IMG/VR virus record: IMGVR_UViG_3300032294_001087
Span: 1 to 52,377 of that record
Direction: 5' to 3' (one strand)
Origin: a virus
Taxonomy: Duplodnaviria > Caudoviricetes
DNA length: 52,377 nucleotides
Within the stretch, counting starts at the first letter, position 1. Every line of letters begins with the position of its first letter. Below the pieces are notes generated by a model. The model had not been told where the DNA came from and did no database searches. It saw nothing but the letters and a program-made list of their open reading frames with translations. Of the stretch, positions 1 through 52,377 are shown one piece after another. A program made the position numbers and the translations under genes.

Positions 1-2
1 CA

Positions 3-341
3 CAAAAAGGTTCACGTCGTTACAGAGTAACTAACGATCAAGGCACAGATGTAGTTCGCCTAGTTCCAACAGGTATTAACGGTAATGAAGATGCTAGTAA
101 CCCAACTGTAGCGCAAGTTACAGTCGCAGGCGGCCCAGTTGCTGCAGGTCAAATGACTATCCAAGCTAGTGATAGCGATGGTGGTACATATTGGGTTGGT
201 AAACTTGAAGGTCAGACAGCATTAGTATTCCCAGGTGGTACTGGAACTCCGGGCACACAGTTTGAGGCTAATACTCATGTAATTTGGTCTATGAACGCAG
301 CAGTAGCAAGTACTTCAGTAAAACTAGCAACAAACGACTAA
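3..341 (+). CDS. Virion structural protein, 5'-truncated by the window edge
   Basis: Frame is open from position 3 (QKGSRRYRVTNDQG...) through the listed Met at 153 to TAA 341. Followed by a terminator. Confidence 0.6.
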   Translation, partial: QKGSRRYRVTNDQGTDVVRLVPTGINGNEDASNPTVAQVTVAGGPVAAGQMTIQASDSDGGTYWVGKLEGQTALVFPGGTGTPGTQFEANTHVIWSMNAAVASTSVKLATND

Positions 342-354
342 TTTTAGTCACTTT

Positions 355-384
355 AAAAATAGCACCTAAGGGTGCTATTTTTTT
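355..384 (+). terminator. Rho-independent terminator, possibly bidirectional
   Basis: aaaaatAGCACC-taag-GGTGCTattttttt. Confidence 0.85.
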
Positions 385-400
385 ATCTATAGCATCAGTG

Positions 401-407
401 ATAAATA
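401..407 (+). promoter_or_regulatory. T4-like late promoter
   Basis: ATAAATA upstream of the structural operon. The motif recurs before most structural genes (T4 consensus TATAAATA). Confidence 0.7.
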
Positions 408-427
408 ACATAAACGGAAAGATTTAA

Positions 428-985
428 ATGCCTACAGTTAAGAAAACCAACGGTAATTACGTTATACAGACTCCACGTCTAAATAACGGCAGTAATATCA
501 CCTTAGATACAGATAGTGTAATTGTCACAGGAAATTTAAACGTATTAGGTAATGTAACTACAATTAATACCACTGAAACCAATATCTTAGATAAGGTTAT
601 TACTCTAAACGCCGGCGAAACTGGTAATGGAGTAACTGGCGGAGGTAATGTATCTGGCATTGCTATCGATCGAGGTTTCTCTGCACCAAGTACAAGAAAT
701 GCCAATGTAGATTTGCGATGGAATGAAAATTACGACAAGTGGGAATTTACAAATGATGGCGTTACTTACAGTAATATTGGGGCTGCAACTGCTGCAATTA
801 TTGCGTCAAACGTAGCATTGGCTTATACAGGGGGCGTGGTTCCTAGTCCTATAGTTAGTACCTCTATTATCTATGGTGACACTGTAAATGCTGGACGAAC
901 TGGTGTATACATTGTTAGTGGTGACGTATCAGGCGACGAGTTAGTTAGTAAAAAACGAGCGTTAGGTCTTTCATTAATTTTATAG
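428..985 (+). CDS. Putative baseplate/tail-associated structural protein
   Basis: G/N/T-rich. Its GNLNVLGNVTTINTT...ITLN...GIAIDRG...WNE module also occurs at the N-terminus of the 1264-aa protein. Confidence 0.6.
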   Translation: MPTVKKTNGNYVIQTPRLNNGSNITLDTDSVIVTGNLNVLGNVTTINTTETNILDKVITLNAGETGNGVTGGGNVSGIAIDRGFSAPSTRNANVDLRWNENYDKWEFTNDGVTYSNIGAATAAIIASNVALAYTGGVVPSPIVSTSIIYGDTVNAGRTGVYIVSGDVSGDELVSKKRALGLSLIL

Positions 986-993
986 GAATAATT

Positions 994-1308
994 ATGGCAA
1001 TTCAAAGCACTTCACTTACACTTGGCCGCGCTAATATATATGTTAGTTCTGGTACATCTGTAGTTTCAGTAATGTATTTTTGTAATCAAAATAGTGCTGC
1101 TGCAAACTTAAATGTGTGGACAGTAAGTAATGCATCTGTAGCAGGCGGTGGGGTAAGTGCCGCTAATCTTATCTATAGAGAAGTACAGATTGCAGCTGCA
1201 GATACTTTTGTAGTTGATATGGAAAAACTAGCACTAAACAATGGTGATTACGTTGTAGCTAACGCTGGCCCAACAATTAATGCAACTGTAAGTTTCTTAG
1301 GAATTTAA
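994..1308 (+). CDS. Small virion structural protein (hypothetical)
   Basis: SD AGGA, beta-rich composition, inside the structural operon. Confidence 0.55.
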   Translation: MAIQSTSLTLGRANIYVSSGTSVVSVMYFCNQNSAAANLNVWTVSNASVAGGGVSAANLIYREVQIAAADTFVVDMEKLALNNGDYVVANAGPTINATVSFLGI

Positions 1309-1311
1309 TAA

Positions 1312-1752
1312 ATGGGACACATGCTTAAAAATACCGTGTTTAAAAGCGGTAGTTACGCCTTGGGAGTACCTGTGGGCACTAGCGGTGTGGGTCCAGCATC
1401 ACCAGTAAATGGTCAAACACGTTTTAACACTGTAACTAACCGTTTAGAATTTTATGCTAACATTACAGGTACACCAAGCTGGAATGCAGTAAGCCGTGAA
1501 GGTAATGTTTTAATTACCAGAGATAACTTTACAGGTAACGGTAATGCTAGTCAATTTTGGCCAATGAGCACAGTGTTTTCTTCAGGCGAAGAAAACGAAG
1601 TTTTGGTGCACGTAGGCACAGTATATCAAATACCTGTAACAAACTACACATTTAACGGTACAGGAAATATTATCTTTAGTAGTCCGCCTAACAATGGTGC
1701 GGCCATTACAATTATCAGCGGATTCGCAAGCACAGTATCAACCCTAGCCTAA
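1312..1752 (+). CDS. Virion structural protein (baseplate/fibre module)
   Basis: P-x-G...GQTRFNT..LEFY motif plus an FTGNG...V.V....Q.P...YT...FSSPP domain, shared with the two downstream proteins. Confidence 0.6.
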   Translation: MGHMLKNTVFKSGSYALGVPVGTSGVGPASPVNGQTRFNTVTNRLEFYANITGTPSWNAVSREGNVLITRDNFTGNGNASQFWPMSTVFSSGEENEVLVHVGTVYQIPVTNYTFNGTGNIIFSSPPNNGAAITIISGFASTVSTLA

Positions 1753-1760
1753 TAATCCAG

Positions 1761-1767
1761 ATAAATA
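1761..1767 (+). promoter_or_regulatory. T4-like late promoter
   Basis: ATAAATA upstream of SD AAGG and ATG 1787. Confidence 0.65.
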
Positions 1768-1786
1768 GTTAAAAGGTTGGATTTAG

Positions 1787-3460
1787 ATGGCAATCAGTCG
1801 CGTTCCCGGTTATTCATTACTAGCAAATTTAGATCGCCAAGGCACAGACATTGGCATCACTTCTTCTGGCCTTTACGTAACCTATTGGGACGTTATTAAC
1901 TATAGATTTGGCATCAACACAGCGGCACCCCAACAAGCATTAGAAGTTAACGGCAACATTTTAACCGCAAACGGTCATGTATATACTAATGCAAACATAT
2001 CATATGACATTGGCGCATCATCTAATTGGTGGCGCAACATATATGCAAACACGATTATTTCCAACTTTTTGTCTGGTAGATTAATAACTAACGCACAACC
2101 TAATATCACAAGTTTAGGTATTGTATCTAATCTATATGCAACAGGAAATACATATCTAGTTGGTACCACTACAGTAAATGGAAATTTAGTAGTAGGTAAC
2201 ATTACATCTAGTGGCATATCGGGTAATATTACAGGGAATTTAACAGGATTTGTACTACAAGGTAATCAACCCTTTATCACAAATTTATCGAATATTACTG
2301 TTTCTAACATAACAATTCAAAGCGGCAATTTAAATGTAACAGGAAATATTTCTACTAACAACATCAATGCTAGCAACATTTATCAAAATGGTAATCAATT
2401 ATTAGATACTAATACAAATATTCAAGTAACCGGTGATGTTGTTGGATATGGTATATTCTCAAATGTAAGAGTTGAATTGCCAAATACTGGAGTAACTCCT
2501 GGGACGTATCAGGCACCGTTGATTGCTGTTGATAACAAAGGTAGAATTACCTTTGCTTCAAATGCCTCTATTAGCCAACTTGGTAACTTATTTTTTAGTA
2601 ACACCACAATTTCAAGCGACTATAATTTAACGCTGTTAACCAATACAAACGGTAACATAGTCTTAAATTCCTCTGGCACAGGCATAGTGCAAATCATTGG
2701 TAGCGATGCGGTGCAAATACCATACGGGAATGATTCGCTACGTCCAAATAATCCTGCACTGGGATATTTTAGATATAATACCGACAGATCATCTATAGAA
2801 TACTGGGACGGTTCTAACTGGGATTCACCAGGGGTTGCATACATTACGTCTGATGTAATTAATCCAGACGGAGTAAGTAATGTATATGCCCTAAGTTCAA
2901 ACGCTACTTCTGCAGGTTTAATTGTTAGCATTAACGGTACCTTACAGCAACCAGATTATTCTTACAGCGTTATTAACAATAATCAAATTCAATTTACTGA
3001 AGTTCCGTTAACTTCAGATATTATAGAAGTTCGACACGTGTCGGCGGGTGTTGTTACGTCAGTACAGGCATTGAGATATGGACCCAAAACCGAAGTTGTG
3101 TTGGACGCAGAAAATGTAAACATAGTTGGCAATATAATATTAAATGGCTCAATAAACAACAAAGCTAACATTCTGATACCCAATATCGCAACCACAACTA
3201 TAGATAGTTACAGTACTACAGCGTGGAGAACTGTAAAATATATAACCCAAGCTGTTAGAGCAAGCGATGTGCAAAGTTATGAAACTTTGGTTACACATAA
3301 CGGTGCAACAGTGGTTTCAAATACCTATGGGATACTTACAATAGGTAACAGTTTAGGTAGTATTAGTGCTACTTTAGTGGGCAGTAATGTAGAAGTACAA
3401 TACACTCCTGTGTTTGCTAACACTTATCTAACTGTTGCCAGGGATTTTTATCCTCTTTAG
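1787..3460 (+). CDS. Tail fibre/baseplate-like structural protein
   Basis: 557 aa, Asn-rich GN(I/V/L) repeats and an RP..P..GYFRYNTD motif. C-terminal KY..Q...E.LV...YG domain is paralogous to the 1264-aa protein. Confidence 0.7.
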   Translation: MAISRVPGYSLLANLDRQGTDIGITSSGLYVTYWDVINYRFGINTAAPQQALEVNGNILTANGHVYTNANISYDIGASSNWWRNIYANTIISNFLSGRLITNAQPNITSLGIVSNLYATGNTYLVGTTTVNGNLVVGNITSSGISGNITGNLTGFVLQGNQPFITNLSNITVSNITIQSGNLNVTGNISTNNINASNIYQNGNQLLDTNTNIQVTGDVVGYGIFSNVRVELPNTGVTPGTYQAPLIAVDNKGRITFASNASISQLGNLFFSNTTISSDYNLTLLTNTNGNIVLNSSGTGIVQIIGSDAVQIPYGNDSLRPNNPALGYFRYNTDRSSIEYWDGSNWDSPGVAYITSDVINPDGVSNVYALSSNATSAGLIVSINGTLQQPDYSYSVINNNQIQFTEVPLTSDIIEVRHVSAGVVTSVQALRYGPKTEVVLDAENVNIVGNIILNGSINNKANILIPNIATTTIDSYSTTAWRTVKYITQAVRASDVQSYETLVTHNGATVVSNTYGILTIGNSLGSISATLVGSNVEVQYTPVFANTYLTVARDFYPL

Positions 3461-3476
3461 TTTTTCTTAAACCCGC

Positions 3477-3483
3477 ATAAATA
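3477..3483 (+). promoter_or_regulatory. T4-like late promoter with a long structured leader
   Basis: ATAAATA about 85 nt upstream of ATG 3568. Confidence 0.6.
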
Positions 3484-3500
3484 TATACAAAGACACATCT

Positions 3501-3580
3501 AGCCTTAGGGGATATGGAACCATGGGCTCAAAAATAGTGTAAAATATAATTTATTGCGGAGCATTCCATGTCGGCCCTAA
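3501..3580 (+). promoter_or_regulatory. Candidate two-state RNA structure over the start codon
   Basis: Local hairpin 3501-3528 competes with pairing of 3505-3519 to 3564-3580, which covers the AUG. Confidence 0.4.
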
Positions 3581-6500
3581 CCCGAATTTTTAATAATCAA
3601 ATCTTTAATGCTACAATCGTAGCTAGTCAAAAAATTGCCCCAGGAACTATTACCGGAAGTTTATTTTCAAGTAACGTTACAGTTCCCGGAGATCTACTTA
3701 TTGCAGGTAATCTGTTTGTACTAGGTACTAGTGCCTATACAACTATTGCTAGTACCAATACCTATGTTAATGACCCATTAGTACTTTTGAATAACGGATT
3801 CAGCGGTACTAACACCAGAGATATGGGTCTGGTGTTTAACAGAGGTACAGATCAAAATCAAGCAATTATTTGGAGTGAAGTATTTGACGAATTTCGCCTT
3901 ATTGCTACCAACGAAACAGGTACAACCTATGGTAATATCAATGCTGCGGGCCTAGCAAGATTAAGCATTGGTAGTTTAGTAGTTCCTGGGCAAGCTAATA
4001 TTGGATCTGCGGTCATAGGCGGTGCTATTAGCGGTGCTAGCTTGAATGTATCAGGTAACGTGTTAGCAAGTACTGTTGGTGCTAGCTTTGTAACAGCCAG
4101 CACTGCCGCATTTGGTAATATTTCAGCAGTTTCTTTTGGTAACACAGGTGCTACTTTTAGCGGTGCTAGCTTGAATGTATCAGGTAACGTGTTAGCCAGC
4201 ACAGTAGGTGCTAGTTTTGTAACAGCCAGCACTGCCGCATTTGGTAATATTGCCGCAGGCATTGTGGGAAATGTTGGAACACAATTTAACGGGTCGTCAA
4301 TTAATCTAAGTGGTAACGTGTTAGCTGCTGGGGGTGTGTTTAATGGAGTAACCGTTAATGGCAACGAAACTGTAACTGGATTCTTAAATGTAACTGGTAA
4401 CGTTATCGCAGCAAACGTTACAGCATCATATTTTGTAGGTAACGGTGCACTACTAACAGGTATGGGAGTTGGATACGGTAATATACAAGCCAAAGCCTAT
4501 ACCGAAACAATGGGCTTTACTAATTACAGTAACGTTAATGTCAAGGCCTATACCGAAACAATTGGCTTTACTAACTATAGTAACGTTAATGTAGCTAGTT
4601 ATCTATCAACTGCTACTATTAATACCACAGGCAACATATTAGCAGCTGCAGGCACTTTCAATGTCTTAACAGTAAACGGCAACGAAACAGTAACTGGTTT
4701 CTTAAATGTAACTGGTAACATTTTGGGGGCCACTGGTACTTTAAGTATACTAGGTGTTAGTAATAATTTCTATGCAAACGCTAGCATAGCAACTACTACA
4801 CAAGGCACAGGTGCAATCGTTGTTCCAAATGGTGGCATCAGTGTAAGTGGAGCAGCTAATATAGCAGGTGCGATTACTACAGCAGGTGCGGCACAGTTTA
4901 ACAATACATTAACAGTTGGTGGTGTTACACAAGTAACAAACACTACTAATTCTACTGATGCAACAGGAACGACCGGTGCACTACGAGTCGCAGGTGGTGG
5001 TAGTATCGCTAAAGACTTGTGGGTCGGTGGTAACTTATATGCTGCTAACATCATTGGTGTTACAGCCAACGTTATCACAGTCCAAGATCCATTGCTATAC
5101 TTAGCACCAGATCATACATTCCCATATGACTATGACATTGGTTTTTTCTCAGCCTTTACTGGCACTGGATTGACCACAGCTGGTAACATTCTCCAACACA
5201 CAGGCATAGTCCGTCATAATGACACTAACACTTGGACCTTTGCAAGTAATCTTGCTGCACCAAGTGCCGGCCATTTGGTATTAGACAGCAATACAGTTTA
5301 CGATCCAATCAAAGCAGGTAACTTAGAATTAGCAACCAACATTCCATCAACAAGCACAACAACAGGTGCTTTAATAGTAGCTGGCGGTGCTGGTATTGCT
5401 GGTACTGTGGTGGCTGGACAATTAAACAGCACAGGCAACGTACTAGGACAAGCTGGTACATTTAATGCTCTTACTGTTAATGGTGGTATTACATCAACCG
5501 GTTACTTTAATACATCAGGTAATATTAGTACAGCACAATTAAATGCTGGACAAATAAACACAACCGGCAACGTAAGTGCCGCAGTAGGTGTATTTGGTGC
5601 TATTAACTCAACAGGCTACATTAATACAAGTGGTAATATTTCAACAGCACAATTAAATGCTGGACAAATAAATACAACCGGTAATGTGCTAGCAAGTACT
5701 ATTGGTGCTAGTTTCTTAACTGCCAGCACCGCCGCAGTTGGCAACATATCAGCAGTAAACATAGGTAACGCAGGTGCTACACTCACAGGTACTACAGGTA
5801 CATTTGGTGCAGTTAATTCAGGATTTATTGGTAATACCGGTACTGCATTTACTGGTGCAAGCATAAACTTATCAGGTAACGTACTAGCGTCTTCTATCTT
5901 AACTAACTTTTTATCTGTAGATGATGTAGTATTTGGTAATGTGTCTGCAGCAGTATTTGGTAATGTTGGAGCAGTATTTACTGGTGCAAGCATAAACTTA
6001 TCAGGCAACGTGTTAGCTAGCACAGTACAAGGTAGTTTCTTAACTGCAAGTACGGCAGCAGTAGGTAATATTTCAGCAGTTACTATAGGTAATGCAGGAG
6101 CAACAGTAACTGGTACTACAGCCGCATTTAGCGGTAATGTAATTGGTGGACTAGCACAATTTGCGTCAATCAATGCAACTCCGGTAGGTAATGCATCTGC
6201 AAGTACCGGTGCATTCACAACTCTAAGTGCAAGCCAAGGTATATGGGCAAATAGCACTACGGCCAGTACTTCAACTACAACGGGTGCGATTGTTGTAGCA
6301 GGCGGTGTAGGTATTGCTGGTAATGTTCGTGCTGGGGGTGGAGCAGTATTTAATAGTAGTCAAACCGCTGATCCGTTCCAAGTACGAGGTGTAGCAACTA
6401 CAAGTTTAATCTATGCTGACACAGCTAACGGTGGAGTAATTATCGGAGGAAGTAACACAGCAGCTCCCTTAGGTATGACACTAAAAGTCAACGGCACAGA

Positions 6501-7362
6501 TTCTATGTTGTTACCAATTGGTACAACTGGTCAGCGTCCAAGTTCAACAGGTAATGTTGACATAGCTGGTATGATAAGGTACAACAGTACCATACAAGAT
6601 GTAGAGTATTACAACGGTACTACTTGGGCTGCTCCAGGCAGTGGACAAACACCTACAATAACTGATCGACAGTTTGCTGGCAATGTTGCAGGAGGATTTG
6701 GTAATGTAGACGGTACTAATACTGTATTTACAATACAATCAAACTCAACCACAGCAGGAACAGTGGTAAGCATTAACGGTGTAATACAATTTCCAGTATT
6801 GGCCTACGCAGTTAGCGGAACCACACTAACATTTACAGAGCCACCTGCTCCAGATGATGTTATCGATGTTCGTGTAATGGCAGCAGCAAGTACAGTAACT
6901 TCTATTGCTAGCGATAACGGGTATAATCAATTTATAGCCAGTGCTAGTGCTGCTGAAATTTGGACAGGCGTAGCGTTATCAACAAAACAAATACAAGTTA
7001 ACCCTGTTGGCGATGTTGAATATTTAACTGGCGGCAAAACAACATACACGCAACCAGTAATTAATATTGCAGCTAACAATACGCCATATGTAATTAGTAC
7101 ATGGAATCAAACAAGTTTTGTGACAGCCAAGTATTTGATTAGTGCTAAACGAGGAACTTCAAACTATCAAAGTATGGAAGCAGTAGTTACCACAGATCAA
7201 GCAGGCAATGCCTACATAACTACCTATGCAGTGGTCAGTAATGGAGTTGATATGGGAGGATTAACGGCAAATGTCGTTGGAGGCAATGTTCGAGTTTACT
7301 GGACAACTACTACAAACATTACCAATGCCAATGTCAAGGCCATGGGCACATTTATTGTTTAA
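3568..7362 (+). CDS. Long tail fibre-like virion protein with internal repeats
   Basis: 1264 aa, G/A/T/N-rich, 43-, 17- and 38-aa repeats, STSTTTGAL.V.GG.GI motifs typical of phage fibres. Confidence 0.75.
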   Translation: MSALTRIFNNQIFNATIVASQKIAPGTITGSLFSSNVTVPGDLLIAGNLFVLGTSAYTTIASTNTYVNDPLVLLNNGFSGTNTRDMGLVFNRGTDQNQAIIWSEVFDEFRLIATNETGTTYGNINAAGLARLSIGSLVVPGQANIGSAVIGGAISGASLNVSGNVLASTVGASFVTASTAAFGNISAVSFGNTGATFSGASLNVSGNVLASTVGASFVTASTAAFGNIAAGIVGNVGTQFNGSSINLSGNVLAAGGVFNGVTVNGNETVTGFLNVTGNVIAANVTASYFVGNGALLTGMGVGYGNIQAKAYTETMGFTNYSNVNVKAYTETIGFTNYSNVNVASYLSTATINTTGNILAAAGTFNVLTVNGNETVTGFLNVTGNILGATGTLSILGVSNNFYANASIATTTQGTGAIVVPNGGISVSGAANIAGAITTAGAAQFNNTLTVGGVTQVTNTTNSTDATGTTGALRVAGGGSIAKDLWVGGNLYAANIIGVTANVITVQDPLLYLAPDHTFPYDYDIGFFSAFTGTGLTTAGNILQHTGIVRHNDTNTWTFASNLAAPSAGHLVLDSNTVYDPIKAGNLELATNIPSTSTTTGALIVAGGAGIAGTVVAGQLNSTGNVLGQAGTFNALTVNGGITSTGYFNTSGNISTAQLNAGQINTTGNVSAAVGVFGAINSTGYINTSGNISTAQLNAGQINTTGNVLASTIGASFLTASTAAVGNISAVNIGNAGATLTGTTGTFGAVNSGFIGNTGTAFTGASINLSGNVLASSILTNFLSVDDVVFGNVSAAVFGNVGAVFTGASINLSGNVLASTVQGSFLTASTAAVGNISAVTIGNAGATVTGTTAAFSGNVIGGLAQFASINATPVGNASASTGAFTTLSASQGIWANSTTASTSTTTGAIVVAGGVGIAGNVRAGGGAVFNSSQTADPFQVRGVATTSLIYADTANGGVIIGGSNTAAPLGMTLKVNGTDSMLLPIGTTGQRPSSTGNVDIAGMIRYNSTIQDVEYYNGTTWAAPGSGQTPTITDRQFAGNVAGGFGNVDGTNTVFTIQSNSTTAGTVVSINGVIQFPVLAYAVSGTTLTFTEPPAPDDVIDVRVMAAASTVTSIASDNGYNQFIASASAAEIWTGVALSTKQIQVNPVGDVEYLTGGKTTYTQPVINIAANNTPYVISTWNQTSFVTAKYLISAKRGTSNYQSMEAVVTTDQAGNAYITTYAVVSNGVDMGGLTANVVGGNVRVYWTTTTNITNANVKAMGTFIV
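4029..4251 (+). repeat. Intragenic tandem repeat, 129-nt (43-aa) period
   Basis: tagcggtgctagcttgaatgtatcaggtaacgtgttagc at 4029 and 4158. Confidence 0.9.
4492..4592 (+). repeat. Intragenic tandem repeat, 51-nt (17-aa) period
   Basis: KAYTET(M/I)GFTNYSNVNV twice, gcctataccgaaacaat at 4495 and 4546. Confidence 0.9.
5490..5690 (+). repeat. Intragenic tandem repeat, 114-nt (38-aa) period (boundaries approximate)
   Basis: acagcacaattaaatgctggacaaataaa at 5530 and 5644. Confidence 0.85.
5848..6020 (+). repeat. Intragenic repeat, 129-nt period
   Basis: tttactggtgcaagcataaacttatcagg at 5848 and 5977. Confidence 0.85.
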
Positions 7363-7370
7363 GGCGATCA

Positions 7371-8108
7371 ATGTTAAAATTAGTTAAGAAAATTCGAAAA
7401 GGCTATCAAGGTGAAGACATCATAGTCGAAAGAACTTTGGATGGCGGCACCTGGAAAACAACAACAGAACATGTTCCTAGTAGGGTTACTAATAATCAAA
7501 TATCAAAAACAGCCTTAGTGATTGGTAACGGAACCAACAGATTAGGATTTGATCTTGATAAAACTAAAAAAGCCAGCGGATTACTAGGAGCTAAAACTCT
7601 TCAAACTTATGGTTGTAATGCTCTCTACAGAGATTTTGATCCTGATTTTTTAGTGGCAGTGGGTAATAACGGAATAGTGGATGAAATAGCTGACAAAGGG
7701 TACACAAACGAACATATTGTCTATTCTAGTGTAGCACACGTTTTAGAGTTTCCAGGTAAATTTTACCTAATACCTCATGACATTTATGCAGATGCAGGTA
7801 CTACCGCTGCTTATATCGCCGCTTTCGACGAACACAAGACAATTTATCTAATAGGGTTTGATGGTCATGAACCAGGTGACTGGAATAACAATGTCTATGC
7901 AGGTACTACTGGATATGATCCAAAAAACATTTCTATAGATCACAGCGAGTGGATAACCAATCGTAAACAATTATTTGATGTTTATAATGATGTAGATTGG
8001 GTTTGGGTTACCCCAGCTGGTGTAAATTTTATCCCTGAACCTTTAAAATATTGTTTAAACTTTAGGCAAATAAATTTTCAAAATTTTATTTTAGAGTGCG
8101 ATTTATAA
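7371..8108 (+). CDS. Conserved phage protein, possibly Maf/sialyltransferase-like Rossmann fold
   Basis: LVIGNG..R, YGCNALYRDF.PD.LV and IYLIGFD motifs. Confidence 0.45.
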   Translation: MLKLVKKIRKGYQGEDIIVERTLDGGTWKTTTEHVPSRVTNNQISKTALVIGNGTNRLGFDLDKTKKASGLLGAKTLQTYGCNALYRDFDPDFLVAVGNNGIVDEIADKGYTNEHIVYSSVAHVLEFPGKFYLIPHDIYADAGTTAAYIAAFDEHKTIYLIGFDGHEPGDWNNNVYAGTTGYDPKNISIDHSEWITNRKQLFDVYNDVDWVWVTPAGVNFIPEPLKYCLNFRQINFQNFILECDL

Positions 8109-8585
8109 AACTTGTTCTAAGGTTTTAATTTTATCTACAACACTTGAAAAATTAATAGTACGCCACACACCCGGATGTAAAGGTTTAGGATGATCTTCTA
8201 AATTTATCCAACAGTATCCTCTATGTTCGTTATTTAAAATAGGAACGAATTCTTCATCTACAGGTATTAAGAAAGTATGATAGGTAAATCGTGCATTGTT
8301 GCTGGTAAATTTTTCTATAGGTATAACTTTAGTTTCAGAAAAATCATAACCTAATTCTTCGTCAAGTTCTCGATATAGACTAGATAATAATTGTTCGCCT
8401 GGTTCTATACCACCACCTGCGAGACCCCAGGTACCTGCGTATTTTTTAGTATTGCGTAGTAAGAACAAATAACGATGTGTGCTAGTACTGTAGATAAAAG
8501 TACCTACGCCTTCTATAACACCAGCGTCCAGGACCCTTCCTTGTACTCGCCCTCGTAACTTTTTAGCCATTGATTGCCATTCCAT
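8103..8585 (-). CDS. Nudix hydrolase (true start probably nearer 8530)
   Basis: Nudix box GGGIEPGEQLLSSLYRELDEELG and a C-terminal EH..Y.W motif. Confidence 0.9.
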   Translation of the reverse strand: MEWQSMAKKLRGRVQGRVLDAGVIEGVGTFIYSTSTHRYLFLLRNTKKYAGTWGLAGGGIEPGEQLLSSLYRELDEELGYDFSETKVIPIEKFTSNNARFTYHTFLIPVDEEFVPILNNEHRGYCWINLEDHPKPLHPGVWRTINFSSVVDKIKTLEQVL

Positions 8586-9904
8586 TTATATTGAACACCT
8601 GTGGTCAGGTTGCTTACATATTGTAACGTATTATCAGTCTGGCTGTCAAATGATACTACCCAACGAGTACCGTTGTATTGAATTATATCATTAGCGTATG
8701 CTACTAGTGCAGAACCATCTGACCCGCGCCATGCTACTGCATCATCTCCGGGAGCATTATTATAACTACCAATATTTTCTAGTATTAGATAACGTGTTCC
8801 GTTTGCAGGATTGGCAATACTTGCAGGATCTACGGTCTTAGGGTTAATAATAGCATCGATAGCCGTTAGTGTATTAGTTGGTTTGGTGTCTATATCAACA
8901 TTAAATATTAACTGCGTAGGGTCACTGGGATTATACGCTACAGTACCAATAACTTCAGTATAACCATCTTCTTGAAGTAATCGAACTTGACTAATACCGT
9001 TTTGTAGCTCACCATATAAATTAATTAGTTTGTGCCAGTTATCTTTTGTGCCAACTTTAGTCTGTGGCTCTACAGTGGGGTCTCTAGGATCTGCAAACTC
9101 ACTAATTTTTAGCAAGGTAAGACTGTTATTGATTAACAAGACGCCATACATTAAAGGAGTAAAGTATTGACGAGCACCTAACAGATTGTCTTCACTGTAG
9201 ACAGCGTCACTTAAATTACCATCTGCATCATGTATGCTGGCAATAATTTTTTGTATAACTCCAAGTTTTTTAACTTTAGCCGGAGGACTGATCCATACAG
9301 GAAGTTTAAATGTTAAGGTAGCAACATCGATTGGATTTTCAGTGCCAATAGGGACACTCCGACTAGTCCAATTAGGACTATCCAAATATACTACGCTAAG
9401 ACTAGTCCAATCAATGTAGTTGTCTGTACTTTGTATTTCTAAAGCAGGATTAAACAGCACAATTAATTGTTCTAACAACTGTAGTTTTTGTTTAGTGTTG
9501 CTGGTCCATATATCTAATTTAAGTTCTATTGTATAAGGCACAGGCATCATACGCTCAATGGTAAAGGCATTACCTTGACGATTTTCGTATTCCTGAGTGG
9601 CTTCGTTGTAATAGCGTTCACGAATATTCATGTGCCCGACAAAGGTTGGTTCCTGTACGCGATCCCTATCATAGGTAATATTGTTAATGTACACAGTCAT
9701 AGCAGGCACTGTTGGTAGTACACTACCTGCTGAGTTATTGTTTAAGATCATTTGTACCTGACGACTACTATCACCCCAGTATACAGGAACACGCTGTAGA
9801 GTACTGTTACCAAATTCAATTTGGAAACCCGATACCATTCGGATGAACTGTGCTAGGAAACGCTCGATCTGAGCATCATAAAAAAATTGGTTTAAAGCTG
9901 CCAT
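8513..9904 (-). CDS. gp15: Tail terminator/sheath stabiliser, T4 gp15-like, with C-terminal extension
   Basis: FYD.QI.RF, RVPVYWG and PVPYTIELKLDIW...QLLEQL..LFNP motifs, downstream of a gp14-like gene. Confidence 0.75.
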   Translation of the reverse strand: MAALNQFFYDAQIERFLAQFIRMVSGFQIEFGNSTLQRVPVYWGDSSRQVQMILNNNSAGSVLPTVPAMTVYINNITYDRDRVQEPTFVGHMNIRERYYNEATQEYENRQGNAFTIERMMPVPYTIELKLDIWTSNTKQKLQLLEQLIVLFNPALEIQSTDNYIDWTSLSVVYLDSPNWTSRSVPIGTENPIDVATLTFKLPVWISPPAKVKKLGVIQKIIASIHDADGNLSDAVYSEDNLLGARQYFTPLMYGVLLINNSLTLLKISEFADPRDPTVEPQTKVGTKDNWHKLINLYGELQNGISQVRLLQEDGYTEVIGTVAYNPSDPTQLIFNVDIDTKPTNTLTAIDAIINPKTVDPASIANPANGTRYLILENIGSYNNAPGDDAVAWRGSDGSALVAYANDIIQYNGTRWVVSFDSQTDNTLQYVSNLTTGVQYKWNGNQWLKSYEGEYKEGSWTLVL

Positions 9905-11358
9905 TATAAGTTATCCGCTGAAGGACGTAGGATTTGGCTCAGACCCTGACGTTGATTAATCACATGAGTATAAACTGTATACTCTAAAAAGTCTCCAATC
10001 TTTGGTTGACTTGTAATTGTAAAACTTACATTACCACTGGTGTTGCCCATAGTGTTAACAATAGGAATACCATTGAGTTTTGTTCGTATACCATATGTAC
10101 TTACATAAGACACCTTGGTTACTACAGTAGCATATGGACTTACGTTGCTTAGTGTAAACGAAATAGTAGACGCATTGGCTGGTGCTGTGTATGGACTTGA
10201 TACACGTATACCATCCCAGGCTACTGCATTGCTCATAAACTTCTCTTGGTTGTTTACAAAGCCACTACGTTGGGTAGTATTGTTTATGCCCGGTGTTAGA
10301 TTTGTACGCACTGCGTCCTCTACTTTAACCCAACGACGTCCATCATAACGAAATAGTCGATTTGGCACATAATCTAAGCGTAGATAGTAATCACCTTGAT
10401 TTGGACTAGTGGGGAAACTAAGGCCTGCGGCCACACTGTAACCATTTGGTGGCAGACCATCCCCAGTTAGGTAACCTTCTACCTTAACTGTGGATGTTAG
10501 GTATTGATCGCTAGCGTCATCTACAGTAGAACTAGCATCAATAACACTGCCATTTAAGATATGTGTTGCTTGGCTAGCATCTAAAGCACTAGGATCGCTA
10601 GGCAAGTGATCAGAACCCACTGCTAGAGTATAAATTGTACTGGTATCGTATCCTGATTTAGGAACATCATCCTCTGCACGTTGCACCACAGCGTCATTAA
10701 TTTCAATGAGTTTGTTGTAGGTGCTGAGTAAGTCTGTAAGTGCTTGATCTTTGTCGTCAACAACACCATCGCCGTTCATATCAAGATTATTGATAATATC
10801 TTTGTATTCTTGGCTGTCTACGAGTGGTTGTAATTTAACACGCCATAGATGCGGATACCAAAGAGGACTAAATCCTTCTGCGGCACGAGTAGCATCTTGA
10901 ACTACGTAAAAACGTTTAAGTGCCACTGGGATTGTGTCATCTAAGGGGTAGTAGTCTTTTAAGAAAGGCATTTCTAGTACATCGCCTACCATGATCTTAC
11001 GACCCAGGGTGTCAAGCATGTCGTTTAAGTGAAATACTGCAAATATAGTGTCACCAGTCAAAAATAAGCCAAACTGTGTTAAATCAAAATCACTATCGTT
11101 AACACGGAATAGTGTTCGCATGGTATAGATACTGGTATCATACTTGCGATCTCTATTTTCTAAGAATAGTAAATCTTGGATAGCAGTAACGCCAGTTGTA
11201 CCTGGTTCGGTATTGCTAACAAATCCTGTAGCCGCTGGCCCAAGATATTTGTGTAGATTAATATCAACACCGCCAACAGTGAACATTTCACTAATGGTTT
11301 GGTCAAAAAATTGATAATCGTTGCCTTTATTTGGCCTATATAAACTTAAACGAGGCAT
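9904..11358 (-). CDS. gp14: Neck/head-closure protein, T4 gp14-like, with C-terminal extension
   Basis: ISEMFTVGGVDINLHKY, LTQFGLFL.GD and GDVLEMP motifs, coupled to the gp15-like gene. Confidence 0.65.
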   Translation of the reverse strand: MPRLSLYRPNKGNDYQFFDQTISEMFTVGGVDINLHKYLGPAATGFVSNTEPGTTGVTAIQDLLFLENRDRKYDTSIYTMRTLFRVNDSDFDLTQFGLFLTGDTIFAVFHLNDMLDTLGRKIMVGDVLEMPFLKDYYPLDDTIPVALKRFYVVQDATRAAEGFSPLWYPHLWRVKLQPLVDSQEYKDIINNLDMNGDGVVDDKDQALTDLLSTYNKLIEINDAVVQRAEDDVPKSGYDTSTIYTLAVGSDHLPSDPSALDASQATHILNGSVIDASSTVDDASDQYLTSTVKVEGYLTGDGLPPNGYSVAAGLSFPTSPNQGDYYLRLDYVPNRLFRYDGRRWVKVEDAVRTNLTPGINNTTQRSGFVNNQEKFMSNAVAWDGIRVSSPYTAPANASTISFTLSNVSPYATVVTKVSYVSTYGIRTKLNGIPIVNTMGNTSGNVSFTITSQPKIGDFLEYTVYTHVINQRQGLSQILRPSADNL

Positions 11359-11379
11359 TAACTTGTCCTAATTATCTAG

Positions 11380-11386
11380 TATTTAT
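11380..11386 (-). promoter_or_regulatory. T4-like late promoter for the inverted block
   Basis: tatttat on + equals ATAAATA on -, upstream of ATG 11358. Confidence 0.7.
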
Positions 11387-11391
11387 CGACA

Positions 11392-11420
11392 TTGACAACT
11401 ACACCAAAATGTGTTATACT
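11392..11420 (+). promoter_or_regulatory. Sigma70 (early) promoter
   Basis: TTGACA-N17-TATACT with extended -10 TG. Confidence 0.85.
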
Positions 11421-11425
11421 GTATT

Positions 11426-11692
11426 ATGGCTGAAATTACTCAGAGTTTAGATTGGGCTGAAGTGCAGATAGCACTAGAAGCACCTGCACATAGGATGAAA
11501 CGCTACACTGGCGATATGCTGAAAATGAGCAGTGCTATAGGACACATGGTTAAAAAACTGTCAGAAGAAGAAATTAACTGCCGCAGGCAAGGTCGCCAGA
11601 CCCAACGACACAAGGAATTGTTAGTACAAATCAACCAAGAAATAGCTAATTATGAAGCATATCTTACTTTTGGTGTTCTATTAAATGGTTGA
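11426..11692 (+). CDS. Hypothetical early protein, probably leaderless
   Basis: ATG 11426 follows the -10 box by 5 nt. The listed GTG 11411 lies inside the promoter. Confidence 0.7.
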   Translation: MAEITQSLDWAEVQIALEAPAHRMKRYTGDMLKMSSAIGHMVKKLSEEEINCRRQGRQTQRHKELLVQINQEIANYEAYLTFGVLLNG

Positions 11693-11717
11693 CAAATCTA
11701 CCAAAAGATAGTATAAT
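11689..11717 (+). promoter_or_regulatory. Sigma70 (early) promoter
   Basis: Perfect TTGACA-N17-TATAAT. Confidence 0.9.
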
Positions 11718-11740
11718 ACACATAATAAAGGAGTGACTAA

Positions 11741-11965
11741 ATGCATGATTTTATTAGAAAACTATGGGATAGCAAGGCCACAATAGCTGTTATATTGTGG
11801 ATAGCCGTATTTGCTTGGGCCTACAATTTAGATTGGGTTAAAAAGCCAATCGTCCAACATAAGCCCATTGGTAGGACTATCGAAGAAATCATGGCTACTC
11901 CGGTGGACACTGTCCAACAAGCCCCCTGGGACAACGATTTTAAATCAGCAGTGGAGCCTATCTAA
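11741..11965 (+). CDS. Small membrane-anchored hypothetical protein
   Basis: SD AAGGAG, hydrophobic segment ATIAVILWIAVFAWAY. Confidence 0.75.
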   Translation: MHDFIRKLWDSKATIAVILWIAVFAWAYNLDWVKKPIVQHKPIGRTIEEIMATPVDTVQQAPWDNDFKSAVEPI

Positions 11966-12138
11966 TGGAATATAAATGGAGCCAACCCTACCCTGGTGAA
12001 AGCCGTTATGAACGATTGTTCCGTGCTCAACGTATCCTACAGCTATCACGCCACGTCATGCTGTTAGACACTGTTGAGCCAGTCAAAGATTTAACAGAAG
12101 CGAATAAATATCTCATGAAGTTTAGATTGGAGAAATAG
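11965..12138 (+). CDS. 57-aa hypothetical protein (absent from the ORF track)
   Basis: TAATG overlap with the upstream stop, SD GGAG, MEYKWSQPYPGESRYERLFRAQ...FRLEK. Confidence 0.7.
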   Translation: MEYKWSQPYPGESRYERLFRAQRILQLSRHVMLLDTVEPVKDLTEANKYLMKFRLEK

Positions 12139-12139
12139 T

Positions 12140-12352
12140 ATGGGAACACCTGTATATATGGAAATAGAAGAAGCCTATAGCATCGTCCAATGGCACGGTG
12201 AAGAATATGGCCATCGCAATCTCTTTGGAGCCCTAAACAGCATGGAAGAAAATTGGGATGATCTAGACAGCATGGAACGTGCGGCCTACAAGCAGGTCAA
12301 ACGTGAATTAGAAAAAAGTATAGTCGAATCTGAAGGTGGGTCTATTGACTAG
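12140..12352 (+). CDS. Hypothetical protein
   Basis: SD GGAG, tightly packed in the early operon. Confidence 0.7.
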   Translation: MGTPVYMEIEEAYSIVQWHGEEYGHRNLFGALNSMEENWDDLDSMERAAYKQVKRELEKSIVESEGGSID

Positions 12353-12545
12353 TGCAGAAGCACATCAACAGGCGTTAGAGCATGAACAATGGGCGAACGA
12401 ACATCATGAGTGTTCGGTTTGCTCTTGTGACTACACCGATGACGAAGGCGGTATCACAGGTTATATAGGTATATTGCCGGCTAGTTTCTGTCCAACTTGC
12501 CTAAGTGGTATAATTGATATGGTTGAACAGTTGACAGCAGAATAA
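12336..12545 (+). CDS. Small zinc-finger-like protein
   Basis: CSVC...CPTC cysteine pairs, GTG start. Confidence 0.6.
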   Translation: MGLLTSAEAHQQALEHEQWANEHHECSVCSCDYTDDEGGITGYIGILPASFCPTCLSGIIDMVEQLTAE

Positions 12546-12558
12546 AATCCTGTATAAT
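12531..12558 (+). promoter_or_regulatory. Sigma70 (early) promoter
   Basis: TTGACA-N16-TATAAT. Confidence 0.75.
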
Positions 12559-12582
12559 TAAGTTTAAATAAGAGAGGACACG

Positions 12583-13770
12583 ATGGCGATCAAGATTGAC
12601 GGAATGAAAAAGAAAGCTAAAATTGCCAATATCAATTTCAGCGATGAAAAATACACTGGTACAGAACCTAAATGGGACTATGATCGTGCCTTGACTTTTT
12701 CAGATGAAGAATTTGACCATCACCTACGTAAGAGTTTCCGTTACTATAACTATTACTACAGTCCCAAAGATCTTAAAAAATATGTAGTAGCTTGGTTGCG
12801 CCAACACGAAGGTGATAAGGGTGTTCATGTCTTAGACAAAACCACTATCGATCAATATGCACGTTCAGCAGATAATCTCACACCATTTACCGTCTGCGCT
12901 TTAATCAAAGCCCACGAACAGGGAATGCCTTTGCGTGACAAACACGTAGAATATATCCTTGATGCTATTAAGCGTGTGCTATTATTAAAGGTAGATGAAG
13001 AAGAGGAAGAAAAGAAAATAGACGCTAAACCTCAAGTAAAGATTCCGACGATCCAAGATCGCATGAACGAAGTAGCTAAGAAACATATCCTTTATTTTGA
13101 GATCCTTGAAGATACACTATTCGCAGGCGAAACTGTAGACCCTAAAGCCTATGAATATCTAGTCAAGAACACGGTACCACAGGCATTGATAGGTAAGATA
13201 CAGGCAGTGTTTGAGCCACGCTATGCTGAACTTAAAGAAGCACGCAAAGGCGAATGCGAACAGCTAAAAGAAGCTTACAGCCACTACAAAGCCGCAGACT
13301 ATAAACGCTGTGAAGCATTCTATGACCGATTATTCCAAGACCTAGCCGCTTACAATCAGACTAAGAAAGCCACAAAGAAAGCCGCAGTACGCAAACCACC
13401 ACAAAAAGAAAAACTAGTCAAGGGCTTGAAATATCTCAAACAAGACACTGCACTCAAGATCGTGTCAATTAATCCAGTAGACATCGTTGGTGCAGAAGTC
13501 TTATGGGTCTACAATGTTAAAAATCGCAAGTTAGGCAAATATGTAGCAGAAGCCATGGGTGGTGTACTAGGTGTTAAAGGTACTACGATCACAGGCTACG
13601 ACGCTAACAAAAGTACACAAAAAACACTACGTAAACCGGATGAACAGATCAAACAATTCCTAGCTTCAAGTAAAGTTGAATTACGCAAGTATCTTGAAAA
13701 TATCAGGACCACAGAGATCAAACTCAACGGACGTATCAACGCTGATACTATCTTACTAAAAGCAAACTAA
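12583..13770 (+). CDS. Conserved T4-like phage protein of unknown function
   Basis: SD GAGGA. C-terminal LWVYN.K.RKL..Y...GVKGTTI...KTLRKP...LNGRIN...ILL pattern recognised from T4-like phages. Confidence 0.7.
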   Translation: MAIKIDGMKKKAKIANINFSDEKYTGTEPKWDYDRALTFSDEEFDHHLRKSFRYYNYYYSPKDLKKYVVAWLRQHEGDKGVHVLDKTTIDQYARSADNLTPFTVCALIKAHEQGMPLRDKHVEYILDAIKRVLLLKVDEEEEEKKIDAKPQVKIPTIQDRMNEVAKKHILYFEILEDTLFAGETVDPKAYEYLVKNTVPQALIGKIQAVFEPRYAELKEARKGECEQLKEAYSHYKAADYKRCEAFYDRLFQDLAAYNQTKKATKKAAVRKPPQKEKLVKGLKYLKQDTALKIVSINPVDIVGAEVLWVYNVKNRKLGKYVAEAMGGVLGVKGTTITGYDANKSTQKTLRKPDEQIKQFLASSKVELRKYLENIRTTEIKLNGRINADTILLKAN

Positions 13771-13786
13771 TCCCCTCAAGATAGCG

Positions 13787-13832
13787 AAATTATCCTGTTG
13801 TCGATAATAAATACACGATAACAGGATAATTT
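13787..13832 (+). promoter_or_regulatory. 17-bp hairpin masking the SD, with a late promoter (13807-13813) in its loop
   Basis: aaattatcctgttgtcg / cgataacaggataattt (one G-U pair), loop ataATAAATAca, SD AGGA in the right arm. Confidence 0.8.
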
Positions 13833-13834
13833 AA

Positions 13835-15028
13835 ATGTCTTTACTTCCAGCAAACGTTTCAGCAACCGGTAATCTAACTGCTACATTAAGTATGCAGACT
13901 GAAAGTCTGTATAATCCATACACAGGTACAGGTGCTGGACACATAGCATTTGATGCCAATTTAGCCGCACAGTTGACCACAGTACAAAGTCAACAAAATT
14001 CTATTATTGATTATATCCGTTTGCGATTAGGTTACGGCATGATTGATGTCGAAGCAGACAAAGAACACTTTGACATGGGAATCAAACAAGCACTTATTCG
14101 CTATCGTCAACGATCAAGTAACAGTGTAGAAGAAAGCTATGCTTTCTTAGACCTATACCCCGAAACACAAGAATACGTTCTTCCTAATACTGTCATGGAT
14201 GTAAAACAAGTATTTCGTCGTGGTATTGGTAGTGTCACTGGTACAACTGCTAGCCAATTTGAACCCTTTGCTAGCGGCTACCTCAACACTTATATGCTAG
14301 TAGCAGGTCGTGTTGGCGGCCTAACTAATTATGAATTGTTTGTAGATTATCAAAAACTTGCTATGAAAATGTTTGGCGGCTTTATGAATTTTACATGGAA
14401 TAAAGTCACCAAGAAACTAACTATTGTTCGCAAGATGCCTTTCCAAGGCGCTGGTGCTACCTTGAGATTAAAGAGCCTAACTGCTAGTGGTACTGCACCA
14501 GGTAGTACAGTTACTTTCCAAATTTCTAGTCAAGGTCCTTGGTCAGGAGTTAGTGTTGGCAGTACTGTTTCCATTACAAACTGCCCAGTTGCTGGCTATA
14601 ACGGTACATATACTATTACCAGTGTAGACCCTACACAGCAGATCTTTACATTTTTAAATACTGCGGCATTAGGTGCTACAGTTGTCAACGACATGTCTCT
14701 AGCCTCAACTTTTGTAAGTAGTCCAAGCAGTCCAGATAATGCTGTGACAGAAACAGTATTGCTATGGATCTACAACTACAAACCAGACATTATGTTGTTA
14801 AACGATCCCCAGGCATTTCCTTGGATCCAAGACTATGCTCTGGCATTAGTCATGATTTCAATTGGTCAAGCACGTGAAAAATTTGCATCAATCGCAGGTC
14901 CACAAGGCGGTACTAGTCTAAACGGTCAGGCACTTAAACAAGAAGGTGCAGAGCTATTAAAAGATCTAGATGAACAGATTAAAAATTACGTCGACGGTGG
15001 TCAACCATTAACCTGGATAATGGGTTAA
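13835..15028 (+). CDS. gp13: Neck/head-tail adaptor, T4 gp13-like, with an inserted beta domain
   Basis: IIDYIRLRLGYGMIDVE, WIQDYALAL....G..R.KF and GG..LNG..LK.EG..L motifs. Confidence 0.75.
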   Translation: MSLLPANVSATGNLTATLSMQTESLYNPYTGTGAGHIAFDANLAAQLTTVQSQQNSIIDYIRLRLGYGMIDVEADKEHFDMGIKQALIRYRQRSSNSVEESYAFLDLYPETQEYVLPNTVMDVKQVFRRGIGSVTGTTASQFEPFASGYLNTYMLVAGRVGGLTNYELFVDYQKLAMKMFGGFMNFTWNKVTKKLTIVRKMPFQGAGATLRLKSLTASGTAPGSTVTFQISSQGPWSGVSVGSTVSITNCPVAGYNGTYTITSVDPTQQIFTFLNTAALGATVVNDMSLASTFVSSPSSPDNAVTETVLLWIYNYKPDIMLLNDPQAFPWIQDYALALVMISIGQAREKFASIAGPQGGTSLNGQALKQEGAELLKDLDEQIKNYVDGGQPLTWIMG

Positions 15029-15034
15029 AAACTC

Positions 15035-15063
15035 TAGACTTCGGCAGTAAATTCCCGTAAAAT
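15035..15063 (+). promoter_or_regulatory. Sigma70-like promoter
   Basis: TAGACT-N17-TAAAAT before SD AAGGAG. Confidence 0.55.
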
Positions 15064-15086
15064 AGTATATCAACTAAGGAGTAGCT

Positions 15087-15791
15087 ATGAGTCAAATCAT
15101 TGGTATCTGTGGACTAATTGGTGCGGGCAAGGACACAGTAGCAGATTATCTGGTTAACCTACACGAATTCCGCAGAGAAAGTTTCGCCAACAGCCTCAAA
15201 GACAGCGTGGCCGCTGTGTTTGGATGGAATCGCGAACTACTAGAAGGTCGCACCAAACAATCAAGAGAGTGGAGAGAGCAAGTAGATGAATTCTGGGCTA
15301 ATCGCTTGAAGATGCCCAAACTAACTCCACGCTGGGTCTTACAGTACTGGGGTACAGAAGTTTGCCGCAAATCCTTCCACGATGATATCTGGGTAGCCAG
15401 TTTAGAAAATCGCTTGCGACAAAGCAAAGATGACATCGTCATTACTGATTGTCGATTTCCTAACGAACTCAAGGCCATACGCAAAGCTGGAGGTAAGATT
15501 ATACGTGTCAAACGTGGTGCAGAACCCGAATGGTACGATGATGCTGTCAGCATGAACAAAGGGCCTAGCCGTAACATGAGTTGGGCTTTAAGTAAACATA
15601 ACATTGAAAAACTTAAGATACATGCTAGTGAAACTGCTTGGATTGGTAGTAAGTTTGATGCAGTATTAGATAATAACGGTTCGTTAGATGAATTATACCT
15701 ACAGATAGAACAAATATTAGTTAAAAATCAGGAACTAGATCACCCTGACGCCACCCAAGACCCTCTTTCGCTATTTCAAACTGACAGTTAG
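15087..15791 (+). CDS. Deoxynucleoside monophosphate kinase (T4 gp1-like)
   Basis: IIGICGLIGAGKDT P-loop, SFA..LK, TPR.VLQYWGTE and ITDCRFPNE motifs. Confidence 0.92.
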   Translation: MSQIIGICGLIGAGKDTVADYLVNLHEFRRESFANSLKDSVAAVFGWNRELLEGRTKQSREWREQVDEFWANRLKMPKLTPRWVLQYWGTEVCRKSFHDDIWVASLENRLRQSKDDIVITDCRFPNELKAIRKAGGKIIRVKRGAEPEWYDDAVSMNKGPSRNMSWALSKHNIEKLKIHASETAWIGSKFDAVLDNNGSLDELYLQIEQILVKNQELDHPDATQDPLSLFQTDS

Positions 15792-16071
15792 CACAGATTG
15801 TTTTTAAATTAGGTAAACTATTATTATTTAGATTTCCGTCAATATAATAGACAAATACTTGCTCTTTGTATTTTGCCTTAAAGCCGCACTTTTCACAGTG
15901 CGGTTTCTTTTTGTAGCCTGTCTTGTGCCAACTAGGTATCGGAGCAGGTAATTTTTTCTTTTTACGAATACAACTATCACATCGACTACGGTAATAGGTC
16001 TTATCCCACATCTTATAGTTGACTGCGCAGGGCTTTTTACCACAAACTTCGCATAATTTTCTATATTCCAT
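15721..16071 (-). CDS. Zn-finger/HNH-like protein with a degenerate active site
   Basis: CEVC..RCDSC and CEKC...VYYIDGNLNNNSLPNLKTICANC. Start placed at ATG 16071, just downstream of a late promoter. Confidence 0.7.
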   Translation of the reverse strand: MEYRKLCEVCGKKPCAVNYKMWDKTYYRSRCDSCIRKKKKLPAPIPSWHKTGYKKKPHCEKCGFKAKYKEQVFVYYIDGNLNNNSLPNLKTICANCQFEIAKEGLGWRQGDLVPDF

Positions 16072-16076
16072 ACTAG

Positions 16077-16083
16077 TATTTAT
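16077..16083 (-). promoter_or_regulatory. T4-like late promoter
   Basis: ATAAATA on the minus strand. Confidence 0.65.
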
Positions 16084-16132
16084 GGGTGAACCTTTCAAAG
16101 GGCACTTTAAACCATTGATTTAACCAAATAAT

Positions 16133-16140
16133 TATAAATA
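16133..16140 (+). promoter_or_regulatory. T4 late promoter, full consensus
   Basis: TATAAATA upstream of the sheath gene (SD GAGGA). Confidence 0.8.
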
Positions 16141-16176
16141 GTTTAAAGCAGTATTATTATAGAGGAATACTAAACT

Positions 16177-19100
16177 ATGGCATCATTAACTTCACCTGGC
16201 GTATCAGTTACCATAATTGATCAAAGCCAATATGTAACTACTCAGGCAGGTACAGTTCCTTTCGTGCTAGTAGCAACAGCACAAGACAAACAAACCCCAA
16301 GTGGCACTCTTGCTACAGGAACTACTATTGCTAACGCAGAAAAAATTATTACAGTAACTAGTCAGCGTGATCTAGTTAATATCTTTGGCAATCCATTTTT
16401 TGAAGTCGACGCTGCTGGAAATCCAGTTAACGACAGTCAACGAAACGAATACGGTTTGCTTGCCGCTTACTCTGCACTAGGTTCTACAAATACTATCTAC
16501 ATACAACGTGCTAATGTAAATCTTTCAGAACTAGAAGGCACAAGTACACGTCCAACAGGTGAACCATCAGATGGTACATATTGGTTAGATACCGGAAATA
16601 CCAACTGGGGTGTATACGAATGGTCGATCGACAATGGATTTATTAGTCAACAAACTAATATCACCGTAATTACTGATTCAGATTATCTAAGTGGTGGTGT
16701 TCCTTTAAGCACATTTGGCAGTATCGGCGATTATGCTGTAGTAGCAACTAGCTCAAGTAATCCAATTTACTATAAAGGTTATAATAATAACTGGGTGTTA
16801 GTAGGTGGTGATAGCTGGAAATCAGTAGTTCCAACAGTAGTCGGTACAGTGGCTAATCCAACAATTACTAATGGTAGTAGAATTATTATTAATGGTAATG
16901 TTGTAAGTGTAAGCGGAACTACAGCAGCATCTGCCGCAACTGCGATTAATGCCGCTTTAAATCCTAATGGAGTTAGTGCTCAAGTTAATACAACAGGACA
17001 GTTAGAACTATTTGTAAACGGAGCTACTATTATCTATAGTAATGCAGCAGGTAATCTCCGAGGAAGTATTGACACTGCAACTAGTTCACCGTCTACTCTA
17101 CAGATTACTAGAGGATCTGTTTTAGGATTTACTGATTGCGCCGCAAACTTGGGTGTTCTAAACGCTAATATCGGCCCTACTATTAGTAATGGCGGTAACA
17201 CATATACATACAATGGCCCAACTATATCTTTTGCTGGATATACTAATCCACCAGCATGGAGACCAACAGATGTTACTCCTAGACCAGATGGTTCAATTTG
17301 GTTAAAAACATCAGCAACAGGCAATGGTGCAAATTGGGCTATTAAAGAATACGATGCTACTTTAGAGACTTGGAATCTGCTTGCTGCACCATTATATGCA
17401 AGTGACTCTGCCGCAATTAATGGATTAGATCCTGTAAGCGGTGGAGCAGGATTGCCTGCAGGAACTCTTTATGTGCAATATGATACTTTAGGCACACAAA
17501 CTACAACCTTCCGTCCTTATATTAAAGCAGTAAGTGGTATATTATCTATTACCGGTACAGTGGCTGGCGGCACTGCAACTTATGTAAATGGTGATAGTTT
17601 TAGATTAGATGTTAGCGTTCCAGGTAGTGCTACATTAGCTAATGCAACAATCGTTCTAAGCGGAACTACTGCAAGTGCGTTTGTTGGCGGTATTTTGGGT
17701 GCAGGATTACCAAATATCACAGCAGGATTTAACTCTAGTGGACAGATTTTCCTACGTCACTTAGCTGGCGGTACTATTTTAATGACGCAGATTGGTGGCA
17801 ACGCTTCATTAGTAACATCTGGATTAACATCAGATACTAATGTACAGACATTAGTAGCAGGCACTTTATTTTTAGCAAGTCCATTTACACCGTTAACATA
17901 CAATTACGGTGATACTGCTCCGTTTAGCAATCCAGCAGAAAATACATTGTGGTACTACAGTGATCCTACTGAAGTAGACGTTATGATGCATGATGGTACA
18001 GGATGGAGAGGTTACCGACTTGTTTCCAACGATGCACGTGGTTACAATCTGACAGTGACAGACCCTAACGGTCCTATCTTAAGTGCAAGTCAACCAACAA
18101 CACAAAGTGATGAAACACAACTTGTTCCAGGTGACCTATGGATTGACACTGGCGATCTTGCTAATTTCCCTGTAATCTATCGCTACAACGGAATTTCATG
18201 GGATCTAATAGATAACACAGACAATGTTGAATCTGACGGCATTCTATTTGCAGATGCACGATGGTCTGCTACAGGTAATGTAAACATTATTACTGATACA
18301 TTGCCAACTATTACTAGCCTATTGACTAGCGACCATTTAGATCCAGATGCTCCTGATTACCAATTATACGCTCGTGGTACACTGTTATTCAACACACGTC
18401 GTTCTGGTTACAATGTAAAACGCTTCAAAGCAAACTACTTTACAGACGCTGAATTAGCTGTAGTAAGTGCTACTGAAGCCGACGCATGGGTAACTTTCAG
18501 CGGTGAAGATCCAACTACTGGTGTTCCGTATTTTGGTTATAAATCACAGCGCAGTGTAGTAACACGTGCGATGAAATCTGCTATTGCCTCTAGCACAACA
18601 CTACGCGAAGAACAAACGCAGTTTAACTTAATCTGTGCTCCTGGATACACAGAACTAATCCAAGACATGATTACACTTAATAATGATCGTCTAAACACAG
18701 CGTTTATTATAGGTGATAGTCCGTTAGATCTACCATCAGACAGCACAACGTTAGATAACTGGGCAAAAAATGCTAATCTAGCGGCAGACAATGGCGAAGA
18801 TGGTCTTGTTAGTCGCAGTGAATACTTAGGTGTTTATTATCCAAGCGGCTTAGCAACTAACCTAGACGGTAACAGTGTTGCTGTACCACCTAGTCACATG
18901 ATGCTACGCACAATAATCCGCAGTGACGCAGTCAGCTATCCGTGGTTTGCACCAGCTGGTGTACGTCGTGGCTTAATTGACAACGTGTCAAGTATCGGTT
19001 ATGTTGATCGTAATAACGATAATGTTTGGGTAAGTATTGGGGTAACAGAAGGTCTACGCGATATTCTATACACAAATAGTGTTAACCCATTAACAGTATT

Positions 19101-19482
19101 ACCAGGTGTTGGATTAGTGGCATACGGTCAAAAAACACGTTCTGCACAGACTTCAGCAATGGATCGTATTAACGTAGCTCGTTTAGTAGTTTATCTACGT
19201 ACAATCCTAGCTAGAGTTGCATCACCGTTCATTTTTGAACCAAACGATACTATTACACGTAGCCAAGTTAAATCAGCATTTGATGCAGTGTTTAACGATC
19301 TAGTTGCTAAACGTGGTATCTATGATTACTTGGTAGTTTGCGATACTACAAACAACACACCAGCACGTATTGATGCTAACGAGTTGTGGGTTGATATTGC
19401 TATACAACCAGTTAAAGCAATTGAATTTATCTATATTCCAGTACGCTTACAAAACACTGGTGCAGCGTTGACAATTCAATAA
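16177..19482 (+). CDS. gp18: Contractile tail sheath protein (gp18-like), enlarged
   Basis: SPGVSVT..D.S N-terminus, PWFAPAG.RRG, YGQKT...SAMDRINV.RL, FEPND..TR, VVCD..NNTP..ID and QP.KAIEFIYI motifs. Confidence 0.95.
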   Translation: MASLTSPGVSVTIIDQSQYVTTQAGTVPFVLVATAQDKQTPSGTLATGTTIANAEKIITVTSQRDLVNIFGNPFFEVDAAGNPVNDSQRNEYGLLAAYSALGSTNTIYIQRANVNLSELEGTSTRPTGEPSDGTYWLDTGNTNWGVYEWSIDNGFISQQTNITVITDSDYLSGGVPLSTFGSIGDYAVVATSSSNPIYYKGYNNNWVLVGGDSWKSVVPTVVGTVANPTITNGSRIIINGNVVSVSGTTAASAATAINAALNPNGVSAQVNTTGQLELFVNGATIIYSNAAGNLRGSIDTATSSPSTLQITRGSVLGFTDCAANLGVLNANIGPTISNGGNTYTYNGPTISFAGYTNPPAWRPTDVTPRPDGSIWLKTSATGNGANWAIKEYDATLETWNLLAAPLYASDSAAINGLDPVSGGAGLPAGTLYVQYDTLGTQTTTFRPYIKAVSGILSITGTVAGGTATYVNGDSFRLDVSVPGSATLANATIVLSGTTASAFVGGILGAGLPNITAGFNSSGQIFLRHLAGGTILMTQIGGNASLVTSGLTSDTNVQTLVAGTLFLASPFTPLTYNYGDTAPFSNPAENTLWYYSDPTEVDVMMHDGTGWRGYRLVSNDARGYNLTVTDPNGPILSASQPTTQSDETQLVPGDLWIDTGDLANFPVIYRYNGISWDLIDNTDNVESDGILFADARWSATGNVNIITDTLPTITSLLTSDHLDPDAPDYQLYARGTLLFNTRRSGYNVKRFKANYFTDAELAVVSATEADAWVTFSGEDPTTGVPYFGYKSQRSVVTRAMKSAIASSTTLREEQTQFNLICAPGYTELIQDMITLNNDRLNTAFIIGDSPLDLPSDSTTLDNWAKNANLAADNGEDGLVSRSEYLGVYYPSGLATNLDGNSVAVPPSHMMLRTIIRSDAVSYPWFAPAGVRRGLIDNVSSIGYVDRNNDNVWVSIGVTEGLRDILYTNSVNPLTVLPGVGLVAYGQKTRSAQTSAMDRINVARLVVYLRTILARVASPFIFEPNDTITRSQVKSAFDAVFNDLVAKRGIYDYLVVCDTTNNTPARIDANELWVDIAIQPVKAIEFIYIPVRLQNTGAALTIQ

Positions 19483-19496
19483 TATACGCAGATAAT

Positions 19497-19515
19497 GGGA
19501 GGGTCTGACCCTCCC
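19497..19515 (+). other. GC-rich stem-loop between sheath and tube genes (no U-tract)
   Basis: GGGAGGGT-ctg-ACCCTCCC. Confidence 0.6.
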
Positions 19516-19534
19516 CGTTCTGATAGAAAAAATG

Positions 19535-19541
19535 GTAAATA
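19535..19541 (+). promoter_or_regulatory. Late promoter variant
   Basis: GTAAATA upstream of SD AAGGA and ATG 19568. Confidence 0.5.
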
Positions 19542-19567
19542 CTATAAAGTATTAAAAGGAAGAAAAG

Positions 19568-20185
19568 ATGGCAACATCATCACTAACAAATTTTACAGTA
19601 CCGTTATCAACTAACCAAAGTGCTAGTTCGCAAGGTCTGTTAATGCCAAAATTAAAGTTCCGCTTTCGCGTAACTTTCTTAAACTTTGGTGTTACACAAC
19701 CTAGCACAGAACTAACAAAACAGGTTATTGACTTCAAACGTCCAAATCTGAGTTTTGAACAAATTGAAATTCCAATCTACAACAGTAAAGTTTATCTAGC
19801 AGGTAAACCGACCTGGGCAGAAGTAACTACAACACTACGTGATGACGCTAGCGGTGAAGTTACTAAACGTGTTGGCGAACAGATGCAAAAACAATTTGAC
19901 TTCTTTGAACAGAGCTCAGCAAGTTCAGGTATTGATTATAAATTCACTACAGTTCTTGAAATCCTTGATGGTGGTAACGGTGCTAATACACCTAACATCT
20001 TAGAAACTTGGGAAATGTATGGTTGCTATCTAATGTCAGCAGATTACAGCGATAATAACTATGCTAGTAACGAACCAATGACAGTAGCATTAAGCATACG
20101 TTATGATAATGCGCTACAAACACCTACAGGTGCAGGTATTGGTGCTCAAGTAACACGTACATTAGGTACGGTAATCACTGGTTAA
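19568..20185 (+). CDS. gp19: Tail tube protein (gp19-like)
   Basis: Follows the sheath gene. PKL..RFRV.F, RPNL.F...E....N...Y.AGK.TW and E.W..YGC...L.IRYD motifs. Confidence 0.85.
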   Translation: MATSSLTNFTVPLSTNQSASSQGLLMPKLKFRFRVTFLNFGVTQPSTELTKQVIDFKRPNLSFEQIEIPIYNSKVYLAGKPTWAEVTTTLRDDASGEVTKRVGEQMQKQFDFFEQSSASSGIDYKFTTVLEILDGGNGANTPNILETWEMYGCYLMSADYSDNNYASNEPMTVALSIRYDNALQTPTGAGIGAQVTRTLGTVITG

Positions 20186-20207
20186 CCCAGACGAAACACA
20201 TACAATT

Positions 20208-20235
20208 AGCCCGGTTAAAATCCGGGCTTTTTTTT
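20208..20235 (+). terminator. Rho-independent terminator
   Basis: AGCCCGG-ttaaaat-CCGGGCT followed by a T run. Confidence 0.9.
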
Positions 20236-20239
20236 GACG

Positions 20240-20246
20240 ATAAATA
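20240..20246 (+). promoter_or_regulatory. T4-like late promoter
   Basis: ATAAATA directly after the terminator. Confidence 0.7.
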
Positions 20247-20264
20247 GTATAAATGGGATAATAT

Positions 20265-21266
20265 ATGGCACTGGCTGATTTTTTAGGTGAATTAAGACAA
20301 TCGATAGCACCCGATCAAAATGTTAGGGACTATCAGCACGCTAGTCGTACCTTTATCGACAGCTTGTATAGACTAAGTCCAAAACTTAGTAATCTATTTC
20401 ATGTGTTTATTGACGTCAATCAGAATGTTACATCTCTTGATCAGAACAGTCAAATTGAAATAGGTCTAATGGCTAAAGATGTGCAACTGCCTAAATTTAC
20501 CATACAAAACAAAGTACACAATGCATATAATCGTAAGGTAGTACAACAAGAACGTGTAAATTACGATCCCGTGAGTATTACTTTTCACGATGATAGTGCT
20601 GACCAAGTTAGAAATTTTTGGCGTAACTATTTTCAATATTATTACAGAGACAGCGACTATCTTAGTAACGAGCAGACTTATAATTACGACAGTAAATATA
20701 ATCAACGTCAGCAACAAGAGTGGGGATACAGCCCTAGATCAAATGATGGTAATCAAAACTATATAAGCGCAATCCGTATCTATAGCCTACATCAAAAACG
20801 ATTTAGCTCATATAACTTAATAAGACCTACTATAACTTCTTTTGCTCACGGGCAACACACAGCAGGTGACTATACCCCTGTTGAGAATTCAATGACTGTA
20901 CAATATGAAGCTGTTTTATATGACAGCGGTCCAGTAAGTTCTGGAGTAGTTCAAGGATTTGATGTAATACACTATGACAGGACACCGAGTCCTCTACGTA
21001 ATGCCGGTGCCGCATTGGGTGGTATTGAGGGTGTTATTAGAGGAGTACAAAACGGTGACTTAGGTGCAGTTTTACATGAAGGTATTAATGTTTACAATAT
21101 TTTTACAGGCAGTGACGTGCAACTTAAACAAGCACCGTCTATAGATTTAAGTAGTATAGGAAATGAAATTCTCCGCGGGCAAAATCCGTTTGGTACAGTT
21201 TTTGCGCCTACAAGTGCTTCAGTGCAACAAGGCATTCGCAAAGCAGTCGGCGGAAGCAGCGGTTAA
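20265..21266 (+). CDS. Tail tube-like baseplate protein (gp54/gp48-like)
   Basis: Tube-fold motifs LPKFTI...N.YNRK...Y.PVSITFHDD and P.ITSF.H....MTVQYE. Confidence 0.65.
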   Translation: MALADFLGELRQSIAPDQNVRDYQHASRTFIDSLYRLSPKLSNLFHVFIDVNQNVTSLDQNSQIEIGLMAKDVQLPKFTIQNKVHNAYNRKVVQQERVNYDPVSITFHDDSADQVRNFWRNYFQYYYRDSDYLSNEQTYNYDSKYNQRQQQEWGYSPRSNDGNQNYISAIRIYSLHQKRFSSYNLIRPTITSFAHGQHTAGDYTPVENSMTVQYEAVLYDSGPVSSGVVQGFDVIHYDRTPSPLRNAGAALGGIEGVIRGVQNGDLGAVLHEGINVYNIFTGSDVQLKQAPSIDLSSIGNEILRGQNPFGTVFAPTSASVQQGIRKAVGGSSG

Positions 21267-21275
21267 GGAACTAAT

Positions 21276-21794
21276 ATGGCAATCAACGGAAATTTACCAG
21301 GACAAACTACAAACAATCCTGAAACTACTAATTACTTTAATAATTTTTACAATAATCCTACAAGCACAAGTCCGATGATTAACGACGCTGTGGTTGCCTA
21401 TTTTCAAAGTATTACAGGTAACGCAGACACTGGACGTAATCTTGCTGCGGCAGTTATTTTTACAGCTCTACAACAGAGCATAGATCCGATGAGTGTAGTT
21501 GATCAACTGCAAACGTTAAGTAAACGCAATTTAGCCAATGCACCTGCTTATTATCCAGGAACTACGAATCAGGAAGCTCAAGACACTGATGTGTATGATG
21601 CAGAAACAGGCACTTGGACTAGTAGTGGTAAACAATATGCCAAGCCAGGGCCAAGCGCATCATTCAATGAAATTAGTGAACTTGACGCTTATCTAACTAT
21701 GTTCCTAAATCTTAACAGAGTAGGCACAAGTCTACTGGGACTTAGCAATAGCCCTCAAGTCAGTTCCTATATTAGTCGCGCAATTTTAGCATAA
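21276..21794 (+). CDS. Hypothetical virion/baseplate protein
   Basis: SD AAGGA, within the structural operon. Confidence 0.6.
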   Translation: MAINGNLPGQTTNNPETTNYFNNFYNNPTSTSPMINDAVVAYFQSITGNADTGRNLAAAVIFTALQQSIDPMSVVDQLQTLSKRNLANAPAYYPGTTNQEAQDTDVYDAETGTWTSSGKQYAKPGPSASFNEISELDAYLTMFLNLNRVGTSLLGLSNSPQVSSYISRAILA

Positions 21795-22225
21795 TGTCCA
21801 AATACGCTAACGGAAAATTTACAATTAAAAACCCCGAAAAGTACATAGGCAAACGTGTACCTACATACCGCAGTAGTTGGGAATTTGCTTTTATGAGCTT
21901 TGCGGATAATAATCCAGCTGTAACTCAATGGGCCAGTGAAAGCATACAAATACCTTATTTTAACCCTGTGCTAGGTCGCCAGACTATTTATGTACCAGAT
22001 TTTGTTATAGTGTACCAAGATGCAGGTAAAAAGCAACATGTTGAAGTAGTTGAAATTAAACCACTTGCTCAGACCACAATGGAAAGTGCTAAGTCAGTCA
22101 AAGACAAATACAGTGTAGCAATTAACATGGCCAAATGGGCTGCTGCTGATGCATGGTGTAAAGCCAATAATATGCGCTTTAGAGTAGTCACCGAACACGA
22201 TATCTTCAAAAATCTTAAACGATAA
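21794..22225 (+). CDS. gp4: Head completion protein (T4 gp4-like, TnsA-like nuclease fold)
   Basis: NPEKY.G...YRSSWE..FM...D.NP.V..WASE.I.IPY, Y.PDF, EIKP, N.AKW.AA and FRV.TE motifs. Confidence 0.9.
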   Translation: MSKYANGKFTIKNPEKYIGKRVPTYRSSWEFAFMSFADNNPAVTQWASESIQIPYFNPVLGRQTIYVPDFVIVYQDAGKKQHVEVVEIKPLAQTTMESAKSVKDKYSVAINMAKWAAADAWCKANNMRFRVVTEHDIFKNLKR

Positions 22226-22233
22226 AAATCTCG

Positions 22234-22240
22234 TTAAATA
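22234..22240 (+). promoter_or_regulatory. Late promoter variant
   Basis: TTAAATA 7 nt before ATG 22248, no SD. Confidence 0.5.
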
Positions 22241-22247
22241 CATAACT

Positions 22248-22736
22248 ATGACAAAGAAACTAGAAGAATTATTCAACCTCTCACCTTGCGAGGAATCAGA
22301 TGCTACTCCTCAACAAGTAGAACACACTATCGAAGAAAATCGTGCTATCATCAAGGAAGTAGATGAAGCCATTGATAAGATCGATGCGGCACTGCCATTT
22401 GTAGCAGACTTAGATGTCAGCGATCGAGAGCTAGATGAACTCAGCGACCTTGCTAAAGAAAAATTCCAGGACCTGATTGATCTAGGCATGAACGTTGAAG
22501 CACGCTTCAGCGGACACATCCTAGCCACAGCAGGTACCCTGCTAGGACATGCTATTACAGCCAAGCAAGCCAAGCTAGATAAGAAGCTACGTATGGTGGA
22601 TCTACAGCTGAAAAAGGCACGTTTAGACCAAGCAAATGCCAAAAACGATGGCGAAAAACTAGTAGATGCAGCCGATGGTAAGGGCGTGATACTAGATCGC
22701 AACGAATTGCTCAAGCAAATTCTTAACAAAAAATAA
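22248..22736 (+). CDS. Putative terminase small subunit
   Basis: Helical 162-aa protein with a central helix pair and a C-terminal ILDRNELLK motif resembling gp16-like proteins. Confidence 0.5.
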   Translation: MTKKLEELFNLSPCEESDATPQQVEHTIEENRAIIKEVDEAIDKIDAALPFVADLDVSDRELDELSDLAKEKFQDLIDLGMNVEARFSGHILATAGTLLGHAITAKQAKLDKKLRMVDLQLKKARLDQANAKNDGEKLVDAADGKGVILDRNELLKQILNKK

Positions 22737-22747
22737 CAGTATTTTTG

Positions 22748-22754
22748 ATAAATA
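22748..22754 (+). promoter_or_regulatory. T4-like late promoter
   Basis: ATAAATA upstream of SD AGGA. Confidence 0.7.
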
Positions 22755-22775
22755 ACAATAATAGGAAAACTTATT

Positions 22776-23378
22776 ATGAAAAACTTTTTACAATATCTTT
22801 CAGAAGTTCAAAAAACATACGAATTCCGTATTAAAATCGCTAACTGTGATCCCAAGGACAAGTTAGATGGACTTAAAATTGGTCTCGCACAATACGCTGT
22901 AGAAAGCGTTAGTGCTGCCAAACGCCTACCAATCAAAGCCAATGATATCGATTTTCCAAGCATTTCGAACTGCGAAGTGTTCTTGATGGATGCTGTATTA
23001 AAATATCCAGTAAATGATGCACAATTACGTTCAATCGTAGCAGAACGTTTAGGTTGTCCAGTTGCACAAGTAGTTGTAGTTCCTAAATATAATCCAGAAG
23101 AGATCTGGCGTTGGAATGTAGATGGCGAAAGTGAAATTAAAGAATATAAACAAGGTGATGCAGAATTAACGAAACCTTACCCAGCCGCTGATGCAGATCA
23201 AAAAGCTGCTAGCAAGGCTTATGCTGGTGCAGAAACTATTCTTAAAGAATTAATTAAACCGGCTGAAGTAAAAATTGAAGGCAATGAGCCTGCTGATGGT
23301 AAAACATTAAACGACATTTCAACTAGTGATTTAAGTCCAGTTGGCAGCACTAAAAATAAGATTCCCAGCCCAAAATAA
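22776..23378 (+). CDS. Putative prohead core/internal head protein
   Basis: N-terminus MKNFLQYLSE resembles T4 capsid-targeting sequences. Confidence 0.5.
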   Translation: MKNFLQYLSEVQKTYEFRIKIANCDPKDKLDGLKIGLAQYAVESVSAAKRLPIKANDIDFPSISNCEVFLMDAVLKYPVNDAQLRSIVAERLGCPVAQVVVVPKYNPEEIWRWNVDGESEIKEYKQGDAELTKPYPAADADQKAASKAYAGAETILKELIKPAEVKIEGNEPADGKTLNDISTSDLSPVGSTKNKIPSPK

Positions 23379-23389
23379 AGGTCTATAGA

Positions 23390-26300
23390 ATGAGCGACAA
23401 TATATATGATATCTTAGGAAAACTCAACGGTCTAGTACCTAAAGAGAATCCTCAATCAATCGCTGAACCCATCTACGAAAGCGTAGATCCTCGCGGTGAT
23501 ATCATGTCTGCTGTCACACAACTTGAAGAACGCTATATGGGCTTTAAAGAAGCCAAAGGCAAATCTAAACGCAAAGAACCAGAAGCAGTGATTCCTGCTA
23601 CTGACTTAACTAAAAGTGCTGATCCTGATGTGGCAAGATTAGCAACTGCTGCCAAGTTTATCAAACCTGAACTAAATGATTTTGAAGCGATAGTTAGTTA
23701 TACGAGTAAACTAGAAAAAGAACTAGAACAGGCTGAAAAGGCTGACGTGGTTGATAGACAAAAGATTGAACAATTACAAAATATGCTGGCAAAAACACAG
23801 GCTAATCAAGATGCCATGCAGAAAGTAATCACTGCGACTGATCAGAGATTCCGCGCTGTCAATGATAAGATAGCTTCTGGCCAGATCACAGCACAAGATC
23901 AAGCTGCCGCCAAAGCGGCCCAACAAATTGAAAAAGATCATGATGCGGCAGTGGCTGCTGTACAAAAAGCACCACAACAACCAAACGCAATAGTGGCTAC
24001 ACCGCAACAACCAACTGCTGATATCTATCGACTCCCTGGCAAAAAACAATCAGGAAAATCATCTGCAGGCGGTGGTAGATCTGCAGGCGGTGGTAGAGCG
24101 GAAATACCAACAGCTGCAAATGACCCAATGTCATATACACCTGTAGCTAGAGCCGTTGGACAAAATGAAAACAAAGAGAGTAAATTAAAAATGTTAAGAG
24201 AATACAAAGAGAATGATCCTGATCTAGGGCTAATTAATTATAATTCAGCACTCAAAGCATTCCAAAATGCACAGGAAAAAATAACATTGGATTTTGGTGG
24301 TAAACCATTACCTCTTTATGATTATCAACTATATGGTCTATTAACAGACCTTACAGCAGATCAGAATCAAGATCGTAAAATGGCACGTATTGAAACAGTG
24401 ATGTCAAACTATGACAGCGTAGTGCAATTATTAATGACGCCAAAAGTAAAAAAATTGATTCAACAATTCCCAGAATATGCTAAAAAGAATCCAAAATTTA
24501 AAGCACGTATGCGTGATGTCAATAGAGACCAGTTTAAATTAGAACCAGCACCACCAGAGGATCCACGTTATGATCCTAGACTAGACCCCAATTCACCAGA
24601 ATTTGATCAAGCGTATGCGGCTACTCAGTCTCATCCTTATCAACGTAGCGATAGCCAATTAGAAGAAAACTTAGGAACCACAAGCATGAAAAACGTAAAA
24701 CAACTAGCAGAAAATCTAATGGAGAGATTTGCTAACTTCAGAGAAGATGCCAAGCCAGACTTCTTAGATCTTGACAAAGATGGCGATACCGAAGAGCCGA
24801 TGAAGAAGGCCGCTAAAGATGCTAAAGACGAAGAGCCAGCAAAACCAGATAGTGATGCTGTAGCTAAACGTAAACGCCTACAAGCACTTAAAGACAAACA
24901 AGAAGATGAACGTGCTGAGAAAGATGATTATGATAGTAAATCATCCTCACGTGTTGTTAAAGGTCGTGCTTACGGTGGCTCTGCACAAAAAGATGATGAA
25001 GACAAAGATGACTTAGATGAAGTAAGTTATTCAGCTAAGGCTGCACGTGCAGGTAAAGATATTGGTAAACCAGGTAAAGCATTCGCTAAGATCGCTAAAT
25101 CAGCAGGCGAACGTTATGGTAGTAAGGAACGTGGTGAGAAAGTAGCTGGTGCTGTGCTTAAGAAATTACGTGCTAACGAAAGTGAAGAAGTTGAAGAAAG
25201 TGGTCTACAAGCATATCTAGGCAAAAAGAAATACGGTAAAGAAGGTATGAAAGCTCTACAAAAAGCAGGTCGCGAAGGCGCAAGCAAAGAGAAGATGGCT
25301 ATGATCCGTGCTAAACATGATAAAATGGATGAATCAGCTAAGCCAGACTATATCGATCTCGACAAAGATGGCAACAAAACAGAACCATTGAAAAAAGCTG
25401 CTAAAGAAAAAAAAGCTAAACCGTTTAGTAGCGACGACTATGATGAATACGGTGTACGTCACTCTTCATCTTTTAATCAACCACCTAAGAAAGTCGATGA
25501 AGTAGCACCCCCAGGTGCTAAAGCAGAACGCATGGTTAAACATATCAAGAAAGGTTATGCTAAAGACGGAAAACTAACTAAGAAAGAAAAAGGTATCGCT
25601 TATGCTACTGCTTGGAAAGCGCATAACAAAGGCCAAGTAGAAGAAGGTAAAGCAGCTGACAAAGTAACACATGATTTACAGAAGATAGCTGATAAAAAAG
25701 GTTACAAATCTAAGAAAGATTTTACATCAGCAGATTGGGATAACGTAGCTAAACCACATGGTTACACAGGCAAAGAAGTTGCCGCGATAAGAGGACACAA
25801 AATTGCAGAAAGCCGTAATCACGAAAGCAGTGAATACACTTATGAAACAGTTGGTCGCATCCTATGTGATGAACAACCACACCTGGATTGCAATTCAGAA
25901 GCATTCGTAAAAGCAGTTTATGATGAATTGATTGAAATGAAAATGACACCAAAAGCTGCTCGTTGGTTAGTTCATTATGATGAAGATTTTATCAGTGACT
26001 GTGCTTCATCATACAGCCATTTCTGTGCTAGCAAGGAAAAAGAAGCTATGGAATGTGGCGCACCAATGAACAGTTTCGTCAGTGAAGAACCTGTGTTAGA
26101 TGCAGTGCAAGAACTAGATGAGATTGCTCGCCTAGCTGGGTTAACACGTGAAAACTATAATCCAATGGTACCGGGTGATTCAGCAAGTCCATTGACCTAT
26201 GCAGGTTGTCCAAAATGCAATGCTGACCCTTGTTGCTGTGAAGATGAAAAAGCTATGGATGAGGGTATGGGTTGCACAGAAGATGAATTGAATGAAGCTG

Positions 26301-27064
26301 CAACACGCAAAGATTTCCGTATGGTAGCTGATCTATTACAATCAATCCCAGATATAGCTAAAAGAACAGAGCTAGCTATGTATCATGCAGATATATTCAA
26401 AGAACAAAATCCAAGATTTAAAAAGGAAATGTTCTTAGCAGCCGCTGGTGTTGATACTACTCCGATTGAAGATACTATGGATGAAGATGCATTAGGTGCT
26501 GCAATGGGCGGAGTAGCAGGTGCACTTGTAGGTAAAAGTCCACAAGCCGCGGCTACCGGTGCTAAATTAGGTAGTGCAGCCCGTGATGCGTTTAATAGCG
26601 CGACTGGCTTAGAAGAAGAAGAAATAGGTGAAGGTAACGAATTCTCAGGCGCCTTAGCTAAAGCTCGCGCTGAAGGGAAAAAGGAGTTTGAAGTGGACGG
26701 TAAAAAATACACAGTAAAAGAAGATATCAACATTAACGTATCAGCTAACGGTGAAGAAGATGTGGTTAATCTAATCCGTAAGTTAAGTGGTATGCCAATG
26801 GTTGCTATCCAAGCACAACCAGCCGTGGCTGAAGAAATCGTCGCAGAAGAAGGCCCTAAAGAACGTGATATCGAGTATACAAACTCGCCACGCGAAGAAG
26901 TAGCAGGAACAGATGCGGCTATTCCGGCAGGTGGTGATCTAAATCGTGCTAAGAAACAATACAAGAAAGAATATCCTGGTGACAATCCAATGGCAGTTGC
27001 AGAAGCCAAAGAAGAACAACTATGGCGTGCATACGAAACTATGATCAACGATCTAAAGGCCTAA
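23390..27064 (+). CDS. Large, highly charged modular protein, putative internal head polyprotein
   Basis: 1224 aa, K/E/D-rich, many (L/I/V/M)-x-E sites at module borders, two KPD(F/Y)(L/I)DLDKDG repeats. Confidence 0.55.
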   Translation: MSDNIYDILGKLNGLVPKENPQSIAEPIYESVDPRGDIMSAVTQLEERYMGFKEAKGKSKRKEPEAVIPATDLTKSADPDVARLATAAKFIKPELNDFEAIVSYTSKLEKELEQAEKADVVDRQKIEQLQNMLAKTQANQDAMQKVITATDQRFRAVNDKIASGQITAQDQAAAKAAQQIEKDHDAAVAAVQKAPQQPNAIVATPQQPTADIYRLPGKKQSGKSSAGGGRSAGGGRAEIPTAANDPMSYTPVARAVGQNENKESKLKMLREYKENDPDLGLINYNSALKAFQNAQEKITLDFGGKPLPLYDYQLYGLLTDLTADQNQDRKMARIETVMSNYDSVVQLLMTPKVKKLIQQFPEYAKKNPKFKARMRDVNRDQFKLEPAPPEDPRYDPRLDPNSPEFDQAYAATQSHPYQRSDSQLEENLGTTSMKNVKQLAENLMERFANFREDAKPDFLDLDKDGDTEEPMKKAAKDAKDEEPAKPDSDAVAKRKRLQALKDKQEDERAEKDDYDSKSSSRVVKGRAYGGSAQKDDEDKDDLDEVSYSAKAARAGKDIGKPGKAFAKIAKSAGERYGSKERGEKVAGAVLKKLRANESEEVEESGLQAYLGKKKYGKEGMKALQKAGREGASKEKMAMIRAKHDKMDESAKPDYIDLDKDGNKTEPLKKAAKEKKAKPFSSDDYDEYGVRHSSSFNQPPKKVDEVAPPGAKAERMVKHIKKGYAKDGKLTKKEKGIAYATAWKAHNKGQVEEGKAADKVTHDLQKIADKKGYKSKKDFTSADWDNVAKPHGYTGKEVAAIRGHKIAESRNHESSEYTYETVGRILCDEQPHLDCNSEAFVKAVYDELIEMKMTPKAARWLVHYDEDFISDCASSYSHFCASKEKEAMECGAPMNSFVSEEPVLDAVQELDEIARLAGLTRENYNPMVPGDSASPLTYAGCPKCNADPCCCEDEKAMDEGMGCTEDELNEAATRKDFRMVADLLQSIPDIAKRTELAMYHADIFKEQNPRFKKEMFLAAAGVDTTPIEDTMDEDALGAAMGGVAGALVGKSPQAAATGAKLGSAARDAFNSATGLEEEEIGEGNEFSGALAKARAEGKKEFEVDGKKYTVKEDININVSANGEEDVVNLIRKLSGMPMVAIQAQPAVAEEIVAEEGPKERDIEYTNSPREEVAGTDAAIPAGGDLNRAKKQYKKEYPGDNPMAVAEAKEEQLWRAYETMINDLKA
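24061..24096 (+). repeat. Perfect 18-nt tandem duplication (SAGGGR twice)
   Basis: atctgcaggcggtggtag twice. Confidence 0.9.
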
Positions 27065-27065
27065 C

Positions 27066-27392
27066 ATGAAAGAACTACGCGAATTTATTGAGTTGATGGA
27101 TGCCATACAAGAAGGCAAACCTATCAATGAAGATGCTGTAGATGCTGTGCATCTTAGCGATATGTTAGATCAACTTGAAGAACATCTCAATCAAGCTGTT
27201 GGTATTGCTAACGATCTAGCACGTTTTGGTCGTGATCTTCCAGGTCCTTTCGCAGGTCAGATCCGTAGTTATCTAACACCACACCTAGAAAGTTTTATTG
27301 ATGATCGCCGCCAACCAGGTAGTATTCCTAGTCTACGCAGCATGTTAAGTGACAGTCAAGAAGACGACGATGACGAAGAAATTGGTATATGA
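27066..27392 (+). CDS. Hypothetical, putative internal head protein
   Basis: N-terminus MKELREFIE...INE, acidic. Confidence 0.55.
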   Translation: MKELREFIELMDAIQEGKPINEDAVDAVHLSDMLDQLEEHLNQAVGIANDLARFGRDLPGPFAGQIRSYLTPHLESFIDDRRQPGSIPSLRSMLSDSQEDDDDEEIGI

Positions 27393-27754
27393 AGATTAAT
27401 GAGATTATCACAGAAGTATTAGAAAGAGGCAAGTTTCGTAAGTCAACTCGCCAATCTCTATCAAACGTAGATAGTTATCCATATTTAGATAATAATTCAC
27501 ATCCTTATGTAGCCTATAGATTTGGTATGGCGTTGGCTAGAAGTCCTATCGATGTAGTTGATCCCCTAGGCCCAATAGGTAGTGAATTTACAACGGTTGG
27601 ATATAGTGATGCTGATCAAGAAATCATCGATCATGCACGTAAAGAATTTGGATTAAAGATAAGAAAACACAGCGAAAAAGGCAGTGAAGAATTAGAAAAA
27701 ATTAATAAAGTCAGCCCAGTTGCTAAACCTAAACGTAACAAATACGGTGTATAA
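27389..27754 (+). CDS. Hypothetical, putative internal head protein
   Basis: N-terminus MKINEIITE, ATGA overlap with the upstream gene. Confidence 0.6.
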   Translation: MKINEIITEVLERGKFRKSTRQSLSNVDSYPYLDNNSHPYVAYRFGMALARSPIDVVDPLGPIGSEFTTVGYSDADQEIIDHARKEFGLKIRKHSEKGSEELEKINKVSPVAKPKRNKYGV

Positions 27755-27982
27755 ATGGATAGTATCGAAGAAATAAAACAATTAGCTGGTATTACACAAA
27801 ATATAGGACGCCTACAGGAATACAAAGGTCAAGGCACAGTCAGCACAGAAGGCAGTAACATGAGTATTACAGCCAACGAAAAAATACAATATCAAAACAA
27901 TAATAATATCCAACCTGGAACCTCAGAATGGTTCCAATTGTGGTTCTCAAAACCATATCTAACAGGCGAAAAACCCTGGTAA
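27755..27982 (+). CDS. Conserved small phage protein
   Basis: EIKQLAGI motif, C-terminal IQPGTSEWFQLWFSKPYLTGEKPW. Confidence 0.65.
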   Translation: MDSIEEIKQLAGITQNIGRLQEYKGQGTVSTEGSNMSITANEKIQYQNNNNIQPGTSEWFQLWFSKPYLTGEKPW

Positions 27983-28006
27983 TTGTAGTACCCAAACACT
28001 TCCAAC

Positions 28007-28013
28007 ATAAGTA
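28007..28013 (+). promoter_or_regulatory. Late promoter variant
   Basis: ATAAGTA 5 nt before the terminase ATG. Confidence 0.5.
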
Positions 28014-28018
28014 ATAAT

Positions 28019-29587
28019 ATGGCGACAGCAAAAGGTACAGATTCAGTTCTCGTAAAGAAACCTCATACCCGCGAGAGTTTCACCGAAGAACAATTAAGAG
28101 AATTCGCAAAGTGCGCAGACCCTATCACAGGACCTGAATACTTTATGAGTAACTACTTCTACATACAACATCCTACTCGTGGACGTATGCTGTATGAACC
28201 ATTTGATTATCAGAAACGCTTGATACACACATATCATAATTATCGCTTCAGCATTTCACTAATGCCTCGGCAAACAGGTAAGTCTACTAGTGCCGCTGGT
28301 TACTTGTTATGGTACGCTATGTTTGTTGCCGACAGCACCATCCTAATTGCCGCACACAAATACACGGGCTCACAAGAAATCATGCAACGTATCCGTTACG
28401 CTTATGAAAGCGTGCCGGACTTTATACGTGCTGGTGCTGTGAGTTATAACAAAGGTAGCATTGACTTTGACAACGGTAGTAGGATTATATCAGCTACAAC
28501 CACTGAAAACACTGGTCGAGGTATGTCAATATCTCTATTATACGCAGATGAGTTTGCGTTCGTCCGTCCCACTATCGGTCGTGAGTTTTGGACTTCTATT
28601 AGCCCAACCTTAGCCACTGGTGGTAAGTGTATTATTACTTCAACCCCTAACAGCGACGAAGATCAGTTTGCTACTCTATGGAAAGGCGCTAACAAGTGTT
28701 TTGATGAGTTTGGTAATCCTACGGAAATCGGCATTAACGGGTTTAAAGCGTTCCGCTCTTATTGGAATGAACATCCAGATCGCGATGAAGCATGGGCAGT
28801 ACAGCAAAGAGCACAGCTAGGTGATGAACGTTTCCGCCGTGAGATGGACTGTGAATTCATCATCTGGGACGAAACCTTGATAAATCCTGGTCATCTAATA
28901 GAATTAGAAGGTATAGATCCTATGGAACGACAAGGACAGGTGCGTTGGTACAAACGTCCAGAGGCACAGTGTACCTATGTTGTAGCCTTAGATCCTAGCC
29001 TAGGTACTGGCGGTGATCCTGCAGGTATTCAGATATTTGAATTGCCTACATTTAGGCAAATAGGAGAGTGGCAACACAATCGCACACCTATCCAACAGCA
29101 AGTGGGTATTCTAACAGAAATCATCCGTTACTTAAATGAAACTGTGTCACAGACTAACATTTACTATAGCGTTGAAAATAACACTGTGGGTGAAGCAGCC
29201 TTGATCAGCATCAGCGAAATTGGCGAAGAAAATATCAAAGGTATTTTTCTAAGTGAGCCCAAACGTGTGGGCAGTGGTCGTAGATATCGTAGGGGGTTTA
29301 ATACCACAAACTCAACTAAAATTTCAGCTTGCGCCAAACTTAAAAATCTAATTGAAAGCAAACGCATGACCATTGTTAGTAAGCCTCTTATATCAGAGTT
29401 GAAAACGTTTGTAGCACACGGGTCCAGCTTTGCGGCAAAACCAGGTGAAACTGATGACCTAGTTATGGCCTTAGTTTTAGTGGTGCGTATGGCCATGCTG
29501 TTACAGAGTTTTGACAGCCAAATTGATTACACTATGAAGAACAGCCTCGAAGACATAATTGAGCCTATGCCTTTCTTCATGCTCTAA
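28019..29587 (+). CDS. gp17: Terminase large subunit (gp17-like)
   Basis: YQ motif, Walker A PRQTGKS, Walker B LLYADEFAF, ITSTPN, nuclease motifs ALDPS.G.GGD, VENN and DDLVMA. Confidence 0.97.
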   Translation: MATAKGTDSVLVKKPHTRESFTEEQLREFAKCADPITGPEYFMSNYFYIQHPTRGRMLYEPFDYQKRLIHTYHNYRFSISLMPRQTGKSTSAAGYLLWYAMFVADSTILIAAHKYTGSQEIMQRIRYAYESVPDFIRAGAVSYNKGSIDFDNGSRIISATTTENTGRGMSISLLYADEFAFVRPTIGREFWTSISPTLATGGKCIITSTPNSDEDQFATLWKGANKCFDEFGNPTEIGINGFKAFRSYWNEHPDRDEAWAVQQRAQLGDERFRREMDCEFIIWDETLINPGHLIELEGIDPMERQGQVRWYKRPEAQCTYVVALDPSLGTGGDPAGIQIFELPTFRQIGEWQHNRTPIQQQVGILTEIIRYLNETVSQTNIYYSVENNTVGEAALISISEIGEENIKGIFLSEPKRVGSGRRYRRGFNTTNSTKISACAKLKNLIESKRMTIVSKPLISELKTFVAHGSSFAAKPGETDDLVMALVLVVRMAMLLQSFDSQIDYTMKNSLEDIIEPMPFFML

Positions 29588-29588
29588 G

Positions 29589-29595
29589 ATAAATA
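29589..29595 (+). promoter_or_regulatory. T4-like late promoter
   Basis: ATAAATA 5 nt before ATG 29601. Confidence 0.7.
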
Positions 29596-29600
29596 ATGTT

Positions 29601-31784
29601 ATGAGAGAAATTAATAAAATTGCAGAAGGTCTATTTGAAAAAATCCGTGATCGATTTGAAGATGTAAGTTTAGGCGAAGAAAACGCAAACTCTACACAAA
29701 ATCCAGAAGACGCACGTTTTTTTAATTTTGATTACGTAATAGACGGAAACAACTACGGCAATATTACTATCAGTATTATTGATGAAACTAGTCTTAAAGT
29801 GTACTTTAGTAAAAATATCAGTAGCGAGTTAGAAGGAGAAAATCGAAAGCAATGGTATGGTTTTCTTAAAGAACTACGTGAATTTGCTAAACGTAACCTA
29901 CTTAGTTTTGAGCCGCGCGATATTACTCGTGCCACGCTCAAACATCGAGATATACAGCAAGTCAGTAAAGCAGACACAACTTATGATAAAAATGAAGTAA
30001 TAGGCGAAAGCCAACTTTACGGAACTAGACGATCAAGTTACGAAAATGATGGTCCTGTACGAATTATTATCCGACACAGTGATCAAATTGATCCAGAACG
30101 TAAAGGTGCACGTGCTCGTAAAATCCGTGCTATTTACTTAGAAAATTCCGATGGTGAGCGCCTTAAACTACCACATAACAGTCTACGGTATGCTCGGGCT
30201 ATGGCACGTCACTGTGCAGAAGGTGGCAGTATTAACGATGAGTTTGGTAACCACATAACAGAAATCGCAGAAGAATGCGGCAAACTAAAACCATTTAAAG
30301 CTGCAATGATTCGCCGTGTGTTTGAAGATGAAGAAACACATCGTATGGTAGAAGCAGCCTTCGAATATCATAGTTTGCTAAAAGATACACTGAATAAAAT
30401 GAGTGGACGCAAAGGTTACAGTCAATGTAAAGAACAATTTGTGCATACTAGCACCAGTTACATTCCGGAAGAAGATTTTGATGCAGACAGTCTTAAAGAA
30501 AGATTTGTAAAACGCACTTACAATGAACGCATGGACGATGCACTACCAATAGTATACAAGGCTTATAATATGAAAAAAACTAATAAAATGGCTGAAGCAT
30601 TTGAAAGCTGGGCAAATCGATTAGCAGAAGGTACATGGGCACTTCCAGATAGTGAAGATGAAGTCAATGAATTGATTGAATTGTTTGGTAATCCATTACC
30701 AGTGGGAGTCGATGCACAAAACGCTACTAACGCACTGTACAATCTCATAGGTGACGATAAATTGTTTGATCGCCTAGGAGAATTAGCTGAACAAGATCCA
30801 GAAGCAGATGCACGTGATGTGATCGCATATTGGTTACAAGATAATTTACCAAACATCTATCAACAGATTGCTAACGAAATTGGTGATCCTGATGTTCCGG
30901 CAGAACCAGCGGAAGTAGGAGATGAAGATTTACAAGTAGATGAAGGTAACACATACGGTGCAGGTAATGGCGGTATGGACGGCGTAGTATATGAAGATGA
31001 AACAGATCAAGATGACCTATTAGCAAATATTGAAACAATACAATCAGCAATTATCCGTAGAATCTTAAACAATATTAATGATCATAGCGAGTTACTTAAG
31101 AAAGCAGGCCCGGAAGGTATTATGAATGCTGCAAGTGATGTAGCATCATTCCACGCACCAATGGAAGAAATAGGCTCAAGCGATATTAGTATCATGGTCC
31201 GCGAAGTATACAATGAAGCAGGTGTAGAATATCCAGAAATGCATGAAGCCAAAGACAAAGTAACATACGACCCAAAAACAGGCAAATTAACAGGTTGGGA
31301 ACACGAAGGTGATTGGAAAAAACGAACTAAGAAGAAAGATCCTGTTGGTAAGATCCATCATATGAGCGATGTTGCCCGCAGACAAACAGAAAAGATGGCA
31401 GATAAGACATTAGAAGAAGCATTTGAAAAATTAGTAAATGAAGCGGCAATTAATGTAGGTGATATGATTAAAGATAAAACTCAACCAGAAATCCAAGGCA
31501 AAGTAGTAGGTGACATGGAAGAAAATTATACTATACAAGTTGATGACGATATATATCATATTAAAAAATTAAATGCAGAAAAGGTAGCCAAAGAAGCGAT
31601 AGAAATGCCAGATAATCCTGATTATAGCAAATATGATGAACCCACATTCAAAAGACAGCAACCAAAAATTGATAAGAAACTACCTGGATGGGCGGGATAC
31701 GATTTAGATAAACCTGCTTTCCAACGAAAAGCACAATACGAAAAAGAAAGAGAACAACTTAAAAAATTAGCAGGCTTAAAATAA
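29601..31784 (+). CDS. Large acidic late protein of unknown function, possibly head-associated
   Basis: Start placed at ATG 29601 (MREINKIAE). Modular acidic C-terminal half with x-x-E sites, ends LKKLAGLK. Confidence 0.65.
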   Translation: MREINKIAEGLFEKIRDRFEDVSLGEENANSTQNPEDARFFNFDYVIDGNNYGNITISIIDETSLKVYFSKNISSELEGENRKQWYGFLKELREFAKRNLLSFEPRDITRATLKHRDIQQVSKADTTYDKNEVIGESQLYGTRRSSYENDGPVRIIIRHSDQIDPERKGARARKIRAIYLENSDGERLKLPHNSLRYARAMARHCAEGGSINDEFGNHITEIAEECGKLKPFKAAMIRRVFEDEETHRMVEAAFEYHSLLKDTLNKMSGRKGYSQCKEQFVHTSTSYIPEEDFDADSLKERFVKRTYNERMDDALPIVYKAYNMKKTNKMAEAFESWANRLAEGTWALPDSEDEVNELIELFGNPLPVGVDAQNATNALYNLIGDDKLFDRLGELAEQDPEADARDVIAYWLQDNLPNIYQQIANEIGDPDVPAEPAEVGDEDLQVDEGNTYGAGNGGMDGVVYEDETDQDDLLANIETIQSAIIRRILNNINDHSELLKKAGPEGIMNAASDVASFHAPMEEIGSSDISIMVREVYNEAGVEYPEMHEAKDKVTYDPKTGKLTGWEHEGDWKKRTKKKDPVGKIHHMSDVARRQTEKMADKTLEEAFEKLVNEAAINVGDMIKDKTQPEIQGKVVGDMEENYTIQVDDDIYHIKKLNAEKVAKEAIEMPDNPDYSKYDEPTFKRQQPKIDKKLPGWAGYDLDKPAFQRKAQYEKEREQLKKLAGLK

Positions 31785-31803
31785 GATCCCCCAGACTGGG
31801 ATG

Positions 31804-31831
31804 AAAGGCACTTTTATAGTGCCTTTTTTTT
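31804..31831 (+). terminator. Rho-independent terminator
   Basis: AAAGGCACT-tttat-AGTGCCTTT followed by a T run. Confidence 0.9.
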
Positions 31832-31848
31832 AATAAAAATTTATCGAT

Positions 31849-32820
31849 ATGTATCAAATAACAGAAAATCAAATTGAGTTTGATATGTGCGTAGGCATAT
31901 CTAAATACTACATTTGGCAATTACACCCAACAATAATACAAGATATAATAAACAAATTTTATACTAATCAAACCATTGTGTTTAATTTTAGAGATGGTGA
32001 GAATTTATATTTGTCGGGTGCCTTAGAGGTAATAAAATTAACTCAGCAGTTTTTTAAAATTCCAAAAGAAAAATTAATAATATTAAGTCATGATACAATT
32101 GATATCCCGTATGCAACATGTAAAAAACATCATAAGATGTTTTTGTCCACAGGATCAAAATTTATACAACCTATAAACAACAAAGAATTTGACAAAAAAT
32201 TTTTGTGCTTGCTGGGCAGAATAGACATATTCAGATTAAAAATGGCCATGTATTTACATGCACAGCATAAAGACAGTACGTTACTAAGTTTTCGTCCAAA
32301 ATATAGTCATGCCCACTGGTATTTTTCTCATGTTTCTAATTTATATTTTGATGAATTAGAGTGGATTAAAAATCATTCTCCTATACTTGTAGATGAATTA
32401 ACAGCAATAAACGATGCAGGATCATGTAATTGGGTAGAATCAGTAAACACTGTAGGAAAATACGCTAGTAGATATTTTTTAGAGATAGTTATAGAAACAG
32501 ACATATATAATCCAGAATGGATAACAGAAAAAACAGTTAGATCTCTTGCATTGGGTAAACCTTTTATATTATTTTCAGGTACAGGTGCTTTAGCATACTT
32601 ACAAAATTTAGAATTTAAAACATTTTCTCCTTGGATTAACGAACAGTATGACCAAATAGTAAATCCGTTTGAACGCTTTAATGCTATACAGCAAGAGATT
32701 GATAGGTTAGCGGCAATGTCGAATGATGAATTAAAAAATATAGCTGACTGTTTACAATCTACAGTAGAACATAACCAACATATCCTTAGATCAAAAAATT
32801 GGCAAAAAATTCCCTTGTAA
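31849..32820 (+). CDS. Glycosyltransferase-like protein (GT-B, GT10/exostosin-like C-terminus)
   Basis: KFLCLLGR...R, IVIET.....ITEKT.RSL..GKPFI and GF/EFKTF..WINE.YD motifs. Visibly AT-rich. Confidence 0.5.
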   Translation: MYQITENQIEFDMCVGISKYYIWQLHPTIIQDIINKFYTNQTIVFNFRDGENLYLSGALEVIKLTQQFFKIPKEKLIILSHDTIDIPYATCKKHHKMFLSTGSKFIQPINNKEFDKKFLCLLGRIDIFRLKMAMYLHAQHKDSTLLSFRPKYSHAHWYFSHVSNLYFDELEWIKNHSPILVDELTAINDAGSCNWVESVNTVGKYASRYFLEIVIETDIYNPEWITEKTVRSLALGKPFILFSGTGALAYLQNLEFKTFSPWINEQYDQIVNPFERFNAIQQEIDRLAAMSNDELKNIADCLQSTVEHNQHILRSKNWQKIPL

Positions 32821-32821
32821 G

Positions 32822-32828
32822 ATAAATA
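32822..32828 (+). promoter_or_regulatory. T4-like late promoter
   Basis: ATAAATA upstream of the ssb gene. Confidence 0.55.
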
Positions 32829-32904
32829 ATAGTAGCGTATTATGTTATTATGCATATACGTTATAGGCATATTAAAGACCATCTTAAACAAGGAGAAATA
32901 CATT

Positions 32905-33915
32905 ATGGCAACATCATTAGCAGAAATCCGTGCAAAATTACAAGCACAAGAAACACGCAGTTCAGGTAACAATTCACAAACAGGTGGCGACAACGCTATC
33001 TACGCACACTGGAATATCCAAGAAGGCACAAACGCTCGCATTAGATTCCTTCCAGACGCAGATCCAAAAAACACATTCTTCTGGGTAGAACGTTTAATGA
33101 TTAACTTACCATTTGCTGGTGTTAAAGGTCAAGCAGATAGTAAACCAGTCACAGTTCAAGTACCATGCGTTGAAATGTATGGTGAAGCATGTCCAGTACT
33201 TGCAGAAGTACGCACATGGTTTAAAGATTCATCATTGGAAGAAATGGGTCGTAAGTATTGGAAAAAGAAATCATACTTATTCCAAGGTTTCGTGCGTGAG
33301 AACCCTTTAACTGATGACAAGACACCAGAAAACCCAATTCGCAGATTTATTATCAGTCCGCAAATTTTTAACTTAGTTAAATCAGCCTTGCTTGATCCTG
33401 AGTTAGAAAACCTTCCAACAGACTATCAAGGTGGTTTAGACTTTACAGTTACTAAAACATCAAAAGGTGGTTATGCTGATTACTCAACAAGTAAATGGTC
33501 ACGCAAAGAATCTGCACTAACAGCAGAAGAAGCTGCGGCTATTGAAACTCATGGCTTGTATAATCTTAGCGATTTCCTTCCTAAGAAACCAAGTGATGTT
33601 GAACTTAAAGTGATCAAAGAAATGTTTGAAGCATCGGTAGATGGTCAAGCATATGACGCAGATCGTTGGGGTAACTACTACAAACCAAGAGGTGTTAATG
33701 TGGTTGTAGCTAATGCTCCGGCAGCGGCGCCAGCAAGTGCTCCTACAGCAACCGTAGATGGTCATGGTGATGTTCATGACGTTGAAGATACTCCGGCAGT
33801 TGCAGAAGTAGCACCGGCGGCTCCTACAGCACCAGTAGCAACACCTCCAGCAGGTGGTACAGCACGTGCTGAAGACATCTTAGCGATGATCCGCAATCGC
33901 CAAAAAACATCCTAA
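32905..33915 (+). CDS. gp32: Single-stranded DNA-binding protein (gp32-like)
   Basis: IRFLP, C......CPV, G.DF...KT.KGGYADYS.S.W motifs and an A/P-rich tail. SD AAGGAG supports ATG 32905. Confidence 0.88.
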   Translation: MATSLAEIRAKLQAQETRSSGNNSQTGGDNAIYAHWNIQEGTNARIRFLPDADPKNTFFWVERLMINLPFAGVKGQADSKPVTVQVPCVEMYGEACPVLAEVRTWFKDSSLEEMGRKYWKKKSYLFQGFVRENPLTDDKTPENPIRRFIISPQIFNLVKSALLDPELENLPTDYQGGLDFTVTKTSKGGYADYSTSKWSRKESALTAEEAAAIETHGLYNLSDFLPKKPSDVELKVIKEMFEASVDGQAYDADRWGNYYKPRGVNVVVANAPAAAPASAPTATVDGHGDVHDVEDTPAVAEVAPAAPTAPVATPPAGGTARAEDILAMIRNRQKTS

Positions 33916-33927
33916 GTAGTAAACTAG

Positions 33928-34560
33928 ATGTTAAGTAGGTTAGATGATATAATCTTTCCTAACCGATGTGAAGTTATAGAAATAGAAGCTTCACATCGGT
34001 ACATCTACCCCATCTTTAAAAATGGTAGTAGTAGTTTTTACGAGTATGCTCATCGGAATAACTGCAAGATATTATTAAATAATCAAATCACACGTATACC
34101 GATAGTAGATATTGTTCTGCGTGATCCTATGCAGAGATTTCTATCTGGAATTAATACCTATGTCTATAATACCAAACGTGATAACCCACAATTGGACGTA
34201 GATACTATTATATACTTTGCCGAAAAATATTTGTTTTTAAATAGACACTATGCTCCTCAACTAAGTTGGATTGTTAATTTATCCAAATATATAAACAAGA
34301 ATACCAGCTTATGCTTACATGATATGACTGTGATAAGTAAGTTTATTAATATATCAATTAAACCGGAAGAAACAAACATGCTGTCGGCTGAAGTATTAGA
34401 CCGACTAAAGAATAATTTACATAATGAAATGTATCAACGCTTAGACTATTATCTATTAGAAATGATAGGTCAGGAAGTTACATTCAGTGAGATATTAGCC
34501 TACTTACACGCTCAAGACCCAATAGCATATTCAAAATTAAAATGCACTGCCCTAGACTAG
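33928..34560 (+). CDS. Sulfotransferase-like protein (Sulfotransfer_2-like)
   Basis: IFKNGSSS (5'-PSB-like), LRDP..RF.SG (3'-PB-like) and H..PQ motifs. Confidence 0.6.
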   Translation: MLSRLDDIIFPNRCEVIEIEASHRYIYPIFKNGSSSFYEYAHRNNCKILLNNQITRIPIVDIVLRDPMQRFLSGINTYVYNTKRDNPQLDVDTIIYFAEKYLFLNRHYAPQLSWIVNLSKYINKNTSLCLHDMTVISKFINISIKPEETNMLSAEVLDRLKNNLHNEMYQRLDYYLLEMIGQEVTFSEILAYLHAQDPIAYSKLKCTALD

Positions 34561-35426
34561 AACATTTCGTTAGATTAAACTCAGATGGCACCGTCGGCCG
34601 TTGTGGCCATATGGCAAACGCACCAAGGTTTAATTCACTTGAAGAAATGGATAGAAGTATTTGGTTACACGACATTAAATTATCTATGCACAGAGACATC
34701 TGGCCTGAGGAATGTATCAGATGTAAAGAGACTGAAGCAATTAATCAAACCAGTATTAGATTGAATGCCATCGAATTTGACAAAATTCAAAAAAAATCAG
34801 ATTATCTGTCGGTGGGCGGGGTACTTGATAATATATGTAACAGCGCATGTCTGACCTGTAACGAAAATTTAAGCACACTAATTGGCGGATTAAAAAGTAA
34901 AACATATACGATTGTGGACAATTCTAGTAAATTTTGGGAGTTACCTTTGGATAGGGTAGTACACCTAGACATCAACGGTGGAGAACCTAGCTATAGTAAA
35001 AACTATAAACATATACTGGCAAACTTGCCTAAGAATATAAAAAGTATTAGACTTAATACAAACTGTAGCACAGTCTTAGAAGAACTGTGGCCGCTGTGTG
35101 AACGCGGTGTACAGATTACTGTAACAGTTAGCCTTGATGGTATCGGACCCGTGCATGACCTAGTGCGTTGGCCTATCAAATGGGACAAGTTTTATGCTAA
35201 TCTACAGCGATACATGGAAATGCCTATAAAATTAAACACTTGGACCACGGTTAGTGTGCTGAATGTAAATGACTTACCTAACATACTAGAGTTTGTTAAA
35301 CTACATAATTTAGATCACAGCTATGCGTATCTTAAAGAACCATCAGAACTGGCGGTCGAAAATAAAGATACTCCGGAGTCTCTAGCATACATACAAGAAC
35401 AAACGCGATTAAGAGGTATAGAATGA
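34542..35426 (+). CDS. Radical SAM protein with an N-terminal twitch/SPASM-like segment
   Basis: CNSACLTC (CxxxCxxC), GGEP, TN and VSLDG motifs. N-terminal C...DG.V..C...C..C. Confidence 0.85.
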   Translation: MHCPRLEHFVRLNSDGTVGRCGHMANAPRFNSLEEMDRSIWLHDIKLSMHRDIWPEECIRCKETEAINQTSIRLNAIEFDKIQKKSDYLSVGGVLDNICNSACLTCNENLSTLIGGLKSKTYTIVDNSSKFWELPLDRVVHLDINGGEPSYSKNYKHILANLPKNIKSIRLNTNCSTVLEELWPLCERGVQITVTVSLDGIGPVHDLVRWPIKWDKFYANLQRYMEMPIKLNTWTTVSVLNVNDLPNILEFVKLHNLDHSYAYLKEPSELAVENKDTPESLAYIQEQTRLRGIE

Positions 35427-35974
35427 AAGCCTATGTAGAAATAGAGTGCGAAGATTTAGATATTATCCAATCTAAAATTTACAATTTTTTATTAAATGAC
35501 ACAGATTTAATATCATCCAAGGCAAAAAATTGGCAATTTTTAGATACTGAGAAATTAATAACAAGTATACCTGAACTGGTTAAATTTTTTCTTAAAAATA
35601 AATTATATGTTCAAAATGCCTCAGTGACACTGCTTTATGAAGATTTACCATTACATGTAGATACACTACCAATGATAGCTAAAATTAATATTCCTATTAA
35701 AAATACCCAAGGCTGGGTAAATAGGTGGTATGAATATAATGAGGATATAGCTAAATTATCTAGAACAAAAAATCAATTTGATAATGAACAAGAAGATGTT
35801 AGTGAGCTAGATGAATCTAAATTAAAACTAAAATCAGAAATATATGATTTAACTAAACCTATAGTTTTCCATTCAAGAATACCACACAGTGTTATAAAAT
35901 TAACAGCAACAGAACTACCAAGAATAGTAGCAAGTTTTACTTTTGTAAACCAACCATTGGACTTGTTACAATGA
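35423..35974 (+). CDS. 2OG-Fe(II) oxygenase/cupin-like protein
   Basis: LHVD (HxD), INIPI.N and PHSV.....PR...SF motifs. Visibly AT-rich. Confidence 0.6.
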   Translation: MKAYVEIECEDLDIIQSKIYNFLLNDTDLISSKAKNWQFLDTEKLITSIPELVKFFLKNKLYVQNASVTLLYEDLPLHVDTLPMIAKINIPIKNTQGWVNRWYEYNEDIAKLSRTKNQFDNEQEDVSELDESKLKLKSEIYDLTKPIVFHSRIPHSVIKLTATELPRIVASFTFVNQPLDLLQ

Positions 35975-36462
35975 AAATAGCGATCACCGGACACAGCGCA
36001 GGTATTGGACAAGCACTTGCTAGTATATACGAAGAAAATGGTCACGAAGTGATTGGACTTAGCCGACGCAACGGATACAATATACGCAGTCTACCTAAAG
36101 TAGCCGGTATGATAGAACCTTGCGATATGTTCGTTAATAATGCACAAGTTGGCTTCGCACAAACAGAATTATTATTTGAAGTATGGCGCCGTTGGCGAGG
36201 ACAACAGAAATATATTGTAAATGTTGGTACACAGATGACTGATATGTTACTTCCACCTAAAGAGGAATGGGATGAATATATCATACAGAAAAAAGCCTTG
36301 GACTTAGCAACACAGTTGTTAGAACATCGTAGTGAGTGGCCAAGATTATTATTAGTTAGACCGGGTAGTATTGCAACACAACCAGGACAAACACTGCCAG
36401 ACTACATGGATGTCGACGAATATGCTCAAGGAGTAATAGAGTGGATAGCAAAGAATATTTAA
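35971..36462 (+). CDS. Short-chain dehydrogenase/reductase, compact
   Basis: TGHSAGIG, NNA and YIIQK (YxxxK) motifs. Confidence 0.85.
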   Translation: MKIAITGHSAGIGQALASIYEENGHEVIGLSRRNGYNIRSLPKVAGMIEPCDMFVNNAQVGFAQTELLFEVWRRWRGQQKYIVNVGTQMTDMLLPPKEEWDEYIIQKKALDLATQLLEHRSEWPRLLLVRPGSIATQPGQTLPDYMDVDEYAQGVIEWIAKNI

Positions 36463-36485
36463 TTAGTCAAAATTAGAATTTTTAC

Positions 36486-36514
36486 TTGAAAAAGTTTGAA
36501 CAAAATGTTACAAT
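36486..36514 (+). promoter_or_regulatory. Sigma70 promoter
   Basis: TTGAAA-N17-TACAAT with extended TG. Confidence 0.65.
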
Positions 36515-36586
36515 GCATAAAGATATCTATAAAAATAATGAAACAATATTTACAGAATTACGTAATTTAACAGAGGACAAATAATT

Positions 36587-37702
36587 ATGGCAAAACCATT
36601 CGATATATCAAAATTTAGAAAGTCAATTACAAAGTCTATAGATGGCTTAGGTATTGGCTTTAACGATCCAACAGATTGGATCTCAACAGGCAACTACACA
36701 TTAAACTATCTACTCAGCGGGGATTTTAACAAAGGTATTCCGATGGGTAAAGTAACTGTGTTTGCAGGTGAATCAGGGGCAGGTAAAAGTTTTATCTGTT
36801 CAGGTAATATTGTACGTCATGCACAAGAACAAGGCATCTATGTAATCTTAATTGATACAGAAAACGCACTCGACGAAGCATGGTTACACGCACTTGGTGT
36901 GGACACTAGCGAAGAAAAACTACTTAAACTTAACATGGCTATGATTGATGACGTGGCTAAAGTTATCAGTGACTTTGTTAAAGAATACAAAACATTACCT
37001 GCAGAAGAACGTCCAAAAGTATTATTTGTACTTGACTCACTAGGCATGATGTTAACTCCAACAGACGTTAATCAGTTTGAAGCAGGTGAAATGAAAGGTG
37101 ATATGGGTCGTAAACCTAAAGCACTTACAGCACTTGTACGTAACTGTGTAAACATGTTTGGTACACTAAACTTAGGCTTAGTGGCAACTAACCACACTTA
37201 CGCAAGCCAAGATATGTTTGACCCAGATGATAAAATTTCAGGTGGTCAAGGCTTTATTTACGCATCAAGTATCGTTGTAGCTATGCGCAAACTTAAACTT
37301 AAAACAGACGCTGACGGTAATAAGACTACAACAGTTAACGGTATCCGTGCTGCTTGTAAGATTATGAAAACTCGTTATGCTAAACCTTTTGAATCAGTGC
37401 AGGTAGAGATTCCATATGAAACTGGTATGAGTCCATATTCAGGTATGGTAGACATGTTAGAAGCCAAGAGCTTGCTGTCAAAAGAAGGCAACAGTTTAGT
37501 CTACAAGTTCACCGACGGCACCACTATTAAACAATTCCGTAAAGCATGGGAACGCAACGAAGATAATAGTTTAGACAAAGTTATGAAAGAACTTAGTTCT
37601 AATGCTAAATTATTAAATGTAGAATCATCAGTCATTGAAGGCAGTAACGAAGTTGAAGTAATCAAAGAGGTTAAAGTTTCTATCAAGGAGACAGCAGAAT
37701 GA
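36587..37702 (+). CDS. uvsX: RecA-like recombinase (UvsX)
   Basis: GESGAGKS, IDTENA, VLDSLG, TNHTY and SGG.G..YASS motifs. Confidence 0.95.
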   Translation: MAKPFDISKFRKSITKSIDGLGIGFNDPTDWISTGNYTLNYLLSGDFNKGIPMGKVTVFAGESGAGKSFICSGNIVRHAQEQGIYVILIDTENALDEAWLHALGVDTSEEKLLKLNMAMIDDVAKVISDFVKEYKTLPAEERPKVLFVLDSLGMMLTPTDVNQFEAGEMKGDMGRKPKALTALVRNCVNMFGTLNLGLVATNHTYASQDMFDPDDKISGGQGFIYASSIVVAMRKLKLKTDADGNKTTTVNGIRAACKIMKTRYAKPFESVQVEIPYETGMSPYSGMVDMLEAKSLLSKEGNSLVYKFTDGTTIKQFRKAWERNEDNSLDKVMKELSSNAKLLNVESSVIEGSNEVEVIKEVKVSIKETAE

Positions 37703-37941
37703 GTATTGAATTAGATGCATTAGGCGAAGTTTGGCTTACTTGTAAAGAGTATATTGCTCCTAAAGACCGCCAGGCAGCCGCAGATCACGTATTATCAATC
37801 GTAGCAGATCATAACATAGTCGAACGTGATCTCAAGGCATTTGCTGGTACAGACAGCTATCTTAAACGGGCCTTAACAGAATATCTAGGTGAAGACGAAG
37901 TTGAAGAAGCTGACTATGATGACGAGGATGAAGATTATTAA
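37699..37941 (+). CDS. Small acidic hypothetical protein
   Basis: SD AAGGAG, ATGA overlap, acidic tail. Confidence 0.75.
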   Translation: MSIELDALGEVWLTCKEYIAPKDRQAAADHVLSIVADHNIVERDLKAFAGTDSYLKRALTEYLGEDEVEEADYDDEDEDY

Positions 37942-38396
37942 TGTGGTATAGCCGCGTAGTAGCAAGTTTAGGTAGTATTCCTGATTTCATACAACATTAT
38001 GAACGGGAATTAGATGAAGCACGAAAGGAAGTGGGAGTCTATGGTAACATAGAAAAGAATCTTGCTGGCCTGCCCGGAATTACAGAACGACGTTTCAATC
38101 AGCTACAAGAGATCGAAGCAGTTCTTAATTACCTCAACATTCAGTTAAGAAAAATACGCAAGAAACACTTCCAGAAGTATCTAGAAGGATACGCTCGTGC
38201 TTTAACATCTAGAGACGCAGAAAAATATGTTGATGGTGAAGACGAAGTTATTGACTTTGAAACGATCATCAATGAAGTAGCATTATTGCGCAACAAATGG
38301 TTGGGTATTATGAAAGGTCTTGAAAGCAAGAACTTCATGCTAGGACACGTTACACGCTTAAGAACAGCTGGTATGGAGGACGCATCGATTGGCTAG
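37941..38396 (+). CDS. uvsY: Recombination mediator UvsY-like
   Basis: Helical 151 aa near uvsX, KY..Y...L...D..KYVDGE and K.L..K.F.L....RLR.AG motifs. Confidence 0.75.
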   Translation: MWYSRVVASLGSIPDFIQHYERELDEARKEVGVYGNIEKNLAGLPGITERRFNQLQEIEAVLNYLNIQLRKIRKKHFQKYLEGYARALTSRDAEKYVDGEDEVIDFETIINEVALLRNKWLGIMKGLESKNFMLGHVTRLRTAGMEDASIG

Positions 38397-39297
38397 AGAT
38401 AGTTTAAGTATTTTAGAACTCATACAACAGTACGATAACTTTTTAGAAAGTCTAAAATTTATCGCAGATATGGGATGTGGAGCAGGCAAAGATACCGAAT
38501 GGTGGGCAAATTTACTTAATAATGACGATCCACCAAAACCTTACAATTTTTCTGTTTATGCAGTAGATACTGATGCCAATAAACTTGCACAAATACCCGC
38601 AAAGAATAACATTTATAAATTCCACGATCGTTACGACAAAGAAAATTTGTTTCCGGTGCCGGTAGATTTTATATGGTCACACGATAGTCTACAATATAGT
38701 ACTGATCCATTGAATACTTTGCGTATGTGGAATAGTTATATGAACACTAATGGTATGCTGGCTATAGTCGTGCCTCAGCACACAGGTATAGAATACTACA
38801 GACAATTTAGCAAGGCCTACAACGGGTGCGTTTATCACTATACACCTTTGATGTTGATTTACATGTTGGCAGTAAATGGATTTGACTGTCGCGATGCCTA
38901 TCTTTTAAAACAATTTAATGACCCATGGATCCAAATTGCAGTTTATAAAAGCAATATAGCCCCGATGGATCCTAATACTACATCTTGGTTTGATTTAGCA
39001 GACTGCGGGTTATTACATCCTAGTATTGTGGATAGTTTAAATTCTAATGGATATATTAAACAAGAAGAAATTTGTATGCCTTGGCTTGATAAAGAGCTTT
39101 ATTTTATTGATTACATGAGTCAACGCATGGAAACACCACCAGCTACTGAAGAAACAGGAGCCATCCAGGGACAGTCAGTTGAGTCTAATCAACATATAAT
39201 TAAACAGGCTGTGGAGACCAAAGTAGGCACTCAGTTGCTGAAATCAAAGGTTATTAAAAGCAAGCCGCCGACTAGAAAGAGTTATAAAAACAAATGA
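38389..39297 (+). CDS. Class I SAM-dependent methyltransferase
   Basis: IADMGCGAG motif I, YAVD and DFIWSHDSLQY motifs. TTG start after GGAGGA. Confidence 0.8.
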   Translation: MARDSLSILELIQQYDNFLESLKFIADMGCGAGKDTEWWANLLNNDDPPKPYNFSVYAVDTDANKLAQIPAKNNIYKFHDRYDKENLFPVPVDFIWSHDSLQYSTDPLNTLRMWNSYMNTNGMLAIVVPQHTGIEYYRQFSKAYNGCVYHYTPLMLIYMLAVNGFDCRDAYLLKQFNDPWIQIAVYKSNIAPMDPNTTSWFDLADCGLLHPSIVDSLNSNGYIKQEEICMPWLDKELYFIDYMSQRMETPPATEETGAIQGQSVESNQHIIKQAVETKVGTQLLKSKVIKSKPPTRKSYKNK

Positions 39298-40046
39298 TTA
39301 ATCGTGTAGTATTAGTCACTGGTGGGTTCGATCCTTTACATTCAGGACACATAGATTATTTCCGTGCGGCCAAGAGATTGGGTGACGTCCTAGTAGTTGG
39401 AGTAAACAGCGACAGTTGGCTACGCCGTAAAAAAGGTCGAGAGTTCATGCCCAGCTACGAACGTATACAGATCATTGAAAATCTTCGTATGGTAGATCAC
39501 TGTATCTTGTTTAACGATACAGAAGATCATGCTATAGAAGCCATCCGCAATGTCAAAACCATGTACCCTAACAGTGAAATCATCTTCGCCAATGGCGGGG
39601 ATCGCACAGCTGATAATATCCCAGAGATGAGTGAGACAGACGTCAAATTTGAATTTGGTGTAGGTGGCGAAACGAAAAAGAATAGCAGTAGTTGGATCCT
39701 TGATGAATGGAAAGCACCTAAGACAGATCGCCCTTGGGGATATTATCGTGTATTACACGAAGTAATTGGAACCAAAGTTAAAGAACTCACGATTAATCCA
39801 GGGCACAGCCTAACCATGCAACGACATTATGATCGCGATGAACATTGGCATGTATCTGAAGGCCGTTGTCATGTTGATTTTGAAGACGCAACAACTGAAA
39901 GCCACGTTAAACTTAAACAGCATGATCAGTTCACGATCAAAGCAGAATGCTGGCATCGTCTACACAACCCCTATGATACCCCTTGTAAAATAGTTGAAAT
40001 CCAATACGGGATTGCCTGCGAAGAAGATGATATAGAACGCAGATAA
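39294..40046 (+). CDS. Cytidylyltransferase (TagD/RfaE-like) fused to a mannose-6-P isomerase-type cupin
   Basis: TGGFDPLHSGH, GVNSD, ANGGDR and K.NSSS motifs, then RPWG.Y...Q.H..R.EHW...H.L.N...VEIQYG..EDDIER. Confidence 0.88.
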   Translation: MINRVVLVTGGFDPLHSGHIDYFRAAKRLGDVLVVGVNSDSWLRRKKGREFMPSYERIQIIENLRMVDHCILFNDTEDHAIEAIRNVKTMYPNSEIIFANGGDRTADNIPEMSETDVKFEFGVGGETKKNSSSWILDEWKAPKTDRPWGYYRVLHEVIGTKVKELTINPGHSLTMQRHYDRDEHWHVSEGRCHVDFEDATTESHVKLKQHDQFTIKAECWHRLHNPYDTPCKIVEIQYGIACEEDDIERR

Positions 40047-40049
40047 ATA
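40043..40049 (+). promoter_or_regulatory. T4-like late promoter
   Basis: ATAAATA overlapping the upstream stop, 7 nt before ATG 40057. Confidence 0.6.
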
Positions 40050-40056
40050 CTGTATC

Positions 40057-41502
40057 ATGATGAAAAACTTACTTACAATAATTAAAGAAAATGAAGAATT
40101 AGCCGCTAATCCGCAAACTGGGCAAGTAGATCAGTTAATTAAAGATATTAAAGCCGGTGAAATTGCACCCACGGTTGTGCAGGCAGTTAGTAACTATGTA
40201 AGTAAAAAAATAGCCCAAAAACAACAGCAGTCAGCAGAACCACAAAAACAACCAGTAGCCCAACAACCCGCAGAGATAAATCCTGTAACAGAACCAGAAG
40301 TAACTCCTGATGATCAAGAAGAAAAAGATCTAGCTGAAGCAGTAGCGATGGCCATGCCAGCAGGTATTACTCTTAAACCAGATGAACTACGTAAATTTCT
40401 ATTAAAAGGTGGCTTTAAAAGCGATGAAGTTAACGATATTGTTACCTTTGCATATAGACAGACTATCGAATTGGCCTGTAAAGAAATCGCCTCGGTGAAG
40501 CTGTATAAAGCAGAAGCGGCTGATATGCTAGCACAGCTATTCTTTAAAATTCCTGGCACATTAAGTCAGCGTAATCATATAGCTAAAGTATTAACAACCA
40601 CTGGTGTACTAGATCTTAAGAAATTAACTAAACCTGGGATCGGAACATTAGATGATTTATTACTGCCAGAATATAGATCAAATCCTATAGTGGTGAACTT
40701 AAAATTAAAACTTAAATCACGCAGTGATTTCCCTACACAGGTAAGTGCTGCAAACAAAGGCGCAGGCGAAGATCTAATTACTATCTTAGGTAATCCTGTT
40801 AATAAATTAAGTCCAGGCGATTTAAATATTGCTGGTAAAGAAATTGAAATCAAAGGTATGGGTGCTAGATTAAAAGGCTTTGGCGGTACTAGTGTTTATG
40901 GTGATGCCGCACGTATCTATAAAGAGTGGGCGGGACTAATGATACAAGCCTTGGGACCTGCAGGATTAGAAGTATTAGAAGGATCGGGTGCTAGCCTTAA
41001 AACTTATCTACATTTCAGTTTAAAGAATTTAAATGCCTTAAATGATGCTGTACAAGTTAGTAAAGTACCACAACGCGGCAAGTATATTCGCATGGCATTT
41101 GAATTACTATTAGAAACACTGTACGTACAAAGCGATAGCAAGATGAGAGAAATTGTCTTACGTAGCTTTAATACAAAAACAGGTATGTTTAACGTTGAAG
41201 AATTAAGAAAGAATTGGTTTTTATTCAGTTATGAATATTATAAACTAACTACAGCTGATAAGAAAACAGGACAACAGATGCACGCTATCATGTTCTTAAA
41301 TCAAGGTGATGAAACGTATCAAATTGTCACAGATAGACAGCAGTTAGAAACTAATCTCGACAGTTATCAACTTGGTACAGACTTATTTAATTGGACCAAT
41401 CCCACAGGACAAGCACCAAAAGTAACATTAGGTAAAGAAGTTAGGGTACAACGTAAAAGAGCATCAAGAGACACACCATCAGCTGAAAGAAAAAAACGTT
41501 GA
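40057..41502 (+). CDS. Late protein with a PD-(D/E)xK nuclease-like motif
   Basis: KGAGEDLITIL...PGDLNIAGKEIEIKG, N-terminus MKNLLTIIKE. Confidence 0.5.
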   Translation: MMKNLLTIIKENEELAANPQTGQVDQLIKDIKAGEIAPTVVQAVSNYVSKKIAQKQQQSAEPQKQPVAQQPAEINPVTEPEVTPDDQEEKDLAEAVAMAMPAGITLKPDELRKFLLKGGFKSDEVNDIVTFAYRQTIELACKEIASVKLYKAEAADMLAQLFFKIPGTLSQRNHIAKVLTTTGVLDLKKLTKPGIGTLDDLLLPEYRSNPIVVNLKLKLKSRSDFPTQVSAANKGAGEDLITILGNPVNKLSPGDLNIAGKEIEIKGMGARLKGFGGTSVYGDAARIYKEWAGLMIQALGPAGLEVLEGSGASLKTYLHFSLKNLNALNDAVQVSKVPQRGKYIRMAFELLLETLYVQSDSKMREIVLRSFNTKTGMFNVEELRKNWFLFSYEYYKLTTADKKTGQQMHAIMFLNQGDETYQIVTDRQQLETNLDSYQLGTDLFNWTNPTGQAPKVTLGKEVRVQRKRASRDTPSAERKKR

Positions 41503-41527
41503 CCTTAACGTAATAATCTGTTATACT
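41499..41527 (+). promoter_or_regulatory. Sigma70 promoter
   Basis: TTGACC-N17-TATACT with extended TG. Confidence 0.8.
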
Positions 41528-41560
41528 TAAATGTAAATTCAATCACTAATGGAGTATTCA

Positions 41561-41806
41561 ATGTCTATCAAAGCTGTTAATACCGTAGAACGATATAATA
41601 TCGATAATTGCATCAAACCATTCGATGGCAATAGGTTCCAAATGATCTTAGCGGGAGCATTACGTGCCCGTGAAATTGCTAGCAAACGCACTATCGCAGA
41701 TAAAAATGGTGATCGCACCAAACACGCAAATAAACCCACAGTTGAAGCTCTTTGTGAAATTGACCAAGGTAAATTTGGTGCAGAATACTTAAACAAACTT
41801 AAATAA
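41561..41806 (+). CDS. rpoZ: RNA polymerase omega subunit homolog
   Basis: NRFQMILAGALRAREIA...KPTVEALCEIDQGK matches the omega pattern NRF.L.L.A..RAR.....KPTV.AL.EI..G. SD GGAG supports ATG 41561. Confidence 0.85.
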   Translation: MSIKAVNTVERYNIDNCIKPFDGNRFQMILAGALRAREIASKRTIADKNGDRTKHANKPTVEALCEIDQGKFGAEYLNKLK

Positions 41807-41815
41807 GGAATTATA

Positions 41816-42010
41816 ATGGCAAAAACTAACTCAAGTTTCAATCTTTCAAAAACCACTAAAAAATTAGCAGGTGGAATTCAAGATCCACACACACGTAGAA
41901 AATTTTTAGATCTGATGATTGAAGCAGAAGCCGCCCAAGCTGCCGGTAAAAATCGTAAATTTAGTGATCCAGCAACCAGTCAACGCCCTAGTAGAGAGAC
42001 AGCAACTTAA
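41816..42010 (+). CDS. Small basic hypothetical protein
   Basis: SD AAGGA, in an operon with rpoZ. Confidence 0.7.
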   Translation: MAKTNSSFNLSKTTKKLAGGIQDPHTRRKFLDLMIEAEAAQAAGKNRKFSDPATSQRPSRETAT

Positions 42011-42414
42011 TGGAAAAAAAATTATGGGATAGCATCGAACGATCGATGCTTAAAAGTCTGCCAAATGCAGCTAGAGGCTATGAACAACGGATCAGTATTC
42101 CAGAATTTACATTCTTAGGCGGTGCTAATCAACCAGATTTTGGTGATGTAACTATTTGGTTTTATGGTAAAGAAAAAACCATAGAATTAAAAAGCCTCAA
42201 GCAATACATCTTCCAATATCGAGATACTAGATTGAGTTATGAGCGAGCACTAGATGTTATGTATAAAGATCTCATGGCAGTATATGAACCCGATCGTATA
42301 CGTATAGAAATTGAATATCGTCCACGCGGCGGTATAAGTAGTAGAATGACCGTAGATAGTGATTGGGGACACCTAGGTGGCACTGATCAATTATGGCAAC
42401 ATCATAAGGACTAA
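42010..42414 (+). CDS. queF: QueF-like T-fold protein lacking the catalytic cysteine
   Basis: PEFT....[12 protein letters not shown] (QueF motif), SYE and PRGGI motifs. No Cys anywhere in the protein. Confidence 0.75.
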
Positions 42415-42415
42415 C

Positions 42416-43702
42416 ATGGATTACAAAATTAAAGATATTAGCCTAGCGGCCTGGGGACATAAAGAGATCGCTATCGCTGAAACAGAAATGCCGGGTCTTA
42501 TTTCGGTAAGAGAAGAGTATAGAGATCAACAACCACTTCGAGGTGCTCGTATAGCTGGTAGTCTACACATGACTATCCAAACAGCGGTTCTAGTAGAAAC
42601 ACTAGTGGCGTTAGGTGCTGAAGTTAGATGGAGTTCATGTAATATATTTTCAACTCAGGATCACGCCGCTGCCGCACTTGCTGATCAAGGCATACCTGTA
42701 TTTGCTTGGAAAGGTGAAACAGAAGAAGAATACTGGTGGTGTATTGAACAGACAGTCAGTGGTCCCAACGATTGGCAGCCAAATATGTTGCTAGATGACG
42801 GACATGATCTAACTTGGTGGGTACACAACAAACACCCAGATCTATTAGAAGGTATCCGTGGAGTAACAGAAGAAACCACCACTGGTATCCACAAGATCAA
42901 TGAGGCGATAAAAGACGGTAAATTCAAGCTACGTGCTATTAACGTTAATGATAGTGTAACAAAAGCTAAATTTGATAACTTGTATGGTTGCCGTGAAAGC
43001 CTAGTAGATGGCATCAAACGTGCCACTGATGTGATGATCGCAGGTAAAATCGCTGTGGTAGCAGGCTTTGGTGATGTAGGTAAAGGATCAGCCGCGGCAT
43101 TGCGAGCACTGTCAGCACAGGTATGGGTAACTGAGATCGATCCGATCTGCGCCTTACAAGCCGCAATGGAAGGCTACAAGGTAGTTACTATGGACTATGC
43201 CGCAGACAAAGCAGATATCTTTGTAACAGCCACAGGTAATATCGATGTTATCACTCGTGCGCACATGTTGAAGATGAAACACAACAGCATCGTCTGTAAC
43301 ATTGGACACTTTGACAGTGAGATCGACATTGCTGGTATACAGGATCTGGCATGGGATGAAATCAAACCGCAGGTAGATCACGTAACCTTACCTAACGGCA
43401 ATAAGATTATTATCCTAGCCAAAGGTCGACTAGTCAATCTAGGTTGTGCTACAGGCCATCCTAGTTATGTGATGTCTAATAGTTTTACAAATCAAGTATT
43501 AGCACAGATTGAAATGTTCAATAACACTGAAAATTACAATATCGGGCACTTATATCTACTACCAAAACATTTGGATGAGAAGGTTGCCCAATTACATTTG
43601 GCTAAGATTGGTGCAGAACTAACAGCCTTGACCGCTGAACAAGCCACGTATATTGGCGTTGCGGCGGAGGGTCCATATAAACCTGATAGTTATCGTTATT
43701 AA
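42416..43702 (+). CDS. ahcY: S-adenosylhomocysteine hydrolase
   Basis: [70 protein letters not shown] and GPYKP..YRY motifs. SD AAGGA supports ATG 42416. Confidence 0.98.
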
Positions 43703-43719
43703 TAGATTATTAAGTAATA

Positions 43720-43818
43720 TTATTACCTCTCGGCCACCTGGCTAAATAAAAACGTGGCTTTGATGCAACAAAATTTATTTTGTGGCATTTTTGCAACAAT
43801 TTAAAAACAGAGGAATAA
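43720..43818 (+). promoter_or_regulatory. Structured porin leader: late-like CTAAATA (43742-43748), hairpins and tandem imperfect palindromes
   Basis: ggccac/gtggct stem around CTAAATA, ttattacctct complementary to the SD region agaggaataa, GTGGC-N6-GCAACA twice. Confidence 0.5.
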
Positions 43819-43821
43819 GTA

Positions 43822-44985
43822 ATGAAAAAATCATTAATCGCAACAATGCTAGCAGGTTTGTTCGCAACATCAGCAAACGCTGGTATTGTTATCCCAGCAG
43901 GTGACTGGACACTAGACATCAACGGTAACGTTAACGCTTTTGCAAACTACACTAAAGCGCACGGTGACAATGCAATCACAGGTGGTCTAGCAGCTCGTCC
44001 AGACTCAAGAGGTGAGGACAAGGCTATGGGTATCAACACTGGCCTATTACCATCATGGTTAGGTTTCACAGGTAAGACTCGCCAAAATGATACTGATGTA
44101 GAATTCACTATCAGCTTCCAACCAAACGTAAGTGACAATTCGAGAGCAGGTGATGAACTAGCTCCACTTAATCGTCAAGCATACGTGAGTTTTGGTGATA
44201 AGTCATGGGGCTCTATCAAGTTAGGTAAAGACCTAGGTATTTTCGCTAGCGATGCTATCTTAAACGATATGACATTATTAGGCGTTGGTGCTGGTGCTGG
44301 TATCAGCGGTGCTACAACAACATTAGGTGGTATTGGTAGTGGTTACATCTATCCAGCATGGAAAGGTCAAATCGCATATACAACACCTAACTTCAACGGA
44401 TTACAAGCAACTGTTGGTATTACTAATCCAAATCAAGCAAGTGCTAATCAACTTAACCAAGATCGTTTTGGTCTAGAAGGTAAAGTATCTTACACATTTG
44501 ACACAAATGGTATCAATACTAAAGTTTGGACATCAGGTGCAAGTTACAAAGTAACACCCGCAACTGGTGCTGAATACAATGCTTGGGCGGCTGACGTTGG
44601 TGCTACAGCAACACTTGGTAAGTTTGGCCTAACTGGTTATTACTATCGAGGTGAAGGTGCTGGTACGACAACATTTGGTGCAAACGGTGTTGACGCATCG
44701 GGTCAAAGACGTGATTCAGATGGTTACTATGTCCAAGGTACATACGTATTGCCGATCAAGACAAAACTTGGTCTAGCATATGGTAAGTCAAATCTTGACA
44801 AAGCTAACAGCAGCGACAGTGCTAGCCTAGTTGACTACAACGAACGCTACACAGTTGGTGCATATCACCCACTTACTAAGCACTTAAACTTAGTAGCTGA
44901 GTATAATCGCGTTGAGTCACAGGCACACAGTGGCGCGACTAACAAGAGCGACACTATCTCAACAGGTGCTATCTTATTCTTCTAA
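43822..44985 (+). CDS. Gram-negative outer membrane porin
   Basis: Signal peptide MKKSLIATMLAGLFATSANA, RQAYV.F....WG.I.LGKD and I.YTTPNFNG motifs, amphipathic strands, C-terminal Phe. Confidence 0.9.
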   Translation: MKKSLIATMLAGLFATSANAGIVIPAGDWTLDINGNVNAFANYTKAHGDNAITGGLAARPDSRGEDKAMGINTGLLPSWLGFTGKTRQNDTDVEFTISFQPNVSDNSRAGDELAPLNRQAYVSFGDKSWGSIKLGKDLGIFASDAILNDMTLLGVGAGAGISGATTTLGGIGSGYIYPAWKGQIAYTTPNFNGLQATVGITNPNQASANQLNQDRFGLEGKVSYTFDTNGINTKVWTSGASYKVTPATGAEYNAWAADVGATATLGKFGLTGYYYRGEGAGTTTFGANGVDASGQRRDSDGYYVQGTYVLPIKTKLGLAYGKSNLDKANSSDSASLVDYNERYTVGAYHPLTKHLNLVAEYNRVESQAHSGATNKSDTISTGAILFF

Positions 44986-45011
44986 GATTGATTTCTTAGT
45001 TCGATAAAGCC

Positions 45012-45041
45012 AAAAAAAGCCTCATTTCGGTGGGGCTTTTT
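45012..45041 (+). terminator. Rho-independent terminator, possibly bidirectional
   Basis: A run, AGCCTCAT-ttcg-GTGGGGCT, T run. Confidence 0.88.
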
Positions 45042-45042
45042 C

Positions 45043-45071
45043 TTGACAAAATTTTGACTTCATGCTATAGT
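45043..45071 (+). promoter_or_regulatory. Sigma70 promoter
   Basis: TTGACA-N17-TATAGT with extended TG. Confidence 0.8.
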
Positions 45072-45106
45072 ATTACAGTAACATTCTATAATTATGGAGT
45101 AAAAAC

Positions 45107-45280
45107 ATGTTTGATTCAATTGAAATTCGTAAGGTAACAAATGGATTCGTAGTGATCCTAAATCAAGAAGAAGAAACCAAAGAATATGTATTTGATACTA
45201 GCCGTAAAGCTATCAAGTTTATCAAAGAATATGTAGAAACTAAGGTTGCTCGTACAGTAGCAGACCGACAAGAAGCATAA
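45107..45280 (+). CDS. 57-aa hypothetical protein (absent from the ORF track)
   Basis: Own promoter, SD GGAG, MFDSIEIRKVTNGFVVILNQEEETKEYVF... Confidence 0.8.
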   Translation: MFDSIEIRKVTNGFVVILNQEEETKEYVFDTSRKAIKFIKEYVETKVARTVADRQEA

Positions 45281-45303
45281 TTTTTCCGCCTATTTTAGCT
45301 AAA

Positions 45304-45310
45304 ATAAATA
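45304..45310 (+). promoter_or_regulatory. T4-like late promoter for the sugar cluster
   Basis: ATAAATA upstream of SD GGAG and ATG 45349. Confidence 0.6.
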
Positions 45311-45348
45311 CGTTATAGCAGTAAATTCAACAAATATTGGAGAAATCA

Positions 45349-46380
45349 ATGTCAAAAACCGTCTTAGTGACTGGCGGTGCGGGTTTTATCGCACACCACG
45401 TTATTGAAAAAATCCTAAGAGAAACCGATTGGAATGTGGTCAGCCTAGACCGTTTAGACTTTTCAGGTAATCTTAATCGCCTAAATGATATGGCACAGGA
45501 TCTAGATCCTGAAGTACGTAAACGTGTCAAAGTAGTATTCCATGATCTGCGTGCAGAACTAAACCCAATGGTAGCCAGAGATATTGGTGATGTGAATTAT
45601 GTCCTACACTTGGCCGCTGGTAGCCATGTTGATCGTTCAATTGAATTTCCAATGGAATTCGTATTTGACAACGTAGTTGGTACAGGTCATATCTTAGAGT
45701 TCGCTCGTAAGTTAAAAAATCTAGAACGTTTCATCTACTTCTCAACAGACGAAGTATTTGGTCCAGCACCATTGGGTGTTAACTACGGTGAGCGTGATCG
45801 CTATAATTCAAGCAATCCATACTCAGCTACTAAAGCTGGTGGTGAAGAACTAGCAGTGGCATTTGAAAATACCTATAAGATGCCAATCTACATCACTCAT
45901 ACCATGAACGTATTTGGTCAACGACAACACCCAGAGAAGTTTATTCCTATGTGTATTCGTAAGGTAAACGATGGCGACACTATCACTATCCACAGTGATG
46001 CGTCGAGAACTATTCCAGGTAGTCGTTACTATATCCATGCGGCAGACGTAGCAGATGCTATGTTGTTCTTGCTGGGATTAGATGATACTAAACTAGAACC
46101 AGACTACGGTGATGCTAAATGTCCTAAGTTTAATCTAGTAGGCAAGCAAGAAATCAATAATCTACAACTAGCACAGATTATCGCTGATGCGCAAGGAAAA
46201 GAATTGAAGTACGAAATGGTTGACTTCCATAGCTCACGCCCAGGACATGACCTACGTTATGCTCTAAGCGGTGACTACATGCGCAGTTTAGGTTGGGAAC
46301 CTAAGGTAGAATTAACAGAACGTATCGGTCAAGTAGTACAATGGACGCTGGCAAATGAACGCTGGTTACGTTGCGAATAA
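45349..46380 (+). CDS. rfbB: dTDP-glucose 4,6-dehydratase-like
   Basis: TGGAGFI, HLAA.SHVDRSI, STDEVFG, PYSATK, Q.PEKFIP and RPGHDLRYA motifs. Confidence 0.9.
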   Translation: MSKTVLVTGGAGFIAHHVIEKILRETDWNVVSLDRLDFSGNLNRLNDMAQDLDPEVRKRVKVVFHDLRAELNPMVARDIGDVNYVLHLAAGSHVDRSIEFPMEFVFDNVVGTGHILEFARKLKNLERFIYFSTDEVFGPAPLGVNYGERDRYNSSNPYSATKAGGEELAVAFENTYKMPIYITHTMNVFGQRQHPEKFIPMCIRKVNDGDTITIHSDASRTIPGSRYYIHAADVADAMLFLLGLDDTKLEPDYGDAKCPKFNLVGKQEINNLQLAQIIADAQGKELKYEMVDFHSSRPGHDLRYALSGDYMRSLGWEPKVELTERIGQVVQWTLANERWLRCE

Positions 46381-46389
46381 AGGACACTT

Positions 46390-47127
46390 ATGAAAAATAT
46401 CGTATTATTAACATCAGCAGTTTATACTAACTATGGTATCTATAAACCAGCAGAACGTATCCAACAAACACTAGACACAGCTAAGAGTGCTAAGAAATAT
46501 ATTCCTGGCGCAGTAGTTATCCTAGTAGACAACAGCAAAGTTGACGTGCAGAATGATACTAGTGCAGAGTTTGAAGAACTTATTGACTTAGTTGACTATT
46601 ACATCGATAACAGCGATGATGCTGATATCCAATATTTCCATAATAATGTTGCTAACTATGATATCGGTAAGAATGCCATGGAAGCCATGGGTCTTATGAA
46701 AGCATTGACTTATATCAATGGTGACGAAGATATGAAAAAAATCATTGCTGATGCTGATCGTATTTTCAAACTCAGTGGTCGTTATCAAGTGACAGACAAG
46801 TTTGATATCACTAAGTTCAGCAACGCTAATACCAAAGACAAATATGTGTTTAAGCGAGCACAACCTAGTTGGATCAATCCAGCAGACACTGGTGTAAACA
46901 CACTATTACAAACACGTCTATGGTCATTTACTCCGGGCTTGTTGTTAGAGACCATGGATATCTATAAGAATATCATTGAAAACATGGTTAAGATGTTTAA
47001 TGAAAACAAATACATCGACAATGAACATAGTATGTCAAAATTTATTCCTAAAGATCGATTAGTTGAGTTAGAAACAGTGGGTCTTGTTGGTAACATCGCG
47101 CCAAATGGAATGATGATCATTGACTGA
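46390..47127 (+). CDS. Hypothetical protein of the sugar cluster, possibly glycosyltransferase-like
   Basis: TSA...R..QT..T..S, LVDNS and FKLSGRY motifs, SD AAGGA. Confidence 0.45.
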   Translation: MKNIVLLTSAVYTNYGIYKPAERIQQTLDTAKSAKKYIPGAVVILVDNSKVDVQNDTSAEFEELIDLVDYYIDNSDDADIQYFHNNVANYDIGKNAMEAMGLMKALTYINGDEDMKKIIADADRIFKLSGRYQVTDKFDITKFSNANTKDKYVFKRAQPSWINPADTGVNTLLQTRLWSFTPGLLLETMDIYKNIIENMVKMFNENKYIDNEHSMSKFIPKDRLVELETVGLVGNIAPNGMMIID

Positions 47128-48056
47128 TGAAAAAGGTCCTGATACTAGGTGGTAATGGTTACATTGGCAGTAGACTGCGTCAAGTCTTGCGTGAACAGCA
47201 CTTTGTAAAATCAAACGATATCTGTTGGCATGCCTACGACGAAACTAGTGATCGCAGAGATTATCATAAACTTACCCGTGAAGAACTAGCAGAGTTTGAA
47301 GTAATTATTGTCTTGGCTGGTCACAGCAGTGTACCAAGTTGCATTGGTGAACTACCGGGACCATGGTTAAACAATGTCACTAACTTCACCGACCTGTTAG
47401 ATAAAACGACAGATCAGCTGATCATCTATGCTAGTAGTGCTAGTGTCTATGGTAACAGCAAGCCCGGTGAGCGACATAAGGAAATCAATACACACTTTAC
47501 TCCTGTTAATAATTATGACGTAACCAAACATGCATTAGATCAACAGGCTATCATTGCTAACTTGCGTGGTAAACGTGTAATTGGTCTACGTTTTGGTACC
47601 GTTAATGGTTGGGCACCTAACCTACGTGTTGATGTCATGATTAACAGCATGTATCACAGTGTGCAGAGTGGTCGAGGTATACAGGTTATGAATCGCCAGA
47701 TCAGTCGTGCTATGTTAGGCATAGAAGATCTATGTCGTGCTGTATTGCGATGCATAGAACAACCAGTATCTGGTATCTACAACTTGGCCAGTTTCAACAG
47801 TACAGTGGGAGAAATCGCCCAGGCAGTCAGTCAAAAGCTGGGGGTTGCTATAGTAGACAAGGGCACAACTGCCAATGCCTATGATTTTGCTATCGATACT
47901 ACCTTATTTGAACAAACATTTGATTTTACATTTACAGAAACACCTGCTACTATAGTAGATAGTTTAATAGAAAGCTACGAACAGTCGACTCCACAGTGGA
48001 GAGACAAATACGTAATTTATAATTGGGAACGAGAAGACTTATATGGAAGACGCTAA
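47127..48056 (+). CDS. NAD-dependent epimerase/dehydratase (extended SDR)
   Basis: GGNGYIGS, YASSASVYG, YDVTK and LRFGTVNG motifs. Confidence 0.9.
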   Translation: MKKVLILGGNGYIGSRLRQVLREQHFVKSNDICWHAYDETSDRRDYHKLTREELAEFEVIIVLAGHSSVPSCIGELPGPWLNNVTNFTDLLDKTTDQLIIYASSASVYGNSKPGERHKEINTHFTPVNNYDVTKHALDQQAIIANLRGKRVIGLRFGTVNGWAPNLRVDVMINSMYHSVQSGRGIQVMNRQISRAMLGIEDLCRAVLRCIEQPVSGIYNLASFNSTVGEIAQAVSQKLGVAIVDKGTTANAYDFAIDTTLFEQTFDFTFTETPATIVDSLIESYEQSTPQWRDKYVIYNWEREDLYGRR

Positions 48057-49251
48057 ACAACTTAAAGAATGCCTTTGCTGTGGTAGTGAGAGATTAAAAC
48101 TAGTATTAGATCTTAAAGAACAGCCATTAGCTAACAGTTTTAAGAAAACATCAGAGGAAACAGAACCATATTTCCCATTACGTTTAAACATCTGCGAAGA
48201 CTGCACACATCTACAATTAAGCCATGCGGTTAATCCGGATTTATTATTTAAGAACTATCTATATGTCAGTGGCACAAGCCAAACCCTACGTGACTACTTT
48301 GATTGGTTTGCTAAAGAAACACTTACCTACGCACCAGATGCTAAGACAGTGTTAGACATCGCCTGTAACGACGGTAGTCAATTAAACAGTTTCAAAGCAC
48401 TAGGATTAAAAACCTATGGTGTTGATCCCGCAGAAAATTTACACAAACTAAGTAACGCCAATCACGAAGTAGTGTGTGATTACTTTACTGACAAATATAC
48501 ATATCATTATAAGAATAAAAACTTAGATATTATTACAGCACAGAATGTGTTCGCACACAATAGCTATCCATTAGAGTTTTTACAGCAATGTAAAGAAATC
48601 ATGAGTGATACTAGTGTGTTATTCATACAGACCAGCCAAGCAGATATGATCAAGAACAATGAGTTTGATACTATCTATCATGAACATCTGAGTTTCTTCA
48701 ATTCAAGTTCAATGTCTGCGCTAGCGACACGTGCCGGATTACATATCATCGACATACAAAAAACGCCCATCCATGGTAATAGTTATTTGTTCGTTATGTC
48801 TAAGAATCCAGGAGCGAGATCAAGCGTTCAACATCAATTAGATCAAGAACGAGAACAAGGTCTACAGGATATGAATACCTATTCGGCCTATGCTGATCGT
48901 TGCTATACTATCGTAGAAGATCTCAATGAGACTATCCAACATTATCGTGGTCTGGGATATGTCATTGCGGGCTATGGCGCCGCAGCCAAAGGCATGACAT
49001 TGATTAATTTTGGTGATGTCAACTTGGATTTCGTCATAGATGACAATCCTCTAAAACAGGGATTGTTCTGTCCTGGTAGCAACATACCAGTGGTAGGAAT
49101 TGACATGTTAGACGAATGCCAAGATGTCCAAGTAGCATTTATACCATTGGCTTGGAATTTCTTCACTGAAATCCGTAGCAAAATTAAGACCAAACGTGAC
49201 CAAGAAGGTGATGTGTTCATCAAGTATTTTCCTAAAATAAGTATCGAGTGA
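48043..49251 (+). CDS. NDP-sugar C-methyltransferase
   Basis: N-terminal CLCC..QPLAN..C..C..LQL Zn domain, DIACNDG, NVFAH, FDTIYHEHLSFF, IHG.S, GYGAAAKG, DDNPLKQG..PGS and AWNF motifs. Confidence 0.9.
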   Translation: MEDAKQLKECLCCGSERLKLVLDLKEQPLANSFKKTSEETEPYFPLRLNICEDCTHLQLSHAVNPDLLFKNYLYVSGTSQTLRDYFDWFAKETLTYAPDAKTVLDIACNDGSQLNSFKALGLKTYGVDPAENLHKLSNANHEVVCDYFTDKYTYHYKNKNLDIITAQNVFAHNSYPLEFLQQCKEIMSDTSVLFIQTSQADMIKNNEFDTIYHEHLSFFNSSSMSALATRAGLHIIDIQKTPIHGNSYLFVMSKNPGARSSVQHQLDQEREQGLQDMNTYSAYADRCYTIVEDLNETIQHYRGLGYVIAGYGAAAKGMTLINFGDVNLDFVIDDNPLKQGLFCPGSNIPVVGIDMLDECQDVQVAFIPLAWNFFTEIRSKIKTKRDQEGDVFIKYFPKISIE

Positions 49252-50036
49252 TGTCAAAAAAAACCTTAATCAGTCACTTCTATAATGAAGAGTACATGCT
49301 ACCATGGTTCCTTAACCATCACAAGCAGATATTTGATCATGGGGTAATGATTGATTATCACTCAACAGATCGTAGCCGTGAGATCATCAAGGAAATATGT
49401 CCTACCTGGGATATCGTTACAAGCCGCAATCAAGATTTCCAAGCAGATACTATTGATACAGAAGTCAATGATATCGAACGTAATATCCAAGGGTGGAAGA
49501 TCTGTCTTAACGTAACAGAACAACTAATCGGCGACTATAGTATATTAGATGACACCCCTCGCCAATTACTAGTGCCTGGCGTGTTCTTTGTTGACTGTGA
49601 TCGTGAACGCACTGTTACCTATGATTTACCACTATATGAACAAAAGACAGATGGATTTATGTTCAGCGACAATGCACAGAACTTTTTTGAGCGTCGTAGC
49701 CGTAGCCTACATAATATTCCTGTGCATTATCCAGCACAATCAACAGTCGAATGTATGGCGCCCGGACGGCACTGGAATACCTATAACACAGATAAACTAG
49801 TAACATTCTACTACGGTTGGTGCCCATTTGATCAAGGACAACTAGCACGTAAGCTACAGATACAAACGCAAATACCACTAATTGATCGCCAATTAAATCG
49901 TGGCTTTCATCATATTACAAATAAAGAAACATTAACCTATAGACTTGAAAATGAGTTTATTCCTCGTTCAAGAGATATCTCAAAGGAAATACAGCAGTAT
50001 GTCAACAAACACAAAGATTTTTCAAATATACTTTAA
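49248..50036 (+). CDS. Glycosyltransferase family 2-like protein
   Basis: YNEEYMLPWFLNHH..IFDH..MIDYHSTDRS motif. The DxD position reads NVTE. Confidence 0.65.
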   Translation: MMSKKTLISHFYNEEYMLPWFLNHHKQIFDHGVMIDYHSTDRSREIIKEICPTWDIVTSRNQDFQADTIDTEVNDIERNIQGWKICLNVTEQLIGDYSILDDTPRQLLVPGVFFVDCDRERTVTYDLPLYEQKTDGFMFSDNAQNFFERRSRSLHNIPVHYPAQSTVECMAPGRHWNTYNTDKLVTFYYGWCPFDQGQLARKLQIQTQIPLIDRQLNRGFHHITNKETLTYRLENEFIPRSRDISKEIQQYVNKHKDFSNIL

Positions 50037-50832
50037 ACCAGAGCTTGTGGCGCATTGTGATCCAGCATTCACTCCATTGGATAATACTGAAAATCCTCGC
50101 CCAGAATTACGTGAATGGTATGTATGGGACAAGGAACATAAAAACATCCTGGCGCAAGAATTAGATTATTGGGGATTCGTCAGTTGGAAATTCCAAGAGA
50201 AAACTGGCTTAACAGGCCAACAGGCTTTTGATTTTATTAATAATAATCCAGGGTATGATGTTTATCTATTCAATCCCTGTATTGTCAATGAAGCTGTATT
50301 TGCTAACAGTTGGGAACAAGGCGACATACATCATCCTAACATCAGCGGCATCGGTAACACATTTTTTGCCAAACTTGGTTATGAAGATATTGATGTTAAA
50401 TCGATAATTTTAGATCGCAACAAGACAGTGTTCGCTAACTATGTTGTTGGCAATCAAAAGTTTTGGACTAAGTTTATGGAATTCAGTCGTAATCTATTTA
50501 CAGAAGCAGACAAGGATCCTGGATTTAAACAACAGGTATTTGGGGAAGGATTGAGTAATTATGTCCATGATCGTAGTTTGCCAAACTTTACATTTTTAAT
50601 CGAACGATTGATCCCAACATTTTTAGAATTAGAAGAGTTGACTAGTATTGGATATAAATACTCTCCTGAAACTTTACCAGAAAAATATCGTCCTTATGCT
50701 GGAGATATTATGGCACTTAGTGATTTAAAAGTTGCTGTAAATCGCTACAATTCAGACGAATTATACGATATTTGGAACTTTTATCGCCACAAATTTCTAA
50801 GCCAACATCAAGGCATTTTAGGATTAGAATAG
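49999..50832 (+). CDS. Hypothetical glycosyltransferase-associated protein
   Basis: IFQIYF, DN.......RE, YWGFVSWKF..K and F..ERL motifs. Start placed at ATG 49999. Confidence 0.45.
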   Translation: MSTNTKIFQIYFKPELVAHCDPAFTPLDNTENPRPELREWYVWDKEHKNILAQELDYWGFVSWKFQEKTGLTGQQAFDFINNNPGYDVYLFNPCIVNEAVFANSWEQGDIHHPNISGIGNTFFAKLGYEDIDVKSIILDRNKTVFANYVVGNQKFWTKFMEFSRNLFTEADKDPGFKQQVFGEGLSNYVHDRSLPNFTFLIERLIPTFLELEELTSIGYKYSPETLPEKYRPYAGDIMALSDLKVAVNRYNSDELYDIWNFYRHKFLSQHQGILGLE

Positions 50833-50914
50833 TTATCTCATATTTTGGTTAGTTTTATACGCATAAAACTCCGGATTCTCGTGACTACATAATACTACGT
50901 TCGGAGGATTCAGA

Positions 50915-51118
50915 ATGAGTAATAACCATGAAGCCGAATCAAGATACTATTGCGCAGGGAGATATTGCACAATGAGAGAAAGTTGTCACAGACACACATC
51001 AAGCACTGGAGTTAACCATGCTCCATTTGAAGACTATGATTTATTGGCATTAAAGACGCCAACTAAATTATGCCAACACTACATCGATCGCGACGTTGCG
51101 ACTGGTGTAAATTCTTAA
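50915..51118 (+). CDS. Small Cys-rich hypothetical protein
   Basis: SD GGAGG, C-x4-C-x5-C..H...C. Confidence 0.65.
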   Translation: MSNNHEAESRYYCAGRYCTMRESCHRHTSSTGVNHAPFEDYDLLALKTPTKLCQHYIDRDVATGVNS

Positions 51119-51158
51119 GGTAACTGCCTAAAGACAAATACTAACAGGAGGGAAGAAT

Positions 51159-51710
51159 ATGAACGTGTTCACACGATTCAAAAAAATACTAACCTGGACA
51201 ATGATGTCCACAACAGTTTTAGCACTAACAGCAACACCAATAGCACTAGGCAGTGAAGCCAGTGATTTTGGATTTAAATTAGTCAAACAGCAGGAAGCAA
51301 AAATTACCAGACAACTAACCTGCTTGGCTCGAAATGTATTCTATGAGGCTAATGGCGAACCCATGGCAGGGCAGATGGCAGTAGCACAGGTAACCGTCAA
51401 CAGAGCCAAGAGCGGACTGTTTCCGAATGATTTATGTGCGGTAGTAGCACAGACCACAGTAGTCGAAGGTGACAAGATCTGTCAATTTAGTTGGTACTGC
51501 GATAGTCGTATTAATAAAAATCGAGTAATCAATAAAAGCAGTCCTAGTTATATCGCCGCCAAAAAGGTCCTAGTAGATGGACAAAAAGTAGCTAAAATTG
51601 ACAAAGACGTCATGTGGTTCCACGAGGACTCAGTAAAGGTCAACCCACGTTGGCCACACAAGGTTGCTACCAAAATTGGTAACCATGTGTTCTACAAGCG
51701 ACAAAAATAA
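51159..51710 (+). CDS. Cell wall hydrolase, SleB/Hydrolase_2 family
   Basis: CLARNVFYEANGE...GQ.AVAQV..NR...FP...C.VV.Q, CQFSW and IGNHVFY motifs, N-terminal signal/anchor. Confidence 0.9.
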   Translation: MNVFTRFKKILTWTMMSTTVLALTATPIALGSEASDFGFKLVKQQEAKITRQLTCLARNVFYEANGEPMAGQMAVAQVTVNRAKSGLFPNDLCAVVAQTTVVEGDKICQFSWYCDSRINKNRVINKSSPSYIAAKKVLVDGQKVAKIDKDVMWFHEDSVKVNPRWPHKVATKIGNHVFYKRQK

Positions 51711-51713
51711 TCA

Positions 51714-51742
51714 TTGACAACATCCTATCACTCGTGTATAAT
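51714..51742 (+). promoter_or_regulatory. Sigma70 promoter
   Basis: Perfect TTGACA-N17-TATAAT. Confidence 0.9.
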
Positions 51743-51748
51743 ACATGC

Positions 51749-52072
51749 ATGAGTGATAGATTCCACGATCCAAATTGGGGCAACCACGGTAATCCAAATC
51801 GAACTGATTGGTTCCACGCACCTCGCGGGTTAGATCAGTTAAACACAAAGAATTGGGGTATCAGACATAGAGATCGTCCAATGTTCCACGACGGCGTTGA
51901 AAAGAAAATCAGCGTCTGGACTATTTTTTGGGTTATTGCATTTATTATCATACTCAGTGGATTCAGCGAAACTGCCCGTGGAGTAGTATTCTATGGTATT
52001 AATCTAACTGAAAATTGGTATGCTGGTGTAGACAGCATGTTAGACGCCCTAGGAGCACCTAAGCTACCATGA
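51749..52072 (+). CDS. Membrane-anchored hypothetical protein, probably leaderless
   Basis: ATG 6 nt after the -10 box, TM segment ISVWTIFWVIAFIIILSGF. Confidence 0.7.
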   Translation: MSDRFHDPNWGNHGNPNRTDWFHAPRGLDQLNTKNWGIRHRDRPMFHDGVEKKISVWTIFWVIAFIIILSGFSETARGVVFYGINLTENWYAGVDSMLDALGAPKLP

Positions 52073-52239
52073 AAAATTTCCGCAGTTGGGTCCAGGATAA
52101 ATGGTATGATTACGTAGAAGAAATCATGGCTTGGGAAAAACGCATACCCGATCTTAACAGCCAGCAGTATTTCCGCAAGTACCGTTGGATGCTAAAAACT
52201 CTATATAAACACGAGCTAAAACATAAAGCAACTAAATAA
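52069..52239 (+). CDS. 56-aa hypothetical protein (absent from the ORF track)
   Basis: ATGA overlap, SD AGGAG, MKNFRSWVQDKWYDYVEE...YFRKYRWMLK. Confidence 0.7.
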   Translation: MKNFRSWVQDKWYDYVEEIMAWEKRIPDLNSQQYFRKYRWMLKTLYKHELKHKATK

Positions 52240-52263
52240 TTGTATAGTGACAAAATCACTATA
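52232..52263 (+). promoter_or_regulatory. Late-like CTAAATA followed by a hairpin
   Basis: CTAAATA 52232-52238, TATAGTGA-caaaa-TCACTATA 52243-52263. Confidence 0.45.
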
Positions 52264-52299
52264 TTTTAACAAACTGCCCAAAAGGCGAAAGGAAGTAAA

Positions 52300-52377
52300 A
52301 TGGCAAATTATAATGTATCAGGGTTACAAACCCTAAGTGATCTAGCCGCAGAAGCTATGGTCAAGAGCATTCCTAGC
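52300..52377 (+). CDS. CDS start, truncated by the window end
   Basis: SD AAGGA, MANYNVSGLQTLSDLAAEAMVKSIPS open to the edge. Confidence 0.6.
   Translation, partial: MANYNVSGLQTLSDLAAEAMVKSIPS

Follow-up and report, generated by a model that had tools for sequence, protein, structure and literature searches.

The window is a stretch of 52,377 nucleotides (IMG/VR record IMGVR_UViG_3300032294_001087) that contains genes for a tail sheath, a terminase, a gp32-like SSB and UvsX, which establish its phage identity. Its CheckV completeness in IMG/VR is 15%, and it is a piece of the genome of a large freshwater myovirus. The hosts are probably Methylophilaceae, because the porin encoded in the window points there. 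The original prediction had placed five genes in a row. Open reading frames on the forward strand agreed on all of them, and family matches on all but the small basic protein: an omega-like (RpoZ-like) gene (41561-41806), a gene for a small basic protein that we call SB64 (41816-42010; 64 aa), a gene for a QueF-like T-fold protein (42010-42414; 134 aa; PF14489), a short-type S-adenosyl-L-homocysteine hydrolase gene, ahcY (42416-43702; 428 aa; TIGR00936), and a Porin_4 gene (43822-44985; 387 aa; PF13609). The longest omega reading frame starts at 41549 (85 aa). The start is probably the second ATG at 41561, giving 81 aa, because a GGAG 6 nt upstream of it is kept in relatives and in one relative, L041, the first ATG is replaced by ACG. 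The longest AhcY reading frame begins with a GTG at 42377, and the family-model matches begin at residue 1-3 when the protein is read from the ATG at 42416. The predicted gaps of 9, -1 and 1 nt between the first four genes came out the same when recomputed. The -1 gap is a TAATG overlap between the SB64 and QueF-like genes, and SB64 and AhcY are each preceded by an AAGGA-type ribosome site. This layout suggests that omega, SB64, QueF-like and AhcY form one translationally coupled message and are probably co-transcribed. The porin gene follows after 119 nt, a gap occupied by a conserved leader (43703-43821, forward strand) that carries GTGGCnTTnnTGCAACAA twice.

We then examined the predicted transcription signals. 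A sigma-70-type promoter does precede the four coupled genes (41499-41527, forward strand; -35 TTGACC, 17-nt spacer, TG-extended -10 TATACT; 10/12). A promoter scan of the whole window found 23 sites against 18.6 +/- 4.2 in shuffles, no better than chance; the support for this site comes from conservation. Among 22 distinct upstream sequences of relatives, the TTGAC -35 box was present in all 22 and a TATAAT/TATACT-like -10 box in 21, and the promoter is kept in relatives although the preceding gene differs. The predicted terminator near 45012 was likewise borne out after the porin gene, though not by the terminator scan, which listed four sites (4.3 expected) and not this one. Folding of 45000-45050 gave an intrinsic-terminator-like hairpin at 45011-45045 on the forward strand (-15.7 kcal/mol, z -3.29, equalled in none of 200 shuffles) with a U tract (UUUUUC) behind it; the hairpin runs into the -35 box of the following promoter (45043-45071). 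Similar hairpins lie ahead of the next promoter in relatives. The signals of an operon (promoter, coupled genes and terminator) are present and conserved, but a leader of its own precedes the porin, and in some relatives a terminator comes after AhcY.

The omega-like protein exceeded the cut-offs of PF01192 (29.8 bits; cut-off 26) and TIGR00690 rpoZ (26.2; cut-off 23.6) by narrow margins. Comparison with solved structures agreed with this assignment: 20 of the 21 PDB matches of the single sequence at E <= 10 were omega, and all 22 matches at E <= 0.01 of a profile built from 27 family members were RNA polymerase omega (best 1.1e-5). The family comprises 123 clusters, is viral-only within the searches made, and shares 29-45% identity with cellular omegas, none of which is a close donor. 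Phage omega is near the host omega core in size and shares with bacterial RpoZ the core NRF..L..A..RAR ... KP..AL.EI..G, which aligns with omegas of known structure. It differs in being virus-encoded, in lacking the acidic C-terminal tail that host omega has, and in having SB64 as its next gene instead of a gmk-rpoZ neighbourhood. A further difference is at the N-terminus. Host omega begins MARITVDDC, whereas the phage family reads ..NTVERYNIDNC with E14 invariant; across the family a variable lead of 5-12 residues is followed by (V/I)E(R/K/T/V)(Y/V), again with an invariant Glu, and the proteobacterial MAR start (residues 2-5, ppGpp site 1) is missing. The available part of PMC7676912 assigns the coordination of the ppGpp phosphates at site 1 to residues 2-5 of omega.

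These features are consistent with a model in which phage omega would replace host omega on beta-prime, to which it is predicted to bind. An N-terminal extension of 8-12 residues and an invariant Glu stand where the host has its ppGpp-contacting MAR start, and ppGpp site 1 would therefore be changed or abolished. Alternatively, the protein could belong to a multisubunit RNA polymerase that the phage itself encodes, and not replace host omega. Some jumbo phages carry their own polymerases, and a completeness of 15% for 52 kb would put the whole genome at about 350 kb, which is jumbo size. However, Rpb2_6 and Rpb1_2 domains were absent at E <= 0.1 from the window and four overlapping related records (9-25% complete), the omega gene itself lies behind a strongly conserved sigma-70-type promoter, the window contains T4-like replication and recombination genes, and jumbo-phage polymerases are not known to contain an omega. 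We therefore consider a phage polymerase subunit very improbable. Replacement of host omega would make the protein comparable, so far as the accessible parts of the sources describe them, to gp39 of P23-45 (PMC3950348) and to GafA, which binds omega in RcGTA (PMC9638019), as a small phage product that controls host RNA polymerase. Those proteins are unrelated binders, whereas phage omega is a homologue of the core subunit itself.

The QueF-like protein has the fold and family of QueF but not its active site. It matched PF14489 (65.4 bits) and, in the PDB, QueF (E 1.3e-13), and scored 79.2 against the TIGR03139 equivalog, under the cut-off of 86.9. The model of a subfamily member (P0369) matched 4fgc/4f8b, its best match being Bacillus subtilis QueF (E 1.4e-9, TM 0.76). 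When aligned to the B. subtilis enzyme, the catalytic Cys55 is replaced by Gly (Gly37 in the window protein), His96 by Tyr and Phe95 by Ser, while the equivalents of Asp62, Glu78 and Glu97 are retained together with an ELKSLKQY motif. This motif fits the QueF pattern E(S/L)K(S/A)hK(L/Y)(Y/F/W), apart from the Q at position 7, where the pattern has L/Y. The Gly is invariant across 28 subfamily members, and the Cys-less motif was present in all 52 viral loci of one set and all 64 of another, a marine clade (116/116). The protein belongs to a large Cys-less subfamily, whose members here come from viral contigs. Archaeal QueF-L shows the opposite pattern: it retains the catalytic Cys, whereas the phage protein lacks the Cys and keeps the NADPH-type motif. 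Archaeal QueF-L is without NADPH-dependent reduction, as stated in the available part of PMC10516641.

Unlike QueF, the QueF-like gene does not lie beside queC, queE or dpdA, and is linked instead to MetK and AhcY. One or both of these were encoded within the 6 kb examined in 49 of the 52 loci, in the arrangements QueF-AhcY, MetK-QueF-AhcY, QueF-MetK-AhcY and MetK..QueF-PTPS. In the marine clade, whose AhcY lineage is separate from that of the window, AhcY or MetK was nearby in 6 of 64 loci only, and the neighbours include DUF2452, ClpP, sugar enzymes and PhoH, among others. The host gene row is metK-ahcY-metF. Phage contigs likewise have MetK and AhcY adjoining, plus one further gene, but this third gene is QueF-like, and host-type MetF was found in none of the 218 viral sequences examined. 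Its repeated linkage to MetK and AhcY suggests that the QueF-like gene takes the position of MetF in this row.

A rival explanation is that QueF-like and AhcY help to modify phage DNA or tRNA with 7-deazaguanine (preQ-type) bases, with AhcY clearing the S-adenosylhomocysteine (SAH) released by base methylation, as for mdPreQ1. The QueF fold and family, and a PTPS/QueD-family gene directly after QueF-like in MetK-type contigs, fit this explanation, and known phages use QueF with a preQ1 methyltransferase for DNA modification, as reported in the part of PMC10516641 available to us. The same text states that the residues of the family are conserved in known phage QueFs, which can rescue a queF mutant. 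The window protein, by contrast, scores under the equivalog cut-off and has an invariant Gly at the position of the catalytic Cys, and B. subtilis QueF C55A and C55S are inactive in the available section of PMC13740343. TGT/DpdA was found in none of six records (the window and five relatives), and QueC in none of the five related records, all fragments of 10-25% completeness. We regard a role in 7-deazaguanine modification as quite unlikely. Rather, preQ0 reduction should be impossible for the QueF-like protein because the nucleophile is missing, while both the NADPH motif and the residues binding a 2-amino-4-oxo-pyrimidine ring are retained. The protein may partner the methyl cycle by using NADPH to reduce a compound of the pterin or deazaguanine type.

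AhcY is a clear member of its family, scoring 610.2 bits against TIGR00936 (cut-off 497.6) and matching both PF05221 and PF00670. It lacks an insert of about 37 residues that is found in the host enzyme. In a tree of limited sampling, the window protein and its relatives form a clade next to Methylophilaceae AhcY. The enzyme is expected to clear SAH, and we propose that its removal would keep the many SAM-dependent phage enzymes encoded nearby from being inhibited. SAM-related genes in the window include two methyltransferases (38389-39297 and 48043-49251) and a radical-SAM gene (34542-35426).

The porin matched PF13609 Porin_4 with 91.8 bits (cut-off 27) over residues 8-367. By eye, its N-terminus, MKKSLIATMLAGLFATSANA, resembles a signal peptide, and its C-terminus (..ILFF) ends in Phe. 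Its nearest cellular relatives are from Methylophilaceae (57-63% identity). Trees gave at least three placements of phage proteins among host-like porins, which indicates that one and the same slot after AhcY acquired host porins on at least two occasions. The cargo of this slot varies among related loci: a porin, a 196-aa outer-membrane beta-barrel protein (7 loci), an AhpC peroxiredoxin (5 loci) or, in L041, nothing. The slot leader is conserved ahead of different cargoes: L019 has almost the same leader sequence as the window, but in front of the 196-aa beta-barrel gene instead of a porin. In the peroxiredoxin variants a terminator and a promoter lie directly 3' of AhcY, and in three loci (L241, L259 and L261) a PstS gene follows the porin. 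Lambdoid prophages encode porins (Lc and NmpC), and cyanophages the nutrient-uptake gene pstS. The window resembles these in encoding a host-type general porin, with PstS in some relatives, but the virus is a large lytic-type myovirus, its porin is of the Porin_4 family and of Methylophilaceae origin, and the slot is shared with a beta-barrel protein or a peroxiredoxin. Infected cells may make this host-derived porin as an outer-membrane channel that serves uptake or alters the cell surface.

The claim that this combination is absent from described phages held in a search of 50,697 GenBank phage records, which gave no match to the omega family or to the porin, three to AhcY and, for QueF-like, canonical QueFs alone (at most 38% identity). 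To determine whether the five genes are one unit, we compared related viral loci. All viral records compared are fragments (5-25% complete), so DpdA, MetK or phage RNA polymerase genes may be elsewhere, and most related loci are close kin (70-96% identity), so the locus counts are not independent events. Among 19 omega loci that reach AhcY, 10 had a contiguous omega-SB64-QueF-AhcY row, three lacked QueF-like and six had 2-5 unrelated genes inserted after SB64. In three of these six, a desaturase-like gene and a hexapeptide transferase were inserted before QueF-like, and the other three had different cassettes (SAM methyltransferase, B12/radical-SAM and desaturase-like genes) with no QueF-like. 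Conservation of the neighbourhood is partial: the head (promoter, omega and SB64) and AhcY are kept, but QueF-like and the porin are variable. With 10 of 19 rows contiguous, inserted cassettes, an exchangeable porin and a terminator after AhcY in the peroxiredoxin variants, the comparison does not support the five genes as a single unit, and the system originally proposed holds only in part; nor is QueF-like a fixed member, as it also sits in quite different places. The donors are of different kinds: the porin and, within a limited sample, AhcY group with Methylophilaceae, omega has no close cellular donor, and QueF-like belongs to a subfamily seen here on viral contigs.

SB64, which has a conserved KNRKFSDPA motif, represents a family of 128 clusters that matches no Pfam or NCBIfam family searched, and its model has two helices (12-19 and 24-45) and a tail (pLDDT 75). 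It adjoins the 3' end of omega in 24 of 25 related omega loci. This adjacency, the similar sizes of the two families, the conserved promoter in common and the translational coupling would all be expected if omega, SB64 and AhcY, with QueF-like optional, formed a functional module whose members act jointly and are kept together by selection, for example a remodelled RNA polymerase coupled to SAM-dependent modification of transcripts, DNA or polymerase. Consistent with such a module, omega lay within 4 kb of 31 of 80 viral AhcY genes and SB64 within 4 kb of 39, and the gene order took at least four forms, some of them reversed; omega and AhcY are direct neighbours in L274, L295, L300 and L301, and the order is AhcY..SB64..omega in L263, L264 and L271. 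That this proximity persists through rearrangement hints at more than accidental co-location. Nevertheless, 35 of the 80 AhcY loci had neither omega nor SB64 within 4 kb (for example, NrdA-NrdB-glutaredoxin-AhcY), L011, L014 and L015 have SB64 but no omega, and the row is split by cassettes of 2-5 unrelated genes. The conserved order is also partly inheritance, because the relatives are close kin, and we know of no biochemical link from omega to SAH hydrolysis. Joint action of these proteins is thus an unlikely explanation, if the least unlikely of the three alternatives.

Together, these data lead us to favour, with moderate confidence, an island of early-transcribed accessory genes in a large freshwater myovirus over one multi-protein system. 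The island looks like a swap-prone set of separate host-takeover genes with a methyl-cycle sub-module, and we infer the roles of omega, AhcY, QueF-like and the porin from their sequences. It would be built from a fixed head (promoter, omega and SB64) and a fixed AhcY, with swap slots between and after them. Host sigma-70 RNA polymerase would read the conserved promoter to give the coupled omega-SB64-QueF-like-AhcY message, the porin would follow after its own conserved leader, and the hairpin would close the unit. If phage omega does alter ppGpp site 1, transcription may continue in a starved host.

The IMG/VR record that holds the island spans 52,377 bases at a CheckV completeness of 15%. Together with genes for a tail sheath, a tail tube, a large terminase, a gp32-like single-strand-binding protein and a UvsX-like recombinase, this indicates that the window is a fragment of a large myovirus, with a GC content of about 39% throughout. 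The original prediction had described five genes between one promoter and a terminator, and this observation was borne out by the ORFs, a conserved promoter and a folded hairpin. On the plus strand, the island comprises ORFs for an omega-like protein (41549-41806), SB64, a basic protein of 64 aa (41816-42010), a QueF-like protein (42010-42414), AhcY (42416-43702) and a porin (43822-44985), with gaps of 9, -1, 1 and 119 nt. Family assignment was firm for AhcY and the porin; omega passed curated cut-offs by a narrow margin, the QueF-like protein was placed at the Pfam level only and SB64 matched no family. The sole PHROGs match in the island was the QueF-like protein (phrog_5949, named 'GTP cyclohydrolase'), with none for omega, SB64, AhcY or the porin, and PADLOC found 0 families among 6 proteins. 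Sugar-nucleotide and SAM-dependent genes flank the island (window 34542-40046 and 45337-50036), encoding a twitch-domain radical-SAM protein, a methyltransferase, a cytidylyltransferase-cupin fusion, three epimerases/dehydratases, a C-methyltransferase and a glycosyltransferase-like protein.

The promoter scan placed a sigma-70-type promoter at 41499-41527 (plus strand), a call that counts for little by itself because the scan found no more sites in the window than in shuffled sequence. On related contigs, all 22 distinct upstream sequences of omega contained a TTGAC -35 box and 21 of the 22 a TATAAT/TATACT-like -10 box, mostly TG-extended; this promoter was kept although the upstream gene differs or cannot be aligned. 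Alignment of the upstream sequences also revealed a conserved GGAG six bases 5' of the second omega ATG, and in one relative ACG replaces the first ATG; the omega start is therefore probably at 41561, giving a protein of 81 aa. Folding identified a terminator-like hairpin with a U tract at 45011-45045 (plus strand; z -3.29), which was not among the sites listed by the terminator scan, and similar hairpins precede the next conserved promoter in relatives. A strong promoter-like site ahead of a 57-aa gene (45043-45071; TTGACA-17-TATAGT, 11/12, TG) overlaps the terminator tail and is likewise kept in relatives. An Rfam scan at gathering thresholds gave 0 matches, and thus no SAH, SAM or preQ1 riboswitch; a tRNA scan also gave 0.

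IMG/VR searches returned 52 loci for the QueF-like protein and 14 for omega, onto which we mapped the window genes. The shared backbone runs from UvsX through two small genes, a methyltransferase, a cytidylyltransferase-cupin gene and a variable place (slot A) to the promoter-omega-SB64 head, and then through slot B, the QueF-like gene (present or absent), AhcY and slot C to the 57-aa gene and sugar-nucleotide genes. Slot A, between the cytidylyltransferase-cupin gene and the omega promoter, is a hypervariable gene slot: relatives carry family-less ORFs of 337-558 aa there, unrelated or very divergent. The window has a 481-aa ORF with a basic tail and no family in this place (40057-41502). SB64 was the next called gene after omega in 24 of 25 omega loci, so that part of the expected neighbourhood conservation in IMG/VR stood, but the contiguous four-gene row was found in only 10 of the 19 omega loci reaching AhcY. 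Slot B carried a fatty-acid-desaturase-like gene and a hexapeptide transferase ahead of the QueF-like gene in 3 of the 19, and the QueF-like gene was missing in 3 of the 19; other QueF-less cassettes, in 3/19, comprised SAM methyltransferase, B12-binding or plain radical-SAM genes and a desaturase-like gene. Slot C held a porin in the window, in L068 and at the start of L066 (L-numbers denote loci on related viral contigs), and alternatively a 196-aa OMP beta-barrel (7 loci), an AhpC peroxiredoxin (5 loci) or nothing (L041).

A further set, anchored on AhcY, was made up of the best 80 of 248 viral stretches (all at least 78% identical). Within 4 kb of AhcY in these best 80, profile searches located omega in 31, SB64 in 39 and the QueF-like gene in 17, and tblastn placed a porin downstream of AhcY in 14. 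Omega and AhcY were directly adjacent in L274, L295, L300 and L301, and the order AhcY..SB64..omega occurred in L263, L264 and L271; AhcY was also found in contexts with none of omega, SB64, the QueF-like gene or the porin, such as NrdA-NrdB-glutaredoxin-x-AhcY. These counts and several orders argue that the omega-SB64 head and AhcY are linked beyond inheritance of one order. The QueF-like gene and the porin are exchangeable. The prediction of one undescribed five-gene system is supported only in part, and the five genes are best read as an early accessory island in which a fixed head is combined with a methyl-cycle sub-module and with slots whose genes are swapped. NrdA-NrdB-glutaredoxin, an unassigned ORF of about 150 aa and AhcY follow one another in L248, L253, L256, L276, L285, L286, L297 and L251, and in L251/L252 a QueF-like gene is inserted ahead of AhcY in this context.

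The nearest cellular relatives of the window porin are in Methylophilaceae (57-63% identity). A tree built from 12 phage and 30 cellular rows requires at least three placements of the phage porins. Seven of them, including that of the window, form a clade (support 99) sister to small-genome Methylophilaceae, and four others form a second clade (support 100) nested among Methylotenera- and Methylophilus-type rows; in both of these clades the porin gene is located after AhcY. That host porins entered a single slot more than once indicates that phages of abundant freshwater methylotrophs are under strong selection to remodel the outer membrane. In a more distant phage group (L241, L259 and L261), AhcY and a porin are followed by a PstS-like binding protein (PBP_like_2), and a role of the porin in uptake fits this order. 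The leader of the outer-membrane cargo was conserved irrespective of the cargo and was nearly identical between the window and L019; peroxiredoxin variants have a terminator and promoter immediately 3' of AhcY instead. GTGGCnTTnnTGCAACAA occurs twice in the porin leader, about 30 nt apart (window 43750-43800), and both copies are kept ahead of the alternative 196-aa barrel gene in relatives; the pair is a possible regulator site. Two other readings of the leader were rejected: a T4-type late promoter, since the window has 2 copies of TATAAATA where 7.3 would be expected, and a sigma-54 reading of TGGCATTTTTGCA, in which the GG-GC spacing is too short by eye.

By sequence, the phage AhcY is an intact short-type enzyme, and it has an obvious task because the window encodes SAM methyltransferases and a radical-SAM enzyme. 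The host AhcY carries an insert of about 37 residues, whereas the phage enzyme does not. From this insert, and from 74%-identical short forms elsewhere in the phylum, we first concluded that the donor of AhcY was not related to the host. In a tree of 43 rows, made by a quick method with insert columns trimmed and narrowly sampled (the best 25 short-type of 138 matching genomes plus 4 Methylophilaceae), the window's clade grouped with L044 (SH-aLRT 98) and both were sister to Methylophilaceae and L053 (SH-aLRT 95), and the unrelated donor was therefore dropped. The presumed hosts carry a metK-ahcY-metF row (L104 in host genome G001, where metK was confirmed), with MTHFR 7 nt 3' of ahcY in 4 of 4 genomes. 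Host-type MetF was found in 0 of 218 viral sequences searched.

Alignment with Bacillus subtilis QueF revealed that the QueF-like protein has Gly for Cys55, Ser-Tyr for Phe95-His96 and Ala for Cys99, and keeps Asp62, Glu78, Glu97 and the NADPH-type motif (B. subtilis numbering). Residue roles in B. subtilis QueF are described in PMC13740343, where C55A and C55S enzymes are given as inactive, and the phage QueFs described in PMC10516641 keep the family residues and complemented a queF mutant. The family is large, comprising 1258 clusters at 90% identity, many source-named 7-cyano-7-deazaguanine reductase, a naming that is very unlikely to hold for the Cys-less subfamily because the nucleophile is missing. 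Among the best 150 of 1144 representatives (50% identity), motif rules assigned 65 as Cys-less and 56 as canonical, leaving 29 unclassed, mostly fragments; the Gly and the Ser-Tyr-Glu triplet were invariant in 28 Cys-less members. The best fold match of a model of member P0369 (pLDDT 80.7) was QueF, and GenBank phages had solely canonical QueFs, at most 38% identical to the QueF-like protein. Longer representatives with Lar, FliM or PMSR parts are probably gene-call chimeras and were set aside as uninformative.

The Cys-less motif was present in 52 of 52 loci of the first QueF-like set. AhcY lay in the fetched stretch at 25 of these loci and a gene of a MetK cluster (one member of each checked by Pfam) at 23 others and L049, for a total of 49 of 52; the exceptions were L017, L047 and L048. 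Arrangements included QueF-AhcY, MetK-QueF-AhcY (L043-046, L051, L296), QueF-MetK-AhcY (L053/054, 55% identity) and MetK-x-x-exonuclease-exonuclease-x-QueF-PTPS/QueD-like. The two freshwater contexts of the QueF-like gene did not turn up together in the fragmentary records searched, as none of 5 window-type records had MetK and none of 5 MetK-type records had AhcY. TGT was found in 0 of 6 fragments and QueC in 0 of 5. In a distant set of 64 Cys-less-motif loci, MetK or AhcY lay within 5 kb in 6 (L143, L149, L154, L156, L160 and L173), other neighbours varied and the AhcY formed a clade apart from the window's. These associations suggest that the QueF-like protein works with the methyl cycle. 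The PTPS/QueD-family protein of about 186 aa that comes next after the QueF-like gene in MetK-type contigs (L024:3549-4109; cluster c5, 14 loci) appears to carry an insert, because its residues 7-184 match a 121-position profile; it scores below both NCBIfam cut-offs and is followed by a DUF3307 gene. In 12 distant-clade loci (L140, L146, L151-153, L157, L166, L167, L171, L177, L129 and L137), a DUF2452 protein of about 140 aa is encoded at the QueF-like gene or close to it. Cys-less QueF-like genes also occur on IMG/VR contigs labelled as giant-virus MAGs (L173, L174 and L178), one with MetK 3 kb off.

Phages redirect host RNA polymerase via sigma factors, small binders and covalent modification. 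Literature searches gave no report of a phage-encoded omega, a core-subunit homologue, and a term search of the Melnitz OM43-phage paper returned no mention of one. The omega family comprises 123 clusters at 90% identity, each of 54-89 aa and from metagenome sources throughout, and the SB64 family 128; omega matched 0 of 50,697 GenBank phage records. All 22 matches of a 27-member omega profile were to solved RNA polymerase omegas (best E 1.1e-5). Identity to cellular omegas was 37-41% in 4 of 5 Methylophilaceae-type genomes and 29-45% in the 94 matching of 201 same-phylum genomes, and there is thus no recent donor among these. AhcY, in the narrow sample of its tree, and the porin group near Methylophilaceae. 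Host omega begins MARITVDDC and lies next to gmk, which is upstream, whereas in phage omega a variable stretch leads into (V/I)-E-(R/K/T/V), whose invariant Glu aligns with Ala2-Arg3 of Escherichia coli omega. Omega residues 2-5 are described as coordinating the ppGpp phosphates at site 1 (PMC7676912). We infer that phage omega may bind host beta-prime and weaken ppGpp site 1. A search for beta and beta-prime domains in five related fragments found none. For SB64, an Atlas search gave no usable match and a fold search with its model no PDB match at E <= 0.001; complex prediction for the omega and SB64 families scored 0.02 against a mark of 0.32, which weighs neither way.

These parts can be joined in a proposed mechanism. 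Phage omega would swap into host RNA polymerase, and its altered N-terminus would leave the enzyme unable to sense ppGpp at site 1, thereby releasing transcription in methylotrophs that are starved and grow slowly. The QueF-like protein would be an NADPH-dependent T-fold reductase that converts 5,10-methylene-tetrahydrofolate to 5-methyl-tetrahydrofolate, a non-orthologous MetF substitute, so that MetK, the QueF-like protein and AhcY would together reproduce, in the virus, the methyl cycle that the host encodes as metK-ahcY-metF. In its second half-reaction, QueF reduces an imine without need of the Cys, next to the oxo group of a 2-amino-4-oxo-pyrimidine ring, and the N5 iminium of methylene-tetrahydrofolate would occupy the same place as the QueF imine. 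By this analogy, MetF-like chemistry is plausible for the QueF-like protein; to take it as a replacement for MetF is a bold interpretation rather than a result. That the island combines two undescribed takeover devices, an omega that blinds the polymerase at site 1 and a Cys-less stand-in for MetF, strikes us as improbable. Two parts merit further work, the viral omega family and the Cys-less subfamily of QueF-like proteins. That the latter recurs next to MetK and AhcY suggests a function that can be tested. If phage omega enters the host enzyme, it would provide a direct handle on stringent-response escape by phages of starved oligotrophs.

What the first reader, a model, noticed from the sequence alone, without database searches (positions are those of the whole stretch)
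41561..41806. Phage-encoded RNA polymerase omega with an altered ppGpp-contacting N-terminus
Seen: an intact omega core, but the proteobacterial MAR(V/I)T start is replaced by an extension, MSIKAVNTVERYNIDNC. Knowledge: omega N-terminal residues form ppGpp site 1 with beta' in E. coli RNAP, and omega aids RNAP assembly. Inference: a replacement omega that could blunt the stringent response or favour the phage late sigma factor. The tail GKFGAEYLNKLK resembles short betaproteobacterial omegas.
Basis: partly seen in the sequence, partly recalled or inferred. Interest (0 to 1): 0.75.

Follow-up and report, generated by a model that had tools for sequence, protein, structure and literature searches.

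The report
Jumbo-phage copy of RNA polymerase omega
An uncultured giant phage carries its own diverged copy of the smallest subunit of bacterial RNA polymerase, with a rebuilt tip where the starvation alarm molecule ppGpp normally binds, so it may retune the host's polymerase.

Summary
The ORF is real (41561-41806, +, 81 aa) and is a true but strongly diverged RNA polymerase omega. It passes the Pfam RNA_pol_Rpb6 and TIGR00690 rpoZ cut-offs narrowly. Its model has an omega fold.

The window is a fragment (about 15%) of a T4-like jumbo phage. The same omega type lies on 74 viral contigs, one a complete 329-kb genome. Its N-terminal motif gave no omega relative in 185,579 species genomes. It is under purifying selection (median dN/dS 0.165). 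A strong sigma-70-type promoter precedes it in 43 of 45 loci.

The Arg is kept (R11 = E. coli R3), Ala2 becomes a near-invariant Glu10, and a 4-15-residue extension precedes it.

A complex model with beta' of the likely host lineage (Methylophilaceae, inferred from a phage-borne porin) scores 0.79 against 0.00 for controls. It lays residues 7-10 and 13-17 on beta' 362, 417, 615 and 619, the ppGpp site-1 wall. This pass may come from the model's memory of solved polymerases.

Related phages carry a gp55-type late sigma, no detectable beta or beta', and often a SutA-like polymerase-binding gene beside omega. The effect on ppGpp is untested. I found no paper on phage-encoded omega.

The parts
41499..41527 (+). 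sigma-70-type promoter: -35 TTGACC (41499-41504), 17-nt spacer, TG-extended -10 TATACT (41522-41527). It overlaps the stop of the upstream gene.
   Evidence: 10 of 12 consensus matches with TG. TTGACN-N16-18-TANNNT lies within 130 nt upstream of omega in 43 of 45 related loci, against 145 hits in 396,970 nt on the + strand of the same loci, about 0.055 per 150 nt.
41551..41554 (+). GGAG ribosome-binding site, 6 nt before the ATG at 41561
   Evidence: Read. The same GGAG/AGGA spacing is visible in the upstream sequences printed.
41561..41806 (+). phage omega (RpoZ/Rpb6 homologue), 81 aa plus stop. Residues 1-8 are a variable extension, 7-17 the conserved NTVERYNIDNC motif, 23-71 the omega core.
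   Evidence: Pfam 29.9 bits vs cut-off 26; TIGR00690 26.4 vs 23.6; AF2 pLDDT 79.6 with four helices; all 50 Foldseek rows listed are short chains of RNA polymerase or RpoZ entries; complex model 0.79 vs best control 0.00; median dN/dS 0.165.
41816..42010 (+). conserved 64-aa basic ORF directly downstream (possible partner, function unknown)
   Evidence: Adjacent to omega in 14 of 14 close loci and within 1 kb downstream in 34 of 68 viral loci. No Pfam, PHROG or NCBIfam hit. AF2 gives two helices, pLDDT 76. Not related to the SutA-like ORF that fills the same slot elsewhere (hhalign probability about 0.1%).
40057..41502 (+). fast-evolving 481-aa gene upstream. It is context, not shown to belong to the omega function.
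   Evidence: No blastp match at 1e-5 in any of 14 otherwise syntenic loci. Only weak links (24-36% identity) among the 266-558-aa genes that fill this slot in other loci. No Pfam family.

Best explanation
The gene encodes a phage version of the RNA polymerase omega subunit. It is most likely transcribed early by the host sigma-70 holoenzyme from its own strong promoter. The protein then takes the omega place on the beta' subunit of the host core polymerase, probably of a Methylophilaceae betaproteobacterium. The phage needs that core throughout infection, because relatives carry a T4 gp55-type late sigma but no detectable beta or beta'. The N-terminus is conserved and virus-specific: an extension, then V-E-R-Y-N-I-D-N-C in place of M-A-R-V/I-T-V-E/D-D-C. 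It lies on the beta' wall of ppGpp site 1 and so changes how that pocket responds to the alarmone. The likeliest effect is weaker or blocked binding, because an acidic Glu and a peptide bond replace the free Ala2 amino terminus. Shown: homology, fold, viral location, purifying selection, promoter conservation. Modelled only: docking on beta' and the position of the N-terminus. Inferred: early timing, exchange with host omega, and any effect on ppGpp.
For: Family membership. Fold: and all 50 Foldseek rows listed are short chains (59-89 residues) of RNA polymerase or RpoZ entries, probability 0.80-1.00. Viral location: the window is a virus record with TerL, tail sheath, UvsX, UvsY and gp32. Synteny holds in 14 of 14 close loci. 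There are 74 viral loci, including a complete 329-kb genome with terminal repeats. Virus-specific N-terminus: Glu10 in 143 of 146 and V/I9 in 143 of 146 distinct phage-type sequences, Arg11 in 118 of 146. The motif gave 58 pattern matches but 0 omega relatives in genomes of 185,579 species. 30 of 30 parsed cellular omegas start MAR[VIL]T. A branch with SH-aLRT 100 separates 33 cellular-type rows from 67 viral or metagenomic rows (quick tree). Function kept: median dN/dS 0.165 over 303 pairs. Early promoter: 43 of 45 loci. Docking: ipSAE 0.79 (runs 0.78, 0.81, 0.79) against a best control of 0.00. That mark was reached by 58 of 80 solved complexes and 2 of 110 mismatched pairs. The runs share at least 91% of contacts and partner pLDDT is at least 75. 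The interface holds beta' 362, 364, 417-419, 613-615, 618-619, 474-488, 915-920 and 1368-1380, and omega 7-10, 13-15, 17 and the core. Those beta' residues are the site-1 residues named in PMC7676912 (passages). In the likely host lineage they are K362, K417, K615, I619, D622. Host lineage: the phage porin is 57-63% identical to Methylophilaceae porins. Those genomes have a canonical MARIT omega beside spoT. Dependence on host core: 0 of 5 large relatives hit Rpb1_1, Rpb1_2, Rpb2_6 or Sigma70_r2, while 4 of 5 hit the gp55-type late sigma. Polymerase theme: a SutA RNAP-binding-domain ORF follows omega in 23 of 68 loci.
Against: No experiment exists and no RNA data were available. The complex pass may be the model's memory of the many solved polymerase-omega structures, and it used beta' fragments and my own alignments. 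Arg11, the equivalent of the ppGpp-contacting Arg3, is kept in most sequences and is not among the confidently packed interface residues. So the pocket could still bind ppGpp, and the direction of any effect is unknown. Residues 1-8 have pLDDT under 50 in the monomer model. The host is inferred from one gene. The gene is not universal. Only 5 of 30 UvsY-related contigs with at least 5 kb downstream have it there, and 1 of 5 larger relatives has it elsewhere. The nearest cultured phages PA5oct, Atu_ph07 and Phosso have none. Pfam models could miss very diverged phiKZ-type polymerase subunits. In E. coli, loss of omega gives only a modest downshift phenotype (PMC7676912 passage), so the gain to a phage is not obvious.
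Confidence: 0.42

Rival explanations
1. It joins host polymerase as omega, but its purpose is to offer a phage-specific docking surface for phage factors (the adjacent 64-aa or SutA-like proteins, or the gp55-type late sigma apparatus), or to shift sigma competition. ppGpp is not the point.
For: Omega is followed within 1 kb by one of two small conserved ORFs in 57 of 68 loci, one of them a SutA RNAP-binding-domain protein. A gene-transfer-agent activator is reported to act through direct contact with omega (PMC9638019, title and abstract seen in the listing). A gp55-type sigma is present in 4 of 5 large relatives.
Against: The most conserved virus-specific part is the N-terminal motif, which the model buries against beta' and does not expose. 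The two neighbour families are unrelated to each other and 11 of 68 loci have neither. No interaction was tested.
Confidence: 0.25
2. It is a plain supply or chaperone copy. It keeps omega available for beta' folding and polymerase stability while host gene expression is shut down. The odd N-terminus is lineage drift with no regulatory meaning.
For: Omega is described as a chaperone for beta' (PMC7598289 passage; PMC5811629 abstract). The omega core and the predicted core interface are intact.
Against: Drift does not explain near-invariance of N7-C17 across 121 close sequences and of V/I-E across 146 sequences. The relatives searched encode no detectable beta' whose folding would need help. 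The Pfam score of 29.9 bits, against mostly 50-85 bits in 60 of 61 sampled cellular genomes, shows directed divergence.
Confidence: 0.15
3. It does not act on host polymerase. It serves an unrecognised phage polymerase or acts as a decoy for a host protein that binds omega.
For: Pfam models may miss very diverged phage polymerase subunits. The window covers only about 15% of the genome.
Against: A complete 329-kb relative with omega has no hit to four beta/beta' models but has a gp55-type sigma, which works with host core (T4 record annotation). Known jumbo-phage multisubunit polymerases lack omega (PMC7598289 passage). The docking model on host-lineage beta' passes.
Confidence: 0.1
4. The gene is host DNA in a mis-binned contig, or a decaying passenger gene.
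For: Public 'phage' records do contain bacterial rpoZ: 9 INPHARED records match a cellular omega. The two examined sit in gmk-rpoZ-spoT context.
Against: Here the neighbours are phage genes on both sides, and the arrangement recurs on many viral contigs. The sequence type gave no omega relative in cellular genomes. dN/dS is low.
Confidence: 0.02

Closest known systems
Bacterial RNA polymerase omega subunit (RpoZ; Pfam PF01192, TIGR00690), especially the proteobacterial MAR(V/I)T type
   Same: Same family by curated cut-offs and same helical fold. It keeps the core motifs (NRF..., RAR, KP..AL.EI..G), is modelled on the same beta' surfaces, and is 39% identical over 69 residues to a Methylophilaceae omega.
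   Different: It is encoded by a phage rather than in gmk-rpoZ-spoT. It has an N-terminal extension of 4-15 residues, Glu in place of Ala2, and Tyr-Asn in place of Val/Ile-Thr. It has no acidic C-terminal tail. Its family score is far lower than that of sampled cellular omegas.
Phage proteins that retune host RNA polymerase (T4 gp55 late sigma and RpbA; others such as AsiA, T7 Gp2 and Xp10 P7 are recalled, not searched here)
   Same: The presumed logic is the same: a small phage-made protein binds the host enzyme and changes its regulation. A gp55-type sigma occurs in the same phage group.
   Different: Those proteins are add-on factors with no homology to core subunits. This one is a homologue of a core subunit that would take the subunit's own place.
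SutA, the RNA polymerase-binding regulator of slow-growing Pseudomonas aeruginosa (PF20661; PDB 7f0r, 7xl3, 7xl4)
   Same: A SutA RNAP-binding-domain ORF follows the phage omega in 23 of 68 loci. 13 of 13 members match at E<=0.01, and the first member scores 31.8 bits against a cut-off of 29.3. SutA raises transcription under nutrient limitation (abstracts of PMC9300723 and 10.1101/423384 seen in the listing).
   Different: The window itself has no SutA-like gene. Its 64-aa neighbour is unrelated.
Multisubunit RNA polymerases of phiKZ/AR9-type jumbo phages
   Same: These too are jumbo phages with polymerase-related genes.
   Different: Those enzymes consist of split beta/beta' homologues and lack alpha and omega (PMC7598289 passage). 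This phage group shows the reverse: omega, but no detectable beta or beta'.
Rpb6/RpoK of archaea and eukaryotes and their homologues in giant eukaryotic viruses (recalled, not searched here)
   Same: Same superfamily, carried by a virus.
   Different: Those viruses encode the whole polymerase that the subunit serves. Here only the small subunit is viral, and its nearest relatives are bacterial.

Membership tests
RNA polymerase omega / Rpb6 (PF01192, TIGR00690) | Score above the curated family cut-offs | tested here: met
   PF01192 29.9 bits vs 26; TIGR00690 26.4 vs 23.6. Both margins are narrow.
RNA polymerase omega / Rpb6 (PF01192, TIGR00690) | Omega fold (small helical bundle) | tested here: met
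   AF2 model pLDDT 79.6 with helices 14-21, 25-48, 59-69, 74-80. All 50 Foldseek rows listed are short chains of RNA polymerase or RpoZ entries, probability 0.80-1.00, TM 0.45-0.62. E-values are weak (0.075 or more), as expected for 81 residues.
RNA polymerase omega / Rpb6 (PF01192, TIGR00690) | Binds beta' at the conserved omega site, including the C-terminal tail of beta' | tested here: inconclusive
   Model only: ipSAE 0.79 vs best control 0.00. That mark was reached by 58 of 80 solved complexes and 2 of 110 mismatched pairs. Runs share at least 91% of contacts and partner pLDDT is at least 75. Contacts fall on beta' 474-488, 915-920 and 1368-1380. The pass may come from likeness to solved complexes. 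No binding experiment exists.
Proteobacterial ppGpp-site-1-competent omega | Free N-terminus Met-Ala-Arg-(Val/Ile/Leu)-Thr, residues 2-5 contacting the ppGpp phosphates | tested here: not met
   30 of 30 parsed cellular omegas of the class start MAR[VIL]T. The phage protein has an 8-residue extension and V-E-R-Y-N at the aligned positions. Only the Arg is kept. The role of residues 2-5 is taken from PMC7676912 passages.
Proteobacterial ppGpp-site-1-competent omega | Chromosomal gmk-rpoZ-spoT neighbourhood | tested here: not met
   The host-lineage copies lie after gmk and beside a RelA/SpoT gene. The phage copy lies between a hypervariable gene and a 64-aa ORF in a UvsX...AdoHcyase block.
SutA-like RNAP-binding proteins (PF20661), considered for the 64-aa neighbour 41816-42010 | Match to the SutA RNAP-binding domain | tested here: not met
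   No Pfam hit at E<=1. No PF20661 match anywhere in the window at E<=0.1. hhalign against the SutA-like phage family gives probability about 0.1%.

The most novel reading that the evidence does not exclude
The near-invariant Glu10 and the N-terminal extension act as a built-in plug or mimic in ppGpp site 1, so polymerase carrying the phage omega becomes blind to, or locked with respect to, the starvation alarmone. Together with a second small polymerase-binding protein (SutA-like in some lineages, the 64-aa protein here), it forms an early 'anti-stringent' conversion cassette. With it, jumbo phages of slow-growing, nutrient-poor hosts keep the host enzyme transcribing phage DNA. This would be the first case of a virus of bacteria swapping in its own version of a core polymerase subunit.
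Probability: 0.22. Interest if true: 0.88.

Novelty: new variant of a known kind. Interest (0 to 1): 0.72.

Why it matters
Phages are known to control host RNA polymerase with add-on inhibitors, activators and sigma factors. I found no report of one that supplies a homologue of a core subunit. Five searches of 8.1 million open papers and 0.36 million preprints found none. A review states that jumbo-phage polymerases lack omega.

If the phage omega changes the ppGpp pocket, it gives a natural, evolved variant for dissecting site 1. It would also be a new way for viruses to escape growth-arrest-based restriction.

The family is large (134 clusters at 90% identity, 74 viral contigs). Automated annotation calls its members ordinary omega, so metagenomic studies that use rpoZ as a bacterial marker gene (for example) may be counting viral genes.

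Tried and rejected
Host contamination was rejected.

A phage-encoded polymerase as the partner was searched with four Pfam models in five large relatives. There were 0 of 5 hits each time (Sigma70_r2). Very diverged subunits could escape these models.

Cultured phages: tblastn of three viral omega types against 50,697 phage records gave no match. The Pfam model found nothing in PA5oct, Atu_ph07 or Phosso. A cellular omega query hit 9 records. Of the two examined, one shows an annotated gmk-rpoZ-spoT context, and the 'UNVERIFIED' Campylobacter phage record is collinear with it. The other 7 were not examined.

The weak Pfam hit to the Csm6 HEPN domain (14 bits vs cut-off 27) was dismissed.

The 64-aa neighbour gave no family hit, no usable Atlas hit and no relation to the SutA-like family. 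Its two-helix model was not sent to a fold search, because such a small fold would match anything.

Expression: no RNA holder was listed for window 40900-42500.

The careful tree search did not finish in 300 s. The quick IQ-TREE tree is reported instead, and cellular rows came from one class only.

Core-gene status was tested and not met. Supplementary files of papers were closed and not consulted. They might list viral rpoZ annotations that I could not see.

Full report
WHAT IS THERE

GGAG at 41551-41554 lies six bases before this ATG. The alternative ATG at 41549 overlaps that GGAG, so 41561 is the better start.

The protein passes the curated cut-offs of Pfam RNA_pol_Rpb6 (29.9 bits vs 26) and NCBIfam TIGR00690 rpoZ (26.4 vs 23.6). 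It has no PHROG family. Against PDB sequences, all 20 matches at E<=10 are omega subunits (best E 0.0028).

An AlphaFold2 model built on 66 sequences has mean pLDDT 79.6 and four helices; residues 1-8 are below 50. All 50 Foldseek rows listed are short chains of RNA polymerase or RpoZ entries, with probability 0.80-1.00 and weak E-values. The identification as omega therefore holds, by narrow sequence margins and a consistent fold.

IT IS PHAGE-ENCODED

The window is a linear virus record estimated at 15% complete. It carries a large terminase, tail sheath and tube, head-closure protein, gp15-like tail protein, UvsX, UvsY and a gp32-type SSB. Its terminase is closest (51-55% identity) to the jumbo phages PA5oct, Phosso and Atu_ph07.

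In 14 of 14 close viral loci the order is the same: UvsX, small ORF, UvsY, methyltransferase, cytidylyltransferase-cupin, a variable gene, omega, a 64-aa ORF, then QueF-like and AdoHcyase.

A scan with a family alignment found 74 viral loci. One lies in a complete 329-kb genome with terminal repeats, and others lie in records of 114-259 kb.

The N-terminal motif [VI]E[RKQ][YV][ND]ID[NLR]C matched 58 places in one genome for each of 185,579 species. None of them encodes an omega relative.

Protein searches found 134 clusters at 90% identity, with 58-91% identity among the 120 listed. Only 42 representatives pass E<=0.001 among 1.84 billion.

The gene is accessory. Among contigs with a UvsY 77-99% identical, only 5 of 30 with at least 5 kb downstream carry omega there. 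One of five larger relatives carries it elsewhere. PA5oct, Atu_ph07 and Phosso have none.

THE N-TERMINUS

HMMER and BLAST alignments put query R11-Y-N-I-D-N-C on R3-(V/I)-T-V-(E/D)-D-C of cellular omegas. The Arg is retained.

In 121 close sequences, N7 to C17 are nearly invariant, while the first residues vary in sequence and number. Across 146 distinct phage-type sequences that fit the motif (of 152), the residue before the Arg position is Glu in 143, the one before that is Val or Ile in 143, and the Arg position is Arg in 118 and Lys in 13.

In contrast, 30 of 30 cellular omegas that I could parse, from 33 loci of the same bacterial class, start MAR[VIL]T. These cellular genes mostly score 50-85 bits on the Pfam model, against 29.9 for the phage gene.

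A quick maximum-likelihood tree separates 33 cellular-type rows from 67 viral or metagenomic rows by a long branch with SH-aLRT 100. The columns are few and only one bacterial class was sampled.

The gene is under purifying selection. NG86 dN/dS has median 0.165 and range 0.027-0.545 in 303 of 465 pairs with usable dS.

LIKELY HOST AND ITS POLYMERASE

The window carries a Gram-negative porin gene at 43822-44985 (Porin_4) that the related loci lack. Its closest cellular relatives are small-genome Methylophilaceae and a Burkholderiales MAG at 57-63% identity, followed by Methylotenera at about 50-54%. This points to a Methylophilaceae host, but it rests on a single gene.

Those genomes have a canonical omega (MARITVDDCL...) after gmk and beside a RelA/SpoT gene. 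The phage omega is 39% identical to it over 69 residues.

Their beta' is collinear with E. coli beta'. It has K362, K417, K615, I619, D622 and Y626 at the positions that form ppGpp site 1. Passages of PMC7676912 state that residues 2-5 of omega and beta' R417 and K615 coordinate the phosphates, and that I619, D622 and R362 coordinate the base.

DOCKING MODEL

I folded beta' residues 330-950 and 1139-1400 of the Methylophilaceae enzyme (alignment of 29 sequences) with the phage omega (alignment of 66 sequences). The score was 0.79 (three runs: 0.78, 0.81, 0.79) against 0.00 for the best of three controls. That mark was reached by 58 of 80 solved complexes and 2 of 110 mismatched pairs. The runs share at least 91% of contacts, and partner pLDDT is at least 75.

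The tool's own caveats apply in full. The calibration used other alignments and single chains. This is a textbook pair with hundreds of solved relatives, so the pass shows likeness, not binding.

Within that limit, the interface has two parts. One is the classical omega surface: beta' 474-488, 915-920 and the C-terminal 1368-1380. The other is beta' 362, 364, 417-419, 613-615 and 618-619, touched by a set of omega residues that includes 7-10, 13-15 and 17. The conserved virus-specific segment is thus modelled on the wall of site 1.

Arg11 is not among the confidently packed residues, so it may still face the pocket. I therefore regard the pocket as altered and leave the direction of the effect open.

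EXPRESSION AND CONTEXT

A sigma-70-type promoter with a TG-extended -10 lies at 41499-41527. The pattern TTGACN-N16-18-TANNNT occurs within 130 nt upstream of omega in 43 of 45 loci from different contigs, including distant lineages. The background is 145 hits in 396,970 nt on the same strand of the same loci. This suggests early transcription by the host holoenzyme, but that is an inference. No RNA data were available.

Five large omega-bearing relatives have no hit to Rpb1_1, Rpb1_2, Rpb2_6 or Sigma70_r2. Four of the five, including the complete genome, have a T4 gp55-type late sigma (phrog_234). These phages therefore probably use the host core enzyme throughout infection.

Omega is followed within 1 kb by the window-type 64-aa ORF in 34 of 68 loci, and by a roughly 60-aa ORF in 23 of 68. 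All 13 members of the second family match the Pfam SutA RNAP-binding domain at E<=0.01. The first member scores 31.8 bits against a cut-off of 29.3. A profile of the family also hits Pseudomonas SutA in the PDB (E 0.0039).

SutA is a polymerase-binding factor that raises transcription under nutrient limitation (abstracts seen in the listing). The two neighbour families are unrelated to each other, and the window has no SutA-like gene. Even so, the recurrence of a second small polymerase-directed gene beside omega supports a polymerase-takeover reading.

COMPARISON WITH WHAT IS KNOWN

By family criteria this is an omega. By the criteria of a site-1-competent proteobacterial omega (free MAR(V/I)T terminus, gmk-rpoZ-spoT context) it is not.

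It would work like the many phage proteins that retune host polymerase, but it differs in being a homologue of a core subunit. Known jumbo-phage multisubunit polymerases lack omega (PMC7598289 passage).

Five full-text searches found no paper describing a phage-encoded omega. I did not see supplements. Source databases already label many of these proteins 'RNA polymerase omega subunit', so the gene call is not new. Its viral nature, its special N-terminus and its context appear to be undescribed.

VERDICT

The functional claims remain untested.

I rate it a new variant of a known kind, interest 0.72. Confidence is about 0.95 that it is a functional phage omega, about 0.75 that it binds host beta', and about 0.4 that it changes the ppGpp response.

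Noticed in passing
window 41816-42010 (+): A 64-aa basic ORF always sits next to omega in close relatives (14 of 14 loci; 34 of 68 in the wider set). It has an invariant R47-K48 within a conserved RKFSDPA motif, two predicted helices, and no known family.
   Followed up: partly
L071:5453-5647 (+), with 12 further copies in alignment A6: In other lineages the slot after omega holds a roughly 60-aa protein with a SutA RNA polymerase-binding domain (13 of 13 members match PF20661 at E<=0.01). A profile of the family hits Pseudomonas SutA (PDB 7f0r_G, E 0.0039). I have not seen phage-borne SutA-like proteins described.
   Followed up: partly
window 40057-41502 (+): The gene just upstream of omega evolves very fast. 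It has no match in 14 otherwise syntenic loci. The slot holds genes of 266-558 aa that are linked only by weak similarity, or are unrelated (one is a radical SAM protein, one a DUF6492 protein).
   Followed up: partly
window 43822-44985 (+): A phage-borne Gram-negative porin (Porin_4) is 57-63% identical to porins of small-genome Methylophilaceae and is absent from related phage loci. It looks like a recent host-derived gene and a host marker.
   Followed up: partly
window 38389-40046 and 42010-43702 (+): Omega is flanked by a methyltransferase, a cytidylyltransferase-cupin fusion, a QueF-like protein (79.2 bits, below the TIGR03139 cut-off of 86.9) and a full S-adenosylhomocysteine hydrolase. 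Together these suggest nucleotide or DNA modification with SAM recycling.
   Followed up: no
window 45337-50832 (+): A sugar-nucleotide cluster: a GDP-mannose-dehydratase-like protein, a second epimerase, a C-methyltransferase with a zinc-binding domain, and a weak glycosyltransferase hit.
   Followed up: no
L088:5306-5725 (same arrangement in L053): In the complete 329-kb relative, an HNH endonuclease gene is inserted between omega and the SutA-like gene.
   Followed up: no
L084, L085/L086, L087 and metagenome proteins P0138-P0156: A second group of viral omegas has N-termini of the type S-R-G-P-x-I-D-x-x-K-C. Some lie next to tRNA genes, and one is on a 158-kb viral contig. They group with the phage clade in the quick tree.
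   Followed up: partly
phage collection records CAKLQH020000003.1 (L190) and MG065691.1 (L191): Records filed as phages contain bacterial gmk-rpoZ-spoT DNA. The first also carries pilus and ispH genes. The second is marked UNVERIFIED and is collinear with the first over this block.
   Followed up: partly
window 11392-12596 (+): Four of the window's nine strict TTGACN-N16-18-TANNNT matches on the + strand cluster in or beside the gap between the divergent gene blocks that end at 11358 (- strand) and start at 12583 (+ strand). This may be an early promoter region.
   Followed up: no
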